From assembly GCF_003334405.1 (NCBI RefSeq), contig NZ_QOWM01000005.1: a stretch of DNA of 64,000 nt. One strand, written 5' to 3'. Below, piece by piece: positions 1-64,000 of this stretch. The position numbers and the translations under genes were made by a program. The notes beneath the pieces are model-generated. The model had not been told where the DNA came from. It searched no databases and saw only the letters and a program-made list of their open reading frames with translations. This stretch comes from Escherichia coli (lineage in GTDB: Bacteria > Pseudomonadota > Gammaproteobacteria > Enterobacterales > Enterobacteriaceae). How positions within the stretch are numbered: the first letter of the stretch is position 1; each line of letters starts with the position of its first letter.

Positions 1-453
1 GAACTCGTTGATTTTGCCTGCACCTAACAGTTGGATCAGCTCCGCCAGCGCATTGTGATAAATATCGTAATTACGTTTGATCTCTGCCGCTGCGGCGGTG
101 CTCTGACGCGGGTCACGCGGCAACGCTTCGTAATCCGCCCAGTTTTTTTCCGCCTGTTTCAGCGAAATACTGGCACTCTCCATCAGCTCAGCAACGGTTG
201 AACCGCTACCAATATTATTCTGATCCATCATGTAGCGGATACCCGCGCGGTTGAGGGTGTTACGCGTCTGCAACAACGCGACCCAGCTGCCATTCAGCGT
301 GGATTGCTGCTGGCGAATGGTTTGTAAAACAGTGAAATTTTCTTTGTCATTCTTTAAGGCATTAAAGAACAGACCGCCTGATGTCAGTTGTAAAAGGCCA
401 AAAACGGCCAAAACCAGCAGTAAGCTGGTCACAATTTTGATACGTTTTAACAT
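1..453 (-). CDS. tsr: methyl-accepting chemotaxis protein I (serine sensor), N-terminal part; gene continues beyond window start
   Basis: Reverse translation from 453 gives [40 protein letters not shown]..., recognisable as the Tsr N-terminus; no stop before position 1. Confidence 0.85.
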
Positions 454-483
454 GGTTTCTCTTTCCTGTGGACCGATGCAAGA

Positions 484-510
484 TTTTCGGCCAGGAAAGG
501 AAAAACTTTA
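484..510 (-). promoter_or_regulatory. sigma-28 (FliA)-type promoter upstream of tsr
   Basis: On the minus strand reads TAAAGTTT-N11-GCCGAAAA, matching the class 3 flagellar promoter consensus TAAAGTTT-N11-GCCGATAA. Confidence 0.55.
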
Positions 511-601
511 TGAATATCCCGCGGAGATTACGCCGAGTAATTTTATTCACACTCTGAATTTAAAAAGCCATTATTTACATAAATTACTCACAATATAAAT
601 A

Positions 602-617
602 TGTGATATGAATCACA
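602..617. promoter_or_regulatory. CRP-like binding site in the tsr/btsT divergent intergenic region
   Basis: TGTGA-tatgaa-TCACA, perfect match to the CRP core consensus, embedded in a longer palindrome 597-623. Confidence 0.5.
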
Positions 618-681
618 TATTTATCGTCACTTAAACGACGCCTTTGCCGCTCAACCGCAAAACTGACCGCTTACATCCCTA

Positions 682-710
682 AAATAACCACTCAGTTATT
701 TACCTTACTT
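682..710 (+). promoter_or_regulatory. BtsR (YehT, LytTR-type) direct-repeat binding site upstream of btsT
   Basis: ACCGCTTA-N13-ACCACTCA, matching the recalled motif ACC(G/A)CT(C/T)A repeated with a 13 bp spacer. Confidence 0.5.
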
Positions 711-829
711 TACGCGCGCGTAACTCTGGCAACATCACTACAGGATAGCGGTCAATTTACCTCCTCAAACGCAACGCAAACCTAGAACGGCTTCGGCCAA
801 CTATTAATCAATACATGCCAGGTTTTACT

Positions 830-2980
830 ATGGATACTAAAAAGATATTCAAGCACATACCCTGGGTGATTCTCGGAATCATCGGTGCATTCTGCCTCGC
901 GGTAGTTGCATTACGTCGGGGGGAGCACGTCAGCGCCCTGTGGATCGTGGTCGCCTCTGTGTCGGTGTATCTGGTGGCGTATCGCTACTACAGTCTGTAC
1001 ATCGCCCAGAAGGTGATGAAACTCGACCCCACGCGCGCGACGCCTGCGGTTATTAACAACGACGGTTTGAACTACGTTCCGACCAACCGTTACGTGTTGT
1101 TTGGTCACCACTTCGCCGCTATCGCCGGTGCTGGTCCGCTGGTGGGTCCGGTTCTCGCCGCGCAGATGGGCTACCTGCCTGGCACGCTGTGGCTGCTGGC
1201 GGGGGTCGTGCTGGCCGGTGCGGTTCAGGACTTTATGGTGCTGTTTATCTCCTCTCGCCGTAATGGCGCATCTCTTGGTGAGATGATCAAAGAAGAGATG
1301 GGACCAGTACCGGGGACTATCGCGCTGTTTGGCTGTTTCTTAATCATGATCATCATCCTCGCCGTCCTGGCGCTGATTGTGGTTAAAGCCCTGGCCGAAA
1401 GTCCGTGGGGTGTCTTCACCGTTTGCTCAACCGTACCGATTGCGCTGTTTATGGGTATCTACATGCGCTTTATTCGTCCGGGGCGTGTGGGTGAAGTCTC
1501 TGTCATTGGTATCGTGCTGCTGGTTGCCTCTATCTACTTCGGTGGCGTGATTGCTCACGATCCGTACTGGGGTCCGGCACTGACCTTTAAAGACACCACC
1601 ATTACCTTCGCGCTGATTGGCTATGCGTTTGTTTCCGCACTGCTGCCAGTGTGGCTGATCCTCGCACCGCGCGACTATCTGGCAACCTTCCTGAAAATCG
1701 GCGTTATCGTCGGCCTGGCGCTGGGTATCGTGGTGCTGAACCCGGAACTGAAAATGCCTGCCATGACCCAGTACATTGACGGTACTGGCCCGCTGTGGAA
1801 AGGCGCTCTGTTCCCGTTCCTGTTCATCACCATCGCCTGTGGTGCGGTATCTGGCTTCCACGCGCTGATCTCTTCCGGTACGACGCCAAAACTGCTGGCT
1901 AATGAAACCGACGCGCGTTTCATCGGCTACGGCGCAATGCTGATGGAGTCCTTCGTGGCGATTATGGCGCTGGTTGCTGCGTCCATCATCGAACCGGGTC
2001 TTTACTTCGCGATGAACACCCCGCCTGCTGGCCTTGGCATCACCATGCCTAACCTGCATGAAATGGGGGGCGAGAACGCGCCGATCATCATGGCGCAGCT
2101 GAAAGACGTTACCGCACACGCGGCAGCGACCGTCAGCTCCTGGGGCTTCGTGATTTCGCCAGAGCAGATCCTGCAAACCGCGAAAGACATTGGTGAGCCT
2201 TCTGTCCTGAACCGTGCAGGTGGTGCGCCGACGCTGGCGGTAGGTATCGCTCACGTGTTCCACAAAGTGCTGCCGATGGCTGACATGGGCTTCTGGTATC
2301 ACTTCGGTATTCTGTTCGAAGCACTGTTCATCCTGACCGCGCTGGATGCGGGTACCCGTTCTGGCCGCTTTATGCTGCAAGACCTGCTGGGTAACTTCAT
2401 CCCGTTCCTGAAAAAAACCGACTCTCTGGTTGCCGGTATCATCGGTACTGCGGGCTGTGTGGGTCTGTGGGGCTACCTGCTGTATCAGGGCGTGGTCGAT
2501 CCGCTGGGCGGCGTTAAGAGCCTGTGGCCGCTGTTCGGTATTTCCAACCAGATGCTGGCAGCCGTAGCGCTGGTACTGGGCACCGTTGTGCTGATTAAGA
2601 TGAAGCGCACCCAATACATCTGGGTAACTGTTGTTCCGGCTGTATGGCTGCTTATCTGCACCACCTGGGCGCTGGGCCTGAAACTGTTCAGCACCAACCC
2701 GCAGATGGAAGGCTTCTTCTACATGGCAAGCCAGTACAAAGAGAAGATTGCTAACGGTACTGACCTGACGACGCAGCAGATTGCCAACATGAACCACATC
2801 GTTGTGAACAACTACACCAACGCAGGTCTGAGTATTCTGTTCCTGATTGTGGTGTACAGCATCATCTTCTACGGTTTCAAAACCTGGCTTGCGGTGCGTA
2901 ACAGCGACAAACGTACTGACAAAGAAACACCGTACGTTCCAATCCCGGAAGGCGGCGTGAAGATCTCTTCGCACCACTAA
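830..2980 (+). CDS. btsT: pyruvate/H+ symporter, CstA family
   Basis: ORF 815..2980; start placed at MDTKKIFKHIPWVILG to give 716 aa; polytopic membrane protein recognisable as YjiY/BtsT. Confidence 0.9.
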   Translation: MDTKKIFKHIPWVILGIIGAFCLAVVALRRGEHVSALWIVVASVSVYLVAYRYYSLYIAQKVMKLDPTRATPAVINNDGLNYVPTNRYVLFGHHFAAIAGAGPLVGPVLAAQMGYLPGTLWLLAGVVLAGAVQDFMVLFISSRRNGASLGEMIKEEMGPVPGTIALFGCFLIMIIILAVLALIVVKALAESPWGVFTVCSTVPIALFMGIYMRFIRPGRVGEVSVIGIVLLVASIYFGGVIAHDPYWGPALTFKDTTITFALIGYAFVSALLPVWLILAPRDYLATFLKIGVIVGLALGIVVLNPELKMPAMTQYIDGTGPLWKGALFPFLFITIACGAVSGFHALISSGTTPKLLANETDARFIGYGAMLMESFVAIMALVAASIIEPGLYFAMNTPPAGLGITMPNLHEMGGENAPIIMAQLKDVTAHAAATVSSWGFVISPEQILQTAKDIGEPSVLNRAGGAPTLAVGIAHVFHKVLPMADMGFWYHFGILFEALFILTALDAGTRSGRFMLQDLLGNFIPFLKKTDSLVAGIIGTAGCVGLWGYLLYQGVVDPLGGVKSLWPLFGISNQMLAAVALVLGTVVLIKMKRTQYIWVTVVPAVWLLICTTWALGLKLFSTNPQMEGFFYMASQYKEKIANGTDLTTQQIANMNHIVVNNYTNAGLSILFLIVVYSIIFYGFKTWLAVRNSDKRTDKETPYVPIPEGGVKISSHH

Positions 2981-2988
2981 CCGTGTTT

Positions 2989-3016
2989 AGCCCCGCTTCG
3001 GCGGGGCTTTGTTCTT
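2989..3016 (+). terminator. rho-independent terminator after btsT
   Basis: GC hairpin agccccgc-ttcg-gcggggct followed by a T-rich run. Confidence 0.55.
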
Positions 3017-3029
3017 ATCAGAGTGAACT

Positions 3030-3233
3030 ATGTTTGGTAACTTAGGACAGGCAAAAAAATATCTCGGCCAGGCGGCGAAGATGTTGATTGGCATTCCAGA
3101 CTACGACAACTACGTCGAGCATATGAAGACCAACCATCCCGACAAGCCGTACATGAGCTATGAAGAATTCTTCCGCGAACGCCAGAACGCACGCTACGGC
3201 GGCGATGGTAAAGGCGGTATGCGCTGTTGTTAA
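3030..3233 (+). CDS. yjiX: small conserved protein YjiX (DUF466 family)
   Basis: 67 aa ORF immediately downstream of btsT, same strand; conserved partner of cstA-like genes. Confidence 0.8.
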
Positions 3234-3243
3234 TGGAGAGAGC

Positions 3244-4200
3244 ATGAACCCGATTGCAGTTACCCTACTCACCGGTTTTTTAGGCGCGGGCAAAACCACC
3301 CTGCTGCGCCATATTCTTAACGAACAACACGGCTACAAGATTGCCGTGATTGAAAACGAATTCGGCGAAGTCTCCGTTGATGATCAACTGATTGGCGACC
3401 GCGCCACGCAGATCAAAACGCTGACCAACGGCTGCATCTGCTGTTCGCGCTCCAACGAGCTGGAAGACGCACTACTCGACCTGCTGGATAATCTCGACAA
3501 GGGCAATATTCAGTTCGACCGTCTGGTCATTGAATGCACCGGCATGGCCGATCCCGGCCCGATTATTCAGACCTTTTTCTCCCATGAGATTTTATGCCAG
3601 CGCTACCTGCTGGACGGCGTGATTGCGCTGGTGGATGCGGTACATGCCGATGAGCAGATGAACCAGTTCACCATCGCCCAGTCCCAGGTTGGCTACGCCG
3701 ACCGTATTCTGCTGACGAAAACCGACGTCGCAGGCGAAGCAGAGAAACTGCGTGAACGCCTGGCGCGCATCAACGCCCGCGCACCGGTCTACACCGTTAC
3801 CCACGGCGATATCGACCTGGGCCTTCTGTTCAACACCAACGGTTTTATGCTGGAAGAAAACGTCGTCAGCACCAAACCGCGTTTCCACTTTATCACGGAC
3901 AAACAAAACGATATTTCGTCGATTGTGGTGGAACTGGATTACCCGGTAGATATCAGCGAAGTTTCCCGGGTGATGGAAAACCTGCTGCTGGAGTCGGCGG
4001 ATAAACTACTGCGTTACAAAGGGATGCTATGGATTGACGGCGAACCTAACCGCCTGCTATTCCAGGGCGTCCAACGCCTCTACAGCGCCGACTGGGACCG
4101 CCCGTGGGGCGATGAAAAACCGCATAGCACGATGGTGTTTATCGGGATTCAGTTGCCGGAGGAAGAGATTCGGGCAGCGTTTGCGGGGTTGAGGAAGTAA
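3244..4200 (+). CDS. yjiA: COG0523/CobW-family GTPase (metal-binding)
   Basis: ORF 3160..4200; start at MNPIAVTLLTGFLGAGKTT (Walker A GAGKTT); CICC metal-binding motif. Confidence 0.9.
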   Translation: MNPIAVTLLTGFLGAGKTTLLRHILNEQHGYKIAVIENEFGEVSVDDQLIGDRATQIKTLTNGCICCSRSNELEDALLDLLDNLDKGNIQFDRLVIECTGMADPGPIIQTFFSHEILCQRYLLDGVIALVDAVHADEQMNQFTIAQSQVGYADRILLTKTDVAGEAEKLRERLARINARAPVYTVTHGDIDLGLLFNTNGFMLEENVVSTKPRFHFITDKQNDISSIVVELDYPVDISEVSRVMENLLLESADKLLRYKGMLWIDGEPNRLLFQGVQRLYSADWDRPWGDEKPHSTMVFIGIQLPEEEIRAAFAGLRK

Positions 4201-4210
4201 TTTTGGATGA

Positions 4211-4245
4211 TGGCCGCCATGTGGCGGCCTGAATTATTTTTTGTT
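4211..4245. terminator. hairpin plus T-tract between convergent yjiA and brnA
   Basis: ggccgccatgtggcggcc inverted repeat followed by ttattttttg. Confidence 0.45.
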
Positions 4246-4536
4246 CTGATCGCGCAGCATCGCTTCACGTAAAATTGCGTTCAGGCGAGTTTGATAGCCT
4301 TTACCTGGTCGCTTCAACCATTCCATCACATCAGCATCAATACGCACCGAAGCCTGAGTTTTCAATGGCCGATAAAACTTACCGCGTTCGGCGTTAGACC
4401 ATTGCTCATCGCTGGAAGGTGGGATATCACTGTAATCAATATCTTCGTCGGATTTATTCGCCAGCGCCTTCAGTTCGGCCTCATGCTGCACATCGAGTGT
4501 AGAGGAGGTCCCTCGTTTATGTTTAACCATGCTCAT
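4234..4536 (-). CDS. BrnA-like antitoxin (DUF4415-type)
   Basis: ORF 4234..4623 trimmed to MSMVKHKRG...; start overlaps the stop of the upstream toxin reading frame, typical toxin-antitoxin coupling. Confidence 0.65.
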   Translation of the reverse strand: MSMVKHKRGTSSTLDVQHEAELKALANKSDEDIDYSDIPPSSDEQWSNAERGKFYRPLKTQASVRIDADVMEWLKRPGKGYQTRLNAILREAMLRDQNKK

Positions 4537-4808
4537 AGCGATTCCTCTCTTTACGATCTGCTTTTCGTGCACTGATGATTCGAATAATTTCATTTCCGCT
4601 TTCGAAACGGATGGTATGCGCAACCAGAATAACCACGATGCCGTAATGTCTGCCAGCGATACTCACCGTTTTCTATGCGTTCTTGCTGTGACAAATGTTG
4701 TGGATCATCAAACAATAACACCGCATCTTCAAAGCGGATGCCATGTTTCACCCGATTACTTTTGGCCTTGTTTTCATCCCATTCAAACTCCATTGGCATA
4801 ATTGCCAT
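4523..4808 (-). pseudogene. BrnT-like toxin (DUF497 family) interrupted by a +1 frameshift
   Basis: N-terminal frame (ORF 4590..4826) gives MEFEWDENKAKSNRVKHGIRFEDA...WQTLRH then runs out of frame; the C-terminal part GIVVILVAHTIRFESGNEIIRIISARKADRKERNRYEHG is in another frame ending at 4523. Confidence 0.55.
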
Positions 4809-4997
4809 CCCTAATTGTATATACAAAAATGTATCTACAATTATTCTGCAATTATAGCGTTGATGTTGGAAATAGCATCACGTTTCGAATAATCAACCAT
4901 GAAATTGACAATGAGTAAGTTGGACTTGATTCATCCAATAGAATTTCTCGCCTGACATGGCACACTAAACACCTCGCTGTCGGGTAATGACTCCAAC

Positions 4998-5501
4998 TTA
5001 CTGATAGTGTTTTATGTTCAGATAATGCCCGATGACCTTGTCATGCAGCTCCACCGATTTTGAGAACGACAGTGACTTCCGTCCCAGCCTTGCCAGATGT
5101 TGTCTCAGATTCAGATTATGTCGCTCAATGCGCTGAGTGTAACGCTTGCTGATAACGTGCAGCTTTCCCTTCAGGCGTGATTCATACAGCGGCCAGCCAT
5201 CCGTCATCTATACCACGACCTCAAAGGCCGACAGCAGGCTCAGAAGACGTTCCAGTGTGGCCAGAGTGCGTTCACCGAAGACGTGCGCCACAACCGTCCT
5301 CCGTATCCTGTCATACGCGTAAAACAGCCAGCGCTGACGTGATTTAGCACCGACGTAGCCCCACTGTTCGTCCATTTCAGCGCAGACAATCACATCACTG
5401 CCCGGTTGTATGCGCGAGGTTACCGACTGCGGCCTGAGTTTTTTAAGTGACGTAAAACCGTGTTGAGGCCAACGCCCATAATGCGTGCACTGGCGCGACA
5501 T
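4998..5501 (-). pseudogene. insB: IS1 insB reading frame with an internal in-frame stop
   Basis: ORF track splits it into 5208..5501 (97 aa) and 4998..5207 (69 aa) in the same frame, separated by a TAG codon directly followed by ATG. Confidence 0.55.
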
Positions 5502-5695
5502 CCGACGCCATTCATGGCCATATCAATGATTTTCTGGTGCGTACCGGGCTGAGAGGCGGTGTAAGTGAACTGTAGTTGCCATGTTTTACGGCAATGAGAG
5601 CAGAGATAGCGCTGATGTCCGGCAGTGCTTTTGCCGTTACGCACCACGCCTTCAGTAGCGGAGCAGGAAGGACATCTGATGGAAATGGAAGCCAC
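5420..5695 (-). CDS. insA: IS1 InsA
   Basis: 91 aa [43 protein letters not shown]... Confidence 0.9.
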
Positions 5696-5751
5696 GCAAG
5701 CACCTTAAAATCACCATCATACACTAAATCAGTAAGTTGGCAGCATTACCC

Positions 5752-5847
5752 GGATTCCATAATGATTCCACGCCCCGTTATGACAAATCTGCCGCCGATC
5801 TTGCCTGGCAAAGGACACTGAAATGGTTCGATAAATATCTCTCCTGA
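5752..5847 (+). pseudogene. 3' remnant of a dienelactone-hydrolase-like gene truncated by IS1
   Basis: Frame directly abutting the IS1 end reads [35 protein letters not shown], resembling the C-terminus of DLH-family hydrolases; only 31 codons. Confidence 0.3.
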
Positions 5848-5992
5848 TAGGTTTATCTCTTACGGGATTACGTCTTAAACAAGCATGAAAAAATAGCGTG
5901 CGCAAAAGTCGTTCTTTGCCTAAAATATCGCTATATATGGCGATATATAGCGAATAAAGTGAACGATGAATAACCATTTTGGTAAAGGCTTA

Positions 5993-7225
5993 ATGGCGGG
6001 ATTAAAAGCAACGCATGCCGCCACGCTGTTTTTCCCGATGGAGTTGATTTTGTATGATTTTGCCGCGTACCTGTCGACGGACCTGATTCAGCCGGGGATC
6101 ATTAATGTGGTCCGTGATTTTAATGCCGATGTCAGTCTGGCCCCGGCAGCCGTCAGTCTCTATCTCGCGGGCGGTATGGCGTTACAGTGGCTGCTGGGGC
6201 CGCTTTCCGACAGGATTGGCCGCAGGCCGGTGCTGATTACCGGGGCGCTAATATTTACCCTTGCCTGCGCTGCGACAATGTTCACAACGTCTATGACACA
6301 GTTTCTTATCGCGCGTGCAATTCAGGGCACCAGTATCTGTTTTATTGCCACCGTTGGTTATGTCACGGTGCAGGAGGCGTTCGGCCAGACAAAAGGGATC
6401 AGGTTGATGGCGATTATCACCTCCATCGTACTGATTGCGCCGATTATTGGCCCGCTTTCCGGCGCAGCTCTGATGCACTTTGTGCACTGGAAAGTCCTTT
6501 TTGCCATCATTGCGGTTATGGGGTTTATCTCATTTGTTGGCTTACTGCTGGCGATGCCAGAGACGGTGAAGCGCGGCGCGGTTCCATTTAGCGCCAAAAG
6601 CGTCTTGCGCGATTTTCGTAATGTCTTTTGCAATCGGCTGTTCCTCTTTGGCGCAGCAACCATCTCTTTAAGCTATATCCCAATGATGAGTTGGGTGGCT
6701 GTCTCGCCGGTGATCCTGATCGACGCGGGCGGCTTAACAACTTCGCAGTTCGCCTGGACACAGGTTCCGGTGTTCGGCGCGGTGATTGTCGCGAATGCCA
6801 TCGTGGCGCGTTTCGTTAAAGATCCAACCGAACCGCGCTTCATCTGGCGTGCCGTACCCATTCAACTGGTCGGCCTCGCGCTGTTGATTATCGGCAATCT
6901 GCTGTCACCGCACGTCTGGCTGTGGTCGGTGCTGGGCACCAGTTTGTATGCTTTCGGGATTGGTTTGATCTTCCCGACCTTATTCCGCTTTACGCTTTTT
7001 TCCAATAACTTACCGAAAGGGACCGTCTCCGCATCGCTGAATATGGTGATCCTGATGGTGATGTCTGTCTCGGTCGAAATCGGCCGCTGGCTGTGGTTTA
7101 ACGGCGGTCGCTTGCCGTTTCATCTGTTAGCCGTCGTGGCGGGCGTTATCGTCGTTTTCACCCTGGCAGGATTGCTTAATCGCGTGCGCCAACATCAGGC
7201 TGCCGAGCTGGCGGAGGAGCGGTGA
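5993..7225 (+). CDS. mdtM: MFS multidrug efflux transporter
   Basis: ORF 5966..7225; 12-TMS MFS protein recognisable as MdtM (YjiO); start chosen to give 410 aa. Confidence 0.85.
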
Positions 7226-7265
7226 TTTTTGCGCGATCCTGCCGTCAGGCTCTATTCTTAACGTT

Positions 7266-8546
7266 ATGAATAAACTCATTGAACTCAGACGCGCCAAAAT
7301 GTTGGCGCTCTCTTTACTGCTTATCGCCGCTGCTACCTTTGTCGTTACGCTGTTTTTGCCGCCCAATTTTTGGGTGAGCGGCGTGAAGGCGATTGCTGAA
7401 GCGGCGATGGTCGGCGCGCTGGCGGACTGGTTTGCGGTGGTGGCGCTGTTTCGCCGCGTGCCGATTCCGATCATTTCTCGTCATACGGCGATTATCCCGC
7501 GTAATAAAGACCGGATTGGCGAAAATCTCGGCCAGTTCGTGCAGGAAAAATTTCTCGATACCCAGTCGCTGGTGGCATTGATTCGACGTCACGAACCGGC
7601 GTTGTTGATTGGCAACTGGTTTAGTCAGCCGGAGAACGCCCGCCGCGTTGGTCAGCATCTGTTGCAGATCATGAGCGGTTTTCTTGAACTGACCGATGAT
7701 GCGCGTATTCAGCGCCTGCTTAAGCGCGCGGTCCATCGGGCGATTGATAAGGTCGATCTTTCCGGCACCAGTGCGTTGATGCTGGAGAGTATGACCAAAA
7801 ACAATCGTCATCAGGTGCTGCTGGATACGCTGATCGCACAGTTGATCGCCCTTCTCCAGCGCGATAAATCGCGCAAGTTTATTGCCCAGCAAATTGTTCG
7901 CTGGCTGGAGAGCGAGCATCCGCTGAAAGCCAAAATTTTGCCTACTGAATGGCTGGGCGAACATAGCGCGGAGTTGGTTTCTGACGCGGTGAATTCTTTG
8001 CTTGATGATATCAGCCGCGATCGTGCGCATCAGATCCGCCATGCATTTGATCGCGCCACCTTTGCCCTGATCGACAAGTTGAAAAACGATCCGGAAATGG
8101 CAGCGCGAGCCGATGCCGTAAAAAGTTATCTGAAAGAAGATGAAGCTTTTAACCGCTATCTCAGTGAATTGTGGGGGGATTTACGGGAATGGCTGAAAGC
8201 GGATATCAACAGTGAAGATTCTCGTGTGAAAGAACGTATCGCGCGGGCGGGTCAATGGTTTGGCGAAACGTTAATTGCCGATGATGCCTTGCGGGCATCG
8301 TTAAATGGTCACCTGGAACAAGCCGCGCACCGCGTCGCGCCTGAGTTTTCCGCATTCCTGACGCGCCACATCAGCGATACAGTAAAAAGCTGGGATGCTC
8401 GGGATATGTCGCGGCAAATCGAGTTAAATATCGGCAAAGATCTGCAGTTTATCCGTGTCAACGGTACGCTGGTTGGCGGTTGTATTGGGCTAATTTTATA
8501 TTTGTTGTCGCAGCTCCCGGCCTTGTTCCCCCTCAGCAATTTTTAG
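7266..8546 (+). CDS. yjiN: DUF445-family inner membrane protein
   Basis: 426 aa ORF, conserved neighbour of mdtM. Confidence 0.8.
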
Positions 8547-8661
8547 AAATCCATGAAAAACTAAGTGGCTAACCGCGAGAGAGATCAAATAAACCACACT
8601 AAAAGAATGGTAATAATGTGGCCTCTTTTCATTATCTCCCGTGGTACGGGGAAGGAAAATC

Positions 8662-11769
<3,108 letters not shown>

Positions 11770-11836
11770 CAGGCTGGCATATTTCACCTTTTTGTTATTA
11801 ACTTGTTAACAACAAAAATGACATACAAGGTTAAAC

Positions 11837-13015
11837 ATGCCTTCGTCCTCGCATCCCGTAGAACGCTTTTCTTTCAGCACCGCGCTTTTCGGGATGCTGG
11901 TTCTGACCTTAGGTATGGGATTAGGTCGCTTCCTTTATACGCCTATGTTGCCCGTCATGATGGCGGAAGGGGCGTTTTCATTTAGCCAGCTCTCGTGGAT
12001 TGCCAGCGGCAACTATGCGGGGTATCTGGCTGGCAGTCTGCTATTTTCGTTTGGCGCATTTCACCAGCCGTCGCGCCTGCGCCCATTTCTGTTGGTTTCT
12101 GCCCTGGCGAGCGGGTTGTTGATCCTCGCAATGGCATGGTTGCCGCCATTTATTCTGGTGTTATTGATTCGCTTCCTGGCGGGTGTCGCCAGCGCCGGTA
12201 TGCTGATTTTTGGTTCGACGCTGATTATGCAGCACACGCGCCATCCTTTTGTGCTGGCAGCTTTGTTTTCTGGCGTTGGCATTGGCATTGCACTGGGCAA
12301 CGAATATGTTCTGGCAGGCCTGCATTTTGCCTTCTCCTCGCAAACGTTATGGCAAGGCGCCGGGGCGCTTTCTGGCATGATGCTGATTGCACTTACGCTT
12401 TTAATGCCCTCGAAAAAACACGCCATCGCACCAATGCCATTGGCAAAAACGGAGCAACAGATAATGAGCTGGTGGTTACTGGCTATTCTGTACGGCCTGG
12501 CGGGATTTGGTTATATCATCGTCGCGACTTACCTGCCGCTCATGGCGAAAGATGCAGGCTCACCATTGTTAACCGCCCATCTCTGGACGTTAGTCGGCTT
12601 ATCAATTGTGCCAGGCTGCTTTGGCTGGCTATGGGCAGCAAAACGTTGGGGGGCTTTGCCTTGCCTGACGGCGAATTTGCTGGTGCAGGCTATCAGTGTG
12701 CTGCTTACTCTCGCCAGCGACTCTCCTCTCTTGCTTATCATTAGTAGTATCGGTTTTGGCGGTACCTTTATGGGCACGACATCTCTGGTGATGACTATCG
12801 CCCGCCAACTGAGCGTTCCGGGAAATCTCAATCTTTTAGGCTTTGTGACGCTCATTTACGGCATTGGACAAATCCTCGGCCCGGCGCTGACCAGTATGCT
12901 CGGCAATGGAACATCGGCGCTTGCCAGCGCCACTCTCTGCGGCGCGGCGGCGTTGTTTATTGCTGCGCTTATCAGCACAGTGCAATTATTTAAGCTACAA
13001 GTGGTCACTTCATGA
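11837..13015 (+). CDS. yjiJ: MFS-type transporter (DUF1228)
   Basis: 392 aa hydrophobic ORF. Confidence 0.8.
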
Positions 13016-13027
13016 GGGAAGTTTCCC

Positions 13028-13582
13028 TTACCACTCAAGAAACTCAACCGCAACCGTTGATGTCAGCCAGACCCCGTTTTCCGCTTGCCAGAAAGGGAGG
13101 CCTCGTTTCGCCATTTCCTGTGCTTTGACGGTTAAAATAACCGGCGATCCGTGTCTTGCTCCCACTTTGCGTGCCGTTGCTTCATCAGCAGAGAGATGTA
13201 CGTAGTGACGCTCACCTGCAATCAGCCCCTGTTTTTTTATCTCGTCAAGGAAACGGCTTGCCGTACCGTGGTAGAGAAACTGTGGCGGTGTTTTTTCGGC
13301 AAAGGAAATAGCGACCTGCGAAGTCGAATGCCCCTGAACCGCGCGGATGCACCTACCATCACTGGAATAACTAAAACGCTTTTTATCGCTGGTGGCAACC
13401 ACAGTATCCAGCAATGCACGGGTTAACCGCTTGCCCGCTTTTTGGGCACAAAGTATGAGCTTATCGATATCCGCCCATCCTTCACGGTCCAGTACGATAC
13501 CAATCGCCTCCGGTTTGTGTCGGAGGACAAAACTTAAAAACTTGCTCGTATCCGCCAGCTCTTTTTCGTTGTACTTTGCCAT
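13028..13582 (-). CDS. kptA: RNA 2'-phosphotransferase (Tpt1/KptA family)
   Basis: 184 aa [25 protein letters not shown]... with the family's HGT...R motifs. Confidence 0.9.
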
Positions 13583-13831
13583 CGCGTTTTCGTCCCTGGA
13601 TTATCTGTTTTTTATTTACTATGTCATTGTCACTGGGTTTATGAATTTTCTGCAACTCAATCCTGCGTAGAACCTTTTCCACACAGCGTAATTTTACCGC
13701 TATGCAAAAAACGCATAGTCAGAAACATACTTGCATTTTCCCCATACCCACATGGCTGATAAGGTTTTTCAGCTCCAGGAATTTTCCTGGCTCAAGCAAC
13801 ACACAAACACAAAAAAACAATGGGGATTGTT

Positions 13832-14515
13832 ATGACACAACAAGGGGATGCTGTAGCCGGGGAGCTGGCGACAGAAAAAGTGGGCATTAAAGGGTATCTG
13901 GCTTTTTTTCTCACCATAATCTTTTTTTCCGGTGTTTTTTCCGGGACAGACAGTTGGTGGCGCGTTTTTGATTTTTCCGTTCTGAACGGATCGTTTGGGC
14001 AACTGCCTGGTGCGAACGGAGCCACCACCTCGTTTCGCGGCGCGGGTGGCGCGGGGGCTAAAGATGGCTTTCTCTTTGCGCTGGAGCTGGCACCGTCAGT
14101 CATTCTCTCTCTGGGGATTATTTCAATTACCGATGGTCTTGGCGGATTACGCGCCGCGCAGCAGTTAATGACGCCAGTGCTAAAACCGTTGTTGGGCATT
14201 CCAGGGATCTGCTCGCTGGCGCTGATCGCTAACCTGCAAAACACCGATGCCGCCGCAGGTATGACCAAAGAGCTGGCGCAGGAAGGTGAAATTACCGAAC
14301 GCGATAAAGTGATTTTCGCCGCATATCAAACCAGCGGTAGCGCCATTATCACCAACTACTTCTCTTCCGGCGTCGCGGTGTTTGCCTTTCTGGGCACGTC
14401 CGTAATCGTACCTTTAGCAGTCATCCTGGTGTTTAAATTTGTCGGAGCCAACATTTTGCGCGTCTGGCTTAACTTCGAAGAACGTCGCAACCCAACGCAA
14501 GGAGCGCAAGCATGA
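13832..14515 (+). CDS. yjiH: membrane protein, nucleoside-recognition-domain family
   Basis: ORF 13820..14515 trimmed to MTQQGD for 227 aa; overlaps yjiG start. Confidence 0.75.
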   Translation: MTQQGDAVAGELATEKVGIKGYLAFFLTIIFFSGVFSGTDSWWRVFDFSVLNGSFGQLPGANGATTSFRGAGGAGAKDGFLFALELAPSVILSLGIISITDGLGGLRAAQQLMTPVLKPLLGIPGICSLALIANLQNTDAAAGMTKELAQEGEITERDKVIFAAYQTSGSAIITNYFSSGVAVFAFLGTSVIVPLAVILVFKFVGANILRVWLNFEERRNPTQGAQA

Positions 14516-14973
14516 CAACTCAGGTCCGCAAAAACGTCATGGATATGTTTATCGATGGTGCGCGCCGTGGCTTTACTATCGCCACGACCAACCTGCTGCC
14601 AAACGTGGTGATGGCGTTTGTCATCATTCAGGCGCTGAAAATTACCGGCCTGCTCGACTGGGTGGGGCATATCTGTGAACCCGTAATGGCGCTGTGGGGA
14701 TTACCCGGTGAAGCGGCAACCGTCCTTTTAGCCGCATTAATGAGTATGGGTGGCGCAGTCGGTGTTGCCGCCAGTCTGGCAACCGCTGGCGCATTAACCG
14801 GTCACGATGTCACCGTTTTACTGCCCGCGATGTATTTAATGGGCAACCCGGTGCAAAATGTCGGTCGCTGCCTGGGGACAGCCGAAGTGAATGCCAAATA
14901 TTACCCGCATATCATTACGGTCTGCGTGATTAACGCATTGCTGTCGATCTGGGTTATGCAGCTTATTGTTTAA
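14512..14973 (+). CDS. yjiG: membrane protein (SpmB-like)
   Basis: 153 aa ORF with ATGA overlap to yjiH. Confidence 0.8.
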   Translation: MTTQVRKNVMDMFIDGARRGFTIATTNLLPNVVMAFVIIQALKITGLLDWVGHICEPVMALWGLPGEAATVLLAALMSMGGAVGVAASLATAGALTGHDVTVLLPAMYLMGNPVQNVGRCLGTAEVNAKYYPHIITVCVINALLSIWVMQLIV

Positions 14974-14985
14974 CAAGGAGTTACC

Positions 14986-16158
14986 ATGATTGATTATACC
15001 GCAGCCGGTTTTACCCTGCTGCAGGGAGCGCATTTGTATGCGCCGGAAGATCGGGGAATTTGCGATGTCCTCGTCGCTAACGGCAAAATTATCGCCGTTG
15101 CCAGTAATATCCCTTCTGACATTGTACCGGACTGCACGGTTGTCGATCTCAGCGGGCAGATCCTCTGCCCAGGTTTTATTGATCAACACGTCCATTTGAT
15201 TGGCGGTGGCGGCGAAGCAGGTCCCACGACGCGCACGCCGGAAGTGGCGTTAAGTCGTCTGACGGAAGCAGGCGTCACGTCAGTGGTTGGTCTGCTGGGC
15301 ACCGACTCTATCTCTCGCCACCCGGAATCCCTGCTCGCCAAGACCCGTGCGCTCAATGAAGAAGGCATCAGCGCCTGGATGCTGACCGGCGCTTATCATG
15401 TCCCTTCCCGCACTATTACGGGTTCCGTGGAAAAAGACGTGGCGATTATCGATCGCGTGATTGGCGTGAAATGCGCCATCTCTGATCACCGTTCTGCCGC
15501 ACCGGACGTTTATCACCTGGCTAATATGGCGGCGGAATCCCGCGTTGGCGGTTTGCTCGGCGGTAAACCTGGCGTCACCGTGTTCCACATGGGCGACAGC
15601 AAAAAGGCGTTACAGCCTGTCTATGACCTGCTGGAAAACTGCGATGTGCCGATTAGCAAGTTGCTGCCGACCCACGTTAACCGCAACGTTCCGTTGTTTG
15701 AGCAGGCGCTGGAGTTCGCGCGCAAAGGCGGCACCATCGATATCACCAGCAGCATTGACGAACCAGTCGCCCCTGCCGAAGGTATTGCCCGCGCCGTTCA
15801 GGCGGGTATTCCGCTGGCACGCGTCACCCTCAGCTCCGACGGCAACGGTAGCCAGCCGTTCTTCGATGACGAAGGGAATTTAACCCATATCGGTGTTGCC
15901 GGTTTTGAAACGTTGCTGGAAACCGTGCAGGTGCTGGTCAAAGATTATGATTTCAGTATCAGCGATGCCCTGCGCCCGCTCACCAGTAGCGTAGCCGGTT
16001 TCCTTAACCTGAGCGGGAAAGGCGAAATTCTGCCAGGCAATGACGCAGACTTACTGGTCATGACGCCAGAATTACGCATTGAGCAGGTATACGCTCGCGG
16101 CAAGCTGATGGTCAAAGACGGCAAAGCCTGCGTGAAAGGAACGTTTGAAACGGCATAA
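14986..16158 (+). CDS. iadA: isoaspartyl dipeptidase
   Basis: 390 aa amidohydrolase with HxH metal motif (DQHVHLIGGGGE). Confidence 0.9.
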   Translation: MIDYTAAGFTLLQGAHLYAPEDRGICDVLVANGKIIAVASNIPSDIVPDCTVVDLSGQILCPGFIDQHVHLIGGGGEAGPTTRTPEVALSRLTEAGVTSVVGLLGTDSISRHPESLLAKTRALNEEGISAWMLTGAYHVPSRTITGSVEKDVAIIDRVIGVKCAISDHRSAAPDVYHLANMAAESRVGGLLGGKPGVTVFHMGDSKKALQPVYDLLENCDVPISKLLPTHVNRNVPLFEQALEFARKGGTIDITSSIDEPVAPAEGIARAVQAGIPLARVTLSSDGNGSQPFFDDEGNLTHIGVAGFETLLETVQVLVKDYDFSISDALRPLTSSVAGFLNLSGKGEILPGNDADLLVMTPELRIEQVYARGKLMVKDGKACVKGTFETA

Positions 16159-16164
16159 ACGGTT

Positions 16165-16212
16165 GTCAGCCGCCCGAATGGACGTAGAATGCCCGCAAGG
16201 GCGGCTGACAGA
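16165..16212 (+). terminator. hairpin after iadA
   Basis: Inverted repeat gtcagccgccc ... gggcggctgac. Confidence 0.4.
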
Positions 16213-16222
16213 GTAAAACGTA

Positions 16223-17134
16223 ATGGATGACTGTGGTGCGGTTTTGCATAATATTGAAACTAAATGGCTTTATGATTTTCTGACCCTGGAAAAATGCCGC
16301 AATTTTTCCCAGGCAGCAGTCAGTCGCAACGTCTCGCAACCGGCATTCAGCCGCCGCATCCGTGCGCTGGAACAGGCGATTGGCGTTGAATTGTTTAACC
16401 GCCAGGTGACGCCGCTGCAACTCTCGGAACAAGGTAAAATATTCCATTCGCAGATCCGCCATCTGTTGCAACAGTTAGAGAGCAACCTTGCAGAACTCCG
16501 TGGTGGCAGCGATTACGCGCAACGCAAAATTAAAATAGCCGCTGCACACTCTCTTTCCCTCGGGCTGTTACCGTCCATTATCAGCCAGATGCCGCCGCTC
16601 TTTACCTGGGCAATTGAAGCTATTGATGTCGATGAAGCGGTCGATAAACTGCGTGAAGGGCAAAGTGACTGTATTTTTTCCTTTCACGACGAAGATTTGC
16701 TGGAAGCGCCGTTTGACCACATTCGCTTATTTGAATCTCAATTGTTCCCTGTCTGCGCCAGTGACGAACACGGAGAAGCACTTTTTAACCTCGCGCAGCC
16801 ACACTTTCCGTTACTGAATTACAGCCGCAACTCCTACATGGGGCGATTGATTAATCGCACCCTGACGCGCCACAGTGAGTTAAGTTTCAGCACCTTTTTT
16901 GTCTCTTCGATGAGCGAGCTTTTAAAGCAGGTTGCCCTCGACGGCTGTGGGATTGCCTGGCTGCCGGAGTACGCCATCCAACAAGAAATTCGCAGCGGGC
17001 AGCTCGTTGTACTGAATCGGGACGAACTGGTGATCCCGATTCAGGCCTATGCATACCGAATGAATACCCGCATGAATCCAGTTGCCGAACGCTTCTGGCG
17101 TGAACTGCGCGAGCTGGAGATTGTACTTAGCTGA
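16223..17134 (+). CDS. hypT: LysR-family transcriptional regulator (hypochlorite-responsive HypT)
   Basis: 303 aa, N-terminal LysR HTH. Confidence 0.85.
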
Positions 17135-17519
17135 CATTCTCGAGCGTCGCACTACGCCAACCGCCATTATCCCAGACCAGATCAAACGTTAGCGGTTCAT
17201 CGTCGTGGTACAGCATTATCTCAAGGCTGATCGCCAGCGTGTGGCTGTACGCTTCTTTCAGATTGACCTGCAACGCCGCAATCCGTGGCTCATGAAATAA
17301 CAGTGCAGAACGCAGCTGACGGCAATACCAGCTCTGGAGATGTTTGTCGCTCTGGTTATGCACTTGCCACTCGGGCATGCCTGAAACAAGTAATGACGGT
17401 AATGCCGAATGAGGAGAATTAAAAAGAGTGAGGAGATCGCTACATATTGATTTACGCAGCGATGACGTTTTATTGCCTGAAATTTCAGGTAAAACAGCCT
17501 GACGTGATTGGCGCATCAT
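17127..17519 (-). CDS. iraD: anti-adapter protein IraD
   Basis: ORF 17127..17528 trimmed to [12 protein letters not shown] for 130 aa. Confidence 0.8.
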
Positions 17520-18191
17520 TTTGCGCACTCCTGACGTTTAGCAACATATGCGGCTTGCCCTGAACACCGGGCACCACTGTATTGATGCTCATTTTCCATA
17601 GCCATTCCCTTTTGTTCATTACATCCATGTCAGTCTGAGACAGGCCTGAATCCTGTCAGCAAAGTATAAAACCTTACTTGCCTATGAATATCTACTGACT
17701 TTTCAGGAAAAAAGTCATGATTTGATAAAAATCATCAAACTCAAAAAAAAACCGCTAGTATATTCTGAATATTCCGAATAGTTACGTAGATGAAAATACT
17801 TGTCACCACCGCTACTTAATTCCGGTGTGAAATTATTTATTTCCGCATAATCAGCCATGTATTATTTGAAACAATTAGTTTGTAAATAATATAAATTGAT
17901 AACATATCAAATACATCAAAAATACCATTCACAGGCATTATTAATATAGACATCAATATAGCAACATCAAATTCCAATTAGTAATAAGATATGCTTTTAA
18001 ATTGCATGAAAATAATTTCAAATGAGCGTTTTTTGATACTTTAGAGTGTTTCCTACCCTTTAATATCACCGTGTAGAGTTGATATCACTACAACAGAAAC
18101 ATGCATGTCATTTGTTTACTTCTCATTTTACTACAGAAAAATTTATCTATTTTTCTAAACATCAGTGAAATACTCATAAAAGGTAACTATT

Positions 18192-19022
18192 ATGTCTATG
18201 CCATTAAGCAATACCCTTCAGAGCCAAATTATTACAGATAATCACTTCCTTCATCATCCAAAAGTCGACAGTGAGTTAACACGTAAATATGAACGTGCAC
18301 GCCTGGATACGGAAAATATCTATCTTCTGCCTCTTGCTCGTGGCAATAACCATAATTACGATGGAAAAAGCGTTGTCGAAATTAGAAAACTTGATATTAG
18401 TAAAGAGTCCTGGCCATTTAATTATGTGACAGAAGCATGCAGAGAATCCGATGGTATTACAACAACAGGACGTATGCTCTATCGAAACTTGAAAATCACC
18501 TCAGCTTTAGACGAAATATATGGTGGCATATGTAAAAAGGCGCATGCTGCTACAGAATTAGCAGAAGGTTTACGGCTAAATTTATTTATGAAGAGCCCTT
18601 TCGATCCTGTTGAGGACTATACAGTTCATGAAATAACATTAGGCCCTGGTTGCAATGTTCCAGGTTACGCCGGAACCACGATAGGATATATTTCAACCCT
18701 TCCAGTTTCTCAGGCAAAAAGATGGACCAATGAGCAGCCAAGAATTGATATCTATATTGATCAGATAATAACTGTCTCAGGGGTAGCAAATTCTTCCGGA
18801 TTCGCCCTTGCCGCATTACTTAATGCTAATATTGAGATGGGAAATGACCCAATCATTGGTATAGAAGCCTATCCTGGTACCGCGGAGATCCATGCAAAAA
18901 TGGGATATAAAGTTATCCCCGGTGATGAAGATGCGCCACTCAAACGCATGACTCTGCAACCGTCATCTCTTCCAGAACTGTTTGAATTAAAAAATGGTGA
19001 ATGGAATTATATTGGTAAATAG
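18192..19022 (+). CDS. yjiC: uncharacterised protein YjiC
   Basis: 276 aa ORF in a markedly AT-rich segment. Confidence 0.7.
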   Translation: MSMPLSNTLQSQIITDNHFLHHPKVDSELTRKYERARLDTENIYLLPLARGNNHNYDGKSVVEIRKLDISKESWPFNYVTEACRESDGITTTGRMLYRNLKITSALDEIYGGICKKAHAATELAEGLRLNLFMKSPFDPVEDYTVHEITLGPGCNVPGYAGTTIGYISTLPVSQAKRWTNEQPRIDIYIDQIITVSGVANSSGFALAALLNANIEMGNDPIIGIEAYPGTAEIHAKMGYKVIPGDEDAPLKRMTLQPSSLPELFELKNGEWNYIGK

Positions 19023-19115
19023 CAACTGAGAAGAATGAGTACTAATATTCAGGTTATACAGATATTTAAACAATACCCTGCAATTTACAAAGCAATACTC
19101 ATTGCGACTTCTTAA

Positions 19116-19150
19116 TTTAAGAAAGCGCAAGGAACGTTTACCCTTGCGCT
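19116..19150. terminator. inverted repeat between convergent yjiC and uxuR
   Basis: aagcgcaagg ... ccttgcgctt. Confidence 0.4.
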
Positions 19151-19162
19151 TATTATAATAAG

Positions 19163-19936
19163 TCAGACGTCGACTTTATCCAGCGGCCATGAATCAAACA
19201 GATAGCCGTCAAAATAAATATCGTCAACGTTCGAGAATTCCAGCAGACGTTGCTTAACGTTTTCCAGATGCTGCCACATTGCCAGCTTCGCCGCTCGGGC
19301 ATCTTTTTTGATTAACGCGGCGAGGATCTGTTTGTGATCGCCCAACCACTCTTTGCGATACAGGCTGTCATCCAGATGGCTGTGCAACTGGATCCACATT
19401 GGATTGTTTTCCCGCCACTGCCAGGACTGACGGAATAACTCCACCAGCATGCTGTTATGCGTTGCTTCGGCAATGGCGAGATGGAACTGCATATCACCGC
19501 TTTCGCTGCTACCCGGCGCGCTGGAAGCCAGTTCACGCTCTTCCAGTTGCAATGCCTGACGCATTTTGACGATATCTTCGCGGGTAGCCTGCAAAGCGGC
19601 AAATTCCGCGATGTTACTTTCCAGTAACTGACGCGCCTGTAACAGCTCAAAAGGACCCGCATCATTACAGACGTTGGCATCCGAACTGTCTGTGTTGTGG
19701 CTGCCTGAGCTATCAAGAACATAGATACCGGCACCCCGGCGCACTTCCACCAGCCCTTTGATCTCCAGCATGATCAGCGCTTCACGTACCACCGTCCGCG
19801 TGACATCAAGCATTTCTGCAATTTCACGCTCCGGCGGCAGCCGTTCGCCAGGATTGTACGGCGTCTTTATGATCAGATCGCGGATCATCGCCCCGACTTC
19901 CTGGTAAGGTCTTTGCGCAGAGGTGGCAGATTTCAT
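19163..19936 (-). CDS. uxuR: GntR-family repressor of the hexuronate regulon
   Basis: 257 aa with GntR HTH. Confidence 0.9.
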   Translation of the reverse strand: MKSATSAQRPYQEVGAMIRDLIIKTPYNPGERLPPEREIAEMLDVTRTVVREALIMLEIKGLVEVRRGAGIYVLDSSGSHNTDSSDANVCNDAGPFELLQARQLLESNIAEFAALQATREDIVKMRQALQLEERELASSAPGSSESGDMQFHLAIAEATHNSMLVELFRQSWQWRENNPMWIQLHSHLDDSLYRKEWLGDHKQILAALIKKDARAAKLAMWQHLENVKQRLLEFSNVDDIYFDGYLFDSWPLDKVDV

Positions 19937-19973
19937 GGTGTTGTGTCCGTTAGGTGCGGTTAATCAAATTTTT

Positions 19974-20008
19974 GCCGGATGCGGCGTGAACGCCTTATCC
20001 GGCCTACA
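19974..20008. repeat. REP (repetitive extragenic palindromic) element
   Basis: gccggatgcggcgtgaacgccttatccggcctaca, canonical REP. Confidence 0.6.
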
Positions 20009-20150
20009 ACGGGCAATTTTACGGCCCCTGTTAATCTCAAACTATACCATTAGCACTGGAAGTTGGCACGTACAGGTGGGCAAAAAAACGAAAACTGGTC
20101 AACCAAATATCAGTTTGATTGACCAGTAAGTCTGTAGGGTAATCAGTTAG

Positions 20151-21611
20151 TTACAGCGCAGCCACACACTCGCGCGCACCGCGTTCGCACAGCTGCTGAT
20201 ATGCCGCCGTCACCGCGCCAACAAAGTCGGCATTCTGCGGCAGATCATCGGCAAAAATACCGCTCAGGCCTAGCAGCGCTTTCACGCGGTCTGCGCCCTG
20301 ATACTGCGCGTTAATCTTCTGGAACTCGGCCAGCATCGGGTCGACCACGTCAATGGCATTACCCTGCTCATCCACGCCCTGGGTGTAACGCATCCAGCCA
20401 GCCACGCCCAGCGCCAGGTGACGCCAGCTGCCGCCGTTTTGCAGGTGCAGACGCACCGGGTCCAGCAGACGCTGCGGTAACTTCTGGCTGCCGTCCATCG
20501 CAATCTGCCAGGTACGGTGACGCAGAGACGGGTTGCTGAAACGCTCGATCAGCAGCGTCGCATAGGCGTTCAGGTCCGTACCTTCCGGCATCGACAGCGT
20601 TGGCGCTTGTTCCTGCATCATCAGGGCAAAGGCCGCTTTGCGATAATCCGGGTTAGTCATGGTGTCGGCAATAGTTTCATAGCCGCCGAGGTAACCGAGG
20701 TACGCCAGGAAAGAGTGGCTACCGTTCAGCATACGCAGCTTCATCATTTCGAACGGCACAACGTCTGCAACGAACTGTGCGCCCACTTTATCCCAGTCCG
20801 GGCGACCATTAACGAAATTATCTTCAATCACCCACTGACGGAACGGTTCGCAGGCAATGGCGCACGGGTCGTAAACGCCCAGCTGGTCAGCAATTTCCTG
20901 TAAGGTTTCTGGCGTCGCCGCCGGAACGATGCGGTCAACCATGGTGCACGGGAAGGTGACGTTCTCTTCAATCCATGCCGCTAGCTGCGGGTCACGCGCC
21001 TGAGCCAGCCCCAGTACCGCGACCTTCGCCACATGACCGTTTTCACGCACGTTATCGCAGGACATCACCGTAAATGCTTTCAGCCCTTTTTCACGACGCA
21101 GACGCAAGGCTTCGACGATGTAACCAATCGCGGACTTCGGCGCAGTCGGGTTTTCCAGATCGTGCTTGATCAGCGGGTTATTGAGATCCAGTTGACCGCT
21201 TGCCGCATCAGCGCAGTAGCCTTTTTCCGTGACCGTCAGAGAGACAATCGCCGTTTGCGGACGCGCCATCGCGTTGAGAATACCTTCGCAGCCGTCGATT
21301 TCCGGGTGCAGCGCTTCTTTCATCGAACCGATAATTTTCAGCTCGGTGCTTTCCGCGCCTTTTTCCGCCACGGTGTACAGCAGTTGCTGTTTTTTCAGGT
21401 TTTCGATCAGCACGCGGTCGTTGCCTGGCATCAGGTTAACTTCGCAGATACCCCAGTCGCTGTCGGTGCTTTCCAGCAGATGATGGGTGTACAGCGCCTG
21501 GTGCGCACGGTGAAACGCCCCGCAACCGAGATGCACAATGCGTGATTCCAGACGAGAATGATCCCATGACGGGCGGGCAACCGGCAGATTGCTGTCAACA
21601 ATAGTAGTCAT
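20151..21611 (-). CDS. uxuB: D-mannonate oxidoreductase
   Basis: 486 aa with N-terminal Rossmann motif LGCGAFHRAH. Confidence 0.9.
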   Translation of the reverse strand: MTTIVDSNLPVARPSWDHSRLESRIVHLGCGAFHRAHQALYTHHLLESTDSDWGICEVNLMPGNDRVLIENLKKQQLLYTVAEKGAESTELKIIGSMKEALHPEIDGCEGILNAMARPQTAIVSLTVTEKGYCADAASGQLDLNNPLIKHDLENPTAPKSAIGYIVEALRLRREKGLKAFTVMSCDNVRENGHVAKVAVLGLAQARDPQLAAWIEENVTFPCTMVDRIVPAATPETLQEIADQLGVYDPCAIACEPFRQWVIEDNFVNGRPDWDKVGAQFVADVVPFEMMKLRMLNGSHSFLAYLGYLGGYETIADTMTNPDYRKAAFALMMQEQAPTLSMPEGTDLNAYATLLIERFSNPSLRHRTWQIAMDGSQKLPQRLLDPVRLHLQNGGSWRHLALGVAGWMRYTQGVDEQGNAIDVVDPMLAEFQKINAQYQGADRVKALLGLSGIFADDLPQNADFVGAVTAAYQQLCERGARECVAAL

Positions 21612-21691
21612 CGTAAACTCCAGAATCCGTCTTCAGAGAGTGACGGCAAGGAAGAAGGAACCGGCACGGCGCGCAGCCATGCCGGTGGATA

Positions 21692-22876
21692 TTAACGGCT
21701 AAAGAAAGCGCGCTGGATCGCCAGTTCGACACCGCGAACTTCGGCCAGGCCTTTCAGACGACCAATTGCGGAGTAACCTGGGTTGGTTTTCTTCTTCAGG
21801 TCGTCCAGCATCTGATGACCGTGGTCCGGACGCATCGGGATCAGGTCTTCTTTGCCTTCCGCTTTACGACGGTGTTCTTCTTCAACAATCGCTTTCACCA
21901 CTTCGTACATATCAACGTCACCGTTCAGGTGCGCCGCTTCGTGGAAGGTTTTCGGGTTATCTTCACGCATGGTGGAGCGCAGATGGGTGAAGTAAATACG
22001 CGGACCGAACTGCTTGATCATATCAACCAGATCGTTGTCAGCACGCACGCCGTAGGAACCGGTGCACATGGTGAAACCGTTCGCCATGCTATTTACGGTA
22101 TCAACCATCCACTGCATATCTTCAATGGTAGAAACAATGCGCGGCAGGCCGAGGATTGGGCGCGGCGGATCGTCCGGGTGAACAGCCATACGCACGCCAA
22201 CTTCTTCGGCAACCGGAATAATCGCCTTCAGGAAGACGGCAAAGTTTTCGCGCAGTTTGGCTTTGTCGATATCTTTGTACAGCTCCAGGTGCTTACGGAA
22301 CTGGTCGAGGGTGTACCCTTCTTCCGCGCCCGGCAGACCGGCAATGATGTTACGGGTCAGACGCGCTTTGTCTTCGTCGCTCATAGTGGCGAAGCGTTCA
22401 GCTGCCTGAGCAATTTCTTCTTCGGTGTAATCCGCTTCCGCACCTGGGCGTTTCAGGATATGCATTTCGAATGCAGCGAATTCGATCTGGTCGAAGCGCA
22501 GAGCTTTGGAGCCGTCTGGCAGCACGTATTCGAGGTCAGTACGGGTCCAGTCGAGCACCGGCATGAAGTTGTAGCACACGGTGCGAATACCGCACTGCGC
22601 CAGGTTGCGCAGAGTCTGCTGATAGTTAGCGATCCACTGCTCATAGTTGCCAGTGTGGGTTTTGATATCTTCGTGAATTGGCACGCTTTCTACGACAGAC
22701 CACACCAGGCCTGCATCTTCAACGATAGCCTTGCGTTTGAGGATCTCTTCTACGGACCATACTTCACCGTTCGGGATATGGTGCAAAGCGGTAACCACGC
22801 CAGTCGCGCCCGCCTGACGGACATCAGCTAAAGAAACCGGATCGTTTGGGCCGTACCAGCGCCAGGTCTGTTCCAT
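21692..22876 (-). CDS. uxuA: mannonate dehydratase
   Basis: ORF 21692..22912 trimmed to [16 protein letters not shown] for 394 aa. Confidence 0.9.
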
Positions 22877-23036
22877 GATTTTTCCTCTTTCACATAGTGG
22901 GTTCCACAGCAAAGAGACGCGGAACCCTGGAGTTGTTTAGGTATCCGGATGAACAACCAGACCGCAGCCGTGGCGTTGCATCGGATGAGATGGCGTATAA
23001 GTTCTACCTTTTGGTAAGACATGTCAACCCGAATTC

Positions 23037-23054
23037 TGAAATTGGTTAACCACA
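23037..23054. promoter_or_regulatory. candidate UxuR/ExuR operator in the uxuA/gntP divergent region
   Basis: AAATTGGTTAACCACAT, half-site AAATTGGT matches the recalled hexuronate operator consensus. Confidence 0.3.
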
Positions 23055-23215
23055 TCACAAGAATTTCACTCTCCTGGTTGTTGCTGCAAATTGCAGCAAA
23101 AGGTAATCGATGGTTATTGATCAGAGGATGTGACATTCATCGCAACAATGGTTGACCAATTTACATAACATGTCGCCCAAAATAACAACGGTTCAACCAG
23201 GTAAGGTAAAACGTT

Positions 23216-24559
23216 ATGCATGTGCTTAACATTCTCTGGGTGGTATTCGGCATTGGTCTGATGCTGGTACTGAATTTGAAGTTCAAAATCAATTCAATGG
23301 TGGCCTTGTTGGTGGCGGCGCTGTCCGTCGGGATGCTGGCGGGCATGGATTTGATGTCGCTGCTGCACACCATGAAAGCGGGCTTCGGCAACACGCTGGG
23401 GGAACTGGCTATCATCGTGGTGTTCGGTGCGGTCATCGGTAAATTGATGGTCGACTCCGGCGCGGCTCACCAGATAGCGCATACGCTGCTGGCACGTCTC
23501 GGTCTGCGTTATGTACAGCTGTCGGTGATTATCATCGGCCTGATTTTCGGTCTGGCGATGTTCTATGAAGTGGCCTTTATCATGTTAGCACCGCTGGTTA
23601 TTGTTATTGCCGCCGAAGCTAAAATTCCGTTCCTGAAACTGGCGATCCCGGCAGTAGCAGCTGCCACTACCGCACATTCACTGTTCCCACCGCAGCCGGG
23701 TCCGGTGGCGCTGGTGAATGCTTATGGCGCGGATATGGGGATGGTTTATATCTATGGCGTACTGGTGACGATCCCAAGTGTCATCTGCGCAGGTCTGATC
23801 CTGCCGAAGTTCCTCGGCAATCTTGAGCGCCCAACGCCATCATTCCTGAAAGCAGATCAACCGGTAGATATGAATAATCTGCCCTCTTTCGGCGTTTCGA
23901 TTCTGGTGCCGTTGATCCCGGCGATCATTATGATCTCTACCACCATCGCCAATATCTGGCTGGTAAAAGATACCCCTGCGTGGGAAGTGGTTAACTTTAT
24001 CGGTTCCTCGCCGATTGCAATGTTTATTGCGATGGTGGTTGCATTCGTACTCTTTGGCACCGCGCGCGGGCACGATATGCAGTGGGTAATGAACGCTTTT
24101 GAAAGCGCGGTGAAAAGCATTGCAATGGTGATTCTGATCATCGGTGCAGGTGGCGTGCTGAAGCAGACCATCATCGACACCGGCATCGGCGACACCATCG
24201 GCATGCTGATGTCCCACGGCAATATCTCGCCCTACATCATGGCATGGCTGATCACCGTACTGATTCGTCTGGCGACGGGTCAGGGTGTGGTTTCAGCGAT
24301 GACCGCCGCCGGGATTATCAGTGCAGCAATCCTTGATCCAGCAACTGGTCAGCTGGTTGGCGTGAATCCGGCGCTGCTGGTACTGGCGACGGCTGCGGGT
24401 TCCAACACCCTCACCCACATTAACGATGCCTCATTCTGGTTGTTCAAAGGTTACTTTGACCTGTCAGTAAAAGACACGTTGAAAACCTGGGGTCTGCTGG
24501 AGCTGGTCAACTCCGTGGTTGGGCTGATTATTGTGCTGATTATTAGCATGGTAGCGTAA
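23216..24559 (+). CDS. gntP: GntP-family permease (gluconate/fructuronate)
   Basis: 447 aa polytopic membrane protein. Confidence 0.9.
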
Positions 24560-24623
24560 AAGAGCACCTGAGCCTGCCATTGGCAGGCTCTGTTCGGATT
24601 GTCGGTAAAGTGCGCTTTGTTTA

Positions 24624-24661
24624 TGCCAGATGCGACGCTGACGCGTCTTATCTGGCCTACA
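24624..24661. repeat. REP element
   Basis: gccagatgcgacgctgacgcgtcttatctggcctaca. Confidence 0.5.
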
Positions 24662-24731
24662 AAGGGCTAACGTGCAGGTTTTAGCTTCAGGTAATATTGC
24701 GTACCTGCATTAGCAATGCCCTGTGATTTCT

Positions 24732-25634
24732 TTATTGATAAACAAAAGTCACGGCAATAATCGATTGCACATTCCCTGCAGTCACCTGCCCTCCGGTACG
24801 TGCGTAATTTGCCGTTAATCCCAGACTTACCGCCGAAGTCCCTACTGCTCCTAACGATACCGTGTTATTCGCTGGAATAATCGTACCGTTGCGCGTCAAC
24901 TGTACGCCGACGCCCTGTGCAGGTGAAAACGACGCGGTATTGGTGAAAATCGAGTTGCCCGCATCTGCGGTTGTGCCGGAGAGGTAATACCCCAGGTTTT
25001 GGCTTTTCGCACAATAAACGGTAAGAGGAATCGGCACTGAACCAGGGTAGTCCGGCAGAGTAACGGTGACATCACGAGCAGAAACATCGCAGCCGCCAGT
25101 GGGCACCACCACATCATTATTGGCGTAAATATTCCACACAAACTGGAAATCATCGCTGTTATAGTTGTTGGTCTGTCGCAAAATAAGCACGGCAATTAAT
25201 GAGCCAGCTTTAATCACCACCCCGCCCGCACTGCTCACAGGCGTCAAATAAAGCGCCACCGGCCACGGCTTATCCGTTCTCGAATTATAAACAACCCGCG
25301 GCGTTTCACTGGTGGTCGGAAATGGATAGCTACTGCCACTATATTTTACGGTCCCGGAAAAATTAGATAACACGCCGCCATAAGCCGAGCCTCGTTGCAG
25401 TGTGACATAATCTGTAATGGTTTCCGGGTAATCGTTATGGCAAAAGATTTGCGTCGAAAGATCCACGACCAGGTTTTGCCCCACATTCACGGCGGGCGCA
25501 AGGTTTACATAAACATTGGCGCTGCCACCGCCAATAGGGATAGCGGTGCCATTGGCGGTTTTACAGGCGAATGACCAGGCATTTACCGACCAGCCCATCA
25601 GCAGTACAGCAAACAGGTTAATAACTCGTTTCAT
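24732..25634 (-). CDS. fimH: type 1 fimbrial adhesin (mannose-binding)
   Basis: Start at MKRVI for 300 aa; FACKTANGTAIPIGGGSANVYVNLAP lectin domain. Confidence 0.9.
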   Translation of the reverse strand: MKRVINLFAVLLMGWSVNAWSFACKTANGTAIPIGGGSANVYVNLAPAVNVGQNLVVDLSTQIFCHNDYPETITDYVTLQRGSAYGGVLSNFSGTVKYSGSSYPFPTTSETPRVVYNSRTDKPWPVALYLTPVSSAGGVVIKAGSLIAVLILRQTNNYNSDDFQFVWNIYANNDVVVPTGGCDVSARDVTVTLPDYPGSVPIPLTVYCAKSQNLGYYLSGTTADAGNSIFTNTASFSPAQGVGVQLTRNGTIIPANNTVSLGAVGTSAVSLGLTANYARTGGQVTAGNVQSIIAVTFVYQ

Positions 25635-25653
25635 TACAATCATCTCTTCGGCT

Positions 25654-26157
25654 TCAGCTGTAGGTATAGGTGATGCTAATCACTGCCTGAATGGTTCCCT
25701 GAGTGGCTCCGCCATTTACCGTCAATGCTCTGACCTGTAACGGGAAGTGCGCTGATTGTGAGGAATCATCCACCTGAACTGTTTTGGTTGCGCCACTATT
25801 CAATGTGTTGCCACTGTCATCCTGTAGCTCTAACTGGATGTTTTGCGCGGTCCCCTGGTTTTTATAATATCCGGTACTGTCGGCTGCCCCGCTGAAGCTG
25901 GCAGTGACCCTCGACGTTCCCACCGGACAATTAGTCAACTCAAGCGCAACATCATGCCAGGCCGATGCCGCCCCGGCAGACATCAGACTGAAAGAATAAA
26001 GATCGCCGAGATCTACCGTGGCATTGGTGGTGGAAACCGTGCACGGTTTGGCGACGACCTTACCGTTCACCGTGATGGTGACATCGGCTGCCTGTATCGT
26101 CGCACTTGCGAGCGCCAATATTGCCGCCAATACATACCCACGTTTGCACCATTTCAT
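25654..26157 (-). CDS. fimG: type 1 fimbrial minor subunit
   Basis: 167 aa pilin-like with signal peptide. Confidence 0.9.
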   Translation of the reverse strand: MKWCKRGYVLAAILALASATIQAADVTITVNGKVVAKPCTVSTTNATVDLGDLYSFSLMSAGAASAWHDVALELTNCPVGTSRVTASFSGAADSTGYYKNQGTAQNIQLELQDDSGNTLNSGATKTVQVDDSSQSAHFPLQVRALTVNGGATQGTIQAVISITYTYS

Positions 26158-26169
26158 GAGCCTCTCCAG

Positions 26170-26700
26170 TTACTGATATTCAAGAGTGAAGGTAGCCGTG
26201 GCATTGATATGCCCCGCAGTGACAGGCACCTGTGTCGCCATTAGCCGGGCGTAAAAATTCAGCGTATTTGGTTTACCCGGCGTCAGGGTCGTCCACGAAA
26301 TCGCGGACGATGGGGCATTAATGGGTATCTGATTTTGTTGCTCATTCAGAAGCTGTATTCCCAGTCCCGCAACCGCTGACACCGTATTTTCAAGTGCAAG
26401 CAGGTTGGCATTGTGGCTATCTGCAACACCGGTAAACCCAACTTTTACGGCAGAAACGGCATTACCACAGGGTGACAGCAAAATACGAAATGGAACGACA
26501 GGAGTCGTCGCGCCAATGTTGTTAAATTGCTTCGCCGCGTTTTCCATCAGATCAACAGTAAAATTGGTTGATTCAGCGGCCACACTACAGCCGTTATCTC
26601 TGACATAGCCGCGGATAGTAATCGTGCTATCCGCAGCCAAAGCGTGACTTACCGCCAGCCACAAAAAAGCGCACAGAAGATAAAAAGGTTTGTTTCTCAT
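26170..26700 (-). CDS. fimF: type 1 fimbrial minor subunit
   Basis: 176 aa from MRNKPFYLL. Confidence 0.9.
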
Positions 26701-26709
26701 CACGCCCCC

Positions 26710-29346
26710 TTAACGACATTCAGCTGATAGCTGAGTTAATAACTGCTGCTGACTCTCTGGTGGCAGTTGATAATTGGCGACACAGTGAGCATTTTCCTCT
26801 TCTCCCCATTTCACCTGAACTTTTCCCGCTAAAGGCATTCCGCTGAGGTAAACCTGACCATTATCCGCAACAATGCCGCTACTCTGGCTACTCTCTGATG
26901 TCACCATCGCCCCAAACGGCAGCGGCTTATTATTGTGGGTTAGCGTCATGAGCAGTTTTATCCCAACGCGCGCTTTAAACTCTGCTCGCACGATCGCCCC
27001 ACGGGTGGGAACAACGTTAGCGACCGCGTTATCTAAATCGACGTTATCAGCCAGGGTATTGGTATCCAGCGCTACTCTGTTCTCCCGATATTCAGTGGCA
27101 TAAGGCAGCACGGCATAACCGCGCCAGTCGGTACGCACCCCCGTCTGGTTTTCGACTTTTGCATCTTTTGCGCCAGGCGCTTTAACAAGCACCACCGTAT
27201 CGTTTAACGGCTGCCCCAGCGTTACGCCATTGGCATGAGCCAGTACCCCACCGCTGACTCCGTAATAGAGCTGCTTAATATCATCGCTATGGCTGTAACC
27301 GATGTTGGCATTGCCGTAACCACCGCGATAATTCAGCGTGGCGTAGCCTGTACTTCCGCTATTACCATCACCTCCCCCGGCGTAACCGGTTTGCACGCTA
27401 TAGCTGAGGTTGTTGTCTTCCAGCAACGTACCGTATACACCGACCAGATTGGTCATCCGACCGTTGAGATCGTGTGACATGCTGTAACTGGCACTGGCAT
27501 GTCGCCACTGAGATTTACTGTCAGAACGCAGCCAGTGGCTGAAAGGAATATTGACGTTAAGCGCTAACATCTGATCCCGTCCTTTTTGCCAGGCGTTTTT
27601 CGTCAGGCTATAGCTGAGCGTCCAGTTGATATCTTCGAATGCAGTATTTAAACCAGCCTGGAATTGCTCATCGACATTACTCGTTCCCCAATAAGTTTGA
27701 TGGCTACCACTCAAATACAGTGTTGATGTGCGCCCGAGTTGCTGAGTAACGGTGAGTTGTAATTTCCCGCGTTTGTTATAAGCGAGATTGTAATAGTCGG
27801 TGAATTTCGGCTTAACCTGAATAACACCATCCTGTGTTTCGATGTTGTAGCCATTCATTCGACTGTATGTTGTATCAGCGAAATTAAAATATCCGCTGGT
27901 CGAATAACGGTAACCCACTAACTGAATATTCGTGCCTGATTCATTGAGCGATTTGTTATAGAGAAAACGCACCGATTGTCCGTCATGCTGACTGTCATCG
28001 GGAAGTGTGGAATTAGCCTGCGTCATATCCACAGACAGAGCGCCCAGTGCCCCCATGTTTTTCCCGATACCGAAATTAAACGCACGATAACGATCCGCCA
28101 GTTGCGTTCCACCATATATTGTCCAGCCAGCCGGAAGGCCGTGGAGTAATGTACTCTGGAAAAAGCGGGGTTTTTCCTGCTGCGCATTTCCACTACGGTA
28201 TTCTCCTGCCGTAATGGAATAACGAGTATGCCCTTCACGTTGCAAAAGCGGGACTGACGAATAGGGTACGGTAAAGATCTGCGTGCTGCCGTCAGCCTCT
28301 TTAATCGTTACCTGCAAGTCACCACTATTACCTGCGGCATAGATATCGTTGATGGTAAAAGGCCCCGGCGGCACCGTACTATTATAAATGTCATACCCAT
28401 TTTGTTTAATAGTGACCTGTGCAGTACCACGAGCAATACCGTGGATCACCGGAGCAAATCCTCTTTGGCTATCGGGTAACATATTGTCATCTGAGGCCAA
28501 TTGTGCGCCGCGAAAGTTAATACCATCGAAAATATCGCCCTGGGTATAACCATCACCCAGCGTCAGCCGGGAACGTAACGGAATTATGTCTCGCTCAAGC
28601 CAGGTATTGATATGCTGCCATTTATTTTTGCTACCTGATGAACTGTCGCTACTGTTATAACTCCAGGTGGTATTGTCGCGTAAACGCCACGCACCAATAT
28701 TTAACCCACTCTGTAGGTTTAAATATGCATAATGGCTGTTACCCCCAATCCGATTCTGTACACTATTTCCGCTGAAATTATAATTGAGCAATCCGGCATT
28801 AATACCAGGATCCCATAACTCAGGAGGAATATAACCACGCGCGCGATTACTCATAAATGCCTGAGGGATCGTCAGGTTGAGTCGCTGCTGACCAACATCC
28901 AGATGCGCAGTAGCGTCATGGATCATTGAGGTTAATGGCACGCAGGCATCATCCGCCAGCAGATTCATACCGGAGACAGAAGCCGTATTCAGCTCCATAC
29001 TTGCAAGTTGCGCGCGTGTCAGGCAGGGAACAATCCCTTGTTCACTGTCGCCCGTATTAAATGTGACATCACGCGTTGCCATATAACCATTATTCAAATA
29101 GATATCGACACGATACGTCCCTGGCGGTAATTCTTGCCCATTTTCAAAACGCGATAAATCGGCCACAGCCTGGGGATCATCCGCTAAAAAGCGCGGATTA
29201 AAATAGAGTTCGGCAGATGACAAAGGTGCCTGTGCGGCAAAAGCACAGGCGACAAAGAGCCGGACAAAAAAACCAGCCAAACGATGCTTACGAATATGCA
29301 AGCATTGTGTGTTTCGCTGGTAAAGTCTTAAATTCAGATATGACAT
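26710..29346 (-). CDS. fimD: fimbrial outer membrane usher
   Basis: 878 aa usher. Confidence 0.9.
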   Translation of the reverse strand: MSYLNLRLYQRNTQCLHIRKHRLAGFFVRLFVACAFAAQAPLSSAELYFNPRFLADDPQAVADLSRFENGQELPPGTYRVDIYLNNGYMATRDVTFNTGDSEQGIVPCLTRAQLASMELNTASVSGMNLLADDACVPLTSMIHDATAHLDVGQQRLNLTIPQAFMSNRARGYIPPELWDPGINAGLLNYNFSGNSVQNRIGGNSHYAYLNLQSGLNIGAWRLRDNTTWSYNSSDSSSGSKNKWQHINTWLERDIIPLRSRLTLGDGYTQGDIFDGINFRGAQLASDDNMLPDSQRGFAPVIHGIARGTAQVTIKQNGYDIYNSTVPPGPFTINDIYAAGNSGDLQVTIKEADGSTQIFTVPYSSVPLLQREGHTRYSITAGEYRSGNAQQEKPRFFQSTLLHGLPAGWTIYGGTQLADRYRAFNFGIGKNMGALGALSVDMTQANSTLPDDSQHDGQSVRFLYNKSLNESGTNIQLVGYRYSTSGYFNFADTTYSRMNGYNIETQDGVIQVKPKFTDYYNLAYNKRGKLQLTVTQQLGRTSTLYLSGSHQTYWGTSNVDEQFQAGLNTAFEDINWTLSYSLTKNAWQKGRDQMLALNVNIPFSHWLRSDSKSQWRHASASYSMSHDLNGRMTNLVGVYGTLLEDNNLSYSVQTGYAGGGDGNSGSTGYATLNYRGGYGNANIGYSHSDDIKQLYYGVSGGVLAHANGVTLGQPLNDTVVLVKAPGAKDAKVENQTGVRTDWRGYAVLPYATEYRENRVALDTNTLADNVDLDNAVANVVPTRGAIVRAEFKARVGIKLLMTLTHNNKPLPFGAMVTSESSQSSGIVADNGQVYLSGMPLAGKVQVKWGEEENAHCVANYQLPPESQQQLLTQLSAECR

Positions 29347-29412
29347 TATTCCTCCGGTTTAAAATCACCCGGCAGTCAATTCTTTTTATTCAGGCGAAAA
29401 ATTCCCCCTGCG

Positions 29413-30138
29413 TTATTCCATTACGCCCGTCATTTTGGGGGTAAGTGCGCCATAATCATTTATTGTTCGGTAAGTAATATTGCTTCCTGCATCAGAAGGC
29501 AATTTAACCGTGCTTTCGCCCATTGGAGGCACCAATGCATTTTCAAGAACCCGGGTTCCGGCATTCAACTCTGTTACCGTCAGGTAATAGGGTGTCGGGT
29601 TAATCAGAGTCAGAGAATTCGCGCTACGACGAAATCTTAATTTTTCTGCGGCCTGATCGGGTGGCAACGCTAATTTAGCCGGGCGATAGTACAGTTTAAT
29701 GCGGCTGATAATTGCGAGCTGTAGCGTATTCTCAGTCAATTTTGATTTATCCATTGACGGAATCGCTTTAACGTTCATCCAGAATAAACTTTCCCGATCC
29801 TGTGGCAATTGGTTATTTGTTGCATCAAGAATACGTAAGGTATTCTCTTTTTTTCCCTTCATCGCAAACAGAGGTGGCGTCACGATAAAACGACCATCCT
29901 TTACACCATCGGCATTTTCCACCCATGATTGAATTAAATAGGTGCTATTTTCATCATTATTTGTCACGGCAAGTTGCACTTGTTTTTGCCCTGCCGGATA
30001 AATTACGCGAGTCGCACCTAAGGCCACTCCCGCTTCGGCGCGTCCGGCAACCATCATTGCCATGAACATCAGGATACCTGCCAGCAAGCAGAATGTTATT
30101 TCCTGCGATTTCCTTACATTGACGTTTTTATTACTCAC
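29413..30138 (-). CDS. fimC: periplasmic fimbrial chaperone
   Basis: 241 aa PapD-like. Confidence 0.9.
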   Translation of the reverse strand: MSNKNVNVRKSQEITFCLLAGILMFMAMMVAGRAEAGVALGATRVIYPAGQKQVQLAVTNNDENSTYLIQSWVENADGVKDGRFIVTPPLFAMKGKKENTLRILDATNNQLPQDRESLFWMNVKAIPSMDKSKLTENTLQLAIISRIKLYYRPAKLALPPDQAAEKLRFRRSANSLTLINPTPYYLTVTELNAGTRVLENALVPPMGESTVKLPSDAGSNITYRTINDYGALTPKMTGVME

Positions 30139-30174
30139 TGTCCTGTTCCTGTTATCACATTATCTGCTGAACAA

Positions 30175-30714
30175 TTACTGATAGGTTAAAGAGAACCAGG
30201 CCTGGGCATTGGCGATGCCGCCAGTAACCCGACGCCCGGTAGCACGATATTTGGCGATGAAATGTAGCGAAGTAGAGCCTGAGTAAAGCCGTTTCCAGTT
30301 TGCTGGAGGACGATTAATCGGTACGAGGTTTCCTTCATCATCAAACAACGCTACGCCAATATTGGTGGCTATCCCTGGCCCCTCTCCCACGGAAAGCACA
30401 TCTGGATTTTTACCATCCGCGACACCGTGAAACGCCACACCCACACGTTCACTCACCACCGTGCTACATTCCCGTAAATGAATAACAAAAGGCACCGGTG
30501 CGCTATCTTCCCCTACCGCATGAAACCGGTTACTGCTGATTTGCCCCATATTGACCGTCATTTGTTTATCACCGGCTTCAATCCGGCAAGTTTCCGCAAT
30601 AATGACGCCCTGAAATTGCATATTTCCGCCGGGCAGCGTGGTGTTCCATTTATTTCCGGCCAGAGCAAACATTGGCAGCAACGACGCTAATAGAAATAAT
30701 CTCTTCCTTTTCAT
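30175..30714 (-). CDS. fimI: fimbrin-like protein FimI
   Basis: ORF 30175..30846 trimmed to [19 protein letters not shown] for 179 aa. Confidence 0.8.
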
Positions 30715-30778
30715 CGTTATTTTTATCGCACAAGGGTGGGCATCCCTGCCCGTAATGACGTCCCTGAACCTGGGTAGG

Positions 30779-31333
30779 TTATTGATACTGAACCTTGAAG
30801 GTCGCATCCGCATTAGCAGCACCCGGGGTTGCCTCGCCGATTGCATAATAACGCGCCTGGAACGGAATGGTGTTGGTACCGTTATTCAGGGTTGTTTGTG
30901 CACTAAATGTCGCACCGTCCAGCGTCAGCTCATTTCCTGTTCTGTCCAGTATCTGCACACCAACATTTGTTGCGCTACCCGCAGCTGAACTCTGCAGAGC
31001 CAGTACTTTAGGATGAGCACTGTCAATCGCAGTCCCCAAGAAGGCAACAGCGGCTTTTGTGGCAACACTGGTATCGCAATCATTCAGCTGAATGTTAAAA
31101 CCGACAGCAGAGCTGGTTGCTCCAGTCTGCTTCAGACTAGCGGTACGAACCTGGCCCAACTGAACGGTTTGATCAACAGATCCTGCATCAACTGCGCAAG
31201 CGGCGTTAACAACTTCCCCTTTAAAGTGAACGGTCCCACCATTTACCGTCGTGGGTGTAGTTTCAGCCAGAGCCGCTGTAGAACTCAGGGACAGAGCCGA
31301 CAGAACAACAATTGCCAGAGTTTTAATTTTCAT
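30779..31333 (-). CDS. fimA: type 1 fimbrial major subunit
   Basis: 184 aa [23 protein letters not shown]...ATFKVQYQ. Confidence 0.9.
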
Positions 31334-31452
31334 ACTGCTTTCCTTTCAAAAAACTATTTCTAAATCGACATGGGCAGTCGTTCCGTACACTTTGTTTTGT
31401 CAACGAGTTTGACTGCCAACACTGCACAGTTTCCCCCCAAAAGATGAAACAT

Positions 31453-31767
31453 TTGGGGCCATTTTGACTCATAGAGGAAAGCATCGCGCACAAACTTTTT
31501 CAGTTTATTTGTTGGCTTTATATTCTATTGTTATCTTTATTTATAGATTTTTATATTGCATGAGGTGGTTTTTGGAGAGAAGAATGAGGAAGTTGCTTCG
31601 AGACACAGAAACGTTAGCTTTACATTTAGCGGAGGTGATGTGAAATTAATTTACAAGAGAAATGATTTACATATCAAACAGTTAGATGCTTTTTGTCGTT
31701 TTATAATATTTTTATGCTTGAGAAAAAATACGTAACTTATTTATGATATGGACAGTTTTGGCCCCAA
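31453..31767. promoter_or_regulatory. fimS: fimS invertible promoter element (fim switch), apparently in the OFF orientation
   Basis: 9 bp inverted repeats TTGGGGCCA at 31453-31461 and TGGCCCCAA at 31759-31767; internal TTGAGA-N18-TATGATA promoter (31718-31748) reads toward fimE, away from fimA. Confidence 0.7.
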
Positions 31768-31814
31768 TTGTCTTGTATTTATTTGTTTTTTACCTTTACT
31801 ATCAATAAGTTAAA

Positions 31815-32411
31815 TTAAACCTCTTCTCTTTTTAATTTTTCGTTTATAAGATTATTTCTTTCCCATAATCCGGCAAAACGAGCAGCATTACTGGCGGTAT
31901 AACGCACAGTATGGCGAATATTTCGATGCCCGAGATAATCCTGAATTAAACGGGTATCTGCACCACGCTCCGCCAGTTCATAACCGCAAGCATGCCTTAA
32001 CATATGAGGATGAGTCTGCGTTACGGTTCCAGCTTCAATACCGGCATCGCGAATAATGCGATAGGCCTGCTGGCGAGAAAGCCGACTCCCGCGGCGAGAA
32101 ATAAATATAGCGTCGGTCCGGTCAGCGCCTTTCCAGTTAGCACGTTCCTGGGTCCAGCGTTCCACGGCTTCACGCTCATCAAAACGTAACGGGTGAACGG
32201 TAGAAAATCCGTTCTTCAGTCGGCGAATATTTATTCGACCTTCATTAAGGTCAAGGTCCTGATAATGCAGATCAAGCAGTTCACTAATACGCATCCCATG
32301 CCGATATGCCAACAGAATAAGACAATAATCTCTGGCTCCCGTTGCCCCGTAACAAACCGCCTGCATCATGGCCTGAACTTCTTTACCGGTAAGATAACGA
32401 CGTTTACTCAC
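31815..32411 (-). CDS. fimE: fim switch tyrosine recombinase (ON-to-OFF)
   Basis: 198 aa tyrosine recombinase. Confidence 0.9.
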   Translation of the reverse strand: MSKRRYLTGKEVQAMMQAVCYGATGARDYCLILLAYRHGMRISELLDLHYQDLDLNEGRINIRRLKNGFSTVHPLRFDEREAVERWTQERANWKGADRTDAIFISRRGSRLSRQQAYRIIRDAGIEAGTVTQTHPHMLRHACGYELAERGADTRLIQDYLGHRNIRHTVRYTASNAARFAGLWERNNLINEKLKREEV

Positions 32412-32887
32412 AATAGTAGTACTCCTGACTGAGATATATTTGAATGAATACCTATAGGAAACCTCAATCGGTCAAAATTAGCCCAATAGATAAAAAGATA
32501 ACCACACACGAAGTGATGTGGCTATCAGTCAATTACATTAAATATCATACAAAAATAAAATATCACTGATGTGATAACATCTATTTTCATTGATTTGATT
32601 CAATATAACAATAGATTGCAGTGGATTAACTTCCAGTTGCTTAAAAAATAAAGAAAAAATGTGAAAACAGATGAATTTAAGTGATGTGTAAATTTATGAA
32701 TGATTTTGTTTATTTATTTTGAAGAACATAAACCATTGTATTTTGTATGGATATGGTTAACTTAATGTTTATTATTATAATTAAGAATCACACTTACAAT
32801 AACATCAATTAATAAATGGTTAATCATTTTTGATATATCGTAAGAATAATGTAGTTTTTAACACCATCCCTGGTATCTCAACTATCT

Positions 32888-33490
32888 CTATAAAACAGCG
32901 TGACGCTGTCGTCCTCTGGCCCTATCCCAGATGCCGTAAAAACGCCCTGCATTGCTGGCGGTATACCAGACAGTATGACGAATATTGCGATGCCCAAGAT
33001 AATCCTGGATAAGTCGCGTATCTATTCCCATATTCGCCAAAGCAAAACCACACGAATGGCGTAACATGTGCGGATGAATCTCCAGTGACAACCCGGCATT
33101 ACCACCGGAAGTCGAGATAATATGGTAAAACTGTTGCCGAGAAAGCGGATTCCCCTTACGCGATAAAAATACCCATTCGCTCTCAGCATGCGGGTACGAA
33201 GTACGGATACTCAACCAGTTTTTTAAAGCCTGAACTTCTTTGTTCAATAGCGGGTGCGTTGTTGAAAAGCCTTTTTTTAATCGATGGATATAGATACACT
33301 TTGCCTTAAGATCAATATCCGAAATCCTCAATCGACAAATTTCACTCGCCCGGAAACCATGAATAAAACAAAGCAAAGTCAGACAATAATTACGTGCTGC
33401 ATGAGGCCCGGTATTTGCTGCTTTAAGGAGTGATTCGATTTCACTATGGGTCAGGAAGTTCCTTTTTTTGTTATCAGCCTTATTCTTCAT
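32888..33490 (-). CDS. fimB: fim switch tyrosine recombinase (bidirectional)
   Basis: 200 aa tyrosine recombinase. Confidence 0.9.
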   Translation of the reverse strand: MKNKADNKKRNFLTHSEIESLLKAANTGPHAARNYCLTLLCFIHGFRASEICRLRISDIDLKAKCIYIHRLKKGFSTTHPLLNKEVQALKNWLSIRTSYPHAESEWVFLSRKGNPLSRQQFYHIISTSGGNAGLSLEIHPHMLRHSCGFALANMGIDTRLIQDYLGHRNIRHTVWYTASNAGRFYGIWDRARGRQRHAVL

Positions 33491-34503
33491 CGTTTTCCCT
33501 TATAATTACAGACGCGCACTAGCTGTGCTGGGTTAGCAATAATCCAACATTTTAATCCTGATTATGTTTATAAAAGCGAACGTTTGCTTAATAACTAACG
33601 TAAGTGGACCAGTTCTTCTGAGTGAACTTAAATGGAGTAGCGATAGTTACTTATAATAACTTTGCCATACAAACGCCATGCTCTTGCATGCTATGTACCT
33701 TTATATATTTATAAATCTGATACGAATCGAATAATAACCCTCATCATTAATGCAACTAATCTTATCTATATATCATGTGATATGTTCTGTAACAAGTAAA
33801 ATCAACATAAAAAATTCAGCAAAATTTAATATTCGTTCAACTAGCCGTCTCACATATGACATTATTAGTCAACTGCATTTGCCACAAAATGGCTATTTCA
33901 TGGAACGCAGTAATTTCTTAGTGGCTATTATCATGCTAATTCTTAGATCCCTAGCGATTATTCCTGCCTGGTTCGTCAGCTTAGGCCATGAGATTGTTAC
34001 ATTCCCTTTTATCCTGGAGATATGGGGGAACGCAGGCGACGCTTTTTCATCTACATCCGTTGGTAACTATGGCTTTGGTCACTACGACTTAAACCTTCCT
34101 CAATCACAGCTATTCGCCGGGCGATACGGCAAACAAACTAAGTGAAACATCATCCTGAAAACACCAACATCAACAAGCCTCTCCAGATCGACATCAGGAG
34201 TGACCAGTTACAAGCCACAAACCAAGAAACATATTTCATGATGAGAATTATACTCAGCCTGATGGCGGGTAAACACTTATTTTCACCAAGCTCACTGAGT
34301 TAGCTTGCAAAGCTTTCTTTGTTTAGATTCTAAATAAATTATTTACAAAACAGATTGTTAAAAGAAAACCTTTAGTTTTTGAAGACCAATGCAAGTGTTC
34401 GTCTGGCTTCACATGGCATCTGCTTCTTAGGAAAAGATCGACATATTTTGTGACACGAATTGCAAATCTGGTTTTGTTGTATGGATTGCGTGATTTTTGA
34501 TCT

Positions 34504-34523
34504 GGTATAACAGGTATAAAGGT
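34504..34523. promoter_or_regulatory. NanR operator-like GGTATA repeats upstream of nanC
   Basis: GGTATAACAGGTATAAAGGT: two exact GGTATA hexamers and a degenerate third. Confidence 0.5.
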
Positions 34524-34943
34524 GCACCGCGATAGTCAATGAGACTGGGCATCTCGTAATCTATGGCAAACATCACTTCAGTTCTTTCTCATCGGGTGAT
34601 GAAAACGCACTTCAGTCTGAAAGGAATATGAAAATGAGATCAACAGACACTCTATTTTATGACTCTGGGTAAAATGGATTGAGTAAGCGATATAGCTTAC
34701 GAAAATTCAAATCAATTAAACATCAGCAGAGATTTTATACTCAGGTATTTAATCTGGCCCTCTGTTTATTTAAATAATGTGGAAAGAGATTTTTCACAGG
34801 AGATATTATACAAAAAATATAAAATACAGCTACCGGTTGCCAAAGACACTATAAGCCTGGCAAAAAAATATTACACAACATAAATGCTAATTGTTTATGC
34901 GGGCTTTGTATTGCTTTCTGTATCCTACAAATGAGTGAAATTT

Positions 34944-35660
34944 ATGAAAAAGGCTAAAATACTTTCTAGCGTATTATTACTGTGCTTTTCGTCCCCATTA
35001 ATTTCTCAGGCTGCGACACTGGACGTACGTGGTGGATATCGTAGTGGAAGCCACGCCTATGAGACTCGACTCAAAGTCAGTGAGGGATGGCAAAATGGAT
35101 GGTGGGCAAGCATGGAAAGTAATACCTGGAATACCATTCATGATAATAAAAAGGAAAATGCCGCACTCAATGATGTTCAGGTTGAAGTTAATTACGCGAT
35201 TAAACTTGATGATCAATGGACGGTGCGCCCGGGAATGTTAACGCATTTTAGCAGCAATGGCACACGCTACGGACCCTACGTAAAACTGTCCTGGGACGCG
35301 ACAAAAGATCTTAATTTTGGCATTCGCTATCGTTACGACTGGAAAGCTTACCGACAACAAGACTTATCTGGTGATATGTCTCGTGATAACGTTCATCGTT
35401 GGGATGGATATGTCACTTACCATATTAATAGTGATTTCACCTTCGCATGGCAAACGACGCTATACAGTAAACAGAACGATTATCGCTATGCAAACCATAA
35501 GAAATGGGCGACGGAAAATGCATTTGTTCTACAATACCATATGACGCCCGATATTACGCCATACATAGAATATGACTACCTTGACCGTCAGGGTGTTTAC
35601 AACGGCAGAGATAATTTATCGGAAAACAGTTATCGCATTGGTGTGTCATTTAAACTGTAG
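34944..35660 (+). CDS. nanC: N-acetylneuraminic acid outer membrane channel (KdgM family)
   Basis: ORF 34935..35660, start at MKKAKILSSVLLLCF for 238 aa. Confidence 0.9.
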   Translation: MKKAKILSSVLLLCFSSPLISQAATLDVRGGYRSGSHAYETRLKVSEGWQNGWWASMESNTWNTIHDNKKENAALNDVQVEVNYAIKLDDQWTVRPGMLTHFSSNGTRYGPYVKLSWDATKDLNFGIRYRYDWKAYRQQDLSGDMSRDNVHRWDGYVTYHINSDFTFAWQTTLYSKQNDYRYANHKKWATENAFVLQYHMTPDITPYIEYDYLDRQGVYNGRDNLSENSYRIGVSFKL

Positions 35661-35679
35661 TAGACAGGAGACAGTCACA

Positions 35680-36786
35680 ATGAATAAAACAATAACGGCG
35701 CTTACTATCATAATGGCTTCATTTGCCGCAAACGCGTCTGTATTACCGGAAACTCCTGTGCCATTTAAAAGTGGTACCGGAGCAATTGATAACGACACTG
35801 TCTACATTGGTTTAGGTAGCGCAGGTACGGCATGGTACAAGCTGGATACACAGGCCAAAGATAAAAGATGGACAGCGTTAGCTGCATTCCCTGGCGGACC
35901 GAGAGATCAAGCAACCTCTGCATTTATTGATGGCAATCTGTATGTGTTTGGCGGCATTGGCAAAAACAGCGAGGGCTTGACTCAGGTATTTAATGACGTA
36001 CACAAATACAACCCCAAAACCAATAGCTGGGTTAAATTGATGTCGCACGCGCCGATGGGCATGGCGGGCCATGTGACTTTTGTACACAACGGCAAGGCTT
36101 ATGTTACTGGCGGTGTTAACCAGAATATCTTCAATGGCTATTTTGAAGATCTCAACGAAGCTGGAAAAGATTCAACCGCTATAGATAAAATCAACGCCTA
36201 CTATTTTGACAAAAAAGCAGAAGATTATTTCTTCAATAAGTTTCTGTTGTCTTTTGATCCCTCAACACAGCAATGGAGTTACGCTGGCGAATCTCCCTGG
36301 TACGGAACGGCTGGTGCGGCGGTTGTGAATAAAGGTGATAAAACCTGGCTTATTAATGGCGAAGCCAAACCAGGATTGCGAACGGATGCCGTATTTGAAC
36401 TTGACTTCACCGGTGATAATTTAAAATGGAATAAGCTTGATCCCGTCTCATCACCAGATGGCGTCGCTGGCGGTTTTGCGGGGATAAGCAATGATTCTCT
36501 TATATTTGCTGGAGGGGCCGGATTCAAAGGTTCACGAGAAAATTACCAGAACGGTAAGAACTATGCGCATGAAGGCCTGAAAAAATCATATAGCGTTGAT
36601 ATTCATCTTTGGTATAACGGGAAATGGGATAAATCGGGTGAATTATCGCAAGGTCGGGCCTACGGAGTATCATTGCCCTGGAATAATAGTTTATTAATTA
36701 TTGGCGGTGAAACTGCAGGCGGCAAAGCAGTGATGGATTCAGTTTTAATTTCTGTGAAGGATAATAAAGTCACAGTACAAAACTAA
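35680..36786 (+). CDS. nanM: N-acetylneuraminate mutarotase (Kelch-repeat)
   Basis: ORF 35572..36786 trimmed to MNKTITALTIIMASFAANA for 368 aa. Confidence 0.9.
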   Translation: MNKTITALTIIMASFAANASVLPETPVPFKSGTGAIDNDTVYIGLGSAGTAWYKLDTQAKDKRWTALAAFPGGPRDQATSAFIDGNLYVFGGIGKNSEGLTQVFNDVHKYNPKTNSWVKLMSHAPMGMAGHVTFVHNGKAYVTGGVNQNIFNGYFEDLNEAGKDSTAIDKINAYYFDKKAEDYFFNKFLLSFDPSTQQWSYAGESPWYGTAGAAVVNKGDKTWLINGEAKPGLRTDAVFELDFTGDNLKWNKLDPVSSPDGVAGGFAGISNDSLIFAGGAGFKGSRENYQNGKNYAHEGLKKSYSVDIHLWYNGKWDKSGELSQGRAYGVSLPWNNSLLIIGGETAGGKAVMDSVLISVKDNKVTVQN

Positions 36787-36850
36787 CGCTTCAGGGCCCC
36801 GGTAAAGGGGCCCTGCTATCAATTTGTCATTTCAATTACGCGAAATTTAT

Positions 36851-37831
36851 ATGAACGCAATAATATCGCCTGATTATTACTATATTCTTACCGTTGCTGG
36901 TCAGTCTAATGCCATGGCGTATGGCGAAGGACTGCCATTACCGGACAGGGAAGATGCGCCTCATCCCAGAATTAAACAATTAGCGAGATTTGCGCATACG
37001 CATCCCGGAGGCCCGTCATGTCACTTTAACGACATTATTCCACTGACTCACTGCCCACACGATGTTCAGGATATGCAGGGTTATCACCATCCTCTGGCAA
37101 CGAATCATCAAACACAGTACGGCACCGTTGGCCAGGCACTGCATATAGCACGGAAATTACTGCCCTTTATTCCTGATAATGCAGGGGTTCTCATCGTTCC
37201 GTGTTGCCGTGGCGGATCGGCTTTTACCGCGGGCAGCGAAGGAACATATTCAGAACGGCACGGAGCCAGCCATGATGCTTGTCGTTGGGGAACGGATACT
37301 CCGCTATACCAGGATTTAGTCAGCAGAACGCGAGCCGCACTGGCAAAAAATCCGCATAACAAATTCCTCGGCGTATGCTGGATGCAAGGCGAATTTGACT
37401 TAATGACCAGTGACTACGCGTCACACCCTCAACACTTTAATCATATGGTTGAAGCCTTTCGTAGGGATCTAAAACAATACCATTCTCAGCTTAATAATAT
37501 TACTGACGCACCGTGGTTTTGCGGCGATACCACCTGGTACTGGAAAGAAAATTTCCCTCATGCGTATGAAGTTATTTATGGCAATTATCAAAATAATGTT
37601 TTAGCCAATATTATTTTCGTCGACTTCCAGCAACAAGGTGAAAGAGGACTGACGAACGCGCCTGATGAAGACCCGGACGATTTAAGCACGGGATATTACG
37701 GTTCAGCGTACCGGTCACCGGAGAACTGGACGACGGCACTGCGAAGCAGTCATTTCAGCACGGCAGCCCGTCGGGGGATTATTTCTGACAAGTTTGTAGA
37801 AGCAATTTTGCAGTTTTGGCGCGAAAGGTGA
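36851..37831 (+). CDS. nanS: 9-O-acetyl-N-acetylneuraminate esterase
   Basis: ORF 36824..37831 trimmed to MNAIISPDYYYIL for 326 aa. Confidence 0.85.
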   Translation: MNAIISPDYYYILTVAGQSNAMAYGEGLPLPDREDAPHPRIKQLARFAHTHPGGPSCHFNDIIPLTHCPHDVQDMQGYHHPLATNHQTQYGTVGQALHIARKLLPFIPDNAGVLIVPCCRGGSAFTAGSEGTYSERHGASHDACRWGTDTPLYQDLVSRTRAALAKNPHNKFLGVCWMQGEFDLMTSDYASHPQHFNHMVEAFRRDLKQYHSQLNNITDAPWFCGDTTWYWKENFPHAYEVIYGNYQNNVLANIIFVDFQQQGERGLTNAPDEDPDDLSTGYYGSAYRSPENWTTALRSSHFSTAARRGIISDKFVEAILQFWRER

Positions 37832-37838
37832 GCGTTCA

Positions 37839-38489
37839 TTAATTTGATTTATTCGCATCCATCAGCGCTTTTAACTGCTCCGGCGTAAACGGTGGTTTGC
37901 GTCGGTGCAACATCGCATGGCAATTAGGGTACACAGGCAGCAAATCATTAACTGGATCCAGCTGGTAATCCTCTTTAATGGCTGACAGCGGCACCAGGTG
38001 ATGCACATGGATAAAGCCTTCAGCGATATCACCATAGATCTTCACCAGATCAACACCGCATACGTTGCACTGGCATCCATGATGTTCGACCGCTTTATCT
38101 CGGGCCTTTTTATCGCGTTCATAGCGGTTTACTGTCACCTTTATCGCCGCACCTTCAAGGTATGTCTCCTGCGACGGCAACTCATCCGGGAACAGAACGT
38201 CGGCTATGGGAGCCGCAGCGGCTTTATCCAGATGAATATGAAATCCCTGCTCTATGAGTAGCTTGACACATTTAGATTTTATTCCGCCGGTGAAATCCGC
38301 AGGGGTAAATTGCGTCCCCGTCATCAATGTCGCTGCGATGCCAGCAATCGCCTTCGAGGGGTAACGTCGGCCATGATATTCAATCTCATACAACCGCGCA
38401 GGCTGGAACTGATGAGTTTCTCCCGCATCCCATAAATGGATAGCTTCGATGATATACCGCCGCGGAAGATGATCAGGGAGTTTATTCAT
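37839..38489 (-). CDS. HNH-family nuclease with an uncharacterised ~135 aa N-terminal domain
   Basis: 216 aa; C-terminal GCQCNVCG...IHVHHLVPL...NDLLPVYPNCHAMLH is a zinc-ribbon HNH motif; convergent with nanS. Confidence 0.6.
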   Translation of the reverse strand: MNKLPDHLPRRYIIEAIHLWDAGETHQFQPARLYEIEYHGRRYPSKAIAGIAATLMTGTQFTPADFTGGIKSKCVKLLIEQGFHIHLDKAAAAPIADVLFPDELPSQETYLEGAAIKVTVNRYERDKKARDKAVEHHGCQCNVCGVDLVKIYGDIAEGFIHVHHLVPLSAIKEDYQLDPVNDLLPVYPNCHAMLHRRKPPFTPEQLKALMDANKSN

Positions 38490-38568
38490 GGAGAATGTCC
38501 TTATACGTTCTCAGAACAGGCAGCAAAAAAACAAATGAGATCAAGGTAATATATCTTCACTTGCAGGC

Positions 38569-38811
38569 TTGAACAGCAGAAAATTTGCGAGCATGATCGC
38601 AATTATTTCACTGCCAGGGATATCAATAGCTTCCAGTAAATCGCTACAGCAGGCAATTGCCAATATAAAAATCTGGCACAAGGGTGAACAGCGCGCGCCG
38701 CATAAGCCATTGTTATTGCTATACGTATTAGCGGGATACCTGAATGGACATCCGCGCCTTTTCGATTATTGTAGTGGAACAGTCTACGAGGATGCAGTTC
38801 GAAGTGAGTAA
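38569..38811 (+). other. unassigned 80 aa ORF divergent from the HNH gene
   Basis: Contains ...KIWHKGEQRAPHKPLLLLYVLAGYLNGHPRLF...; no confident family assignment. Confidence 0.25.
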
Positions 38812-39255
38812 GTAAAGGTTGCTGGAAACGATCAATGCCGCCATACAATGATTTTTTAGGATCAACAATGAGTAATAAAAACTACGAAAGTCACCGCAAA
38901 GCGATTGTTAGTAAAGGTATACCACCCGCTCTATTAAATAGGCTCACCAATTCGGATGTTCAGGTGATCAATACCTTCTTAACACGAGTGAGCAAACTGG
39001 AACTATCTCAACAAGAGAAAGACTGGATCATAAAAATCATCTCTATGGTTTAGACAATTTCAGCCTTGTAGCCTTTCAAGGGTTTTGTGTGGGTACAAAC
39101 ATTATCGAATCGGGGTATAGCCGCAGCTGTAGCTGTATCCACATCAGTAAGTTGATGTAGGTTGACTTAGGTTGAGCGAAAAATAGCGAAAAGCCTTGTG
39201 TGGCGCGGATTTCAGTCATAAAAAAACGTCCGTTGATGTCTATTGATGTTCCGAT

Positions 39256-39293
39256 GGTGCGAAGGTGCAAAGGTGCGAAGGCCGGACTCAAAC
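39256..39293. repeat. degenerate tRNA-Leu 3'-end-like sequence with a partial tandem duplication; probable island attachment-site remnant
   Basis: ggtgcgaaggccggactcaaac resembles the reverse complement of a tRNA-Leu acceptor/T-arm end (TGGTGCCGAAGGCCGGACTCGAACC); ggtgcgaagg also occurs immediately upstream. Confidence 0.4.
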
Positions 39294-39770
39294 ATGTGAC
39301 TTAACCTCATGATTTAAAATTGTTAATAATAAACAATATCATCTTATACCAACACAGATACCAACACGAAAAATCACTGGTTTTCGGCATCGAACCAGGA
39401 CAATCAGCTCCTGATTGAGATACCGAGCTCTGTTACTCGTCATCTTCCTCGACAGGCTTCATTGCATCAAGTAGTACTCGCACCATCGCGATAGAACCAA
39501 TCCGGATAAAAGCATCTTCTCCATCTATATCTGTTAACTGATATCGCTCACTTGATGCCGGATAATTGTGTCGATTTGCAGCAGTGAACTCTTTCGTACA
39601 GCCAGAATGCGGCGGATGCTGGTTGAGCAGATAACGTCCGTATTCTCGTTGACCACTTCCGGACGGTAGGCTGTGATATCAGACATAATCGATATTCCTT
39701 TTTGCAGATAAATGAAAATGCCAGCCCTGTTCAGGCTGGCGTCAGTGGAATGAAGTCTGGTGAGTAAGAC

Positions 39771-39968
39771 TCACCGGTTCTGGTGCTGAAGCTGCAGTTG
39801 GCGCAGGGTACGGATATCCTCTCTGGCCTGTTCGATACAGGGCAACAGTGCTGCTGAATCCGTTTTATCCTCATTGTTGTCAAAGATAATTCCCGATTCG
39901 CAGTCGATATTGTCCTGCAGCCACGCAATCAGAATATCCAGTGCGGTTTCCGTGGTTAATGATTTCAT
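39771..39968 (-). CDS. small DUF957-like island protein
   Basis: 65 aa MKSLTTETALDILIAWLQDNIDCESG..., typical last gene of CP4-type toxin-antitoxin modules. Confidence 0.4.
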   Translation of the reverse strand: MKSLTTETALDILIAWLQDNIDCESGIIFDNNEDKTDSAALLPCIEQAREDIRTLRQLQLQHQNR

Positions 39969-39979
39969 GTTGTTCCTGG

Positions 39980-40468
39980 TTACCAGTTGAAAGTGGGTAA
40001 ACCCGGCAGGCATTCAGCGCTGGCATCCAGATGAATGAGACTGACGCCATAACGTCGGGTAAGTGTGATAACCAGACGACGGAACGTTTTTGACAGCCCC
40101 AGGCGTTTAAGCCGCAGAACCGGATATGACCACGCATCGGTACGTAACAGATATCCGCTACCTGTGAAATGAATCCATTCTGATTCACCAACGTCACTGG
40201 TCTGATGCGACAGCGAGTACAGCCAGGCGTTATCCTTTTCCGTGATATGTGCGGTACTGCAGCGTATGCCGGCAAGGGTTGCAAACGGTGGTAGTGTGCA
40301 GGTTGACTGTTGGTCGGATTCCTCCACCACGCGGAGTGAATAACCGTTTTCAGCGACCTTGTTAATCAGTTCAGTGAGATTAACACCATCGACGTCAACG
40401 ACAATTCGCCCCATGTTCAGTGCCTGCACATTAATTCTGTCGGCTTCCAGCATCAGGGAAAGTTTCAT
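39980..40468 (-). CDS. YeeW-like (DUF5983-type) protein
   Basis: 162 aa, start overlaps the toxin gene stop by 4 nt. Confidence 0.45.
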
Positions 40469-40839
40469 CGTTTCTCCGGATGCTTACCCAGGGTAATGTT
40501 ATTTACCGTTCTGTAATTGTCGCGGGTCATCAGGCCGGTCGCCCTGCGAGCCCGGAGGATATCAATACTGTTTATTAACTGAGAGCGGGGACAAGTGCTG
40601 AATCCCGGCTGGTCGGTACGCACCAGCGCGTATTTTTCCACGAGAAAATTCACCGCATCACACAGTGAAATGCCAGCTTCAATATGCTGCTCAATCACAC
40701 GTTCATCGGCGAACGGTGTGTCATTCAGTGTAAGGCCGTAATGCTGGCCCAGTAGTCGGGAGAGCAGAGTCTGCCAGATGGTGACGGGAGACGGGCAGCT
40801 CGATGCCTCCCGTACGTGTGTATCGGGTAATGTTTTCAT
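40465..40839 (-). CDS. CbtA/YkfI/YpjF-family toxin
   Basis: 124 aa; [45 protein letters not shown] highly similar to recalled CbtA. Confidence 0.8.
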
Positions 40840-40928
40840 ACTGAAGGTTTTCCTGATATGCAGAGATGAAAAATGGAAAAGTGGCGTGGTGAAAGCACCA
40901 GGCCGGAGCAGAAGGTTATTCCGGTGGT

Positions 40929-41297
40929 TTACTTTTTCGTTTCGGGCGTCGGATAAACAGCCAGATAAACGTAACCACCGCTACCGAGAGTGTCAGCTTT
41001 GCAGGTCAGACCTTTTGCATACAGCGTGACGGTATGCTGATGGCGGGGATTCAGTTCACCGCTGGTGAGCATGAGTTCCAGTTGTTTCATCAGCAGCGGA
41101 AAGGCCTGGTCCAGGTGGTACGCATCTGCATCGCTGAACAGGCCTCTGATACCGGCGCGGTCGGCAAGGTAATGCAGGCGGTTACCCTCCTGCACCAGAC
41201 GGGCGCCGAAACAGGGCGTCACTGTGCAGGGTAGTCTCCACCAGGGATGGTCGTCATTGTCATCGGGATGCGTTGTCCCGGAAAGTGTGTCTGACAC
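40929..41297 (-). CDS. CbeA/YeeU-family antitoxin
   Basis: ORF 40929..41405 trimmed to GTG start (VSDTLSGTT...) for 122 aa; [34 protein letters not shown]. Confidence 0.8.
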
Positions 41298-41459
41298 GAT
41301 AAAATCCTCACAGAAAATCGGTGAATGATAGTTTAACGATGACGGGTCAGCCGGCGCGCAGACCGGCTTCGGTAAAGGTGTATTCGTTGATGAGCAGGAC
41401 CTCATCCACAGCGGCGTCTGAGCTCAGCCAGTCGTACTCGTTTTCCGGGTGACGGAACA

Positions 41460-41681
41460 TCAGTTCAGGGTGACGCTCATCAGCCGGACATACGGACCAA
41501 AACTGTCCTTACGGCGTTCTGCAAACACGGCCAGCACACCGGGAATATCCTGCACTTCACGACCGGTATACGCTTCAGCACTGCCGTGCCAGCGGTATTT
41601 GCCGGTACAGAACGGAAAAAGACGGGATGCCGGATGCTGACGGTGAATACGCATGGCTTCGCCACGGGTGATGATTTTCAT
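41460..41681 (-). CDS. YeeT-like (DUF987) protein
   Basis: 73 aa MKIITRGEAMRIHRQHPASRLFPFCTGKYRWHGSAEAYTGREVQDIPG... Confidence 0.65.
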   Translation of the reverse strand: MKIITRGEAMRIHRQHPASRLFPFCTGKYRWHGSAEAYTGREVQDIPGVLAVFAERRKDSFGPYVRLMSVTLN

Positions 41682-42149
41682 AGTGGGATACCTCTGAAGA
41701 CAGAAGATAAAAGTGAAAACAGGTGTGATGTGGTTGTGACGGGTTAAAGCAGACCATGTTCGGCAAAGGAGAAAACCTGGCTGCCACCGACTATCAGATG
41801 GTCCGGCACCCGGATAGCTGGAGGTACCGTCATGAGAGTTGAGCAGAATAATTTCAGGGACATGTTCTCCGTTTATCTCTCCGGCCCGCCGCAGACGCAG
41901 CATGTGTTTTGTGTATCCCCGGCGGCCCGGGTCGCGCACACGGGTCTGGCAGGCGAAGAATGGCTGAAAGCCTTCCCGCTGCAGGCTTTCCAGTACGGTG
42001 ATGGTGGGGATGTACGTATAGTTCTGGCTTCGGGACGTGTGTTTATCTTCCCCGAAAATCCCCGGCACATAGTGCATCAGTTCTTCGTGTGTCAGCGGAC
42101 GGTCACGGCGTATCTGGTTCGCATAACCAAAACGACTGGCTAGTCGCAT
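41682..42149 (-). pseudogene. 5' fragment of a DUF932-like (YfjQ-type) gene, frameshifted and fused in-frame to the yeeT-like ORF
   Basis: First ~120 codons of ORF 41460..42149 (MRLASRFGYANQIRRDRPL...LLNSHDGTSSY) look DUF932-like, then lose resemblance. Confidence 0.4.
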
Positions 42150-42560
42150 AATTTGCTCCTTATCGGTGGTTAAGATTTACTGGTGTAATAAATGAAAAAG
42201 CCACGTCTCCCGGAGAAGACGCGGCCTGATGGGTGAAATGAATGACGTTTATTGTCTGAGAAGACCGTCACTGGCGAGCCGCGTATTAAGCACCTTTCCG
42301 GCATCGGGTTCAGAATTCCGGCAGCGCCAGCGTCGCTGACCTTCCGCGTTGCGGATAACCCGACGGAAATGCATTCCCGGGTCATCCTGGATAAACACAT
42401 TGCGGTAAGCGGTTATGACAGCAACCGCCTGCCCGTATGAGAAAGATCCTTCAGCCAGGACATACTCTGTGTAACCCGGCATATCTGTTTTCTCCTGATA
42501 AATAAAAAGCCTCTGCCACGCGTTGTGACAGAGGCTGAAGCATGAAACTGACTTCAGGGA

Positions 42561-43016
42561 TCAGTTAACGTTTTTTCCGGAAACGGTAATCAGCAGTGGA
42601 TGGTAGTCCTGGGGATTGAAAACCGATAACGGCAGACTGACACGATGGCCGTTACTTTCTTCAGTTGCTTTGATGATTTCGGTTGTGGCGACATTTTCCA
42701 CGCACTCCGTTTCCAGAAATGCGTCTGTGGTTCGCGTGGCATTACTGTCACCAAAAGCTTCCGTTTCCATTTTTCTGGTCACCAGCGTCTGACCATATTT
42801 GTCTTTGAGTTGCAGAGTGATGGTGAGGGGGCCAAATCCTTCATCGTTTCCGCCATTATCCAGCCGGAACTGGTAAGCACAAATATTTCCCGGGAGCCAT
42901 ATCGTATCTGTATTGCGTATACTGATGTAACGTTGATCCTGTGCCCGGAGTGGGGCAGACCACGTTAACCCCAGAATGAAGGCGGTAATCATGCAGGTTT
43001 TGAACAGGTGAATCAT
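42561..43016 (-). CDS. hypothetical secreted protein
   Basis: 151 aa with N-terminal signal-peptide-like hydrophobic segment ending ...APLRAQ. Confidence 0.45.
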   Translation of the reverse strand: MIHLFKTCMITAFILGLTWSAPLRAQDQRYISIRNTDTIWLPGNICAYQFRLDNGGNDEGFGPLTITLQLKDKYGQTLVTRKMETEAFGDSNATRTTDAFLETECVENVATTEIIKATEESNGHRVSLPLSVFNPQDYHPLLITVSGKNVN

Positions 43017-43091
43017 GGTATTTACCTCTCTGAGTCATGACGATGACACTGACAAATCAGGTGATAAAGCGTAAAAGGCGCAGAATAGCCG

Positions 43092-44057
43092 TTATGCCGG
43101 TAACTCCGGGGGTAATGCTTCTTCCAGTCGGTTAACCATATTGCCGAGATGGGATGCATCATATTCCATGACGGGGCGTTGCCTGATGATACTGACCACC
43201 AGTGGTTTGATTAACATATTGGTCGCGGCCCGTTGTTGTATACCGGCGGCGAAAATGATCTCCAGAGCATTCTGATCGATAACACGGGCCAGATTCTCGT
43301 TCAGATTTTCAATCTCATGTCCGGTCAGCAGGAAACTGCCGGCAAGCCATGTCACCTGCTCCTGAATCATTGCCAGAATTTTGACGCGATCTTCTTCAAC
43401 CAGCGCTCCGGCAATTTTTCCTGATACAGCGGAGGCAATCATTCCCCCCAGAACACCGCCAACCACACGCCCTGTCAGTGCACCAAATGGTCCCAGTGGA
43501 CTGAACAGTATTCCGCCCGCCACTGACCCGACAGCACCACCTGCCACACCGGAAGATGCCACGGCAAGATTCCTGATGAACTGCGTACCGGAGATCCGTC
43601 CCCGCAACATTTTGATCATGTCAGGGCCGGTTGTGACAGCTACCAGTGCCAGAGATGTCACCAGCGTACCCTTCATCACTTTGTTCAGGGCACTGATATT
43701 TCCTGCACCGGTCCCCTTCTGAAGAGCCAGTCGAACAGTCGGGCTGGCAGTCGAAAAATCAATGTGCTTCAGCATACCCTGAACAACACTGAGCCGGTGG
43801 AGTTGCTGGGTTGTGACGTAGACAGCCAGTGTGCGGGTGAAGGTTTTTCCTGCCTGGACAGCAGCTGTCTGCAGGGCAGCATCGCGATCGCCGGTGCTGA
43901 GCCAGAAGACCGATGCCGTCAGGGCAAAACTGATCCCTCCGGCCGCCAGACTGACAACCGAACCCTCGGCAATATCATAAGTGACCGATTCGATGGTCCC
44001 GAACCGGGTGATATTACGGGCCTGAGTATAAGTCAGATGAGCCATACACGCGGCTTC
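43092..44057 (-). pseudogene. C-terminal fragment of an unidentified glycine-zipper-rich island protein, fused in-frame to a truncated IS66 tnpC
   Basis: Last ~320 codons of ORF 43092..45068; [41 protein letters not shown]; unlike IS66 TnpC C-termini. Confidence 0.35.
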
Positions 44058-45950
44058 CGTTATTCTGCCGGATTCGTATAACGCCCGGTAACCACCGTAA
44101 GCATCGGCCTGAAGCACACCGCTGTAACCGGCCAGGTGATTTTGTGGATGGATACCTTTCCGGTCCGGACTGTACGCGAACCAGACCGCCGGGGGCATCT
44201 GTGAACCGGCGTTACGGTCATCACGGACGTAGACCCACAGCCGGGCTGTCCGGGTTTTACCGCTGCCCGGCTCCTGGACCGGGACGGGGATATCATCAGC
44301 ATGGACTTTACCGGGCATCAGCACATACTGGCGCAGGACGTCATACAGCGGCTCCAGCAGTTCAGCAACAGCACCTGTCCAGCGCCCCAGTGTGGCACGG
44401 CTCAGCTCCACTCCCTGACGACGGTATATTTCTGACTGGCGGTATAACGGCAGATGGTCTGCATATTTCCCGGTGACAACATGGGCCAGAAGCCCCGCTC
44501 CGGCATAACTGCGTGCAATGGGTTTTGAAGGTACTGGTGCCTGCACGATATGGTCGCACCGGCAACAGGCCTGTTTCGGACGTTGTGTTTCGATAACCTT
44601 AAAGGCGCTGCTGATAAGCTCCAGTTGCTCTGACACATCACATCCCAGAGAACTGAGTTCACCACCACAGGCAGGACAGCATTCCTCTTCCGGCCGGATA
44701 ACCCGGGTTTCACGGGGAAGTGAGGCCGGTAACGGTTTACGGGCTGAAGACTGGCGCAGGGCGGATGGCAGTACCGGGTCATATTGCTCACCCAGCGTTT
44801 CCGCCATTTCTTCCTGAAGTGCGCTGATTCGCTCCTGTGCTTCCTGTATCTGCCGTTCGGTTTTTGCACGAAGTTTTTCTGAGCTTTTACCGAACTGCAT
44901 ACGTTGCAGTTTCGCAACCAGCGCCTTCAGCCGGTTGATTTCGGAAGCATAAGCCGCCACCCGCTGTGAGAGCAGGCGGTTGTATTCAGCCATCTGGCGG
45001 ATGGTGTCCTGTTGCGTCTGCAACAGTGCCCGCAGGCGGGCGTTCTCATGAGCAAGTGAGGTGTCCATATCCTCACTTTACAACGGGTTATATGCGGATT
45101 CCAGCGCGTTCCGTTCGTTTCGGGTGCTTCCAGTTGATACCTTCAAGAAGCATGGATAACTGAGCCGGAGTAAGGTGCACCTTGCCGTCACGGGTGACTG
45201 GCCAGACGAAGCGGCCCCGCTCCAGGCGTTTGGTGAAGAGGCACAGTCCGTCACTGTCAGCCCACAACACTTTTATCTGGTCACCCCGGCGTCCGCGGAA
45301 GATGAACAGGTGTCCGGAGAACGGGTCATCCTTCAGGACGTTCTGAACTTTTGATGCCAGGCCGTTAAAGCCATTTCGCATATCGGTGATACCTGCAACC
45401 AGCCAGATACGCGAACCTGCAGGGAGAGATATCATCAGTGGCTGCTCCCTTTTATTTCGCGGATAAGTGTCTGTAATAACGCCGGCGTCAGTTTACCTTT
45501 AAGCCTGAGAGTTCCGGCCGGCAGAACCAGCTCACAACACAGACTGTCGGACGGTGTATTTATCTGCTCTGGTTCCTGTGCGGGGGCCGGGATTTTATTA
45601 TCCGGCTCCGGCGTTAACGTCACGGGAAGCAGTGCCGGCATATTTTTTCCGGAAGGCAGCAGGCCACCTTTCCGGTATTGATGGCGCCAGTTGAAGAGCA
45701 GGTTATCGTTGATTCCGTTTTCCCGGGCGATCTGCGCCACACAGGCTCCGGGCTGCAGTGACTGCTCCACTAAGGCGATTTTAAACTCATAAGGGAAGTT
45801 GGGCCGCCGGGGACGTTTTTTTACCACGGGGGCTTCGGATATAACGGTGCTTTCAGGACGTACGACTGGTACCGTGGAAAATTGTCCGTAACCCTCAGTA
45901 TCAGCTGTGAGGTAACGTTCCGGCACGGGACGCTCCGCTTCAATGGCAAT
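44058..45950 (-). mobile_element. IS66-family element, copy 1, truncated at the tnpC 3' side
   Basis: tnpA-like (45435..45926), tnpB (45088..45435; WLVAGITDMRNGFNGL) and first ~337 codons of tnpC (CCPACGG zinc-finger, through EAACMAHL); boundaries approximate. Confidence 0.65.
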
Positions 45951-47811
45951 GTCAGCGAAAAGCTCCTGACTCTGCTGATACAGGAACTGAAGCGATGATC
46001 CCGTTACCTTCCGGGACCAAAATTTGGCTGGTTGCCGGTATCACCGATATGAGAAATGGCTTCAACGGCCTGGCTGCGAAAGTACAAACGGCGCTGAAAG
46101 ACGATCCCATGTCCGGCCATGTTTTCATTTTCCGGGGCCGCAGCGGCAGTCAGGTTAAACTGCTGTGGTCCACCGGTGACGGACTGTGCCTCCTGACCAA
46201 ACGGCTGGAGCGTGGGCGCTTCGCCTGGCCGTCAGCCCGTGATGGCAAAGTGTTCCTTACGCAGGCGCAGCTGGCGATGCTGCTGGAAGGTATCGACTGG
46301 CGACAGCCCAAGCGGCTGCTGACCTCCCTGACCATGCTGTAAATCTCTTTATCCTGGTTGTCACAGAATAAGCCCGGTAAAATACGGGCTTATGAACGAC
46401 ATCTCTTCTGACGACATCTTCCTGCTAAAACAGCGCCTGGCCGAACAGGAAGCGCTGATCCACGCCCTGCAGGAAAAGCTGAGCAACCGGGAGCGCGAAA
46501 TAGACCATCTGCAGGCGCAGCTGGATAAACTCCGCCGGATGAACTTCGGCAGTCGTTCCGAAAAAGTCTCCCGCCGTATCGCACAAATGGAAGCCGATCT
46601 GAACCGGCTTCAGAAAGAGAGCGATACGCTGACTGGTAGGGTGTATGACCCGGCAGTACAGCGTCCGTTGCGTCAGACCCGCACCCGTAAGCCGTTCCCT
46701 GAATCACTACCCCGTGACGAAAAGCGACTGTTGCCTGCGGCGCCGTGCTGCCCGAACTGCGGCGGTTCACTGAGCTATCTGGGCGAGGATACCGCCGAAC
46801 AGCTGGAGTTGATGCGTAGCGCATTCCGGGTTATCCGGACGGTACGGGAAAAACATGCCTGTACTCAGTGCGATGCCATCGTGCAGGCACCTGCACCTTC
46901 GCGGCCCATCGAGCGGGGTATCGCCGGACCGGGGCTGCTGGCCCGCGTGCTGACCTCGAAGTATGCAGAGCACACCCCGCTGTATTGCCAGTCAGAAATA
47001 TACGGCCGGCAAGGTGTGGAGCTGAGCCGTTCACTGCTGTCAGGCTGGGTGGATGCATGCTGCCGGCTGCTGTCTCCGCTGGAAGAGGCGCTTCATGGCT
47101 ATGTCATGACTGACGGCAAACTCCATGCCGATGATACCCCGGTCCAGGTACTGCTGCCGGGTAATAAGAAGACGAGGACCGGGCGGTTGTGGGCGTATGT
47201 TCGTGATGACCGCAATGCCGGGTCAGCGTTGGCACCTGCAGTGTGGTTCGCTTACAGCCCGGACAGAAAAGGCATCCATCCGCAGACTCATCTTGCTTGC
47301 TTCAGCGGTGTGCTGCAAGCGGATGCGTACGCCGGGTTCAACGAGCTGTATCGCAATGGTGGGATAACGGAAGCTGCCTGCTGGGCTCATGCCCGCCGAA
47401 AGATCCACGATGTGCACGTCCGCATCCCGTCAGCACTGACGGAAGAAGCCCTGGAGCAGATCGGTCAGTTGTACGCCATAGAGGCGGATATAAGGGGAAT
47501 GCCGGCAGAGCAGCGGCTTGCTGAACGTCAGCGAAAAACGAAACCGCTGTTGAAATCCCTGGAAAGCTGGTTGCGTGAAAAGATGAAGACCCTGTTCTTC
47601 GGCTCTGGCCATGGTGGTGAGCGGGGAGCGCTACTGTACAGCCTGATCGGGACGTGCAAACTGAATGACGTGGATCCAGAAAGCTACCTTCGCCATGTGC
47701 CTGGCGTCATAGCAGACTGGCCGGTCAACCGGGTCAGCGAACTGCTTCCGTGGCGCATAGCACTGCCAGCTGAATAACACATCCCCGTCAATACGGCCCT
47801 CGCTGTACGCT
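45951..47811 (+). mobile_element. IS66-family element, copy 2, lacking most of tnpA
   Basis: tnpA C-terminal tail (...EKLLTLLIQELKR), tnpB 45995..46342, tnpC 46392..47777 (461 aa), terminal GTAAGCG-type end at about 47805-47811; TnpB only ~75% identical to copy 1. Confidence 0.65.
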
Positions 47812-48015
47812 TACTTTTGTTCGGACTGCTTATGGCCTTTTTCCACTGGTGTAGCAGGAAAGTTAACCGGCTGCCACCATGAGATGACGTGTAAACCGTG
47901 CAGGCATGTTTTCACGTGGTGACGCTTTCATTGGGGGTCTACGCCGGAACCCCAATATTGTTCACATACATGAATTTGAAAAACTAAGCGATACTGCTGT
48001 CCGTACCTTATAAAC

Positions 48016-49374
48016 TTATTTCAACGCTTCCGGCAGCGTCACAATCCACAGTTCACTGTCAGACTCCGGTTTCTCCAGTGGCTTCACTCTGAGGGTCGTT
48101 TCAACCTGCTTGTCGTCAAGCGTCAGCTTTCCTTCCGCGTTCACCCGATAATCCTTGAATGTCTTGCCCTCGACCGGATGTTGCATCGCCACCTTCACGC
48201 CAAAGTCGTTATCGTTCGCCACCGCCAGCGTTTTGCTGTCGATCAGCGCCAACCCTTCAGCCTTCTCCTGCTGCCAGCCCAAGGAGCGCAGATCAACAAC
48301 CTGCGTTTTCTGCGCAAGGGTAATGCCGCGCTGTGACAGGGTTTTCTCATCATCAAACTCCGGATACTCACCCGGCTTGTCGAAGCCTGACAGGTCGCTC
48401 GCCTTATTGAGATCGACCTCGTAAATCAGGTTACGCATTCTGTTGTTTTTATCTCTTCCCTGTTCGATCAGCAGGATGTGCTGGTTATCGAGCGCCACGA
48501 TGTCTCCGATTTTAGCGTCGCTGTTTTTGCTGTAGGCCGCGCTGTCGATAGGATAACCGTACATCGCGGTTTTTCCGCTTGCCGGATCGAAGCTCACCAG
48601 ACGCGTAAACAGCGCCTTTTTCTTGCTCTTAGCGTCGATATCCAGCGTACTTTGCACGGCGACAATAATACGCCCGTCCGGCATACGGGTGAGGCCTTCA
48701 AAGCCGCGGTTCGCCTGACGCCATTTGAGGATATTTGGCAAACCGCCCGCAATCGCTTTTTCCCCTTCCGCCGCCTGCGGACCGTGGATTGCCAGGATTT
48801 TCCCTTTACTGTCGATGTTAATCAGGAACGGGCCATACTCATCGCACAGCCAGTAACCTCCTTTACCATCCGGAGTGATCCCTTCCGTATCCAGCCCGCG
48901 ATTATCCCCCTTCAGTCTATGTAACGTGTCGCTGAAGGCCACTTCATTGGTGGAGCCAATCACGTCGCTTGCCAGCGGCAGACCGTTGATCGCGCCTTTA
49001 TCGTCATGCAGAGGACGAGGATCGATGGCCTCCGCTTTGCCGTTTTGTACACGAATCGTCATCAGCAGCGGCGCGAAATCTGGCGTAACGAAAATTTTAG
49101 TTTCGTTTTTCCCCTCTTTCGGTGAATCCGCGTTCGGACCGCGATCGGTAATGGTTGCGAATGTCAGGGCATCGCCCTGTTTACCGGTGAACAGCAGGCC
49201 AGAACCTATCCCAACCGGAAGGCCGTTCGGGAATGCACTGGCAAATGCGCCGGCGTAGTTCACGTGCGTGCCTTCTGGAAAACTGACGACATAGCGCTCA
49301 GCCGTAGGTTGTGCCGCCAGGGCAGAGAAAGAGAGCGTACAACCGATTAGCACGGGAATAATTTTTCTTTTCAT
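48016..49374 (-). CDS. secreted phytase-like (esterase-like-activity-of-phytase family) protein
   Basis: ORF 48016..49389, start at MKRKIIPVLIGCTLSFSALAA signal peptide; repeated beta-propeller-like segments. Confidence 0.45.
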   Translation of the reverse strand: MKRKIIPVLIGCTLSFSALAAQPTAERYVVSFPEGTHVNYAGAFASAFPNGLPVGIGSGLLFTGKQGDALTFATITDRGPNADSPKEGKNETKIFVTPDFAPLLMTIRVQNGKAEAIDPRPLHDDKGAINGLPLASDVIGSTNEVAFSDTLHRLKGDNRGLDTEGITPDGKGGYWLCDEYGPFLINIDSKGKILAIHGPQAAEGEKAIAGGLPNILKWRQANRGFEGLTRMPDGRIIVAVQSTLDIDAKSKKKALFTRLVSFDPASGKTAMYGYPIDSAAYSKNSDAKIGDIVALDNQHILLIEQGRDKNNRMRNLIYEVDLNKASDLSGFDKPGEYPEFDDEKTLSQRGITLAQKTQVVDLRSLGWQQEKAEGLALIDSKTLAVANDNDFGVKVAMQHPVEGKTFKDYRVNAEGKLTLDDKQVETTLRVKPLEKPESDSELWIVTLPEALK

Positions 49375-49637
49375 ATTGTTAGCATCCATAAAGTGAAGAT
49401 CACACTACACCATAAAGAAGAAACGAGTCAGGAAAATGACATCGAATGGCAACATGCGCGGGCCTGAGGCCAAAGAAATGTAAAACACTGTTGTTATTTG
49501 TAACAACGGAAACATTTACGGAAATTATTTGTCTTTCTTCGTGATCAAAAATGCTGTGTCTTGTTGGATTGGAGTGATGAGGGCTGCGTTTAGGAAACGC
49601 CCTATATTGTACGGTTGCATTATCGCGGTAGGGGTAA

Positions 49638-49790
49638 TGCACGTGTCAGTATGATGAGCTGACCACACTCACGTGGGTGGACTGGTATAACAATCGACGA
49701 TTGCTGGAAAGGCAGGGCCATATCCCACCGGCAGAAGCAGAAAAAGCTTATTATGCTTCCATCGGAAACGATGATCTGGCAGCCTGAGTT
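49638..49790 (+). pseudogene. 3' remnant of an IS3-family transposase (integrase-core C-terminus)
   Basis: Frame reads ...WVDWYNNRRLLERQGHIPPAEAEKAYYASIG...stop, the conserved W-x-x-WYN-x-R-R-x-H...PAE transposase tail with no upstream part. Confidence 0.4.
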
Positions 49791-50013
49791 CACAGATAAA
49801 ACACTCTCCAGGAAACCCGGGGCGGTTCACTTAGCCGCGTGTCCATTATTGCTGGATAAGATCAGTCAATAATAGCAGACCAACCACATCATGAGTCATT
49901 CTGACCGACACATGCCAGAAGCAGAGGCTCCATCCCATTTTATACCTACCTTATAACACTTAGAAAAACAACATGTTAAAAATGTCTATTGGAAACAATT
50001 TTATTTCCAATTG

Positions 50014-50032
50014 TAATGATAACCATTCTCAT
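50014..50032. promoter_or_regulatory. Fur box upstream of fecI
   Basis: taatgataaccattctcat versus Fur consensus GATAATGATAATCATTATC. Confidence 0.6.
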
Positions 50033-50074
50033 ATTAATATGACTACGTGATAATTAACTTTTGATGCACTCCGC

Positions 50075-50592
50075 ATGTCTGACCGCGCCACTACCACAGC
50101 TTCCTTAACGTTCGAGTCGCTTTATGGCACACATCACGGCTGGTTGAAAAGCTGGCTGACGCGCAAACTCCAGTCTGCTTTTGATGCAGATGACATTGCC
50201 CAGGACACTTTTTTGCGGGTAATGGTCAGCGAAACGCTCTCGACGATCCGCGATCCTCGCTCCTTCCTCTGCACTATCGCCAAACGCGTGATGGTGGACC
50301 TGTTTCGCCGAAACGCGCTGGAAAAAGCGTATCTGGAGATGCTGGCGCTTATGCCGGAGGGGGGAGCGTCTTCACCTGAGGAACGCGAAAGCCAACTCGA
50401 GACCCTACAACTCCTCGACAGCATGCTGGACGGGCTAAACGGCAAAACACGTGAAGCGTTTCTGCTTTCGCAACTGGATGGTCTGACATACAGCGAGATT
50501 GCGCACAAACTCGGTGTTTCCATCAGCTCCGTGAAAAAATACGTGGCGAAAGCCGTCGAGCACTGCCTGCTGTTCCGTCTGGAGTATGGGTT

Positions 50593-50596
<4 letters not shown>
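50075..50596 (+). CDS. fecI: ECF sigma factor for ferric citrate transport
   Basis: 173 aa, recognisable FecI. Confidence 0.9.
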
Positions 50597-53957
<3,361 letters not shown>

Positions 53958-54001
53958 TGTGTTAACGCCCGGCTTGCCGGGCTTTTAGCTGGAATGTGAT
54001 T

Positions 54002-54904
54002 ATGTTGGCATTTATCCGTTTTGTTTTTGCAGGCCTGCTGCTGGTGATCAGCCACGCCTTTGCCGCCACGGTTCAGGACGAACACGGCACGTTTACACTC
54101 GAAAAAACGCCACAACGGATTGTGGTGCTGGAACTCTCGTTCGCCGATGCGCTGGCCGCCGTGGACGTCAGCCCGATCGGTATTGCCGACGATAACGATG
54201 CAAAACGCATCCTGCCCGAAGTGCGTGCGCACCTGAAACCGTGGCAGTCCGTCGGAACGCGCGCGCAGCCGAGCCTGGAAGCCATTGCCGCTCTGAAACC
54301 AGACCTGATCATTGCCGACAGCAGTCGCCATGCGGGGGTTTACATCGCCTTGCAGCAAATCGCGCCGGTACTGCTGCTTAAGTCCCGCAACGAAACCTAC
54401 GCTGAAAATTTGCAATCTGCGGCTATCATCGGCGAAATGGTGGGTAAAAAGCGAGAGATGCAGGCACGCCTGGAACAACATAAAGAGAGGATGGCGCAGT
54501 GGGCCAGCCAGCTTCCCAAAGGGACACGCGTGGCCTTTGGCACATCACGCGAACAGCAATTCAACCTGCATACTCAGGAGACCTGGACCGGCAGCGTGCT
54601 GGCCTCTCTGGGGCTGAACGTTCCCGCTGCGATGGCGGGTGCGTCCATGCCGTCCATCGGCCTGGAGCAACTGCTGGCGGTCAATCCTGCCTGGCTGCTG
54701 GTTGCCCACTATCGCGAAGAGAGCATTGTTAAACGCTGGCAACAAGATCCGCTCTGGCAGATGTTAACCGCCGCGCAGAAGCAGCAGGTTGCTTCGGTCG
54801 ACAGTAACACCTGGGCGCGGATGCGCGGTATTTTTGCTGCAGAGCGTATTGCCGCTGACACGGTAAAAATCTTCCACCATCAGCCGCTTACCGTTGTGAA
54901 ATGA
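54002..54904 (+). CDS. fecB: periplasmic ferric citrate-binding protein
   Basis: ORF 53996..54904, start at MLAFIRF for 300 aa. Confidence 0.9.
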   Translation: MLAFIRFVFAGLLLVISHAFAATVQDEHGTFTLEKTPQRIVVLELSFADALAAVDVSPIGIADDNDAKRILPEVRAHLKPWQSVGTRAQPSLEAIAALKPDLIIADSSRHAGVYIALQQIAPVLLLKSRNETYAENLQSAAIIGEMVGKKREMQARLEQHKERMAQWASQLPKGTRVAFGTSREQQFNLHTQETWTGSVLASLGLNVPAAMAGASMPSIGLEQLLAVNPAWLLVAHYREESIVKRWQQDPLWQMLTAAQKQQVASVDSNTWARMRGIFAAERIAADTVKIFHHQPLTVVK

Positions 54905-55899
54905 CCGCGATAAAACACCCGGTGCTGCTGTGGGGGCTTCCCGTTGCAGCACTTATTATTATTTTCTGGCTGAGTCTGTTTTGCTACTCGGCCATTCCTG
55001 TTTCCGGAGCAGATGCAACCCGCGCCCTGCTGCCTGGACACACGCCAACGCTACCAGAAGCGCTGGTGCAAAACCTTCGTTTGCCACGAAGCCTGGTCGC
55101 CGTTCTGATCGGCGCAAGCCTGGCGCTCGCGGGCACGCTGCTGCAAACCCTGACCCACAACCCAATGGCCTCTCCTTCACTGCTCGGCATTAACAGCGGC
55201 GCGGCGCTGGCTATGGCGCTTACCAGCGCGCTGAGTCCGACGCCGATTGCAGGCTATTCTCTGTCGTTCATCGCGGCATGCGGGGGCGGCGTGAGCTGGC
55301 TGCTGGTCATGACCGCAGGAGGCGGATTTCGTCATACCCATGACAGAAACAAACTGATCCTCGCGGGTATCGCGCTGTCGGCCTTTTGTATGGGCCTTAC
55401 CCGCATCACCCTGCTGCTGGCCGAAGATCATGCTTACGGCATCTTTTACTGGCTGGCAGGCGGAGTGTCCCACGCCCGCTGGCAGGATGTCTGGCAGCTC
55501 TTGCCGGTGGTGGTCACTGCAGTCCCTGTCGTGTTGCTGCTGGCGAATCAACTGAACCTGCTCAACCTCAGCGACAGCACCGCCCATACGCTGGGAGTGA
55601 ACCTGACGAGGCTACGTTTGGTCATCAATATGTTAGTGCTGCTTCTGGTTGGTGCGTGCGTCAGCGTGGCAGGTCCGGTGGCGTTTATCGGTCTGCTGGT
55701 GCCACATCTGGCGCGCTTCTGGGCAGGCTTCGATCAGCGCAACGTACTGCCAGTGAGCATGCTGCTGGGGGCCACGCTGATGCTGCTGGCAGATGTACTC
55801 GCACGCGCGCTGGCCTTCCCCGGAGATCTGCCCGCAGGCGCAGTGCTGGCGCTGATTGGCAGCCCTTGCTTTGTCTGGCTTGTGAGGAGGCGAGGATGA
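54901..55899 (+). CDS. fecC: ferric citrate ABC permease
   Basis: 332 aa FecCD-family permease. Confidence 0.9.
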   Translation: MTAIKHPVLLWGLPVAALIIIFWLSLFCYSAIPVSGADATRALLPGHTPTLPEALVQNLRLPRSLVAVLIGASLALAGTLLQTLTHNPMASPSLLGINSGAALAMALTSALSPTPIAGYSLSFIAACGGGVSWLLVMTAGGGFRHTHDRNKLILAGIALSAFCMGLTRITLLLAEDHAYGIFYWLAGGVSHARWQDVWQLLPVVVTAVPVVLLLANQLNLLNLSDSTAHTLGVNLTRLRLVINMLVLLLVGACVSVAGPVAFIGLLVPHLARFWAGFDQRNVLPVSMLLGATLMLLADVLARALAFPGDLPAGAVLALIGSPCFVWLVRRRG

Positions 55900-56852
55900 A
55901 AATTGCGCTGGTTATTTTCATCACCCTTGCCCTGGCGGGCTGTGCGCTGTTATCACTCCATATGGGAGTGATCCCCGTGCCGTGGCGCGCGCTGCTGACC
56001 GACTGGCAGGCCGGACGCGAGCATTATTATGTATTGATGGAGTACCGACTGCCGCGCTTGCTGCTGGCACTGTTTGTCGGTGCAGCCCTCGCCGTGGCGG
56101 GCGTGCTGATACAGGGGATTGTGCGCAACCCTCTGGCATCACCGGATATTCTCGGCGTTAACCATGCCGCCAGCCTGGCCTCTGTGGGGGCTCTACTTCT
56201 TATGCCGTCACTGCCCGTGATGGTGCTGCCGCTGCTGGCCTTTGCGGGCGGCATGGCGGGGTTGATATTGCTGAAGATGCTGGCAAAGACCCACCAGCCG
56301 ATGAAGCTGGCGCTCACCGGCGTGGCGCTTTCTGCATGCTGGGCCAGCCTGACGGATTATCTGATGCTCTCGCGCCCGCAGGATGTGAACAACGCCCTGC
56401 TGTGGCTGACCGGCAGCTTATGGGGCCGTGACTGGAGCTTTGTGAAGATTGCCATCCCGCTGATGATTTTATTTCTGCCGCTGAGCCTGAGTTTTTGCCG
56501 CGATCTCGACCTCCTTGCACTCGGCGATGCGCGCGCCACCACGCTCGGTGTGTCGGTGCCCCATACCCGATTCTGGGCTTTGTTACTAGCTGTCGCCATG
56601 ACATCTACCGGCGTGGCCGCCTGCGGCCCGATTAGCTTTATTGGTCTCGTGGTGCCGCATATGATGCGTAGCATCACCGGTGGACGTCACCGCAGACTGC
56701 TGCCTGTTTCAGCCCTGACAGGTGCGTTGCTGTTGGTGGTTGCCGATCTGCTGGCGAGAATTATTCATCCCCCACTGGAGCTCCCGGTTGGCGTGCTGAC
56801 CGCCATTATCGGTGCGCCGTGGTTTGTCTGGTTGCTTGTGAGAATGCGATAA
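55896..56852 (+). CDS. fecD: ferric citrate ABC permease
   Basis: ORF 55386..56852 trimmed to MKIALVIFITLALAG for 318 aa, ATGA overlap with fecC. Confidence 0.85.
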   Translation: MKIALVIFITLALAGCALLSLHMGVIPVPWRALLTDWQAGREHYYVLMEYRLPRLLLALFVGAALAVAGVLIQGIVRNPLASPDILGVNHAASLASVGALLLMPSLPVMVLPLLAFAGGMAGLILLKMLAKTHQPMKLALTGVALSACWASLTDYLMLSRPQDVNNALLWLTGSLWGRDWSFVKIAIPLMILFLPLSLSFCRDLDLLALGDARATTLGVSVPHTRFWALLLAVAMTSTGVAACGPISFIGLVVPHMMRSITGGRHRRLLPVSALTGALLLVVADLLARIIHPPLELPVGVLTAIIGAPWFVWLLVRMR

Positions 56853-57620
56853 ATGACTTTACGAACTGAAAATCTGACGGTCAGTTACGGGACAGACAAG
56901 GTACTTAACGACGTTTCACTCTCACTGCCAACGGGGAAGATCACCGCCCTGATCGGTCCTAACGGTTGCGGGAAATCGACGCTGTTAAACTGTTTTTCGC
57001 GGCTTTTAATGCCGCAGTCTGGCACCGTATTTCTCGGCGATAATCCCATAAATATGCTCTCATCGCGCCAGTTGGCCCGCAGGCTTTCGCTGCTGCCTCA
57101 GCACCATTTAACGCCAGAGGGGATCACAGTCCAAGAGCTGGTTTCGTATGGTCGTAATCCCTGGCTGTCACTCTGGGGGCGTCTCTCCGCTGAAGACAAT
57201 GCACGAGTTAATGTCGCCATGAACCAGACCCGGATCAATCATCTTGCCGGTCGTCGGTTAACCGAGCTTTCCGGCGGTCAGCGCCAGCGCGTATTTCTGG
57301 CGATGGTCCTGGCCCAGAATACGCCCGTTGTATTACTTGATGAGCCAACCACCTATCTTGATATCAATCACCAGGTGGACCTGATGCGGTTGATGGGCGA
57401 ACTCCGGACTCAGGGGAAAACGGTGGTCGCTGTGCTGCACGACCTTAATCAGGCTAGCCGGTACTGCGATCAACTGGTGGTAATGGCAAACGGACATGTT
57501 ATGGCGCAAGGCACACCAGAAGAGGTGATGACCCCAGGATTGCTGAGAACAGTATTCAGCGTGGAAGCGGAAATACACCCCGAGCCGGTATCTGGCAGGC
57601 CGATGTGCCTAATGAGGTAG
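56853..57620 (+). CDS. fecE: ferric citrate ABC ATPase
   Basis: 255 aa; Walker A GPNGCGKST and LSGGQRQR signature. Confidence 0.9.
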   Translation: MTLRTENLTVSYGTDKVLNDVSLSLPTGKITALIGPNGCGKSTLLNCFSRLLMPQSGTVFLGDNPINMLSSRQLARRLSLLPQHHLTPEGITVQELVSYGRNPWLSLWGRLSAEDNARVNVAMNQTRINHLAGRRLTELSGGQRQRVFLAMVLAQNTPVVLLDEPTTYLDINHQVDLMRLMGELRTQGKTVVAVLHDLNQASRYCDQLVVMANGHVMAQGTPEEVMTPGLLRTVFSVEAEIHPEPVSGRPMCLMR

Positions 57621-58177
57621 ATTGCACAGGCCGTAAGAACCAAACCACGACTGAATGAAACTGGACTGGCGCCAGCAAGCCTGTTCAGACTGGGGCTGAA
57701 CTTTTCCGGACTCTGAAAGATTACCAATACTCATCGTCCATCCGCTTGCTTTAGGCTGACAGGTTCATAATCAACGCAAACCAGAGCTGTACAGGCTTGG
57801 GCGCGGCTTTCAAACCAGTCGTGATCACGGCAATCAATTTTGAACTCTGCTTAACGGACATTTCTGTATAACCCTTACGGCAACGAAAAACGCGAAGTTA
57901 AAATTTTAGAAACCCAAAAACGTGACATGACTAAGTTTAGATTTCAGGGGGGGAGATCAAAAAATTTCGCTCTGTGCCAGAGCGGACATTCACGGAGCTG
58001 GTTCATTACCAATGAGGTTGGGCTTTTGAGGATAAATCAATGATCAGACGCCAACGTAAATCAAAAGCAACCCTGGAACGGAATTGCTAATCCAGTTTCT
58101 GACCATCGATTTTTCTAAAAAGTGTGCGTTTGCTACTACTTAGGTAGGTGCAGCTTTCTTAATCACCGGCAGCCACG

Positions 58178-58519
58178 TTATACAGGCCAGTTGATGGATC
58201 GATTGTTATCAATGATATCTTCATGAGTCGGTGTCTCACCCAGCTTACCGAAGCTGGCATAAAGTGAAGGCAGACGGGCCCGTCCTTCTCCCTTTTTCGC
58301 CAGAGGGAAAGCGCGAAGCATGGTGGCAGCCTCCCAGTCACAACAATAGGATGGTGTGCACGGCTGCTGACGCCATGATTCAGCGATAGAGCCGGAAAAT
58401 ACGGGGTCAAAGCCGGTATCATTAACCAGAGTCATCGTGACCTGTACTGCGGCTGGATGATCTCCTGCTACTGCAACTGCTAGGCGACCGCGGCTCCCTT
58501 CAGGTAGTGAAGTGGTCAA
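58178..58519 (-). pseudogene. C-terminal fragment of an NAD(P)-binding oxidoreductase-like gene
   Basis: 113 aa ORF resembling only the C-terminal part of F420/NADP-type oxidoreductases (VAGDHPAAVQVTMTLVNDTGFDPV); no N-terminal Rossmann motif. Confidence 0.3.
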
Positions 58520-58795
58520 CTTAAACTGGCCACCGATTTAGAGTTTTTCCAGTAGCGGTGTTCCGATTCGTTTGGGGGCAACCCGCCGTTATTGTCATGC
58601 GGTCTTAGCGAGCTGTAATACCCGATGATATAGTCTGTGATCGCATGAGCAGCTTCGCTAAAGCTTATGCGTTAGCGCTCTACAGAAGTACAGAGCATGT
58701 CTGCACGGTTGCTCTGGGTTATAGAGCAAAATTGCGGGTATATTGAAAGGTGGTACGCAATTTATTACGTGAAAAAGCTGTAATTTCTAGCCAGT

Positions 58796-58817
58796 GTTAC
58801 GTAAAATATAACGTAAC
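58796..58817. promoter_or_regulatory. palindrome at the dnd promoter, candidate DndB operator
   Basis: GTTACGT-aaaatata-ACGTAAC containing TACG-N10-CGTA, overlapping a TAAAAT -10-like hexamer 21 bp upstream of dndB. Confidence 0.35.
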
Positions 58818-58837
58818 AAAATTCACCTTATGCTTTT

Positions 58838-59935
58838 ATGGATTACAGCATGGCTAGTGTTGATGCAGATTACTGCTACTCGTTTCCGGCTATACGTGGC
58901 ATTCAGGCTGGTCGCCCTTTCTATATCGCCACATGCCCGATGCGTATCATCCCGAAAATATTCAGTTTTGATGAAAATGATGTGCCACCGGAATTACGCG
59001 CACAGCGCACGCTAAATAAATCGCGCATTCCCGAGATGGTACGTTATTTGTTGGAAAACCCTAAAGATTATGTGTTTTCAGCTCTGACGGCTTCCATTGC
59101 CGTAGACGTTCAATTTGATGAGTTTCCAGGTTCTAACAATCTGGGGACGTTGTGCGTACCAATGGATGCGCAAATTCTAATCAATGATGGACAACATCGC
59201 CGTAAAGCGATTGAAGACGCTTTAGACGCTCGTCCGGAGCTGGGCCAGGATAATATCCCGGTGTTGTTCTTTGTCGATGAAGGCTTAAAGCGTAGCCAGC
59301 AGATGTTCGCCGATCTGAATAAATACGCCATTCGCCCCAGCCCATCGCTGGCGTCGCTATACGATCATCGCGATGCCTGTTCGAATCTGGCGCGTTATCT
59401 GGCAATGTCAGTAGAGCCGTTTGTTGGGATGACGGAACTGGAAAAATCTGGCATTAGCCAGAGGTCGAATAAGCTATTTACGTTGAGCAGCATCAAGCAG
59501 GCTACCCGCGCATTGTTGGGCAAAGATCCCAAAGAGGATAACTTTGAGGAATGCACCCACATTGCTACCCAATATTGGCAGGCTATTTTTAGTGTAATGC
59601 CTGATTGGCAATTAGCGGCTAAAAAGGAAGTTTCACCGGTTCAATTGCGACAAGATTATGTTCACGCTCATGGCATTGGATTGCAGGCACTTGGGCAACT
59701 AGGATATACCCTGCTGACGGATTATCCTGAGCAATGGCCGGAGAAAATCGCTGCACTCAAAACATTTAACTGGCGTAGAAACAATCCGGACCTCATCAAG
59801 CGAGCGATGCAGCATGGGAAGTTGAGTAAAACCAGTACCGCGATCCAGTTAACCTGCAATGCGCTAAAAACCGCACTCTCAATTCCCCTCACTCCTGAAG
59901 AACAGGAGCTTGAAGCTCAAATGGTTGTCTCATGA
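58838..59935 (+). CDS. dndB: DndB-like DGQHR-domain protein (regulator of DNA phosphorothioation)
   Basis: 365 aa with exact DGQHR motif (LINDGQHRRKAIEDAL); first gene of a four-gene coupled operon. Confidence 0.8.
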   Translation: MDYSMASVDADYCYSFPAIRGIQAGRPFYIATCPMRIIPKIFSFDENDVPPELRAQRTLNKSRIPEMVRYLLENPKDYVFSALTASIAVDVQFDEFPGSNNLGTLCVPMDAQILINDGQHRRKAIEDALDARPELGQDNIPVLFFVDEGLKRSQQMFADLNKYAIRPSPSLASLYDHRDACSNLARYLAMSVEPFVGMTELEKSGISQRSNKLFTLSSIKQATRALLGKDPKEDNFEECTHIATQYWQAIFSVMPDWQLAAKKEVSPVQLRQDYVHAHGIGLQALGQLGYTLLTDYPEQWPEKIAALKTFNWRRNNPDLIKRAMQHGKLSKTSTAIQLTCNALKTALSIPLTPEEQELEAQMVVS

Positions 59936-61554
59936 GTAAATTAGTTCAGGCCTATGATTTGGCCGAATACGAAGATTTTATTAATCAGGAACAGTTCGCC
60001 GGACGTCCTCTGGCCGAATATGTTGCTGAGGTTCAACGAATTTATTGTGCGGATAAACGTCCGTGGGTGATTGGCTACAGCGGTGGGAAAGATTCTTCCG
60101 CTGTGATCACGCTGGTGTATCTGGCCTTGCTCGGCCTGCCCCCGGAAATGCGCAGCAAAGATATTTTTGTGGTGTCGTCCGATACGCTGGTCGAAACACC
60201 GGTAGTCGTGGATCTGATTAAGAAAACGATGTTGCAGATTGAGGCGGGAGCGAAGCGTAACGGCTTGCCGATCACTCAACACGCGGTAACGCCTAAAACG
60301 AATGAAACCTTCTGGGTCAATTTGCTGGGGAAAGGTTATCCGGCTCCAACTCGTAGTTTCCGTTGGTGCACTGAGCGCATGAAAATCAACCCGGTGAGTG
60401 ACTTTATTAAAGATAAGGTCAGCCAGTTTGATGAAGTCATCGTCGTACTTGGTTCGCGCAGTAGTGAAAGTGCTTCTCGTGCGCAGGTGATCGCAAAGCA
60501 CAAGATTGATGGATCACGCCTTGCCCGGCATACCACGCTGGCAAATGCATTCATCTATACCCCCATTGATACCTGGGATGTAGAAGATGTCTGGAAGCTG
60601 CTGCGGGGCGCGTTCCGCTATGCCCCTGAAGATATCGACGAGTGGGAAAGCCCGTGGGGTGGAAACAACCGTCCACTGTGGACGTTGTATATGGATTCTT
60701 CCGCACAGGGTGAATGTCCTCTGGTAATTGATGATAGTACCCCTTCCTGCGGCAACTCGCGTTTTGGCTGTTGGACCTGTACCGTTGTCACTAAAGATAA
60801 GGCGATGGAAAGCCTGATCAAAAACGGTGAAGAATGGATGTCTCCGTTGCTGAAATATCGTGATCTGCTGGCATTTACCACCGATCCGGTGAATAAAGAC
60901 ACGTTTCGAAACTATAAGCGCCGTACTGGTAAGGTGAGCTATCAGTACGCTAAAGAAAGTGATGAGCCGGGGGCTGAGCGTAAGCATGTTCCAGGTCCTT
61001 ACTGGCTAAAATACCGTCAGCAATGGCTCAAAGAATTGCTGGAGATAGAGCGCGATTTGAATGCTCAAGGCCATACCATTACGTTAATTACCAAACCAGA
61101 GCTGCATGCGATTCGTCAGGAGTGGTTGAAAGATCCTAATGAACCAGACTGGTATGACACGCTGCCGGGTATTTACCGTGAAGTGTATCAACAGGATTTA
61201 GACTGGGTGGTGGACGATCAGTCGCGCTTTGATGCCAGCGATGCAGATCTGTTGGTGCAGATAGCGCAGGGATTTGACGTTGTGCCTGAAATGGTGATGA
61301 AACTCATCGAGCTGGAAGTTTCAATGGAAGGCTTAAGCCGTCGTCAGGGCATTTTTGACAAACTTGGCACGATTTTAAAGCAGGACTGGGGCACTCTCGA
61401 AGAAATTGAACAACAACAGGTCACTCTGCAAAAACGAGTTGAACGAGATATTCATCAGGAAGAACTTACAAAGCTGGAAACTGAACTTCAGGTTTTACAG
61501 CGCAGAATTGTTGATGCCAGTGAATCCTCGTTACTGATTGGGGAGGAGAAATAA
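59932..61554 (+). CDS. dndC: DndC-like PAPS-reductase-fold sulfurtransferase
   Basis: 540 aa; PP-loop SGGKDSS; cysteine cluster CGNSRFGCWTC; ATGA overlap with dndB. Confidence 0.85.
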   Translation: MSKLVQAYDLAEYEDFINQEQFAGRPLAEYVAEVQRIYCADKRPWVIGYSGGKDSSAVITLVYLALLGLPPEMRSKDIFVVSSDTLVETPVVVDLIKKTMLQIEAGAKRNGLPITQHAVTPKTNETFWVNLLGKGYPAPTRSFRWCTERMKINPVSDFIKDKVSQFDEVIVVLGSRSSESASRAQVIAKHKIDGSRLARHTTLANAFIYTPIDTWDVEDVWKLLRGAFRYAPEDIDEWESPWGGNNRPLWTLYMDSSAQGECPLVIDDSTPSCGNSRFGCWTCTVVTKDKAMESLIKNGEEWMSPLLKYRDLLAFTTDPVNKDTFRNYKRRTGKVSYQYAKESDEPGAERKHVPGPYWLKYRQQWLKELLEIERDLNAQGHTITLITKPELHAIRQEWLKDPNEPDWYDTLPGIYREVYQQDLDWVVDDQSRFDASDADLLVQIAQGFDVVPEMVMKLIELEVSMEGLSRRQGIFDKLGTILKQDWGTLEEIEQQQVTLQKRVERDIHQEELTKLETELQVLQRRIVDASESSLLIGEEK

Positions 61555-61555
61555 C

Positions 61556-63556
61556 GTGCTCATTAAACAGCTGGTATTACATAATTTTCGGGTATTTAAC
61601 GGTACACATACCATTGATCTGGCACCCAGAAAGCGTCCGCACGATTTGAATCCACGACCTATTGTGCTGTTTGGTGGTTTAAACGGCGCAGGGAAAACGT
61701 CTATCCTGTCGGCGATCCGCATAGCGTTGTATGGACGACTGGCGTTTGGGCTAGCGACTCAACAGCAAGAGTATATCGAACAACTCAGTGCATTGATTCA
61801 TAACGGCGCGTACTATATTGAGCAGCCGGAAGAAGCATCTGTAGAACTGACGTTTACCTATAATAAAGGCGGTCATGAGGCCGAATTTACCGTTACGCGA
61901 ACCTGGAAAAAGGGGAAGAGGGACCGCCTTTCTCTGCAACAGGATGGGCAGCCACTCAGTGAGCTGGATTACGATCAGTGCCAGGGATTTCTAAATGAGT
62001 TAATTCCGCATGGCATTGCTGATTTGTTCTTTTTCGATGGCGAGAAAATTGCAGAACTTGCTGAGGACGAATCCGGTAATATTTTACGTACTGCCGTACG
62101 ACGCTTATTGGGGCTGGATCTCATCTCTAAACTGCGTAACGATTTAATGATTTTTGTTAAGCGTCAGCAATCCAGCCAGCTAGCAAGTTCTCAGCAACAA
62201 CAGATTGCAGAGCTTGAAAAACAGAGTAAAGAATTAGCCTGCCAGACAGAAGCACTGCTGGAAAGCGCCGATTTTGCCAAATCGCGGATTGAGTTTCTAT
62301 CTAAAGATATAACCCATTATGAAGGCTTGCTAAATGCTCAGGGGGGCGCTTTTGCCCAGACTAAAGCGCAGGAAAAACAGAAAGTCGAAACGCTGCTAAA
62401 AGATAAAGAACATCTGGAAAAAGCACTGAGACAAGAATGCGATGGCTCGCTACCTTATGCGCTTGCGCCCACTATTTTGTCTCATTTGCTGCAACAAATT
62501 GCTGATGAAACGCAAATTAAACAGGCAAAAAGCTTTGAAAAAGAGCTGAGCCAGTTTTTAACGCAACTCAGAAATGATATTGCATTTCGTTCTGCGGGGA
62601 CTGGCAAAATAGCAGCTGAAGCGATTACCGATAATCTAAAAGATTATATGGCAACGAAACCAAAAGGTGATTTGCTCTTTGATATCTCTGAGCGTGAAGC
62701 AGGTATGCTTCAACAGTCTATTGAGATAGATAGTAAAAGAGCATGGCAGCGTTTCGAGCTTTATCGCACACAGTTATCTGAGATTGAACAACAGTTAGAA
62801 CAAGCGGCTGCTAATATTGCCCGCGCTCCTGAAGATGAGCAGCTGATGGATCTCTTTGAAAAATTACGTGACCTGGATAGGCAGCGCGAAGCCCAATTGC
62901 AGAAATATCGGTCATTGCTAGAAGATGCTAAACGTAAAAAACAGCAGCAACTGGATTGTGTTCGTCAGATTCAAAAAGCGCATGACGCCGCTCGTTATCA
63001 GCACAGTTATAGCAGTGCGTTTAAGAATGCTCAGGAAACGATAAATTTACTCGATCGCTACAGCGATGTATTAACCCAGGCTCGGGTAAAAACGCTGTCG
63101 ACAAACTTCGAGCTTGCTTACCGTAAGTTGGCTCGCAAAGAGGATTTACAACTTAGTGCGCATATCAACCCTCAAACGTTTGATGTTGAATTAATTGATG
63201 AGAATGGCTCAGTAATTAACCGTAAGTTACTTTCTGCTGGTGAAAAACAGATTTATGCAATTGCTATTCTTGAGGCGCTGGCGAAAACCTCTGGCCGTGA
63301 TTTACCAGTGATCATTGATACACCATTGGGTCGTCTGGACTCTCAACATCGAGATAAATTGATTAATCACTACTTCCCTGAAGCCAGTCATCAGGTTGTG
63401 TTGCTTTCTACCGATACTGAAGTAGATGAACGTTATTTTGTTGATCAGTTGCGTGATGATATCTCTCATGCTTATGAGATTGTGTTTAATGCACATACTA
63501 AGTCATCAACGCTGAAGCCTGGTTATTTCTGGGAATTAACTAAGGAGGCTATCTGA
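61556..63556 (+). CDS. dndD: DndD-like SMC/ABC-type ATPase
   Basis: GTG start after SD gggaggag; Walker A GGLNGAGKTS; long coiled-coil middle; C-terminal DTPLGRLD signature-like segment. Confidence 0.8.
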   Translation: MLIKQLVLHNFRVFNGTHTIDLAPRKRPHDLNPRPIVLFGGLNGAGKTSILSAIRIALYGRLAFGLATQQQEYIEQLSALIHNGAYYIEQPEEASVELTFTYNKGGHEAEFTVTRTWKKGKRDRLSLQQDGQPLSELDYDQCQGFLNELIPHGIADLFFFDGEKIAELAEDESGNILRTAVRRLLGLDLISKLRNDLMIFVKRQQSSQLASSQQQQIAELEKQSKELACQTEALLESADFAKSRIEFLSKDITHYEGLLNAQGGAFAQTKAQEKQKVETLLKDKEHLEKALRQECDGSLPYALAPTILSHLLQQIADETQIKQAKSFEKELSQFLTQLRNDIAFRSAGTGKIAAEAITDNLKDYMATKPKGDLLFDISEREAGMLQQSIEIDSKRAWQRFELYRTQLSEIEQQLEQAAANIARAPEDEQLMDLFEKLRDLDRQREAQLQKYRSLLEDAKRKKQQQLDCVRQIQKAHDAARYQHSYSSAFKNAQETINLLDRYSDVLTQARVKTLSTNFELAYRKLARKEDLQLSAHINPQTFDVELIDENGSVINRKLLSAGEKQIYAIAILEALAKTSGRDLPVIIDTPLGRLDSQHRDKLINHYFPEASHQVVLLSTDTEVDERYFVDQLRDDISHAYEIVFNAHTKSSTLKPGYFWELTKEAI

Positions 63557-63909
63557 TGCTCCCGAATCGAATGGCGCTTAGCCGTCAGACTGAAGATCAG
63601 CTTAAAAAGCTTAAAGGGTATACTGGGATTACACCCAATATTGCTGCCCGGCTAGCATTTTTCCGCTCGGTGGAGAGTGAGTTTCGCTATTCACCTGAAC
63701 GAGATAGTAAGAAGCTGGATGGTACGCTGGTGCTGGATAAAATTACGTGGCTGGGGGAGACACTACAAGCTACAGAATTGGTGCTGAAGATGCTTTATCC
63801 ACAATTAGAGCAAAAGGCGTTGATTAAGGCATGGGCTGCTCATGTTGAGGATGGGATTGCGGCATTGAGAAATCATAAAAGTTTAATTAGCTTATTAAAT
63901 GCTATATAA
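63556..63909 (+). CDS. dndE: DndE-like small protein
   Basis: 117 aa, start overlaps dndD stop; position and size match DndE. Confidence 0.7.
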   Translation: MLPNRMALSRQTEDQLKKLKGYTGITPNIAARLAFFRSVESEFRYSPERDSKKLDGTLVLDKITWLGETLQATELVLKMLYPQLEQKALIKAWAAHVEDGIAALRNHKSLISLLNAI

Positions 63910-63953
63910 AACATTTAAATTTATTGGTATGACCTTTTGTTTTCAACCTAAAA

Positions 63954-63977
63954 CCACCTCCTAGGGAGGTGGTGATT
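63954..63977 (+). terminator. hairpin after dndE
   Basis: ccacctcc-tagg-gaggtgg inverted repeat. Confidence 0.4.
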
Positions 63978-64000
63978 GAGTTTTATAATTGTCATATTGC

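Follow-up and report, generated by a model that had tools for sequence, protein, structure and literature searches.

A conserved array of CRP and BtsR-type sites upstream of btsT, next to a separate sigma-28 promoter of tsr, in the divergent tsr/btsT region of Escherichia coli

Near the start of the window, i.e., the entire 64-kb stretch of DNA that was analyzed, two genes diverge from an intergenic segment (454−829), which is the already characterized tsr/btsT control region of E. coli. The gene names tsr and btsT were taken from matching E. coli genomes annotated in RefSeq, among them K-12 MG1655, and the coordinates of the genes and of the features located between them are collected in Table 1. 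Between position 541 and the btsT ATG the sole difference from MG1655 is a C/T substitution at 587, while upstream of 541 an A/T substitution at 493 and a 1-bp indel following 538 set the two sequences apart. Subtracting the window position from 4592109 gives the MG1655 coordinate of any position from 541 onward. In E. coli PCN061, the record with the highest identity to the window, an IS1A insertion is present in the tsr/btsT neighborhood and the annotation splits tsr in two; the segment 300−1000 of the window is without IS1.

Table 1. Features of the tsr/btsT region in window coordinates; negative positions are feature centers numbered from the inferred btsT transcription start at 742.
Feature	Position	Strand	Details	Basis
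tsr, 5' coding part (serine chemoreceptor)	1..453	minus	start codon 453..451; runs off window start	sequence; gene annotated in matching RefSeq genomes of E. coli
sigma-28 (FliA/RpoF) promoter of tsr	484..510	minus	TAAAGTTT at 510..503, 11-nt spacer, GCCGAAAA at 491..484	motif scan
spacer separating the control modules of tsr and btsT, variable among alleles	515..594	no strand		allele comparison
perfect 13+4+13 palindrome with cAMP-CRP core	595..624	no strand	TGTGA 602−606, N6, TCACA 613−617; center −132.5	motif and palindrome scans, conservation
R0, putative third, upstream BtsR-type repeat GCCGCTCA	646..653	plus	center −92.5	at most one mismatch at this offset in 76/79 sequences
R1, BtsR (YehT) repeat ACCGCTTA	666..673	plus	center −72.5	79/79 sequences
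R2, BtsR (YehT) repeat ACCACTCA	687..694	plus	center −51.5	79/79 sequences
inferred extended −10 of the btsT promoter	727..735	plus	TG 727−728, one base, CAACAT 730−735	conservation in orthologues
inferred btsT transcription start	742 (MG1655 4591367)	plus	88-nt 5' UTR, 742−829	7 nt after conserved −10
btsT (formerly yjiY) CDS, pyruvate/H+ symporter, 716 aa	830..2980	plus	ATG 830	reading frame and RefSeq annotation

Regulation of btsT has been described previously. As stated in two papers, both citing Kraxenberger et al. 2012, expression of the gene requires BtsS/BtsR and also CRP-cAMP (PMC5431176, PMC10653868), and the activity of a PbtsT-lux reporter differs significantly between a crp deletion mutant and the wild type (PMC7730263, Fig. 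5A). The DNA bound by YehT/BtsR has been described as two direct repeats 13 bp apart (PMC4222967), and an oligonucleotide designated “yjiY YehT bs” (PMC4847170) is identical to window 641−697. An earlier sequence-only reading of this DNA had proposed dual control of btsT by cAMP-CRP and BtsS/BtsR, which is supported by the published requirement for both as well as by the comparative conservation described below. This dual control is already known, i.e., the reading was correct but ordinary.

The same reading had recognized a sigma-28-like promoter of tsr on the opposite strand, an assignment that is borne out. The element deviates at a single position from TAAAGTTT-N11-GCCGATAA, is found 31 nt upstream of the tsr ATG and is the sole match in the window with at most two mismatches (0.01 expected). 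In genomic SELEX, moreover, the RpoF (sigma-28) holoenzyme gave a peak between yjiY and tsr, for which tsr is marked as the target gene (PMC5493296). Both in its motif and in this RpoF peak, the tsr promoter resembles the sigma-28 (FliA) class-3 promoters of flagellar and chemotaxis genes, from which no difference was noted.

Upstream of btsT, the segment TGTGATATGAATCACA at 602−617 is the only perfect TGTGA-N6-TCACA core in the 64-kb window (0.04 expected). It had been described as lying about 215 bp upstream of btsT, within a palindrome of 27 bp that begins at 597. The core, its position inside a palindrome and the approximate distance all stand (the center, 609.5, was measured at 220.5 bp from the ATG), but the perfect palindrome is 30 bp long and begins at 595. 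Its two perfect arms of 13 nt each (595−607 and 612−624) are separated by a 4-nt center, and no other inverted repeat in the window has arms of at least 13 nt and a gap of at most 10 (0.05 expected from first-order Markov simulations). The 22-mer at 599−620 matches the CRP consensus AAATGTGATCTAGATCACATTT at 17 of 22 positions. A search of the accessible literature for a CRP footprint, a ChIP signal or a genomic SELEX entry for the predicted site at btsT/yjiY found none. When the arm length is relaxed to at least 11 nt, with perfect arms and the same maximum gap of 10, one further inverted repeat is found in the 64-kb window, i.e., the CGCTATATATG-GCGA-TATATAGCG region at 5928−5953.

To place these elements in a wider context, one genome per species was scanned, which yielded 80 orthologous btsT loci ranging from Escherichia to Erwinia, Rahnella and Pantoea. 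Enough upstream DNA for scoring was available in 78 of these loci, which together with the window gave 79 sequences. The CRP core displays no mismatch in 29, one mismatch in 46 and two mismatches in 4 of them, and its information content is 1.56 bits per position in TGTGA and 1.98 in TCACA, with 0.08 in the upstream flank. Matches to ACCRCTYA with at most one mismatch recur at three offsets from the CRP center: +35.5/+36.5 (76/79), +55.5 to +57.5 (79/79) and +75.5 to +78.5 (79/79). The distance between the CRP site and the repeats is nearly invariant across the 79 Enterobacterales sequences, while the sequence in between is free to vary. This combination of a strictly maintained spacing and variable intervening DNA points to a stereospecific, architectural role of CRP.

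In the window itself, ACCRCTYA-N13-ACCRCTYA is found at 666−694 with zero mismatches, as the sole match even when one mismatch is allowed, and it did not occur in 100 shuffles. BtsR-type direct repeats with an N13 spacer had been correctly identified from the sequence, but the distance assigned to them, about 120 bp upstream of btsT, was an underestimate, as the R1/R2 pair is located 164−136 bp upstream of the ATG. The motif string ACC[G/A]CT[C/T]A is said to be given in the abstract of the 2012 study by Kraxenberger. In many genera the strict N13 pattern fails because the R1−R2 spacer there is 12 bp long, not because the sites are absent. The spacer is 13 bp, as published for K-12, in Escherichia, Enterobacter and Kluyvera, whereas it is 12 bp in Salmonella, Citrobacter, Klebsiella and Raoultella.

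The most upstream of the three recurring positions, R0, is part of the published YehT binding-site oligonucleotide mentioned above. Its single mismatch to ACCRCTYA, a G for A, is shared by the window and K-12, and in the hpa+, O157-type and E04 alleles of E. coli the repeat is perfect (ACCGCTCA). The repeats start at 646, 666 and 687, i.e., they are 20−21 bp apart, with spacers of 12 bp (R0−R1) and 13 bp (R1−R2). The conserved positions suggest that btsT has three phased BtsR-type repeats rather than two. In contrast, two repeats are named in the accessible papers on the K-12 yjiY/btsT promoter, which was described by Kraxenberger et al. (2012, J Bacteriol 194:4272), was studied further in the Jung laboratory, and represents the same locus with the same 13-bp-spacer repeat and the same CRP dependence. 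Nothing was found in the accessible literature on the positions of the sites at btsT or on a third repeat.

We consider it a serious possibility, if not the one that we favor, that BtsR functions at R1 and R2 only and that R0 is either a relic that has been conserved or the site of a different factor. In the literature, the BtsR site is one pair of direct repeats separated by 13 bp (PMC4222967), two repeats are the typical description for LytTR regulators (PMC4064291), and R0 is mismatched in both K-12 and the window. This alternative has to account for the observation that R0, with at most one mismatch, is retained in 76 of the 79 sequences in the same orientation and with the same 20-bp phase. 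The information content of R0 (1.65 bits) equals that of R2 (1.65; R1, 1.82), compared to 0.27 for the CRP−R0 spacer and 0.54 for the R0−R1 spacer, where the values for R0 and R1 are somewhat inflated because the set was chosen for the presence of these two repeats, a choice that leaves the counts over 79 sequences unaffected. A relic would not be expected to withstand the divergence that is seen in the neighboring spacers.

A generic sigma-70 consensus scan identified no promoter near btsT and returned only two chance-level matches at 546−599. Downstream of R2, a conserved element is found: the sequence TGgCAACAT at 727−735 has the TGn, the A at position 2 and the T at position 6 of an extended −10 sigma-70 element, and 76 of the 77 distinct orthologues have TGnCAnn[A/C]T at 33−35 nt downstream of R2. 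The G at −14 is conserved in 77/77 and the T at −15 in 71/77; the A at −11 and the T at −7 are also found in 77/77, yet both are part of the pattern that was used to place the hexamer and are therefore not independent evidence. The nearest −35-like hexamer, TTTACG (709−714), is separated from the −10 element by only 15 bp and is not credible as a −35. The btsT promoter is thus probably without a working −35, as would be expected if an activator is needed.

The position of the putative start is consistent with the design of the original reporter, which is labeled “PbtsT −212/+88” in a strain table (PMC10653868). This label corresponds to 300 bp, and provided that the fragment ends at 829, the base preceding the ATG, which is an assumption of the argument, +1 would be at 742. 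From the agreement between the conserved −10 and the reporter label, we infer a btsT transcription start at about 742. A disagreement between motif positions and transcription starts had been named as grounds for rejecting the sequence-only reading, and no such conflict was found; with the start at 742 all sites would be located upstream of the core promoter, in positions suited to activation. Two other promoter candidates were discarded. The pair TTTACC (−35) and AACTCT (−10) is excluded, as the A at position 2 of its −10 is not conserved. The TGGCA segment was also considered as a sigma-54 element (TGGCAC-N5-TTGCA, GG-N10-GC), but in Salmonella and Klebsiella the conserved GC is found 13 nt after the GG, not 10 (counted by hand), and BtsR is not known to have an AAA+ domain.

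It is improbable, in our estimation, that the conserved (C/T)TGnCA at 726−731 is instead a −35 hexamer, which would move the start about 20 nt downstream, to about 760, and place the activator sites about 20 bp further upstream of it. In distant genera the segment reads TTGCCA or TTGTCA, a 5/6 match to TTGACA, and in some distant loci (L072, L079, L041) a reasonable −10 is found at 16−17 bp, but no acceptable −10 is present 16−18 bp downstream in Escherichia, Salmonella, Citrobacter, Klebsiella or Enterobacter. The A and T at positions 4−5 after the “CA” are conserved in a manner that is −10-like rather than −35-like (although they belong to the placing pattern), the published “+88” label fits a start at 742, and the R2 center would move to about −70, farther upstream than is typical of a LytTR activator.

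Between R2 and this −10 element, window 698−723 contains a strongly conserved block, ATTTACC-NN-ACTTTACGCGCGCG, which holds a perfect 14-bp palindrome, TTACGCGCGCGTAA (710−723), with an alternating (CG)4 tract. The block could be a spacer or UP-like element, the site of another factor or supercoiling-sensitive DNA. The predicted fold of the btsT 5' UTR displays no extra stability when compared to shuffled sequences (z = +1.1). The segment ACCTCCTC is found in this UTR at window 759−766 and likewise in many of the orthologous sequences.

Relative to the inferred start, the center of the CRP site at −132.5 coincides neither with the class I positions (−61.5, −71.5, −82.5 and −92.5) nor with the class II position (−41.5). 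For a CRP site this is an exceptionally distant position, and it is shifted by about 2.5 bp from the phase of the canonical −61.5 + 10.5n series, which makes a direct contact of the class I type unlikely. The position would fit an architecture in which CRP acts together with a co-dependent activator rather than a simple class I or class II promoter.

Of 5426 complete E. coli genomes, 5390 matched a 701-bp query spanning the tsr/btsT region, though the match was contiguous in only 3118. In other strains tsr and btsT are separated by different DNA, namely the hpa (4-hydroxyphenylacetate) cluster, a 543-bp hypothetical ORF (in strains of the O157:H7 type) or an oxidoreductase gene. When the 5426 genomes are classified by the allele of the upstream segment, 2633 are K-12-like (including a sub-allele at 90−95% identity in 589 genomes), 2261 are hpa-flanked and 363 are of the O157 type. 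The tsr−btsT spacer (window 515−646) is a hot spot for variation in gene content, with the variable genes situated between the sigma-28 promoter and the CRP site.

Five E. coli alleles, in which the upstream neighbor is tsr, hpaC, the O157-type ORF or the oxidoreductase gene, were aligned. Similarity is absent upstream of the CRP core, while the segment from R1 to the ATG is near-identical. Between the CRP core and R1, only the core itself and R0 are conserved, with the length of the stretch kept. In the hpa+ allele the terminator hairpin of hpaC adjoins the CRP site, and on the tsr side of the same allele the sigma-28 promoter is present whereas the CRP core is absent; the sigma-28 promoter is likewise kept beside tsr in the O157-type allele. 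Because conservation begins at the CRP core whatever the upstream neighbor, the CRP site is assigned to btsT rather than to tsr.

These alleles also bear on a second possibility, which we regard as very improbable: that the palindrome acts at tsr, either exclusively or in addition to btsT. Such a role is suggested by the geometry of the K-12-like allele, where the site is nearly equidistant from the two starts (about 133 bp to the predicted tsr start and 132.5 bp to that of btsT). Motility is, moreover, dependent on cAMP-CRP, which acts through flhDC. Nevertheless, the hpa+, O157-type and E04 alleles keep the site with btsT, while tsr is kilobases or other genes away. The absence of a CRP core on the tsr side of the hpa+ allele, the nearly invariant distance from the CRP site to the BtsR repeats in 79/79 sequences and the near-consensus sigma-28 promoter of tsr, which needs no activator, argue in the same direction. 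That the 30-bp palindrome is mainly a hairpin element, i.e., a terminator or the site of another dimeric protein with an incidental CRP-like core, is hardly conceivable even though its 13-nt perfect arms exceed what a CRP site needs, since information is concentrated in the core (1.56 to 1.98 bits) compared to the arm extensions 595−601 and 618−624 (0.26 and 0.80 bits), which are not conserved outside the K-12-like allele and are wholly different in other E. coli alleles, and since 400−900 is without a terminator-like site and an Rfam scan of window 300−1000 returned only two matches, both below the gathering threshold.

An additional element of the btsT leader is found in the hpa+ allele (L002:4166−4290; the insertion point corresponds to approximately window 799−812) and at several other loci, where about 125 bp are inserted in the btsT 5' UTR. 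The element is bounded by imperfect terminal inverted arms of 26 nt (73%), and at the loci that carry it the distance from the CRP site to the ATG is about 340 bp compared to 220. The element resembles an ERIC/IRU repeat.

It is very likely, in our judgment, that the intergenic region is composed of two independent modules, i.e., the sigma-28 promoter of tsr and a compact btsT module, extending from the CRP site to the ATG, with the CRP site, three repeats and an extended −10. According to this model, tsr would be driven by the sigma-28 class-3 flagellar promoter (510..484, minus strand). At btsT, the pyruvate-activated BtsS/BtsR system would load BtsR onto R0, R1 and R2. Given the 20−21-bp repeat period, the BtsR protomers would line the same face of the helix down to the polymerase, and the promoter-proximal BtsR would recruit RNA polymerase to a btsT promoter that is presumably unable to work alone. 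Also required is CRP-cAMP, whose site is centered 40 bp upstream of that of R0; it most likely acts in an architectural capacity, as at other promoters with a second essential activator, such that the DNA bend brings upstream DNA or the C-terminal domain of the RNA polymerase alpha subunit to the BtsR−polymerase complex. The outcome would be an AND gate that responds to external pyruvate in combination with the absence of preferred carbon sources. The need for both regulators and the DNA designated as the YehT site are published, the presence, rarity, conservation and rigid spacing of the motifs are observed in the sequences, and the role of R0, the position of +1 and the action of CRP from −132.5 are the hypothetical parts of the model.

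A more far-reaching proposition, on which we are evenly divided, is that the btsT module is rigid and self-contained across Enterobacterales. In this form of the model, CRP would be held about 40 bp, center to center, from the three-site array, BtsR would bind as a trimer or higher oligomer, CRP would act in a purely geometric manner from about −132.5, and the module would move intact when its upstream neighbor is replaced.

LytTR activator sites are located just upstream of promoters in which the −35 is poor or absent. Sites of this family have been described as two imperfect direct repeats of 8−13 bp, about 12 bp apart (PMC4064291), and the btsT repeats, with their spacers of 12 bp (R0−R1) and 13 bp (R1−R2), agree with this general description. 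Thus, in its repeats, their spacing and the weak −35, btsT resembles the LytTR activator sites of AgrA at agr P2/P3, ComE, PlnC/D, VirR and YpdB at yhjX, but these have two repeats, whereas btsT would have three phased repeats together with an obligatory upstream CRP site.

The combination of CRP with a second activator is known from the “class III” CRP promoters (araBAD, rhaBAD/rhaSR, uhpT, malK/malE), in which CRP is bound upstream of a specific, promoter-proximal activator and both are needed; in most of these promoters the CRP center is found at about −92 to −112. The btsT promoter is similar in that CRP is located upstream of a second activator and both are needed, but it differs in that the inferred CRP center, at −132.5, is further upstream and the partner is a response regulator of the LytTR family. 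In functional terms, a specific signal, i.e., external pyruvate sensed through BtsS/BtsR, and the global carbon status, signaled by cAMP-CRP, together switch on a high-affinity pyruvate transporter. This control logic has already been published, and the main value of the present analysis is to confirm what had been read from the sequence. The additions are modest and refine the model: a likely third repeat, the conserved spacing, a module that begins at the CRP site, and a probable extended −10 that would set +1 at 742.

Partial copies of the repeat motif are also found outside the three-site array. An inverted partial copy, AGCGGTCA, is located at 747−754 (inferred +6 to +13) in the early transcribed region, within arms (660−671 and 747−758) that are 92% complementary; other genera do not retain it as a BtsR-type match. 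This inverted ACCGCT copy was considered as a fourth BtsR site and rejected, as no reverse-strand position of ACCRCTYA recurs in three or more of the 79 sequences. A yhjX promoter oligonucleotide printed in PMC4847170 contains the paralogous YpdB site GGCATTTCAT-N11-GGCATTTCAT and, about 20−21 bp upstream of it, a third, degenerate copy (CGTCATTCAT). Both LytTR systems of E. coli, BtsR and YpdB, may therefore share a layout with three repeats.

Follow-up and report, generated by a model that had tools for sequence, protein, structure and literature searches.

An IS1-associated empty allele of the immigration control region between yjiA and mdtM of Escherichia coli, with an ectopic yghX'-yghW' copy fused to mdtM

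An "empty site" at the immigration control region (ICR) of E. coli C was reportedly described by Sibley and Raleigh in 2004; IS1-promoted adjacent deletions in the gal region are said to go back to Reif and Saedler in 1975, and IS1-created promoters, reportedly, to Prentki and colleagues in 1986. BrnT/BrnA is a type II toxin-antitoxin system with its prototype in Brucella abortus, in which the antitoxin neutralises a ribonuclease toxin, and MdtM is a bile-salt, alkaline-pH and multidrug antiporter. Known as a variable defence island (defence hotspot 36), the ICR has yjiA and yjiN as its conserved anchors; only 36% of enterobacterial ICRs contain a Type I system, and brnAT is listed among the ICR toxin-antitoxin systems (PMC12707154). 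E. coli W and Crooks are without ICR restriction genes, and the ICR of Crooks is reported to be altered by IS insertions (PMC3032704; PMC12707154). The "framework" genes yjiS, yjiR and yjiP/rpn are treated as conserved borders of the ICR (PMC4498929; PMC2481252). Empty ICRs are thus already known, and since ICRs that vary or are empty, with deletion mediated by IS elements, are well established in general, the locus described here adds detail to the current picture without altering it.

In the 64-kb stretch of E. coli DNA analysed here (the window), the locus is placed between the ICR anchors yjiA and yjiN (Table 1). The interval from the yjiA stop (4200) to the mdtM start (5993) spans 1,792 bp (4201-5992), compared with 19,389 bp in K-12 MG1655, where it holds mrr, hsdRMS, symE/symR, mcrBC, yjiV, yjiT, yjiS, yjiR, rpnD and ytiE. 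An earlier note on this DNA had described a TA pair, an IS1 and a gene fragment here; the 1,792 bp contain brnA, brnT, a 768-bp IS1 without target duplication and the 97-nt end of a hydrolase gene. The absence of the ICR from the yjiA-mdtM junction, also claimed there, is borne out by tblastn searches, in which neither the K-12 proteins McrBC, SymE, HsdRMS, Mrr and YjiR/S/T nor the Mrr-like, HsdMSR and Rpn proteins of Nissle 1917 had any match in the 64-kb window. The framework genes yjiP(rpn)-yjiR-yjiS, which are present on the mdtM side in K-12, Nissle 1917 and ws5-3, are represented by no YjiR, YjiS or Rpn homologue in the window. Neither Type I nor Type IV genes remain at the locus, and yjiPRS are gone. 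Rfam returned nothing at the gathering threshold in positions 1-12000. We propose to read the interval as a fossil "empty" ICR allele that spreads horizontally and that probably arose from an IS1-promoted deletion and from patching with yghX'-yghW' DNA.

Table 1. Coordinates of the features at and around the yjiA-mdtM interval, with the evidence for each
Feature	Position	Strand	Evidence
yjiA (GTPase)	3245..4200	+	ORF; RefSeq annotation of identical region in B7A and H10407
GC-rich terminator-like hairpin between convergent yjiA and brnA	4212..4229	.	7 G-C pairs, then T-rich tail
brnA antitoxin gene, intact, 100 aa	4234..4536	-	Pfam BrnA_antitoxin PF14384, 3.1e-17; RefSeq name in relatives
brnT toxin pseudogene	4523..4799	-	11-bp deletion; split ORFs; alignment with B7A and H10407
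brnTA upstream region	4800..4982	.	Homology with ICR-bearing Nissle 1917 and ws5-3 stops exactly at 4982
IS1 (IS1F-like), 768 bp	4983..5750	-	Length, terminal repeats, NF033558 transpos_IS1 matches
yghX', last 32 codons and stop, YghX-family dienelactone hydrolase	5751..5847	+	NF041440 YghX, 3e-14
IS1-end-like sequence TAATGATTCCA	5760..5770	+	10/11 matches to IS1 terminus TAATGACTCCA; native yghX coding sequence
Copy of yghX-yghW intergenic spacer	5848..5965	+	Alignment with native loci of K-12 and E. coli W
yghW', first 16 YghW codons	5966..6013	+	Translation of native yghW; alignments
CATGCCG, 7-bp microhomology common to yghW and mdtM; in-frame fusion crossover	6014..6020	+	
Chimeric yghW'-'mdtM ORF, 419 aa from ATG 5966	5966..7225	+	
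yjiN, conserved right ICR anchor	7266..8546	+	ORF; RefSeq annotation; PMC12707154

To the left of the IS1, the flank runs uninterrupted into a brnAT-linked cassette in Nissle 1917 and ws5-3, and the homology is lost precisely where the IS1 begins. In these strains, position 4982 is followed 13 bp later by the GTG start of the gene for an Mrr-like endonuclease (Pfam Mrr_cat, 3.8e-29; PADLOC mREase_IV). Besides this Mrr-cat endonuclease, the cassette comprises hsdM, hsdS, hsdR, symE, yjiS, yjiR and rpn. From the course of the left flank we infer that the DNA lost here was probably such a brnAT-linked set of an Mrr-like gene and non-IA hsdMSR genes, as in Nissle 1917.

The toxin-antitoxin pair listed in the earlier note is only half intact. 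In brnT, 11 bp (ACCAGGCCGAT on the + strand) are deleted between 4646 and 4647, and the reading frame is shifted beyond codon 51 of 95, so that brnT is predicted to be inactive in this strain, with brnA left as an orphan. Intact BrnT of relatives matches Pfam BrnT_toxin PF04365 (4.7e-24, residues 7-88); BrnT, BrnA and the HNH protein went unmatched in NCBIfam and PADLOC, and it was Pfam that found BrnT and BrnA. The deletion occurs in 24 of 1,781 brnT-bearing genomes, and LHM10-1 and HS30-1, in which brnT is annotated as "frameshifted", share it. Direct-repeat slippage was ruled out as its origin, as no fitting repeat flanks it.

The IS1 is flanked by tcgctgtcg (4974-4982) and cggattcca (5751-5759), which match at 2 of 9 positions and form no 8-9 bp direct repeat, as the earlier note had observed. 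The note had read this as a sign of IS1-mediated deletion or recombination rather than simple insertion and had suggested comparing the junction across genomes. Among 5,426 complete E. coli genomes, the left junction yjiA-brnAT-IS1 occurs in 1,113. Nearly all of these are accounted for by two right junctions (661 + 448): type A, in which the IS1 is followed by yghX'-yghW' and the fusion to 'mdtM (661-662 genomes, including H10407, B7A and ST131), and type B, in which it abuts native mdtM upstream DNA (448 genomes). Type C, a rarer and larger deletion, is found in LHM10-1, where the right flank corresponds to window position 17669. The left junction is constant among the carriers, and each of the three right junctions starts directly after ...CATTACC, the exact end of IS1, which fits an IS1-promoted adjacent deletion. 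With a simple-insertion allele (IS1, 9-bp repeat and Mrr-like gene) in none of the 5,426 genomes, a single shared left junction and at least three right junctions, the reading as an IS1-associated deletion is upheld.

The element has 23-bp terminal inverted repeats (ends GGTAATGACTCCAACTTACTGAT and GGTAATGCTGCCAACTTACTGAT) that are identical at 20 of 23 positions. Its insA (5420-5695) is intact, an A6C programmed -1 frameshift motif (TTAAAAAAC) lies on the minus strand near 5445, and NF033558 transpos_IS1 matches all three ORF pieces. In insB, an in-frame TAG at 5208-5210 replaces a Trp codon (TGG in LHM10-1 and HS30-1). The insB nonsense codon is carried by all type A IS1 copies and is present in a type B genome as well, and in the relatives B7A and H10407 the IS1 transposase bears the RefSeq note "internal stop". 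Given this interruption of the transposase reading frame, the IS1 is predicted to be defective and inactive now.

The right flank of the type A junction is a 263-270 bp ectopic copy that consists of the 3' end of native yghX, the spacer and the 5' end of yghW, the donor yghX-yghW locus being ~1.4 Mb distant. The "gene fragment" of the earlier note (5752-5847), a hydrolase gene end that is 98-99% identical to native yghX of other genomes, is indeed present, but it forms only the left part of this larger yghX'-yghW' copy, which enters mdtM. An IS1-end-like sequence lies exactly 9 bp from the IS1 end; its motif has two non-IS1 matches in the window, against an expectation of ~0.76 for both strands of 64 kb. 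Two places match the patch in type A genomes, which identifies it as a duplication, and in 5,414 of the 5,426 genomes native yghX runs through the target site without a break. The 5,426 genomes showed neither an IS1 in native yghX at the patch boundary (yghX::IS1) nor a reciprocal mdtM'-'yghW junction, and the patch event is consequently read as non-reciprocal. The best matches in the search for yghX::IS1 were native yghX running through the IS1-end-like stretch; an IS1-carrying native yghX as gene-conversion donor was rejected on this result.

At its right end, the patch joins mdtM in frame at the 7-bp microhomology, inside which YghW codons 17-18 fall, and mdtM therefore lacks its native promoter, 5' UTR and codons 1-9. 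The MdtM part of the chimera is identical to that of K-12 at 393 of 402 positions, and a RefSeq-style call of mdtM gives 410 aa from ATG 5993. The spacer copy contains the yghW promoter region, with the -35 hexamer TTGCCT at 5916-5921 and a 26-nt palindrome at 5928-5953. In K-12, the yghW promoter is listed as TTGCCT-17-GACAAT (PMC3946193); the -10 hexamer of the patch, GGCGAT, is the native allele of E. coli W, and that of K-12 is GACAAT. No + strand site inside the spacer copy was picked up by a consensus promoter scan, and promoter function of the patch is therefore predicted solely from homology to the K-12 SELEX data. Both patch-specific substitutions (A5956 and A5958) are located in the yghW Shine-Dalgarno sequence, which is altered from GAGGTG to AAAGTG. 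In addition, a -35-like TTGGCA in the IS1 end is found 18 bp from a -10-like AATGAT in the flank. Transcription of mdtM may now start from the yghW promoter region or from this IS1-flank hybrid promoter. No paper describing a yghW-mdtM fusion, and none linking yjiA with brnT, was found in the literature searched, and the yghX'-yghW' patch with its mdtM fusion appears not to have been described before.

We propose a two-step model, read from sequence comparisons. The ancestor would have carried yjiA-brnA-brnT, the Mrr-like Type IV gene, the non-IA Type I genes hsdMSR, symE, yjiS, yjiR, rpn and mdtM. In the first step, an IS1 would have lain 13 bp ahead of the Mrr-like gene. The IRL of this element, its terminal inverted repeat on the insA side, may have promoted a deletion of ~11.3 kb that stopped 259 bp short of the mdtM start and gave type B; type C would represent a further deletion from the same IS1 end. 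This step is deduced from the end-points alone, because no IS1 with target duplication beside an intact cassette was found. In the second step, which would have led to type A, the same IS1 end may have been joined to yghX, at a native target 9 bp from the IS1-end-like sequence, and ~263 bp of yghX'-spacer-yghW' would have been copied in and closed onto mdtM at CATGCCG without a reciprocal product. Most likely, a one-ended transposition would have been aborted, or the DNA would have broken at the IS1 end, and repair would have followed by microhomology-mediated template switching. If the insB stop is older than type A, no transposase would have been available in cis for the joining to yghX, which would favour recombination or a transposase acting in trans. 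The order of events is not safely readable from SNPs, because the window is itself a mosaic, with a left flank like that of HS30-1 and LHM10-1, an IS1 and patch like those of B7A and an mdtM that is 2% divergent.

The absence of a direct repeat would be accounted for equally well by RecA-dependent homologous recombination between two directly repeated IS1 copies that had inserted upstream of the Mrr-like gene and of mdtM, respectively, without any transposase in the deletion. IS1 is plentiful, at a median of 11 places per genome, and in ST131 and LHM10-1 an IS1A copy is found 13 kb away near yjiC/uxuR; for type C, the second copy would have been near ytiD, and the outcome would be a single hybrid IS1 with unmatched flanks. 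However, each of the three right junctions would then have needed its own second IS1 insertion, there is no genome among the 5,426 with IS1 and a target repeat beside an intact cassette, no IS1 was found in native yghX, and the 263-bp ectopic patch of type A, closed by microhomology, is left unexplained. We regard this explanation as rather unlikely. Still less probable, to a degree that makes it very hard to maintain, is that the IS1 was a bystander that entered an already empty locus by ordinary transposition and whose target duplication later decayed. Nothing specific speaks for it except that IS1 is frequent in E. coli, and the flanks match at only 2 of 9 positions, and the surrounding DNA is otherwise 99-100% conserved among carriers. 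In strains that have an ICR, the left flank passes into the Mrr-like gene precisely where the IS1 begins here, and the origins of the three right flanks are unrelated. Moreover, among the matches listed, the concatenated flanks are always split in two by IS1, and therefore no IS1-free empty site is found among these matches.

The junction is real and is neither chance nor artefact: hundreds of independently assembled complete genomes have it. The joining of two unrelated contigs across the repeated IS1, which the earlier note had named as a way in which its reading could fail, is extremely improbable. The exact haplotype of the window, with the 11-bp brnT deletion and the type A right side, is found in none of the 5,426 complete genomes, as an artefact would predict, but both sides of the IS1 map to one chromosomal neighbourhood, 661 complete genomes have the type A junction itself, the IS1 is identical to that of B7A and H10407 and is no consensus of other copies, and the mosaic pattern agrees with the well-known high recombination of the region (PMC12707154). 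That the strain lost a K-12-type cassette, mrr-hsdRMS(EcoKI)-mcrBC, as the title of the earlier note implies, is scarcely credible in spite of K-12 carrying these genes at the same map position, since K-12 is without brnAT, both examined strains with brnAT and an intact ICR (Nissle 1917 and ws5-3) have the different cassette into which the left flank continues, and the HsdM and Mrr-like proteins of these two strains share no more than 24-31% identity with their K-12 counterparts (24% for HsdM against EcoKI HsdM).

The empty allele has been moved between phylogroups by homologous recombination. In ST131, type A lies on a ~7-kb segment that is 99.6-100% identical to the window and B7A versus 91-97% to the B2 relative Nissle 1917, and the flanks of this segment are ~100% Nissle-like. 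Some 12% of the complete E. coli genomes have the patch-bearing mdtM, among them ST131 and the ETEC strains H10407 and B7A. It is conceivable, though doubtful, that the patch is a selected regulatory rewiring rather than a neutral scar, with altered mdtM expression affecting gut fitness or drug tolerance; if this were true, a patch-driven change in mdtM could help to explain the spread of the empty-ICR allele across phylogroups.

Elsewhere in the window, the modification genes dndBCDE of the Dnd phosphorothioation system were found and no other system was matched, in agreement with the earlier view that dnd is the only modification defence in the window. DndB matches TIGR03233 (2.6e-138) and DndD matches TIGR03185 (7e-152), DndE is 100% identical at 63556-63906 (tblastn), and dndC is annotated in the identical DNA of B7A and JNEC-KY180. 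The restriction partner, DptFGH, had no tblastn match in the 64-kb window, which ends 94 nt after dndE; in JNEC-KY180, dptFGH are situated further on.

About one in five complete E. coli genomes thus has an IS1-associated empty allele, with no restriction system at the classical ICR. The carriers include ST131 and reference ETEC, which bears on plasmid uptake and on the choice of cloning or transformation strategy. The supposedly conserved framework genes yjiPRS are shown to be losable, and the junctions provide a clean natural series of nested end-points off a single IS1 end. In 661 genomes, mdtM is a yghW'-'mdtM chimera that automated annotation calls plain MdtM, and carrying K-12 mdtM regulation over to type A strains would assign the wrong promoter.

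Compared with the known systems, the locus resembles the empty ICRs of E. coli C, W and Crooks in that the yjiA-yjiN hotspot has no hsd, mcr or mrr genes. Unlike in those ICRs, the deletion in the window also takes the framework genes yjiS, yjiR and yjiP/rpn and reaches into mdtM, and in E. coli W the place of the cassette is occupied by pac, which is not so in the window. As in the BrnT/BrnA system, both domains are encoded, with the toxin gene upstream of and overlapping the antitoxin gene; in contrast to that system, the toxin gene of the window is frameshifted and the antitoxin gene alone is intact. The likeness to IS1-promoted adjacent deletions lies in the retained IS, the deletions starting exactly at one IS end, the nested end-points with a fixed opposite junction and the lack of a target duplication round the survivor. 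The differences are that the events are read here from sequences only, the precursor being present in 0 of 5,426 genomes, and that the type A end is no deletion end and is instead a short ectopic copy closed by microhomology. In homology-facilitated illegitimate recombination and template switching, as here, one junction is anchored at a defined element (here the IS1 end or IS1 homology) and the other at a microhomology (here of 7 bp), and the outcome is non-reciprocal with the donor locus kept intact. The donor in the present case is intragenomic, ~1.4 Mb away, with no incoming foreign DNA, and the target that resembles an IS1 end, 9 bp away from the junction, suggests an involvement of transposase, for which these models have no place. 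Finally, as with the IS-created promoters of efflux and resistance genes, the native mdtM promoter is replaced and a -35-like sequence of IS1 faces a -10-like sequence in the flank, whereas the main replacement here would be the copied yghW promoter, ribosome-binding site and N-terminus rather than the IS itself.

The gene order of the window is the reverse of the K-12 map order, and its yjiA-mdtM interval (4201-5992) comprises 1,792 bp vs 19,389 bp in K-12 MG1655, where it contains mrr, hsdRMS, symE/symR, mcrBC, yjiV, yjiT, yjiS, yjiR, rpnD and ytiE. The earlier note had described this difference in content and size correctly, and the window sequence and genome comparisons confirm its observation of a junction unlike that of K-12, with an IS1 and a gene fragment. 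The IS1 flanks (tcgctgtcg on the left and cggattcca on the right) are unmatched and thus show no target duplication, as had also been noticed. The terminal repeats of the element match at 20/23 positions, and it has both an intact insA and the A6C frameshift motif. Its state had been described incompletely: insB contains a TGG-to-TAG nonsense codon (5208-5210) that inactivates the transposase, where strains LHM10-1 and HS30-1 have TGG. RefSeq flags an 'internal stop' for the same element in B7A, H10407, ESY001 and ST131.

Features at the yjiA-mdtM junction of the window
Feature	Position	Strand	Remark
btsT	815-2980		
yjiX	3030-3233		
yjiA	3245-4200		
brnA	4234-4536	-	intact; Pfam BrnA_antitoxin 3e-17
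IS1	4983-5750		exactly 768 bp
mdtM	5993-7225		RefSeq-style start; ORF open from 5966
yjiN, yjiM, yjiL			in that order after mdtM

Judging from the left flank, the cassette lost from this immigration control region (ICR) was the brnAT-linked one and not the K-12 set that the earlier note had taken as reference. In strains Nissle 1917 and ws5-3, brnAT is followed by genes for a 388-aa endonuclease (Pfam Mrr_cat 3.8e-29; PADLOC mREase_IV/PDC-S02), hsdM, hsdS, hsdR, symE, yjiS, yjiR, an rpn gene and mdtM, and the left-flank homology to both strains ends exactly at the IS1 boundary; the GTG start of the endonuclease gene follows 13 bp later. HsdM of this cassette is only 24% identical to EcoKI HsdM, and the nuclease domain of its endonuclease is 31% identical to K-12 Mrr.

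Among 5,426 complete E. coli genomes, yjiA-brnAT-IS1 is found at one place in 1,113 (20.5%), with three different right-hand junctions that all start directly after the IS1 terminal ...CATTACC. In type A, which includes the window, ETEC H10407, B7A and O25b:H4-ST131, the IS1 is followed by a yghW'-'mdtM fusion; this fusion junction occurs in 661 genomes and both IS1 flanks as in the window in 662, so the fusion is always accompanied by the IS1 of the window. Type B (ESY001; 448 genomes) shares the left junction and the IS1, and on the right it is joined to native sequence at a point 259 bp upstream of mdtM. Types A and B together account for nearly all of the 1,113 genomes. Measured on the Nissle 1917 sequence, 11,270 bp are missing in type B; in type A the loss is 11,550 bp, accompanied by the gain of a ~263-bp patch. 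In type C (LHM10-1, locus L009, 4397-5164), the left junction is again shared, and the IS1 end abuts DNA near ytiD (window 17669); this additionally removes the stretch from mdtM through iraD, namely mdtM, yjiN, yjiM, yjiL, ytiA, yjiK, yjiJ, kptA, yjiH, yjiG, iadA, hypT and iraD.

One fixed junction and nested junctions at one IS end, in the absence of target duplication, are the classical signature of IS1-promoted adjacent deletion, and the junction series to which the window belongs appears to carry this signature. The suggestion of IS1-associated ICR loss rather than simple insertion is right in outline, given the fixed left and nested right junctions. That IS1 simply inserted into an already empty site is very unlikely, as there is no target duplication and the junctions are nested at the IS1 end. 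An IS1 with a 9-bp repeat beside an intact cassette was not found among the 5,426 genomes. Homologous recombination between two IS1 copies could conceivably have produced types B and C, but each junction would then require its own second insertion, and none is sampled.

The 'gene fragment' of the earlier note proved to be only part of the right junction. In a search with both IS1 flanks concatenated as the query, the right flank (5751-5992) showed 98-99% identity to the 3' end of yghX, the yghX-yghW spacer and the 5' end of yghW, whose native site lies at ~3.146 Mb in K-12 and is present in essentially every E. coli. Alignment to the native yghX-yghW sequences of E. coli W and K-12 and to the native DNA upstream of mdtM in K-12, Nissle 1917 and ESY001 revealed that 5751-6013 is colinear with the last 32 codons of native yghX, the 118-bp spacer and the first part of yghW. 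The change to mdtM sequence takes place at CATGCCG (6014-6020), a 7-bp microhomology. The join is in frame, with YghW residues 1-18 followed by ATLFFPM..., that is, MdtM from residue 10 (393/402 residues identical to K-12), so mdtM lacks its first nine codons as well as its native promoter and 5' UTR. In RefSeq the region carries two separate labels, 'dienelactone hydrolase, partial' and 'MdtM', and the fusion is unmarked.

The native yghX target contains TAATGATTCCA, a 10/11 match to the IS1 terminus that lies exactly 9 bp from the junction. Since the expectation for the whole window is only ~0.76 matches of this kind, this points to a choice of the yghX site by IS1 transposase. Native yghX is uninterrupted at the target site in 5,414/5,426 genomes; neither a yghX::IS1 allele nor a reciprocal mdtM'-'yghW junction was found in the complete-genome collection, and the second, microhomology junction of type A is only 286 bp from the end-point of type B. 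Based on the IS1-end-like target, the intact native yghX, the lack of a reciprocal junction and this proximity, we favour a local copy-in that was non-reciprocal and began in an ancestor resembling type B. Its IS1 end would have joined to, or primed on, yghX; ~263 bp of yghX-yghW would have been copied from that junction; and a switch of template at the microhomology, returning to mdtM, would have closed the copy. A complication for the transposase route is that all five examined type A copies carry the insB stop, as does ESY001 (type B), whereas HS30-1 (type B) and LHM10-1 (type C) do not. Transposase may have acted in trans, recombination may have moved the stop between alleles, or the type A event may have been purely recombinational, and we give none of the three preference.

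As read from the sequence, transcription of mdtM would now have to start at the copied yghW promoter region or at an IS1-flank hybrid site. The former keeps the -35 TTGCCT and has the same -10, GGCGAT, as the native W allele; the K-12 version, TTGCCT-17-GACAAT, is an RpoD 'constitutive promoter' entry in PMC3946193. The promoter-like hybrid site (5737-5766) faces mdtM and combines TTGGCA of the IS1 terminal repeat, an 18-bp spacer and AATGAT of the yghX' flank. Only two substitutions, at 5956 and 5958, are unique to the patch relative to both sampled native alleles (K-12 and W); both lie in the yghW Shine-Dalgarno, which reads AAAGTG instead of GAGGTG, and translation may as a result be initiated at ATG 5993 instead. 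A perfect 26-nt palindrome, TCGCTATATATGGCGATATATAGCGA (5928-5953), which was copied with the patch and differs at two central bases in the native K-12 allele, overlaps the yghW -10 region and may be an operator.

The reported TA pair holds for brnA only. Directly upstream of brnA and overlapping it, brnT encodes a 95-aa product in B7A and H10407 (BrnT_toxin match 5e-24); the window copy has lost 11 bp between 4646 and 4647 and is frameshifted after codon 51, which leaves an orphan antitoxin and a toxin pseudogene. No flanking repeat accounting for the deletion was found. It occurs in 24 of the 1,781 brnT-bearing complete genomes, and the IS1 is intact in the two carriers examined, LHM10-1 (type C) and HS30-1 (type B).

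Over 4.3 kb, the left flank of the window, this deletion included, differs from LHM10-1 and HS30-1 at 2 sites. The IS1 and patch of the window show no difference from B7A, and its mdtM diverges from that of B7A by 2% from ~6448 onward. The window is thus a mosaic, which fits the description of the ICR region as a recombination hot spot (PMC12707154) and explains why its exact haplotype is absent from the complete-genome collection. Such a haplotype is not evidence of misassembly across IS1, which is unsupported because both sides come from one locus and the IS1 is a locus-specific allele. The type A allele of ST131 is likewise a recombinant segment: ~7 kb (L008, ~16.5-23.5 kb) of non-B2 type has 99.6-100% identity with both the window and B7A and only 91-97% with B2 strain Nissle 1917, within DNA that is ~100% Nissle-like on either side.

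Within the 64-kb window, tblastn with the ICR proteins of K-12 and Nissle 1917 and DptFGH gave no match and DndE alone matched, consistent with the claim that dnd is the only modification defence in the window. The dnd segment (dndBCDE, 58838-63906) is 100% identical to B7A and lies in the leuX-side hotspot 37, a known site of Dnd (PMC12707154); the window ends 94 nt after dndE, and relatives carry the dptFGH restriction genes. Between nanS and the island are an intact gene for a 216-aa HNH endonuclease (37839-38489, - strand; no PADLOC/NCBIfam match) and, adjoining it, a 50-codon remnant (~38626-38775, + strand) annotated 'phosphorothioated DNA-binding restriction endonuclease' in JNEC-KY180. 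At ~39000-47800 lies a CP4-like prophage remnant that IS66-family elements interrupt; it carries an antirestriction gene, a JAB-domain gene and toxin-antitoxin genes of the cbtA/yeeU type, and it exceeds the closest complete genome by ~2 kb of IS66-related sequence.

Overall, the earlier interpretation stands for IS1-associated ICR loss without misassembly and is revised for the lost content, the right junction, the toxin and the IS1. Three features appear to be undescribed in the literature searched: the missing framework genes yjiPRS, the nested IS1 end-point series and the yghX'-yghW' patch that makes mdtM chimeric. A Type I system is present in only 36% of enterobacterial ICRs, and brnAT is a listed ICR toxin-antitoxin system (PMC12707154). 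Empty or restriction-less ICRs have long been known, including the 'empty site' of E. coli C; in E. coli W, pac occupies the cassette position, and the Crooks ICR is altered by IS changes (PMC3032704, PMC12707154).

Follow-up and report, generated by a model that had tools for sequence, protein, structure and literature searches.

Whether a toxin-antitoxin pair is still alive or has lost its toxin to a frameshift is the question raised by a locus downstream of yjiA in the window, by which is meant the whole 64,000-nucleotide stretch of Escherichia coli DNA that was analysed. A first-pass annotation had described a BrnT/BrnA-like pair at this place, with an intact antitoxin and a toxin split between two frames, and had offered two explanations, a toxin-inactivated module or a sequencing error in a live one. 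The comparisons reported here make it very probable that the locus is a chromosomal BrnT/BrnA type II toxin-antitoxin operon which has been decaying since an 11-bp deletion in brnT. It is an ordinary decaying pair, with nothing novel about it, and the allele of the window is already known, as public genomes annotate the same sequence as a frameshifted BrnT pseudogene.

The locus, its two genes and the brnT lesion

The window is a piece of E. coli chromosome in which the gene order is btsT-yjiX-yjiA, followed by brnA-brnT, IS1 and mdtM. The genes btsT (815-2980) and yjiX (3030-3233), together with yjiA, which ends at 4200, are encoded on the plus strand, while brnT and brnA lie on the minus strand, downstream of and convergent with yjiA. 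Between the convergent yjiA and brnA, a terminator scan called a GC-rich hairpin on the plus strand (GGCCGCCATGTGGCGGCC, 4212..4229), which is likely to serve as the terminator for both genes; being a perfect palindrome, it would form a hairpin on the minus strand too. An Rfam scan of the whole window returned no match, so that no known RNA element accounts for the region. On the other side of the pair, 183 bp upstream of brnT and outside the module, an IS1 element (4983..5750, minus strand) has been recognised by a 768-bp match to another IS1 copy. Its transposase frame contains an internal stop at 5208-5210 according to the list of open reading frames, and the same copy is annotated with an internal stop in strains EC96, MRE162 and Eco889 (in the first two as “IS1 family transposase; internal stop”). 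A 516-codon open reading frame antisense to btsT (1427-2977, minus strand) was also seen, and is in all likelihood a fortuitous frame on the strand opposite a genuine gene.

The interval from yjiA to mdtM (4200-5966) holds only brnTA, IS1 and one gene fragment in the window. The fragment, at 5737-5847 in the IS1-mdtM interval, is all that is left of a gene of the dienelactone hydrolase family, and the matching genomes have it annotated as a partial pseudogene. The occupants of this position differ among strains: in other E. coli, brnT is abutted by a restriction endonuclease and a type I restriction-modification M subunit (loci L003 and L004) or by Fic and GmrSD/DUF1524 genes (loci L005 and L006), and K-12 carries mrr-hsd-mcrBC in this region. 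The brnTA pair is placed at the yjiA edge of this hypervariable restriction/defence region. As PADLOC-DB 2.0 contains no family matching either protein at E <= 0.01, there is no ground for classing the pair with the catalogued defence systems.

The layout of the pair is that of a type II toxin-antitoxin system, namely two small, co-oriented and overlapping genes belonging to cognate toxin and antitoxin families. The antitoxin gene, brnA (4536..4234, minus strand), is an uninterrupted reading frame of 100 amino acids plus a stop, identical to RefSeq WP_000063156.1, and its product matches the full length of the Pfam profile PF14384 BrnA_antitoxin (1-68/68, E 3.1e-17, residues 37-93). Identical loci carry the RefSeq annotation “BrnA antitoxin family protein” for this gene. 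Residues 14-57 of BrnA align to chain B, the antitoxin, of the solved complex PDB 7VD7 (E 1.4e-16), an alignment that marks them as the putative toxin-binding segment. When the 11 bp missing from brnT are restored, the toxin becomes the 95-residue WP_001297643.1, which covers all of Pfam PF04365 BrnT_toxin (formerly DUF497; 1-77/77, E 4.7e-24). The fold of BrnT is settled, since residues 2-95 align to the toxin chain of 7VD7 with about 84% identity, as counted from the alignment; the 7VD7 toxin is full length and of different sequence, and its depositors label the two chains only “toxin” and “antitoxin”. A search of NCBIfam gave no match for the antitoxin or for either form of the toxin, intact or truncated. 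The description of a BrnT/BrnA-like pair downstream of yjiA with an intact antitoxin is therefore upheld by the Pfam and 7VD7 matches, as is that of a BrnA-like frame overlapping the DUF497 frame, the overlap being 14 bp (4523-4536).

The toxin gene spans 4523..4799 on the minus strand and measures 277 bp, compared with 288 bp in the intact WP_001297643.1 allele. The window was aligned with an intact copy from strain Eco889 and with an identical copy from strain SCU-172; this comparison with intact brnT, which had been proposed as a check, showed that a single 11-bp deletion separates the window from the intact allele and that the two are otherwise 100% identical over 701/712 bp. The missing 11 bp of the coding strand, ATCGGCCTGGT, fall between bases 4646 and 4647 (4646..4647) and correspond to the whole of codons 52-54 together with two of the three bases of codon 55, for a net shift of one frame. 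From the ATG at 4799 (MPMEFEWDENK...), translation stays in frame through native codons 1-51 (MPMEF...YRWQT; 4647..4799, minus strand), continues into the out-of-frame tail LRHRGYSGCAYHPFRKRK and reaches a premature TGA at 4592-4590 after 69 codons (tail and stop, 4590..4646, minus strand, from the translation and the list of open reading frames). The encoded product consists of 51 native and 18 unrelated residues, with 44 of the 95 native residues (52-95) lost. The remnant of codons 56-95 with its stop (4523..4645, minus strand) stands in a frame that is not reached from the start codon, and is covered by an open reading frame of 47 codons at 4523..4666 with a GTG start at 4666.

These coordinates change part of the earlier description, in which the two halves of the toxin were offset by one base around 4600. 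The two frames are real and the one-base offset is the net result of losing 11 bp, but the junction is at 4647|4646; position ~4600 marks the end of the shifted frame, some 50 bases further downstream. Alignment with the intact allele places no homopolymer or indel at 4595-4605, where one had been suspected, and only the TGA of the shifted frame is to be found there. The deletion site 4647|4646 has no homopolymer either, and by eye there is no microhomology or repeat longer than one base at the ends of the deletion. The end of the module, which had been set at 4808, must likewise be moved: that position is an upstream in-frame ATG, and the RefSeq start of brnT is the base equivalent to 4799.

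Distribution and descent of the deletion

The spread of the lesion was followed in 5,426 complete E. coli genomes, where a toxin-region search found the brnTA locus in 2,112 and no such locus in 3,314. The toxin region is full length in 1,781 of the 2,112 locus-bearing genomes and partial in the other 331. Among the full-length loci, 24 have the identical 11-bp deletion and span 331 bases, as against 342 bases for the other 1,757. These carriers were isolated on several continents, from human, pig, cattle, dog and frog hosts as well as from river water and wastewater, and were sequenced in different laboratories. RefSeq describes the gene as “BrnT family toxin, frameshifted” in all 11 carriers whose annotation was read, and every non-deleted copy that was read or seen annotated has a single frame. 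The single-frame brnT is the common form and, judged by these counts, likely the ancestral one. The toxin region of SCU-172, LHM10-1, STEC383, LSN03-016011/A and CE0021a is identical to that of the window over 331 bp, deletion included. Two carriers, QDFD216 (dog, China) and 50EVAW (human, Singapore), combine the brnT deletion with a GAA to TAA change in codon 31 of brnA (E31*; L015:1885-1887, and the same site in L016), the 68 codons that are left being newly annotated as BrnA in RefSeq. The nonsense mutation cuts through the BrnA segment 14-57 that aligns to the 7VD7 antitoxin chain. A third carrier, ST12468, has the substitution N86H in BrnA.

Counts of SNPs per segment indicate that the deletion is identical by descent on one haplotype. 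Over positions 1-4990, from the end of tsr to brnT, the window differs by 1-5 SNPs from six of the seven carriers compared (1 SNP from STEC383), the seventh, EC6622, being recombinant on the btsT side. The genomes with the frameshifted allele share the haplotype of the window from tsr to brnT, and the closest genomes with an intact allele, EC96 and MRE162, are 9-10 SNPs and the deletion away. The opposite holds on the IS1 and mdtM side, where the window is 0 and 2-5 SNPs, respectively, from EC96 and MRE162, whereas it has a different haplotype from the other carriers (97.2% identity, as against 99.9% or more). Those carriers have an intact IS1 at the same site, with differences from the window copy at 5209, 5250 and 5541. 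By its SNP pattern, the window is a recombinant, with the carrier haplotype on the left and the haplotype of intact-brnT genomes on the right. The matching right side takes in IS1 and mdtM-yjiN-yjiM-yjiL, and the crossover falls in the interval 4677-5209, as judged over positions 1-12000. The combination of left and right haplotypes found in the window occurs in no complete RefSeq genome among the best 45 matches. This recombinant make-up accounts for the best 12-kb matches all having intact brnT. That observation had raised the idea of a recurrent origin of the deletion, an idea which the per-segment SNP counts led us to reject. The replacement of its flanks by recombination also suggests that the deletion is old enough for such an exchange to have taken place.

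The intact pair is found at the same locus in Eco889, EC96 and MRE162, next to yjiA on one side and to IS1 and mdtM on the other. Set beside this intact E. coli brnTA (WP_001297643.1 and WP_000063156.1), the window has an identical brnA and a brnT region that is 100% identical except for the deletion; it differs in lacking 11 bp of brnT, within codons 52-55, by which the toxin frame is broken.

Toxin inactivation, rival readings and the fate of brnA

As encoded, the product of brnT matches PF04365 over model positions 1-47 of 77 only, the last 30 of the 77 having been lost. According to a review, the ribonuclease activity of the Brucella toxin needs D6, E7, K9, R41 and E78 (PMC5086665), and in the alignment to Brucella BrnT (PDB 3U97) these residues correspond to D8, E9, K11, R48 and E88 of the E. 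coli protein. The first four are kept in frame. The fifth, E88, the counterpart of the Brucella catalytic glutamate E78, lies past the frameshift in the untranslated remnant, which leaves the residue set incomplete. On the evidence of its sequence, brnT of the window is a pseudogene of a BrnT family member and not a working member. The loss of residues 52-95, including the counterpart of the catalytic glutamate, indirectly indicates that the toxin is dead in this lineage. Beside an active BrnT, cells that lose brnA should die or be strongly selected against, and the occurrence of brnA E31* in two deletion carriers suggests both that the toxin is dead and that the antitoxin has become dispensable. 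With a broken toxin frame and two isolates carrying E31*, the locus does not behave as a pair in which both partners function and loss of the antitoxin is harmful. Two points weigh against a dead toxin. The 51-residue fragment keeps four of the five residues that have been linked to catalysis, and the brnA E31* allele leaves a C-terminal frame of 68 residues, still called BrnA in RefSeq, from which slight neutralisation would be possible.

The 11-bp deletion is not the only lesion of its kind. A 158-bp deletion inside brnT was detected in 222 genomes, and in 109 genomes a 290-bp deletion by which the promoter region is lost along with three quarters of brnT, counted from the 5' end; counting was done with 50-base junction probes, for which an intact allele cannot pass the E-value cut-off. 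Together these two deletions explain all 331 partial loci, and examples are provided by L003:1602-1703, L004:1591-1692, L005:2501-2563 and the same site in L006. In each of the four examples read, brnA is intact, and the four differ among themselves by 15 synonymous and 5 non-synonymous codon changes. A dead toxin thus stands beside brnA in at least 355 of the 2,112 locus-bearing genomes (17%), through three independent deletions. Decay that begins with the toxin is to be expected, since a cell cannot survive without the antitoxin for as long as the toxin is active. The locus offers a tidy natural example of this order, the toxin going first and the antitoxin once it is dispensable: brnT has been killed by deletion three times independently within E. 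coli, and in one of these deletion lineages brnA has since acquired a nonsense mutation.

Against this account, three other explanations have to be weighed. In the first, sequencing or assembly introduced the frameshift and the module is alive in the organism; a sequencing error was half of the original proposal, and indel errors are indeed common in some long-read assemblies. The loss here is one of 11 bp in non-repetitive sequence and not a homopolymer slip, the identical allele recurs with a shared SNP haplotype in 24 independently sequenced complete genomes, and two carriers have a brnA nonsense mutation as well. An error has therefore next to no probability as the explanation, and there is very little chance that resequencing would bring back a single frame. 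The other half of the proposal, a toxin-inactivated module, is the one borne out by the 24 genomes, their single haplotype and the two E31* alleles. It had also been stated that an ancestral two-frame structure among homologues would overturn the idea of a frameshifted toxin. Such a structure might represent a programmed frameshift or a toxin made as two peptides, and the 47-codon frame with a GTG start at 4666 makes a second peptide formally possible. This is hardly credible, however, given that 1,757 of the 1,781 full-length loci are without the deletion, that the intact examples read or annotated and the related solved structure encode one frame (95 residues in E. coli), and that the sole difference from the intact form is a deletion which leaves residues 52-55 missing. 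No slippery site is evident by eye at the junction.

The remaining alternative accepts that the toxin is dead and holds that its loss was favoured and not neutral, brnA being maintained by selection as a working orphan, either for anti-addiction, e.g., disarming BrnT brought in by plasmids or phages, or as a transcription factor. If true, it would account for the repeated loss of brnT, but not of brnA, through no fewer than three independent deletions at the yjiA edge (in 355 of the 2,112 genomes), and the excess of synonymous over non-synonymous changes in the four intact brnA genes beside larger deletions points in the same direction. BrnTA pairs are also common on plasmids, with 766 matching plasmid records, and both roles have been discussed for orphan antitoxins (PMC7192599). 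Within the 24 carriers, brnA is intact in 22, which fits recent neutrality and would equally fit selection to keep it, and to that extent it counts against a drifting relic. On the other hand, losing the toxin first is what neutral decay predicts, the haplotype of the 11-bp deletion has already acquired E31* in two genomes and N86H in one, and the true plasmid relatives are at most 72% identical, a level reached by the BrnT of 5.4-kb Klebsiella/Citrobacter plasmids; nor does any PADLOC model match the pair. A selected orphan is accordingly considered improbable, and simple decay of the operon is the preferred reading. On a small scale, the locus could still help to test whether or not selection maintains orphan antitoxins. 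Otherwise its importance hardly goes past annotation: the correct entry is a pseudogene of brnT, and counts of strains with a live BrnTA module should leave this one out.

Predicted regulation and related systems

The original study of the Brucella abortus BrnT/BrnA pair is reportedly that of Heaton et al. 2012. As two later sources describe it, the toxin of Brucella BrnTA is a small RelE-like ribonuclease, and the antitoxin represses the operon by means of the ribbon-helix-helix domain at its C-terminus (PMC5086665, PMC11980606). The E. coli pair resembles it in being a toxin-first bicistronic operon with a PF04365 toxin and a PF14384 antitoxin bearing a C-terminal ribbon-helix-helix (PMC5086665, PMC11980606). 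The similarity between the two toxins themselves is distant (PDB 3U97, E 1.6e-4), and the copy in the window differs further in being inactivated.

An inverted repeat of 14 nt, with 13 of 14 positions complementary and a 4-nt spacer, is located at 4812..4843, just upstream of the ribosome site of brnT. Because BrnA autoregulates in Brucella (PMC5086665, PMC11980606), this repeat is a plausible candidate for the BrnA operator. A sigma-70 consensus scan detected no minus-strand promoter upstream of brnT. By analogy with the Brucella system, the intact form may be pictured as an operon in which one promoter upstream of 4799 would drive brnT and then brnA. Intact BrnT would be a small ribonuclease of RelE-like type, blocking translation; BrnA would wrap the toxin with its N-terminal half, while its C-terminal ribbon-helix-helix would repress the operon, probably at 4812-4843. 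In the lineage of this strain, the 11-bp deletion within codons 52-55 shifted the frame, leaving the toxin dead. The antitoxin is probably still made, with nothing left to neutralise, and the relic would be free to decay. A Shine-Dalgarno-like motif, GAGAGGA, can be read from the sequence at 4543..4549 (minus strand), 6 nt before the brnA ATG, and is a putative ribosome-binding site. With such a motif of its own, brnA would not require translational coupling to brnT, and it is probably still translated even though ribosomes would now leave brnT 53 bases upstream.

Comparable remains have been reported in Klebsiella pneumoniae populations, in which orphan antitoxins beside disrupted or missing toxins are abundant in their original genomic context (PMC7192599). 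The degraded pairs of K. pneumoniae concern another species and another toxin family, and the present locus is distinguished by a lesion and a descent that can be traced base by base.

A few records labelled as E. coli plasmids, two of them unusually large at 655 and 834 kb, carry brnT sequences close to the chromosomal allele. The match is 100% identical on NZ_LT985269.1 (22 kb) and on AP026530.1 / NZ_CP128951.1 (655 kb), and 95% identical on CP054241.1 (834 kb). The 22-kb and 655-kb records look chromosomal in content, and all of these replicons may be chromosome-derived or mislabelled.

Follow-up and report, generated by a model that had tools for sequence, protein, structure and literature searches.

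The locus and its insertion element

The window, as the analysed stretch of 64,000 nucleotides of Escherichia coli DNA is called here, contains the gene order tsr-btsT-yjiX-yjiA-brnA-brnT-IS1-dienelactone hydrolase remnant-mdtM-yjiN, and its first 40 kb are collinear with the genome of E. coli CFSAN061772. The IS1 is located between yjiA-brnAT and mdtM-yjiN, within the immigration control region (ICR), a variable stretch from yjiA to yjiN; the immigration control region of K-12 holds mrr-hsd-mcr (PMC12707154).

The element is a complete IS1 of the IS1F / Shigella type, assigned by its ends and its identity to other E. coli copies. It occupies 768 bp on the minus strand (4983..5750), the strand of all its features described below, and its ends read GGTAATGCTGCC...GGAGTCATTACC. 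The left terminal inverted repeat, IRL (5728..5750), forms the insA-proximal end and matches the other end at 20 of 23 positions, while the right repeat, IRR (4983..5005), overlaps the end of insB'. The gene insA (5420..5695) is intact and encodes a repressor of 91 amino acids with a zinc ribbon and a helix-turn-helix (Pfam PF03811 and PF12759). The slippery A6C motif AAAAAAC at element positions 307-313 (5438..5444) is the site of the programmed -1 frameshift that yields InsAB'. No other IS1 copy was present in the scanned window, and an Rfam scan of window positions 4000-7000 at E ≤ 0.1 matched no RNA family.

The insB' frame is interrupted by an amber codon, TAG, which replaces Trp163 (TGG) of InsAB' and is evident both from the list of open reading frames and from the alignment (5208..5210). 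The change that creates the stop is a G-to-A substitution at element position 542, window position 5209. On the plus strand the codon appears as CTA at 5208-5210, and the next codon on the minus strand is ATG (5207-5205). The open reading frame list contained accordingly two minus-strand frames in the same register, one of 97 amino acids ending with ...LSAFEVVV* (5208..5501) and one of 69 amino acids starting with MTDGWPLYE... (4998..5207). An earlier note on this DNA had described an IS1 copy whose insB is split by a TAG directly followed by ATG, and the two frames span exactly the interval 4998-5501 that it gave. The upstream part of insB', between the frameshift site and the stop (5211..5444), encodes InsAB' residues from about 85 to 162, including D109. 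The downstream part (4998..5207) consists of 69 codons and a stop, begins at the native Met164 and contains D166 and E191, and the InsAB' that is translated does not include this part.

For a comparison with protein families the frameshifted InsAB' was read conceptually through the stop, which gave 232 amino acids. This protein matched the Pfam domains Zn_ribbon_InsA (PF03811, 3e-19), HTH_Tnp_IS1 (PF12759, 4e-27) and DDE_Tnp_IS1 (PF03400, 4e-74; residues 102-232), and its score with NCBIfam model NF033558 was 245 bits (cut-off 100), in agreement with the identification as IS1. The length of about 768 bp, the imperfect repeats of about 23 bp, the insA/A6C/insB' layout and the domains are all those of the IS1 family. 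The family features that the element lacks are an uninterrupted InsAB' frame with a D-D-E triad and a target-site duplication. We take the triad to be D109, D166 and E191. Ohta et al. (2002) reportedly found the second D and the E to be separated by 24 residues, and the D166-E191 spacing agrees with this interval. The TAG thus separates D109 from D166 and E191 and lies three residues before D166. The element is thus a member of the family by descent, though presumably a non-autonomous one.

The brnT toxin gene (4523..4799, minus strand) lies outside the element, beside its IRR end, and is itself frameshifted. In comparison with CFSAN061772 and most strains, 11 bp are deleted between 4646 and 4647, and BrnT is shifted after about residue 51. 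The 277-bp frameshifted allele is also annotated in strains LHM10-1 and SCU-172. The brnA gene (4234-4536) is intact.

Authenticity and annotation of the stop codon

The 768 bp of the element were found with 100% identity in many independent complete E. coli assemblies. A 314-bp probe that combined the TAG with the flank on the brnT side gave matches with zero mismatches in 520 genomes, and elements of the window type occupy the same place in strains 89-3156, 94-3024, H10407 and CFSAN061772. A sequencing error as the source of the TAG was therefore rejected, as hundreds of independent assemblies carry the identical sequence. The earlier note had named TGG upon resequencing as the result that would overturn its reading; the TAG is genuine in the window, and TGG occurred only in a minority of the orthologous loci of other genomes. 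RefSeq labels identical loci as 'programmed frameshift; internal stop', and the element is thus an already known and annotated IS1 pseudogene of the long-known IS1F type.

Alignment with reference IS1 variants, the check proposed in the same note, showed TGG in the close intact relatives, while the window copy carries TAG. Examples with TGG at codon 163 are a plasmid of Shigella boydii Sb227, E. coli EC2257 and the protein WP_094106546.1.

Relationship to known IS1 elements

The K-12 IS1F, which we take to be the 'type 4' IS1 described by Umeda and Ohtsubo in 1991, is situated at the fecI-yjhU locus and agrees with the window element in its length of 768 bp, its end sequences and its insA / A6C / insB' layout. 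The fecI-adjacent copy of the K-12 strain ER2683 was identical to the window IS1 at 763 of 768 positions and shares the G-to-A change at 542 and the amber codon at W163. The two copies lie at different chromosomal loci and differ by five substitutions (positions 156, 210, 501, 677 and 703); the InsA changes H34P and T52K are present in K-12 IS1F and lacking in the window IS1. RefSeq assigns an internal stop to both, although PGAP names the window-type copy 'IS1 family' and not 'IS1F family'. With at least 99% identity to K-12 IS1F, about 90% identity to IS1A and the amber at codon 163, the window copy has the features of the IS1F subtype. K-12 IS1F is listed in PMC8867978 under GenBank accession X52538.

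An even closer relative is an intact IS1 of Shigella and E. coli, represented by WP_094106546.1 and the copy on plasmid pSB4_227 of S. boydii Sb227. It is identical at 766 of 768 positions, with the same ends and organization, and differs from the window IS1 only by a G at position 501, which is synonymous, and by TGG at codon 163. Its transposase is annotated as intact, and the element is repeated many times per genome and carried by many Shigella plasmids. IS1A and IS1E of K-12, the active laboratory IS1 elements, belong to the same family and have the same length and gene organization. Copies labelled IS1A showed about 90 to 91% nucleotide identity to the window IS1, and in contrast to it they carry TGG at the homologous codon and are autonomous.

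Distribution of the amber allele

For the detection of the TAG allele a 55-mer centred on element position 542 was used, in which every 28-base megablast seed must include the allele. It matched 4285 places in 3109 of 5426 genomes (57%), with 1 to 6 places per genome, and 37 of these places were on plasmids. The specific haplotype of the window, 501A/542A, was counted with a 96-mer and perfect matches only; it occurred at 776 places in 617 genomes, with up to four per genome. The median number of amber copies per genome was 1, while the TGG probe matched a median of 9 places, a value that also takes in IS1A-type copies, which were matched by the TGG probe only.

The A at position 542 is shared by the K-12 IS1F beside fecI and by a copy on plasmid pHeN100_02. 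All of six further TAG matches sampled at random were fecI-adjacent copies, and the fecI-adjacent amber copy travels with the fec island. Amber copies with the window haplotype were also present at strain-specific junctions, namely yedJ'-hchA' in QEC11-421 and fdrA'-gcl in HH107, and the TAG allele was found on about 40 plasmids of E. coli, E. fergusonii, Enterobacter and Klebsiella. An alignment of related copies showed that IS1 elements are mosaic at sites 156, 210, 501, 542, 677 and 703. Since every TAG haplotype seen corresponds to the intact type plus 542A and a few private changes, the simplest reading of these sequences would be that the amber arose once, in the intact Shigella type, and spread from there to several loci.

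A further 51 plasmid records from Klebsiella, Enterobacter, Citrobacter and Serratia matched the TAG 55-mer with 90 to 95% identity, which suggests IS1A/B-like copies in which TAG replaces the same Trp codon. These copies may have arisen by an independent TGG-to-TAG mutation or as recombinants with a crossover at the site, and the inference of a single origin is weakened because such recurrence or recombination is possible.

Of the six fecI-adjacent copies, four had a second amber, CAG to TAG at element position 322, which falls in the insB' frame shortly after the frameshift site. In the overlapping insA frame the substitution is synonymous (R89R). This second stop is consistent with neutral drift of insB'.

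Junctions, rearrangements and gene conversion

The element together with 300 bp on each side, covered to at least 80%, was recovered from 1020 of the 5426 genomes, about a fifth. An 8- to 9-bp target-site duplication was absent around the window IS1, whose flanks read ...ctcgctgtcg and cggattccat..., and none was present at 15 related IS1 copies or at any amber copy examined. The IRL end cuts off a dienelactone hydrolase (yghX-like) gene, of which a 3' remnant is left (5752..5847, plus strand), as annotated by RefSeq at identical loci. The missing target duplication and the truncated hydrolase gene indicate that a deletion or rearrangement associated with IS1, and not a simple insertion, produced this junction.

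The 273 bp from the IS1 to the body of mdtM (5751-6023), which take in what is left of the hydrolase gene as well as the first codons of the local mdtM, showed 98.5 to 98.9% identity to the yghX-yghW region at other places in E. coli chromosomes. The N-terminus of MdtM in the window differs from the MPRFFARHA... of the alternative haplotype, which places one boundary of the variable ICR within the 5' end of mdtM.

TGG was found at the same brnT-side junction in 51 genomes. In the TGG copies sharing this junction in strains 675SK2, AR_0069, LHM10-1 and SCU-172, the far side consisted of K-12-like DNA upstream of mdtM, of ytiD or of yjiC. From the sequences, these varied far sides look like the products of repeated one-sided IS1-mediated deletions into the mdtM-iraD region. 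The window-type junction on the hydrolase side was combined with an intact 501G/542G element perfectly in five genomes and with a one-base difference in eight. In a sample of strains with this junction AGR5151 was intact, and SCU-104 and CM2010-0578/1 had 501G together with TAG. The three haplotypes GG, GA and AA at positions 501/542 are thus all present at the window locus.

Strain 806883-9-2019 has TGG together with 573C, 597A and 636C at the window locus, and this tract is a clear case of gene conversion from another IS1 variant. As a TGG conversion tract exists at the same locus, gene conversion can remove the amber, and perhaps it can also install it. The locus illustrates how IS1-driven remodelling and gene conversion act in the immigration control region.

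Mobility and interpretation

In a BW25113 derivative whose only remaining IS1 copies were the four non-consensus ones, IS1B, IS1C, IS1D and IS1F, IS1 insertions were not detectable (PMC12428005). With InsAB' overproduced in trans, IS1F was the source of 44% of the insertions of non-consensus IS1 elements, and transposase of the IS1A/IS1E type can mobilize IS1F in trans (PMC12903888). A few plasmids of the Addgene repository also contain IS1F insertions (PMC8867978). In the accessible portions of PMC12428005 and PMC12903888 the immobility of IS1F is put down to amino-acid changes, and a nonsense codon is not mentioned there; nor was an explicit published statement of it found. The amber is the simplest explanation of the immobility of K-12 IS1F.

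The earlier note had called the copy probably transposition-defective, and this is borne out by the position of W163* upstream of D166 and E191 and by K-12 IS1F, which carries the same TAG and is essentially immobile in its native state (PMC12428005). Its further description as fixed and scar-like was correct only in part. The insertion is common to about 1020 of 5426 complete genomes at the same locus, but 'scar-like' is too strong, because the element has kept both ends, insA and the frameshift site intact, amber copies occur at strain-specific sites and on plasmids, and IS1F is mobilized in trans. Taken together, its interpretation was essentially right, with the correction that the stop is an allele common to IS1F-type copies at many loci rather than a private decay of the window copy, and that it does not show this copy to be inert debris.

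We consider it likely, with a probability of about 0.85, that the window IS1 is a complete but non-autonomous element of the IS1F / Shigella type that can be mobilized in trans, and that its amber is an allele of a lineage. The element's own promoter would drive the synthesis of InsA, a repressor and end-binding protein, and the -1 frameshift at AAAAAAC would yield only a truncated InsAB' of 162 residues. This product should retain the zinc-ribbon and helix-turn-helix DNA-binding domains and the first catalytic Asp; having lost D166 and E191, it is expected to be incapable of strand cleavage or transfer. The TGG-to-TAG change would then have been inherited throughout an IS1 lineage that includes K-12 IS1F. 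Because both inverted repeats are intact, amber copies should remain substrates for InsAB' supplied by other IS1 copies, and by analogy with K-12 IS1F the window copy can probably be moved in this way. Indirect support for the window IS1 itself comes from the identical haplotype, which occurs on a plasmid and at loci specific to single strains. IS1 copies may in addition exchange the amber by homologous recombination and gene conversion, and TGG would at times be restored at the window locus. For amber copies without a target duplication, transposition of the copy itself, acquisition of the amber by conversion and IS1-IS1 recombination at a new junction are all possible.

It is decidedly unlikely that the stop arose as a one-off decay in a fixed copy after insertion and that the element plays no further part in IS1 dynamics. 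The presence of the insertion at one locus in about 1020 genomes, without a target duplication, would agree with such a history, and the haplotypes GG, GA and AA at the locus could be arranged as an in-situ series from GG to GA to AA. However, the identical change is found in the fecI-adjacent IS1F, at yedJ'-hchA' and fdrA'-gcl and on plasmids, and the 3109 genomes with the allele are about three times the 1020 with the window locus. The intact ends, insA and frameshift site and the trans-mobilization of K-12 IS1F also speak against a dead remnant.

Very improbable is an autonomous element in which the stop is bypassed by read-through of the UAG, by an amber suppressor tRNA or by reinitiation at the AUG to give a two-piece transposase, although such bypass may occur at trace level. 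The UAG-AUG is preceded by GAGG 11 nt upstream, the A after the stop provides a weak termination context, and amber copies reach six per genome. Many laboratory strains carry supE44. The plasmids in which IS1F insertions were recorded had been grown in laboratory strains (PMC8867978). Nevertheless, the BW25113 derivative is suppressor-free, lacks IS1A and IS1E and contains IS1F, and it yielded no detectable IS1 insertions (PMC12428005). The second amber at 322 is what would be expected of an unselected frame, and the median of one amber copy per genome, compared with nine matches of the TGG probe (IS1A-type copies included), also argues against autonomy.

That the host retains the element as a regulator, with the intact insA and perhaps InsAB'(1-162) damping other IS1 copies in trans, appears hardly probable at all. 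It would suit the intact insA of the window IS1, the substitution at 322, which stops insB' and leaves InsA unchanged, and the presence of the amber allele in 57% of the genomes; InsA is known to repress IS1 in trans (PMC12428005). The divergence between copies, less than 1%, is however far too small for a dN/dS analysis, the changes H34P and T52K in insA of K-12 IS1F are unlike purifying selection, and the prevalence is accounted for without any function if the amber copies hitch-hike on the fec island and on the ICR haplotype.

Returning to the non-autonomous, trans-mobilized lineage as the preferred reading, one amber allele marks a widespread sublineage of IS1, which is useful for counting and modelling IS activity in E. 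coli. A more far-reaching proposal, which we regard as unlikely, is that the amber IS1F lineage acts as a successful non-autonomous 'hyperparasite' of intact IS1, or that its InsA and dead InsAB' are retained by the host as a damper, or both. In experiments the ends of IS1F served better than the ends of the other non-consensus copies. If either role were true, it would help to account for one nonsense allele in 57% of the complete E. coli genomes. The significance for biology at large is small.

Other differences in the window

The fec locus of the window does not contain the fecI-adjacent IS1F of K-12 and many other strains. At the corresponding position (49864/49865), which precedes fecI (about 50075), some 30 bp and 70 bp of the sequences on either side of this IS1 in strain E2865 are also gone. 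In comparison with CFSAN061772, a further 1.2 kb or so with IS remnants and an ariR-like gene is missing at the same point. Conversely, about 6.5 kb of the window (40153-46642) are absent from the otherwise collinear CFSAN061772. This segment codes for genes of a CP4-type prophage remnant, with YeeU/YeeV-like toxin-antitoxin open reading frames, and for transposases of the IS66 family, one of which (658 amino acids, 43092-45068) is apparently fused or disrupted.

Follow-up and report, generated by a model that had tools for sequence, protein, structure and literature searches.

In the window, by which we mean the whole 64,000-nucleotide stretch of Escherichia coli DNA analysed here, a short open frame of 96 bp (5752–5847) has IS1 on its left and the efflux-pump gene mdtM on its right; in frame 1 it is translated into 31 residues followed by a stop. 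The initial annotation tentatively read this frame as the tail of a dienelactone hydrolase (DLH) gene of which IS1 had removed most, and the locus thus raises the question of whether a hydrolase gene once resided here and was eroded by the insertion sequence, or whether the fragment reached this position by another route. The reading that we favor, and to which we assign a probability of about four in five, is that 5751–5847 is a non-functional 3′ remnant within a 263-bp patch of DNA duplicated from the native yghX-yghW locus and situated between a defective IS1 and mdtM. The features to which the text refers are as follows.

4970–4982, no strand: left IS1 junction, from which the native DNA of strain N17 leads into the 5′ end of an mrr-like restriction endonuclease gene.
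4983–5750, minus strand: IS1, IS1F-like, 768 bp, with terminal inverted repeats at 4983–5005 and 5728–5750.
5751–5847, plus strand: yghX′ fragment, consisting of the last base of the presumed catalytic His codon, then 31 codons and a stop; a pseudogene remnant.
5848–5965, plus strand: duplicated yghX-yghW intergenic DNA that includes the yghW promoter, a palindrome and an altered Shine-Dalgarno sequence, placed by alignments.
5966–6013, plus strand: yghW codons 1–16, now the N-terminus of the chimeric mdtM open reading frame.
6014–6020, plus strand: CATGCCG, a 7-bp microhomology (yghW codons 17–19, mdtM codons 8–10) and the illegitimate-recombination joint.
5966–7225, plus strand: chimeric yghW′-′mdtM open reading frame of 419 aa with MdtM residues 8–410 intact; the start chosen by PGAP is an internal ATG at 5993.

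The assignment of the tail to the C-terminus of a DLH-family protein is borne out by several comparisons. The 31 residues match positions 263–292 of the 292 positions in the NCBIfam model NF041440 ('YghX family hydrolase') with E = 3.2e-14, the last 30 residues of PDB entry 4ZV9 are identical to the tail peptide, and in NZ_CP042893.1 and NZ_CP027366.1 these 96 bp bear the PGAP label 'dienelactone hydrolase family protein; incomplete; missing N-terminus'. The blastx-type comparison with DLH proteins that had been proposed therefore finds significant similarity to a hydrolase C-terminus, and a search of related genomes for an intact homologue, also proposed, finds an intact yghX at its native locus in strain YJ1. 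Intact YghX is a protein of 295 aa in which the Pfam DLH domain (PF01738) occupies residues 84–294 with E = 6e-48; the sole portion kept in the fragment is residues 265–295, approximately the last 10% of the protein. The pseudogene is already known from RefSeq annotation, and events of this type are also well known.

What remains of the hydrolase is far from complete. The whole-protein cutoff of NF041440 is 460 bits, which intact YghX passes with 585, whereas the fragment scores 52.8. There is no complete alpha/beta-hydrolase domain in the fragment, nor is there a catalytic triad (Cys in a G-x-C-x-G motif, Asp and His); alignment places both the Asp region and the GFCYG motif that carries the nucleophile upstream of the break, so that neither is present. 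In native yghX the sequence GTT AAT CAC GGA TTC CAT encodes N-H-G-F-H, and the edge of the patch splits the His codon such that its third base, 5751, is all that is left of it in the window. We take the cut His of H-G-F to be the catalytic residue on the basis of the conserved DLH motif and an alignment to 3F67. The fragment has no start codon or translation signals of its own, and the sole in-frame start is a TTG within the IS1 inverted repeat. With its His codon split and the nucleophile, the Asp and the remainder of the fold all missing, the fragment is unable to act as a hydrolase, and on its sequence we regard it as being without hydrolase function.

The fragment does not stand by itself. 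Positions 5751–6013 constitute a 263-bp second copy of the native yghX-yghW locus, to which they are 98–99% identical, and alignment to the YJ1 native locus and to K-12 mdtM shows that the copy contains the yghX tail, the entire 118-bp yghX-yghW intergenic region and the first 16 codons of yghW. The left edge of the patch coincides exactly with the IS1 terminus, yghX-derived DNA beginning at 5751, and at the right edge position 6013 is of yghW type and position 6021 of mdtM type. The complete YghW protein (DUF2623, 95 aa) is thus not encoded here; codons 1–16 are present, or 18 codons when the shared HA is counted. The fragment therefore resembles native yghX and the YghX family in having an identical C-terminal peptide and nearly identical DNA, but it differs in retaining the last 10% only, in lacking the start, nucleophile and catalytic His, in lying 1.42 Mb from the native locus, and in adjoining mdtM.

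When a 250-bp query starting at 5751 was compared with complete E. coli genomes, native yghX-yghW was matched in 5423 of 5426 at 96.8–98.8% identity, and a second site next to mdtM was matched in about 670 of the 5426. Strain CFSAN061772, which carries the patch, still has the native gpr-yghX-yghW-hyb locus, and from this one genome examined we conclude that the patch is a duplication. At positions 5940 and 5942 the ectopic copy has G/G, as does the native allele of YJ1, whereas the native allele of CFSAN061772 has A/A, which indicates that the patch allele has moved between strain backgrounds or arose in a different one. We also note that native yghX is a frameshifted pseudogene both in K-12 (L010, 4357–5001) and in CFSAN061772 (L011, 48586–49470), the YJ1 gene being intact; yghX is decaying at its home locus too.

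The gene order in the window is yjiX-yjiA, brnA-brnT, IS1, the patch, mdtM and yjiN. All genes from mrr to rpnD are absent, and this is an 'empty' immigration control region with no restriction genes, a configuration whose first description, for E. coli C, is credited to Sibley and Raleigh in 2004 (NAR 32:522, cited in PMC12707154). The continuity of the DNA at the left IS1 junction into an mrr-like gene in strain N17 indicates that, to the right of that junction, the restriction cluster has been lost in its entirety. The earlier statement that K-12 has nothing similar at this position is correct: ytiE and rpnD lie upstream of K-12 mdtM, and the K-12 yghX pseudogene is 1.42 Mb distant. The yjiA-brnAT-IS1-mdtM layout is present in 1110 of the 5426 complete genomes, the yghW′::mdtM joint in 662 and the IS1::yghX′ joint in 664; both joints appear to be present together in all of the approximately 662 fusion genomes, as judged from the counts rather than from lists of the genomes. 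The closest complete genome is that of E. coli 89-3156, at 99.7%. In the neighboring toxin-antitoxin pair, brnT (minus strand, 4590–4826) has an 11-bp deletion (ACCAGGCCGAT) at 4646/4647 relative to 89-3156 and EC19 that frameshifts the toxin gene; the brnA antitoxin reading frame is still open.

A sister allele is present in approximately 450 further genomes, EC19 and EBJ001 among them; its IS1 is the same, as is the nonsense codon in insB (see below), and its left flank is identical. In the sister allele the IS1 end abuts native mdtM upstream DNA, of which about 270 bp including ytiE are kept, and MdtM starts MPRFF(T/A)RH. Where the window has the 263-bp patch, the sister allele has 291 bp, namely 270 bp of upstream DNA including ytiE plus mdtM codons 1–7. 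Comparison of the two alleles suggests that the patch replaced native mdtM upstream DNA, rather than that IS1 eroded a resident gene. Of the proposal that IS1 had removed most of a gene, the part that stands is that a yghX tail lies at the IS1 edge, but this tail forms the left-hand part of the 263-bp ectopic copy rather than an isolated resident remnant. The further idea that a complete gene was once resident here finds no support, as a longer yghX beside the fusion is present in none of the 5426 complete genomes.

The IS1 element itself is typical in its dimensions, with a length of about 768 bp and imperfect terminal repeats of ∼23 bp that show no mismatches to the IS1 end pattern, and it is the only IS1 copy in the window. 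It does bound the tail as had been described, stopping at 5750, one base (5751) before the frame. Its insA frame is intact, whereas insB, in comparison with the intact IS1 of strain STK78-E, has a TGG to TAG nonsense change at 5208–5210; the element thus lacks a full pair of insA and insB′ frames, from which the IS1 transposase is produced by a −1 frameshift, and PGAP notes an 'internal stop'. It is probably immobile without help in trans owing to this nonsense codon, which is common to both alleles of the locus. The IS1 sequence is identical in L001 and L006 and has 3–4 differences in 768 bp from that of the sister allele, and more than 2400 records contain an IS1 copy with an identity of 99% or higher over a 121-bp stretch. 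A simple insertion of IS1 leaves a target-site duplication of 8–9 bp. Here the two flanks differ (left ...CGCTGTCG, right CGGATTCCA) and there is no such duplication, which fits a rearrangement after insertion.

Two further observations concern IS1 ends. In STK78-E the native yghX tail contains an independent, intact IS1 (L008, 2609–3376), which lies 60 bp further downstream than the break in the window, has the same orientation and is flanked by a 9-bp target duplication (AGGACACTG); the 3′ end of yghX may be a recurrent IS1 target. In the native flank of the window, 58 bp to the left of IS1, 17 nt at 4908–4924 are 88% complementary to the inner IS1 repeat (4992–5008), and this match may derive from an earlier IS1 end or may be due to chance.

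Three accounts of the fragment that make no use of a duplicated patch can be considered together. Gene turnover is known to be concentrated in the immigration control region (PMC12707154), and a foreign dienelactone hydrolase gene could have entered the restriction island by horizontal transfer and then been cut by IS1; however, the fragment together with the next 166 bp is 98–99% identical to E. coli yghX-yghW, including non-coding DNA and the yghW start, and a foreign origin is rejected as highly improbable. We give an equally slim chance to the view that a 36-codon open reading frame at 5737–5847, beginning at the TTG in IS1, is an expressed and functional small protein or a residual hydrolase. 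The frame is open and there is a promoter-like site at 5737–5766, but the product would cover 30 of the 292 profile positions and reach 52.8 of the 460 bits, with no GFCYG motif or rest of the fold and with the His codon cut, and the lone synonymous SNP between copies of the yghX′ tail, at 5829, is uninformative on selection. That the arrangement is an assembly artefact, or the frame a chance one, has a negligible probability and is rejected, given that both joints are found in about 662 independently closed genomes and that the IS1::yghX′ joint is found in five independent metagenome contigs. In all, seven metagenome contigs have the exact fusion joint; five of these have the IS1 joint, one starts within the patch, and the seventh (L014) has a different structure.

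This seventh contig bears on another explanation, in which the yghX tail was truncated in situ. A complete yghX would have stood upstream of yghW′::mdtM, perhaps as the joint of a transient tandem duplication of 1.42 Mb that arose when CATGCCG in yghW and in mdtM took part in an unequal exchange. An adjacent deletion promoted by the resident IS1 would then have taken out one entire repeat unit together with yghX up to its last 97 bp. An IS1 terminus exactly at a joint without target duplication is the classic signature of an adjacent deletion, and this is what the window contains; moreover, yghX/yghW and mdtM are on the same strand in K-12, and the predicted joint is thus gpr-yghX-yghW′::mdtM-yjiN. 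Contig L014 (OKOP01000776.1, 1–6142) shows the predicted layout, with gpr′, a full-length yghX and yghW′::mdtM-yjiN-yjiM-yjiL, and without IS1. Against this, the gpr-yghX-yghW′::mdtM layout occurs in none of the 5426 complete genomes, the insB nonsense codon of the resident IS1 means that a deletion would need transposase in trans, and L014 is a mosaic, as a short-read chimera would be. The yghX-yghW part of L014 is a B2-type native allele that is 99.1–99.3% identical to Nissle 1917 and ST131 and mismatches the patch at 10 positions, the L014 mdtM has 100.0% identity to that of a patch-allele strain across 1205 bp, and the switch between the two falls in 62 nt that are identical in the native and ectopic sources. 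L014 is probably a short-read chimera of two co-resident strains, although if real it would be a tandem-duplication joint. We consider truncation in situ to be unlikely, albeit far from negligible.

For the duplicated patch, the origin that we put forward, with a likelihood a little short of even, is repair of a break to the right of IS1 in the sister allele, templated by an IS1 copy in yghX. The sister allele would itself have resulted from loss of the restriction cluster through a classical adjacent deletion by IS1, so that the window allele would need one further event. A break would have occurred just to the right of IS1 in the sister allele, and strand invasion by one broken end would have engaged another, near-identical copy of IS1 located at codon 264 of yghX. 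DNA synthesis would then have continued for ∼263 nt into the yghX-yghW flank, and the new strand would have rejoined the other broken end at CATGCCG. The order of events, with the sister allele first and the patch allele second, is the one that parsimony alone favors, and a search for an ancestor in which IS1 is simply inserted at the left site, with the restriction cluster still complete, had no hit.

The left joint is exactly at the IS1 terminus and so was made by transposase at some time. Several features fit templated repair: the patch (263 bp) and the lost tract (291 bp) are of similar size, as a single short repair tract would produce; the resident IS1 carries the same defect in both alleles; STK78-E has an insertion in the yghX tail in the same orientation; and near-identical IS1 copies are numerous in the sequence records, as described above. 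The model is weakened by the absence of its proposed template, as a synthetic junction query for IS1 at codon 264 of native yghX (GGGGTTAATCACGGATTCCA joined to GGTAATGACTCC) had no match in the 5426 complete genomes.

The locus can be set beside three known types of rearrangement. As in IS1 adjacent deletions and the 'empty' E. coli region, IS1 replaces mrr-hsd-mcr-rpnD between yjiA and mdtM, and the rearranged DNA begins exactly at the IS1 end with no target duplication; unlike in these, 263 bp of DNA from a distant locus have been added between IS1 and mdtM in the window, which a simple deletion cannot yield. Homology-facilitated illegitimate recombination, or microhomology template switching in break repair, is known in Acinetobacter, Streptococcus and yeast. 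The window is similar to such repair in that one side has long homology (IS1, 768 bp) and the other has 7 bp, and in that a flank was captured and a similar length was lost; it differs in that the mechanism is deduced from the product alone, the donor IS1 at yghX codon 264 not having been seen among the genomes searched. Replacement of promoters or fusion of genes by insertion sequences at efflux-pump genes is a general phenomenon, and here the mdtM promoter, 5′ untranslated region and seven codons have likewise been swapped, next to an insertion sequence, for the promoter, ribosome-binding site and 16 codons of another gene. The difference is that the new signals of the window come from a captured chromosomal fragment and not from the insertion sequence.

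The consequences of the patch are thus to be sought in mdtM. Codon 16 of yghW is joined in frame to codon 8 of mdtM, and the reading frame is open in each copy examined. MdtM residues 8–410 align without gaps, with 9 substitutions relative to K-12 and 1 relative to strain 89-3156, and the product is a full-length orthologue of MdtM, a 12-TM multidrug efflux protein of the MFS, under which name (mdtM) PGAP also lists it. All that is replaced is the seven residues before HAATLFFPM..., which by analogy with MdfA presumably precede the first transmembrane helix. The chimeric pump is probably functional, to judge by this conservation. We take MdtM to be the efflux pump for bile salts and for growth at alkaline pH as which it has been described.

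As the native promoter and leader, ytiE and codons 1–7 of the gene are lost, mdtM would need either the yghW signals or transcription from IS1, and from the arrangement of these signals we predict that it must be expressed from the yghW promoter and start, or by read-through out of IS1. The yghW promoter identified by Genomic SELEX is TTGCCT-17-GACAAT (PMC3946193). In the captured sigma-70 promoter the −35 element is TTGCCT at 5916–5921, and the −10 hexamer at 5939–5944 is GGCGAT in place of the GACAAT of K-12; positions 5940 and 5942 are within this hexamer, and the patch form is the weaker allele. G to A changes at 5956 and 5958 convert the yghW Shine-Dalgarno sequence from GAGG to AAAG in all three ectopic copies examined and in none of the five native ones, and these changes may fine-tune expression of the mdtM fusion, or may reflect a switch to the start chosen by PGAP, the ATG at 5993.

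Other sequence elements lie near these signals. A 26-bp palindrome at 5928–5953 (TCGCTATATATGGCGATATATAGCGA) overlaps the yghW −10 region and was carried with the patch; it looks like the operator of some regulator. Across the joint of the IS1 end and yghX′ there is a sigma-70-like sequence, TTGGCA-18-AATGAT (5737–5766), directed towards mdtM, which is a possible hybrid outward promoter. A SNP at 6042 (codon 6041–6043) gives Glu in the window MdtM, in contrast to Ala in each other copy compared. The site corresponds to Ala17 in K-12 numbering and to residue 26 of the chimeric reading frame, five residues before Asp22; we assume that the Ala17/Asp22 region is in the first transmembrane helix and that Asp22 is essential. 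An 80-bp query over the fusion joint had a 100% match in none of the 662 complete genomes with the joint, and the Ala to Glu change thus appears to be private to the window strain.

A broader interpretation can be offered tentatively, and it is doubtful as a whole. In about 12% of sequenced E. coli, MdtM may have been rewired to the yghW promoter and start with removal of its native regulation and of the small gene ytiE, the Shine-Dalgarno changes would be later tuning, and the allele would exemplify natural break repair in which a distant IS flank is copied and the repair is closed at a microhomology. No description of the yghW-mdtM fusion was found in the literature searched on yghX, yghW, mdtM and yjiO, a search that did not extend to Sibley and Raleigh 2004, and the papers and reviews on the immigration region that were searched have no mention of yghX, yghW or the fusion.

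The hydrolase remnant itself is a dead fragment and is unimportant. The pair of alleles, which have the same IS1 and differ in the presence or absence of the patch, constitutes a clean natural record of the remodelling of a restriction-island border by an insertion sequence and microhomology, and the 263-bp duplicate can mislead short-read assemblers, as L014 probably illustrates. Above all, the window reveals a common natural allele of mdtM that has the promoter, leader and N-terminus of another gene, and results obtained in K-12 on the regulation of MdtM and on its efflux phenotypes may not hold for about one in eight E. coli strains.

Follow-up and report, generated by a model that had tools for sequence, protein, structure and literature searches.

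Four described systems bear on the locus between iraD and uxuR of Escherichia coli: the H-NS-bound promoter islands of K-12, xenogeneic silencing by H-NS, the GNAT superfamily, which the product of yjiC is predicted to resemble in fold, and the paralogue YjfZ. One of the 78 K-12 promoter islands tabulated by the Ozoline group, 'yjiC(-)/iraD(+) 4554354_526' (PLoS One 2013; PMC3661553 Table 1), is the same object as the iraD–yjiC spacer studied here, being AT-rich and reported as H-NS-bound, with neighbours predicted to be foreign. In that paper, it is scored as H-NS-bound in the ChIP sets of Kahramanoglou (MG1655) and Oshima (W3110), is placed within a GIST genomic island, and has adjoining genes called foreign by Nakamura and Lawrence. 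The AT-richness, H-NS binding, and 'foreign' label of this spacer have been in print since 2013 (PMC3661553), and its regulatory elements have received much study. Promoter islands are said to be suppressed in transcription; the yjiC/iraD island, by contrast, holds two characterized productive promoters (iraD P1 and P2), and replication stress induces it strongly. With xenogeneic silencing as known in Salmonella and E. coli, the islet shares a GC content some 15–20 points below that of the genome, reported H-NS occupancy, a narrow taxonomic range, and a presence/absence polymorphism; it differs in having neither a mobility signature nor a donor, in being wired into the host iraD/RpoS stress circuit, and in an age at least that of the E. 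coli/E. albertii split. The reading that we prefer, with a probability of about 0.72 for the explanation as a whole (its H-NS, stress-opening, and GNAT parts included), is that the islet is old, Escherichia-specific AT-rich DNA consisting of a divergent iraD/yjiC control region, yjiC, and a terminator spacer, and not a recent insertion.

The contrast in composition with the window, that is, the whole 64-kb stretch of DNA analyzed, is clear. The initial annotation had called the iraD–yjiC spacer and yjiC AT-richer than the flanking genes, with long A/T tracts at 17700–18190, and computation bears this out: GC is 36.3% in the islet (17530–19150) versus 50.4% in the window, and 27.3% in the tract 17700–18190, with a minimum of 26% in the 300-nt profile at 17850–18149. 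The 672-bp iraD–yjiC spacer has 31.7% GC (computed over 17529–18191), the yjiC–uxuR spacer 32.9%, and yjiC itself (18192–19022) 40.1%, or 49.8/39.7/30.7% by codon position, compared with 49.0% in iraD, 50.8% in hypT, 56.3% in iadA, 52.8% in uxuR, and 57.8% in uxuB. GC3 is thus ~31% in yjiC versus 51.5–66.9% in the flanking genes. The tract 17700–18190 holds 10 A/T-only runs of at least 8 nt, whereas 491-nt tiles average 1.6 (sd 2.0) and only 0.7% of them reach that count. Of the stretches of the window that are as long as the islet, only 0.7% match it in AT-richness, and these are in the fim region at 31–35 kb. The other AT-rich stretches of the window, nanC/fimB, fimB/fimE, and fimE/fimA, are also listed as promoter islands (PMC3661553).

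RefSeq has iraD, idlP, ytiD, yjiC (276 aa, DUF2686), and uxuR at this locus, so the gene names given by the initial annotation were right. The parts of the locus are listed below by position in the window; that of the promoter island involves an MG1655 sequence-version offset that we take as assumed, and is good to only ~20 nt.

17127..17519, minus strand: iraD, anti-adaptor stabilizing RpoS, the left neighbour, outside the AT-rich stretch (ORF and RefSeq; orthologues match Pfam GPW_gp25)
17516..17599, minus strand: idlP (ORF27), the iraD leader peptide, whose stop overlaps the iraD start codon (ORF and RefSeq)
17593..17601, plus strand: putative DnaA box TTTTCCATA, placed at -81 from the iraD ATG in earlier work (bioRxiv 10.1101/2021.05.20.444958), position mapped here from sequence
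17652..17773, minus strand: iraD promoter P2 fragment (-254 to -133), PMC5574718 coordinates mapped onto the iraD ATG at 17519
~17655..18181: the 'promoter island' yjiC/iraD of 526 bp, reported as H-NS-bound, which forms the core of the islet at 27% GC (PMC3661553 Table 1, positioned here with the help of the ytiB coordinates in PMC6001520)
17715..17858, minus strand: ytiD (ORF47), small ORF in the leader of the P1 transcript (ORF and RefSeq)
17780..19022: evolutionarily labile segment (P1, ytiB/C/D, yjiC), missing from ~17852 on in the yjiC-less haplotype and hyperdivergent in rare alleles
17837..17938, minus strand: ytiB (33 aa), small ORF in the P1 leader (ORF; peptide identical to ytiB of PMC6001520)
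17837–17905, minus strand: ytiC/ORF23 (22 aa), inside ytiB, in the P1 leader
17932..18066, minus strand: iraD promoter P1 fragment (-547 to -413), coordinates from PMC5574718
18192..19022, plus strand: yjiC, encoding a 276-aa protein of Pfam family DUF2686 with a predicted GNAT fold (ORF, RefSeq, Pfam, and model)
19125..19149: GC-rich hairpin GCGCAAGG-N9-CCTTGCGC, with a U-rich tail on either strand
19163..19936, minus strand: uxuR, the right neighbour, a core gene of 52.8% GC (ORF and RefSeq)

Within the control region, which carries CsrA sites, idlP is a target of CsrA and is translationally coupled to iraD (PMC5574718). The -10 element of P2 is probably TATACT at 17663–17668, which would place the start site near 17657, and a consensus scan offers TTGATG (17970–17965) and TATATT (17948–17943) as candidate hexamers of P1. 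A simple sigma-70 consensus scan (the authors of PMC3661553 used another algorithm, PlatProm) finds 6 sites versus 7.4 ± 3.0 in composition-matched shuffles; given that the count is no higher than in shuffles, an excess of promoter-like sites is accounted for by AT content. At the other end, the hairpin at 19125–19149 has a folding energy of -17.5 kcal/mol on the plus and -18.6 kcal/mol on the minus strand (z = -4.6 and -4.8; none of 200 shuffles is as stable) and is the probable terminator common to the convergent yjiC and uxuR, although a simple terminator consensus scan does not pick it up. A permissive Rfam search of 16900–19500 gave a single snoRNA match, well under the threshold and attributable to chance.

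The islet had initially been described as having the look of horizontally acquired, H-NS-silenced DNA, a claim that stands in part. The H-NS occupancy of the spacer is reported, second-hand from the two ChIP sets, in PMC3661553, and the yjiC family is confined to Escherichia; the picture of mere silenced cargo needs correction, as the most AT-rich part is working iraD regulatory DNA (P1, P2, ytiB/C, ytiD, idlP, and the DnaA box). The high-affinity H-NS motif TCGATAAATT, allowing up to 2 mismatches, has 81 matches in the window versus 64 expected and is not enriched in the islet, which has 2, one of them a 1-mismatch site at 18140–18149. The searchable literature yielded no study of yjiC in hns mutants; direct silencing of yjiC by H-NS is what we infer.

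Published expression data show that replication stress imposed by AZT induces transcription both ways, ytiC 260-fold, ytiD 33-fold, idlP 18-fold, iraD 14-fold, and yjiC 11-fold, independently of LexA (LexA dependence of ~1) and in part through SspA (SspA dependence of 2.7–6.3-fold). In the published data, hns expression falls 2.6-fold on AZT in an SspA-dependent manner, and H-NS targets show no global relief, so a route through SspA and H-NS is just one possibility; DnaA and ppGpp may account for the induction without H-NS. In Shigella, RNA polymerase inhibitors induce yjiC along with virulence-plasmid genes, fimB/fimE, and shiA, a set that is H-NS-repressed in that organism; this co-induction bears indirectly on a de-repression of yjiC. 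In the mechanism that we propose, the tract of 27–32% GC would nucleate an H-NS filament, which would keep P1 and a putative yjiC promoter inactive in growing cells. The region would be opened both ways by stress signals, namely ppGpp, the loss of repression by DnaA-ATP, and SspA lowering hns expression, such that yjiC would be co-expressed with the IraD/RpoS stress arm.

The acquisition part of the earlier description fares worse as far as recent import is concerned, because in E. albertii and other deep Escherichia lineages yjiC occupies the same place and is just as AT-rich. The gene order iraD–yjiC–uxuR is kept in E. albertii and two other divergent lineages of the genus, across which the spacer has 31–32% GC and yjiC a GC3 of 30–36%, while dS in the flanks reaches 0.4–0.9 in E. 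albertii. Since this level has been held since before the E. coli/E. albertii split, the AT-richness looks like a maintained state and not the fading signature of a newcomer; regulatory architecture, mutation bias under weak selection, or both would maintain it. A recent horizontal insertion of yjiC and its upstream DNA in E. coli, un-ameliorated and H-NS-silenced as foreign cargo, would agree with the low GC and GC3, with the foreign calls of compositional methods (PMC3661553), with the confinement of homologues to Escherichia, and with the absence of yjiC from 492 of 5426 complete E. coli genomes (~9%; the gene is of intact length in 4882). However, the deep lineages share both gene order and composition, and mobility genes, target duplications, and phage or genuine plasmid copies are all lacking: no integrase, tRNA, or flanking repeat was found at the locus, phage collections hold no yjiC copy, and every match in plasmid collections is a non-mobilizable record of 0.37–4.9 Mb. 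Moreover, the yjiC-less state does not look like an empty ancestral site. It is found, in NRG 857C for example, on a deeply diverged haplotype in which P1, ytiC, and yjiC are missing from ~17852 onward, and whose iraD is itself just 77% identical in protein (dS 0.74); it therefore looks like an alternative allele, either ancient or imported, that has undergone a deletion. An imperfect inverted repeat of 16 nt (17758–17773/19044–19059), considered as a bracket of the indel, was taken as a chance match, because better alignment sets the breakpoint near 17852, away from the repeat. Taken together, recent insertion is largely refuted and has very little probability left.

Searches for relatives return the same genus. 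Among 1.84 billion cluster representatives, HMMER matched Escherichia fragments and two low-complexity false positives, with no homologue outside Escherichia. A scan of genome collections with two strict peptide patterns, by which distant relatives would be missed, found E. albertii and one contig labelled Collinsella; the latter was rejected as a non-Escherichia homologue and regarded as mis-binned, given that it is 95.6% identical to the yjfZ locus of E. coli.

All 14 family members match DUF2686 alone in Pfam, and the 276-aa product had been described as having no recognizable motif; structure prediction amends this, suggesting a GNAT fold with motif A-like and motif B-like segments. The family includes a paralogue, YjfZ, which is 41% identical to YjiC over 226 residues, has the same predicted fold, and is likewise found in Escherichia only; PMC11057252 employs it as an 'E. 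coli/Shigella-specific signature protein'. It differs from YjiC in its unlinked locus beside rplI and ytfB, away from iraD, where it occupies an AT-rich islet of its own (42% GC in the gene, 36% in the spacer upstream). The YjiC model has strands at 54–68, 144–151, 162–170, 187–194, 222–226, 251–255, and 264–273 and helices at 115–132, 201–212, and 231–236, and its predicted topology, beta1-alpha1-alpha2-beta2-beta3-beta4-alpha3-beta5-alpha4-beta6-beta7, agrees with that of the GNAT superfamily. Both models, YjiC and YjfZ, have the GNAT topology at mean pLDDT values of 56.7 and 52.5, low overall because the alignments are shallow. A glycine-containing beta4–alpha3 loop and a motif B-like 'A-x-I-[HY]-x-x-x-G-[YF]' add to the predicted resemblance. 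The former, the motif A-like segment N200-S-S-G-F-A between beta4 and alpha3, has N at its first position where Q or R is usual in GNATs (Q/R-x-x-G-x-G/A); N200 and G203 are invariant in a five-sequence alignment that includes YjfZ, and the last position is A, V, or I. The latter, A231-E-I-H-A-K-M-G-Y, carries His in YjiC and Tyr in YjfZ at the position where Tyr is usual.

The best structural matches to YjiC among GNATs are the tRNA-acetylating toxins ItaT, TacT, and AtaT, together with Mom of phage Mu, PaiA, SpeG, and AAC(6'). Unlike these proteins, YjiC has an extra N-terminal tail of ~50 residues, a long low-confidence insert between alpha1 and alpha2, and no sequence-profile similarity to them. 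Pfam, NCBIfam, and PDB searches link DUF2686 to no acetyltransferase family by sequence profile; sequence and profile searches of the PDB matched no GNAT family (best single-sequence hit 6k5j, E = 0.016), and searches of NCBIfam, PADLOC, and PHROGs with YjiC, YjfZ, and IraD gave nothing significant. A GNAT toxin–antitoxin module of the TacAT, AtaRT, or ItaRT kind was also considered and set aside, because no partner antitoxin gene (RHH or DUF1778) adjoins yjiC; upstream on the plus strand there are only ORFs of 29–46 aa, none annotated, and PADLOC gave no hit. From the models, an acetyltransferase-like GNAT fold is predicted for YjiC and YjfZ, which may be highly diverged GNAT-fold proteins, their likeliest activity being acyl-CoA-dependent N-acyl transfer around a conserved cofactor core, and whose N-terminal tail and alpha1–alpha2 acceptor region would evolve fast. 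YjiC could also be a non-catalytic GNAT-like scaffold.

Our preferred reading differs solely in the ultimate origin of the DNA from one in which no transfer took place, the family being born within Escherichia when a resident GNAT gene changed past recognition by sequence, with AT drift and, as its consequence and not as a defence response, H-NS binding. That weakly selected, poorly expressed DNA and spacers drift to the GC-to-AT mutational equilibrium fits the stable composition, which has no sign of amelioration; constraint is relaxed (yjiC dN/dS 0.3–0.5, ~1 in the N-terminus), alleles with truncations, deletions, duplications, or IS1 interruptions are common, the two paralogues at unlinked loci are both AT-rich, and a donor was found nowhere in the databases searched. 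However, weak constraint by itself does not force AT-richness here, since the adjoining iraD also evolves fast and has 49% GC; the GC3 of yjiC, 31%, is far below that of other E. coli genes of the window, and the nearest structural relatives beyond the family are Xenorhabdus N-acetyltransferases, not E. coli GNATs. We hold an origin without transfer to be unlikely, though deserving of real weight.

Variation at yjiC goes beyond presence and absence. There are at least 4 allele classes with mutual identities of only 60–70%; rare alleles have a protein identity of just 64–71% in otherwise E. coli-like flanks, and in one E. coli genome dS is 0.48 in yjiC versus 0.01–0.08 in adjoining genes. Truncated clusters of 229–262 aa occur, along with shortened copies in Shigella and IS1 insertions in some strains. 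One might conclude from the many truncated and IS1-interrupted variants, from the ~9% of strains that manage without yjiC, and from the lack of any recorded function that the yjiC ORF is decaying or has no function, the iraD control region being the sole functional content of the islet. Yet the frame is intact in four lineages at dS 0.5–0.8 from one another, and dN/dS, 0.31–0.54 overall, falls to 0.08–0.5 in the predicted fold core (0.08–0.30 for residues 51–69 and 0.09–0.50 for residues 141–276, versus 0.6–1.3 for residues 1–50). As judged from these ratios, the core of YjiC is under purifying selection and the N-terminus almost neutral. In addition, 71 positions are invariant between YjiC and YjfZ, the AZT induction of the transcript is 11-fold, and a transposon insertion in yjiC of aEPEC, a single uncomplemented mutant, abolishes biofilm formation. 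It is therefore quite improbable that yjiC is merely decaying.

Beyond the preferred reading, it is conceivable, if rather doubtful, that YjiC and YjfZ are catalytically active, as GNAT acyltransferases peculiar to the genus, and take part in some biological conflict or niche-specific interaction, with YjiC deployed alongside IraD/RpoS when replication is blocked. If true, this would explain the fast or near-neutral evolution of the N-terminus and acceptor region, the existence of at least 4 allele classes, the divergence of alleles in E. coli-like flanks, and recurrent loss.

Several consequences follow for the locus and the family. The AT-richness does not prove recent transfer, as the islet has been AT-rich since before the E. 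coli/E. albertii split. For DUF2686 proteins, which are uncharacterized in the searchable literature, the predicted GNAT assignment provides a testable biochemical hypothesis. Finally, P1 and the leader ORFs share a labile segment with yjiC and are missing from ~9% of complete E. coli genomes; thus, the regulation of IraD described in K-12 need not apply to those strains.

On the E. coli chromosome, the AT-rich islet at 17530-19150 (the iraD-yjiC spacer, yjiC and the yjiC-uxuR spacer) lies within the gene order hypT (+), iraD (-), yjiC (+), uxuR (-) and uxuB (-). The initial annotation held the spacer and yjiC to be AT-richer than the flanking genes, and windowed GC computation bears this out at exactly these coordinates: the islet has 36.3% GC, clearly apart from the neighbouring genes (49-58%; GC3 51.5-67%) and from the window as a whole (50.4%). 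GC content is 31.7% in the iraD-yjiC spacer, 27.3% in the tract at 17700-18190, 40.1% in yjiC (GC3 30.7%) and 32.9% in the yjiC-uxuR spacer, with a minimum of 26% in a 300-nt profile, and the 491-nt tract holds 10 A/T-only runs of at least 8 nt versus a mean of 1.6 per tile. Just 0.7% of the window's stretches of equal length match this AT-richness, and every one of them falls within the fim switch region (31-35 kb). The sole other equally AT-rich stretches are the fimA-fimE, fimE-fimB and fimB-nanC spacers (31200-31700, 32150-32750 and 33150-34800; down to 27% GC), each of which is likewise listed as an H-NS-bound promoter island (PMC3661553). Lesser dips in the divergent kptA/yjiH (13350-13950) and uxuA/gntP (22950-23250) spacers, at 42-45% GC, resemble ordinary intergenic DNA.

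Counting from the iraD ATG at 17519, the iraD-yjiC spacer (17520-18191) measures exactly 672 bp. The two iraD promoters, P1 and P2, were placed by transferring published fragment coordinates (PMC5574718) to the window, and the region reads as follows:

17516-17599, minus strand: leader ORF idlP/ORF27 (ORF and annotation)
17593-17601, plus strand: putative DnaA box TTTTCCATA (read in the sequence; position -81 in bioRxiv 10.1101/2021.05.20.444958)
17652-17773, minus strand: iraD promoter P2 (published fragment, mapped), TATACT at 17663-17668, probable start site near 17657 (-138)
17715-17858, minus strand: leader ORF ytiD/ORF47 (ORF and annotation)
17837-17905, minus strand: leader ORF ytiC/ORF23, inside ytiB (ORF)
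17837-17938, minus strand: ytiB (ORF), its 33-aa peptide identical to published ytiB (PMC6001520)
17932-18066, minus strand: iraD promoter P1 (published fragment, mapped), candidate hexamers at 17970-17943

The most AT-rich DNA is thus a dense, experimentally studied control region rather than inert cargo; the promoters, the leader ORFs and the control of iraD by CsrA, DnaA, ppGpp and SspA were established by other groups. IraD itself (17127-17519) is fast-evolving (77% identity to E. albertii), and its orthologues in L005, in L007 (E. coli carrying a divergent yjiC allele) and in L008 (an Escherichia contig from a metagenome) match the phage baseplate family GPW_gp25 in Pfam, so this anti-adaptor may derive from a phage or contractile injection system gene.

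One K-12 'promoter island', 'yjiC(-)/iraD(+) 4554354_526', presumably corresponds to ~17655-18181, as placed from the ytiB coordinates and the offset between sequence versions, and so mapped it coincides with the A/T tract. It is one of 78 such islands, is marked as H-NS-bound in the ChIP data of Kahramanoglou (MG1655) and Oshima (W3110), and lies within a GIST genomic island; of the adjoining genes, Nakamura counted two as foreign and Lawrence one (PMC3661553). With a published H-NS-bound island on the same tract, the initial interpretation of this DNA is in essence a rediscovery. Expression data for yjiC in hns mutants were not found in the searchable literature. In Shigella, RNA polymerase inhibitors induce yjiC together with virulence-plasmid genes, fimB/fimE and shiA. 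The latter genes form an H-NS-repressed set. Replication stress by AZT in E. coli induces ytiC 260-fold, ytiD 33-fold, idlP 18-fold, iraD 14-fold and yjiC 11-fold, independently of LexA and with a 2.7- to 6.3-fold dependence on SspA; hns expression drops 2.6-fold, also SspA-dependently, and H-NS targets are not globally relieved. The Shigella co-induction and the AZT data lend indirect support to an H-NS link of yjiC.

YjiC belongs to DUF2686 (Pfam, E = 4.5e-153). A word-index search of 5.8 billion proteins, an exhaustive HMMER search of 1.84 billion cluster representatives and a peptide-pattern scan of a single genome for each GTDB species recovered relatives from no organism but E. coli, Shigella or E. 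albertii, a mis-binned contig aside. The latter, a 1.3-kb 'Collinsella sp. MAG' contig (L011), shares 95.6% identity with the E. coli locus of yjfZ, a yjiC paralogue, and is thus an Escherichia contig mis-binned into a Collinsella metagenome-assembled genome. The phage collection searched held no copy of yjiC, and the nine 'plasmid' matches, all 0.37-4.9 Mb non-mobilizable records, are taken to be chromosomal sequence. In E. albertii, L007 and L008, iraD and uxuR likewise flank the gene, with spacer GC of 31-32% and yjiC GC3 of 30-36% in all. This shared order and composition, at a flank divergence of dS 0.4-0.9 between the window and E. albertii, means that the islet predates the split of the two species and has not drifted to host composition. 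No integrase, tRNA or target-site duplication was found at the islet. Of the initial view of horizontally acquired DNA of the H-NS type, the AT composition and the reported H-NS occupancy hold. A recent import is contradicted by the E. albertii synteny and the missing integration signatures; any horizontal acquisition would have to be ancient and beyond tracing, and the DNA may also have arisen within the lineage.

Among 5426 complete E. coli genomes, yjiC is present in 4896. Nucleotide identity to the window's allele is at least 99% in 731, 95-99% in 3237 (K-12, 95.2%), 90-95% in 919 (about 17% of complete genomes, with an in-frame 45-bp deletion) and 60-80% in nine. Structural variants (H1, H13, H56; P0002) include IS1 insertions within or beside the gene, a 20-residue tandem duplication occurs near residues 70-90, and Shigella carries truncated copies. 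A yjiC-less haplotype, found in 492 genomes (~9%), has just 413 bp between iraD and uxuR; homology can be followed across idlP and P2 until it is lost by ~17783-17852, and in place of P1, ytiC and yjiC, as well as the hairpin that probably terminates uxuR, there are 79-150 bp of unrelated AT-rich DNA. Its IraD shares only 77% protein identity with the common allele (dS 0.74, unusually deep for within-species variation), and a ptsP/dhaL-like PTS cluster or its remnant lies between hypT and iraD (L003 52-2433; L002 2642-3013). Since yjiC occurs in E. albertii, the simplest account of these strains is a divergent haplotype from which the segment was lost, and an ancestral empty site is unlikely. 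In L007, with E. coli-like flanks (dS 0.01-0.08), divergence climbs from ~17780 to ~30% in the yjiC coding sequence and ends abruptly at the stop codon, and in L008 identity falls from the start codon onward. These patterns delimit a labile unit at ~17780-19022 (P1, ytiB/C/D and yjiC) beside a stable iraD-idlP-P2 part.

Across four allele classes, yjiC has a dN/dS of 0.31-0.54 versus 0.01-0.28 in neighbouring genes. Omega is 0.6-1.3 over residues 1-50 (1.3, at 78% identity, between the window and K-12 alone), 0.08-0.30 over residues 51-69, 0.2-0.76 over residues 70-140 and 0.09-0.50 over residues 141-276, the pattern of a protein-coding gene whose core is constrained and whose N-terminus is almost free of constraint. 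YjfZ shares 41% identity with YjiC (E = 3e-58), with 71 positions invariant in a five-sequence alignment of both proteins, and its gene likewise belongs to an AT-rich islet (42% GC and GC3 37% in the gene, 36% GC in the upstream spacer). In K-12, yjfZ (L004 10616-11999) lies beside a truncated TetR/AcrR pseudogene, in an islet of 32-46% GC between rplI and ytfB. The sole phenotype found is reduced biofilm formation in a single, uncomplemented yjiC transposon mutant of an aEPEC strain.

That the 276-aa product lacks a recognisable motif is true of sequence methods (Pfam, NCBIfam, PDB by sequence or profile, PADLOC and PHROGs), which yield nothing past DUF2686, and no longer of structure prediction. 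An AlphaFold2 model built on a 14-sequence alignment has a mean pLDDT of 56.7, with most 10-residue blocks at 70-92 from residue 141 on, and predicts these elements:

61-68, strand; 115-132, helix; 144-151, 162-170 and 187-194, strands
201-212, helix; 222-226, strand; 231-236, helix; 251-255, strand; terminal hairpin

Foldseek against AFDB50 ranks Xenorhabdus N-acetyltransferases directly after the DUF2686 entries (E = 4e-6), and an independent model of YjfZ matches only GNAT proteins (PaiA, SpeG and AAC(6')-Ib; E = 1e-5, probability 1.00). By our reading, N200-S-S-G-F-A resembles motif A (Q/R-x-x-G-x-G/A) and A231-E-I-H-A-K-M-G-Y (A-A-I-Y-S-G-L-G-F in YjfZ) resembles motif B, each at the expected place. 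With GNAT matches from both models and these segments, DUF2686 is assigned to the GNAT fold with fair confidence. An active enzyme is the most likely reading, at about even odds; the models point to no substrate, since the GNAT subfamily ranked first differs between them. A GNAT toxin module was ruled out because there is no antitoxin partner gene.

The initial observation is real, its interpretation partly right and its object already described. A further variable locus is the yjiA-mdtM interval, where 4223-5850 holds a BrnT/BrnA toxin-antitoxin pair, an IS1 pseudogene and a dienelactone-hydrolase fragment; in K-12, this position is occupied by the mcrBC-hsdRMS-mrr 'immigration control region'.

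Building on the H-NS occupancy of the spacer (PMC3661553) and the AZT induction in both directions reported by others, we propose, with a probability of roughly 70% for the whole, that H-NS nucleates on the AT tract and covers P1 and a predicted yjiC promoter, that stress signals would open the divergent iraD/yjiC region, that YjiC, as a putative GNAT acyltransferase, would be co-expressed with the IraD/RpoS arm, and that the AT-richness would be a maintained state rather than the fading signature of an import. What is new is modest: DUF2686 is assigned to the GNAT fold, the P1-yjiC segment that ~9% of strains lack is marked out as labile, and the evidence indicates an old islet.

Follow-up and report, generated by a model that had tools for sequence, protein, structure and literature searches.

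Results

The fim locus

The window analysed here is a 64-kb stretch of DNA from Escherichia coli. It harbors the genes for type 1 fimbriae in the order fimB-fimE-fimS-fimA-fimICDFGH on the minus strand (Table 1), and the nearly identical annotated locus of FDAARGOS_1077 is arranged alike. Apart from fimB and fimE themselves, tblastn with the two proteins detected no recombinase paralogue in the window. The product of fimA is a divergent antigenic variant: it shares 166 of 183 residues with the MG1655 pilin and has 2 aa inserted after the signal peptide. Just downstream of fimA (30734..30768, minus strand) lies an exact copy of fimR2, a 35-nt small RNA of MG1655; an Rfam scan of the whole window gave no match, fimR2 included, and a tRNA scan of the same stretch found none. 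The fimG gene (25654..26157, minus strand) is present as a full 167-aa ORF, as in K-12. The RefSeq annotation of FDAARGOS_1077 has the same gene start later, as a 'fimbrial protein' of only 444 bp. This mismatch in length likely reflects a difference in start-codon annotation and not a defect.

Table 1 Genes, repeats, promoter and assay landmarks of the fim switch region in the window.
Feature	Position	Strand	Remarks
fimI, fimC, fimD, fimF, fimG, fimH	24732..30714	-	all open, from ORF lists and the FDAARGOS_1077 annotation
fimA, major pilin	30779..31333	-	184-aa ORF; uncoupled from its promoter in phase OFF
fimS, invertible element, phase-OFF	31453..31767	-	315 bp including both repeats; from MG1655 homology and in-silico HinfI assay
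IRR, fimA-proximal 9-bp inverted repeat	31453..31461		TTGGGGCCA on the plus strand
HinfI site (GACTC), single, near IRR	31466..31470		landmark of the published phase assay
BstUI site (CGCG), single	31485..31488		landmark in the BstUI assay of the Dorman laboratory; distance to the outer edge of IRR, 34 bp
candidate IHF site II (consensus match), within fimS	31672..31684	+	TATCAAACAGTTA, fits WATCAANNNNTTR
PfimA	31718..31747	+	-35 TTGAGA (31718..31723), 18-nt spacer, -10 TATGAT (31742..31747); score 10/12
IRL, fimE-proximal 9-bp inverted repeat	31759..31767		TTGGGGCCA on the minus strand
candidate IHF site I (consensus match), directly outside IRL	31800..31812	+	TATCAATAAGTTA
fimE, tyrosine recombinase, ON-to-OFF	31815..32411	-	198-aa ORF, intact; 100% identical to MG1655 FimE
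fimB, tyrosine recombinase, both directions	32888..33490	-	200-aa ORF, intact; 100% identical to MG1655 FimB

Borders and identity of the invertible element

The 64-kb window has two copies of TTGGGGCCA and no more, one on each strand. The inverted pair encloses 315 bp and its outer edges coincide exactly with 31453..31767. The initial annotation had described the 9-bp inverted repeats as intact, and both copies are indeed exact. Taken alone, the pair is statistically unremarkable, since two or more matches to the 9-mer were also found in 17 of 100 shuffled sequences. The repeats by themselves are weak evidence; the identification of fimS rests on homology. The segment is located within the 481-bp gap between fimE and fimA, is syntenic with its counterpart in MG1655 and is identical to the fimS of that strain at 304 of 315 positions in the same orientation, as opposed to 177 of 347 in the inverted alignment; the flanks match too. 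Inverted repeats of 9 bp are part of the published definition of fimS (PMC2647292). The expected element is a segment of about 314 bp between perfect copies of such repeats, and 315 bp were found; its place is the fimE-fimA gap, and the recombinase genes fimB and fimE are directly upstream.

IHF sites are expected at two places, one outside the element adjoining IRL and one inside it. Over the 64-kb window, the IHF consensus is matched no more than three times. Two of these matches are at fimS, in exactly the expected positions, where they may represent IHF sites I and II (Table 1). This arrangement has been published: one IHF site is within fimS and IHF-1 is adjacent to IRL (bioRxiv 10.1101/2022.09.20.508701). 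An AT-rich stretch at about 31500..31570 adjoins the BstUI site and falls in the published LRP-2 area (bioRxiv 10.1101/2022.09.20.508701).

The promoter in the switch is directed away from fimA

A consensus scan of 31300..31900 for sigma-70-like promoters returned the element designated PfimA as the top match, with 10 of 12 positions conserved. It ends 11 nt from IRL, the fimE-proximal repeat, and reads rightward toward the 3' end of fimE and away from fimA. The 30-nt sequence is identical in the window, in MG1655 and in DH1Ec169, and in the latter it reads toward fimA. The predicted fimA promoter is thus found inside the element as TTGAGA-N18-TATGAT, identical to K-12. We take these hexamers to be those of the experimentally mapped PfimA (Olsen & Klemm 1994); a literature search pairing the promoter hexamers with fimA yielded no relevant paper. 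Three additional matches with 9 of 12 positions are also located inside fimS, and the total of four sites is not above chance, given that 2.3 ± 1.6 are expected from shuffled sequence. The initial annotation had regarded PfimA as the only good sigma-70-like element of the switch, next to the fimE-proximal repeat and reading toward fimE. Its place and its direction hold, but 'only' should be replaced by 'best', because of the three weaker matches in fimS. An intrinsic terminator was not found in 31300..31900.

By definition, PfimA is directed away from fimA or disconnected from it in phase OFF, and is directed toward fimA in phase ON (PMC2647292; bioRxiv 10.1101/2022.09.20.508701). In the window PfimA is on the plus strand and points to fimE, while fimA is on the minus strand and lies to the left. 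Therefore, the fimS of the window is in the OFF orientation. For the annotation of this assembly this means that the fimA promoter belongs on the strand opposite to fimA, and that a missing promoter directly upstream of fimA is no defect.

In-silico phase assays

Orientation can also be read from a published assay that is independent of any promoter call. Amplification with the primers Phase_L and Phase_R followed by digestion with HinfI gives a fragment of 359 bp for fimOFF and of 489 bp for fimON (PMC4349694). When this assay was simulated, the window gave an amplicon of 560 bp that was cut into 359 + 201 bp, which is the OFF fragment, and MG1655 gave the same pattern. DH1Ec169 gave 76 + 484 bp, a pattern of the ON type. 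The ON band of 484 bp compares with 489 bp in the publication; this gap may be due to a strain difference, as the published sizes are from work with UTI89. A second assay, used in the Dorman laboratory, employs BstUI and yields 539 + 187 bp for OFF and 433 + 293 bp for ON, with a BstUI site that was published as being between LRP-2 and IRR (bioRxiv 10.1101/2022.09.20.508701). By simple arithmetic, the site in the window would fit the OFF sizes if the primers were to lie 259 bp upstream and 153 bp downstream of the switch.

The sigma-70-like matches in the switch raise the question of whether the promoter was miscalled, so that the orientation is truly ON and fimA is in reality transcribed from another of these matches. 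One match with 9 of 12 positions (31677..31648) is indeed on the minus strand of the switch and directed toward fimA. However, such weak promoter-like matches are no commoner here than in shuffled sequence, the HinfI assay yields the published OFF fragment whatever promoter is called, and MG1655, with which the window is colinear, itself has the OFF pattern in this assay. The probability of an ON orientation is therefore vanishingly small, and the in-silico HinfI pattern rules it out.

Alignment with a reference fimS in both orientations, the check suggested along with the initial annotation, gave colinearity of the window with MG1655 and a promoter toward fimE; a correspondence to ON was not obtained. 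The direction of PfimA, the colinearity with MG1655 and the in-silico HinfI pattern thus agree on the phase-OFF orientation that had been proposed. We are highly confident that what was assembled here is fimS, the classical inverton of the type 1 fimbrial (fim) operon in E. coli, and that it is in phase OFF. The feature corresponds to the textbook fim switch, in the orientation that is its default, and is as such already known.

Comparison with other fimS alleles

The fimS of MG1655 (NC_000913.3, between fimE b4313 and fimA b4314) resembles that of the window in its position, in the 9-bp repeats, the 30-nt promoter, the OFF orientation and the result of the in-silico phase assay, and the accompanying FimB and FimE proteins are identical. 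It differs in length, having the canonical 314 bp and not 315 bp, and by 10 substitutions. The extra nucleotide of the window is an A in the A-run 31755..31758 just inside IRL (TTGGGGCCAAAAC vs TTGGGGCCAAAC in the comparison of the window with K-12). It is positioned between IRL and the start region of PfimA, in DNA that has been described as the internal half-site bound by the recombinases. A 60-bp stretch with the extra A was recovered unchanged from about 603 of 4618 complete E. coli genomes (~13%); in most of the remaining genomes it is shorter by one base. The extra-A allele is a common minority allele and is not novel.

Two genomes with fimS in phase ON, DH1Ec169 (NZ_CP012127.1) and strain 102651 (NZ_CP189662.1), have the same element between the same flanks. 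In DH1Ec169 the switch is inverted, being at 314/314 positions the exact inverse of that in MG1655, and the HinfI pattern differs from that of the window as described above. Its promoter is beside IRR and reads into fimA, which bears out the expectation that the ON orientation places the promoter next to the fimA-proximal repeat. Strain 102651 matches the window allele, once this is inverted, at 100%. A synthetic inverted form of the window sequence found three complete genomes with 100% identity over 481 bp and many with 99.8%. Since the inverted form is found at 100% in three genomes, the same allele, including the extra A, exists in both orientations. Judged by this genome comparison, the element appears to be capable of inversion.

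Orientation of the switch in complete E. coli genomes

The 481-bp gap between fimE and fimA was used as query in a megablast census of 5426 complete E. coli genomes, in which an alignment covering at least 80% of the query was counted as colinear. The gap was matched in 4720 genomes; the remaining 706 gave no megablast match to it. Among the 4720, 4450 were colinear with the window (OFF) and 245 with the synthetic inverted form (ON). About 25 had the gap in neither colinear form and are disrupted or truncated. OFF is hence the assembled state in ~94% of the genomes that carry the locus, the K-12 reference included, and ON in ~5%. It has been described that the dominance of FimE, which strongly favours the ON-to-OFF reaction over the reverse and overrides FimB, leaves most wild-type cells non-piliated (PMC9096935). 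If chance decided which orientation is assembled, a ratio of about 50:50 would be expected; the split of 94% to 5% matches the OFF bias driven by FimE, which argues that assembled orientations track biology. The census (4450 OFF, 245 ON and 25 other in 4720 assemblies) reproduces this bias and is a by-product that can be reused.

The neighbouring genomic island

To the right of the fim genes, the window deviates from its relatives at two places. At 41815/41816 it is devoid of a segment of 1,443 bp that is found in all closest relatives and that in FDAARGOS_1077 comprises the greater part of a JAB-domain gene, an antirestriction gene and the end portion of a DUF932 gene. The junction has almost no microhomology and creates a fused ORF of 229 aa (41460..42149). 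A true deletion could account for the missing 1,443 bp, as could a collapse between paralogous island genes during assembly. Searched as one contiguous match, 41000..47000 of the window was found in no complete E. coli genome. The island between the nanS-side remnants and fecI (44039..45890, up to ~50000) also differs from FDAARGOS_1077: there, about 16 kb with IS21, agn43, yfjI-like genes and others occupy the place of about 1.85 kb in the window.

Discussion

FimB and FimE are tyrosine recombinases that act in a complex shaped by IHF and Lrp. According to the accepted mechanism, FimB, which works in both directions, and FimE, which is dominant and turns ON to OFF, cleave and rejoin the DNA within the 9-bp repeats. 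In OFF cells fimAICDFGH is cut off from PfimA and transcription from this promoter does not reach it. The orientation of the switch also feeds back on the recombinase: only in phase OFF does a Rho-dependent terminator located in fimS fall downstream of fimE, where it shortens and destabilises the fimE mRNA and thereby lowers FimE (PMC2647292).

What does the orientation in the assembly tell about the cells that were sequenced? Wild-type E. coli in ordinary culture is OFF by default, but pili persist for some generations after cells have switched OFF, so that OFF cells need not be afimbriate. The initial annotation had concluded that the sequenced population was predominantly afimbriate. An assembly is a single consensus orientation and holds no ratio of ON to OFF. 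Provided that this consensus mirrors the majority of cells, it can reasonably be inferred that the sequenced culture was mostly OFF and non-piliated. This fits the dominance of FimE (PMC9096935) as well as the practice of using shaken overnight cultures as primarily fimOFF starting cultures (PMC4349694). The alternative is a substantially mixed culture from which the assembler reported one path, in which case the orientation would say little about the cells. Phase variation does make any culture a mixture, and the junctions at 41815/41816 and 44039..45890, which are contiguous in no complete genome, may bear on the quality of this assembly. On the other hand, assemblers and polishers follow the majority path, and 94% OFF against 5% ON over 4720 independent assemblies is what the bias driven by FimE predicts. 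We consider a substantially mixed culture unlikely and favor a culture that was mainly OFF.

A culture may also be OFF for the reason that its switch is genetically locked, either by an internal deletion of the O157:H7 type or by the loss of FimB. O157:H7-type fimS alleles, a finding attributed to Roe et al. 2001, reportedly do not have about 16 bp inside the switch and are locked OFF. They share the locus and the OFF orientation with the window, and the OFF orientation alone cannot tell a locked from a switchable element. Moreover, alleles that are about 17 bp shorter do occur in some large-genome bovine isolates, and in the window the extra A is in the recombinase half-site region adjoining IRL. 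Against a lock stand the two exact 9-bp repeats, the full length of 315 bp with no internal deletion, and FimB and FimE proteins that are 100% identical to those of K-12. In contrast to the deletion alleles, that of the window is known in both orientations, as the identical allele was assembled ON in three genomes (100%, and many more at 99.8%), and the 60-bp stretch with the extra A recurs unchanged in hundreds of genomes (~603/4618). Hence, the switch does not look locked. As far as genome comparison can tell, a locked-OFF switch is very unlikely, and it was set aside in view of the intact repeats, the full length, the K-12-identical recombinases and the two orientations seen. In the genome represented by the window, the type 1 fimbrial system is apparently intact and able to switch, and it is in the OFF state that is its default.

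It is tempting to ask whether the extra A could alter the switching rates of FimB and FimE, or their directional bias, relative to the 314-bp allele of K-12. We consider this improbable. If it were true, length alleles of fimS would tune the frequency of piliation in a heritable manner.

Length variation of another kind was seen in NZ_CP028695.1 and NZ_AP042591.1, both from large-genome bovine isolates. Their gap between fimE and fimA is about 17 bp shorter (463 vs 480 bases, 94% identity), which is consistent with an internal fimS deletion of the O157:H7 type.
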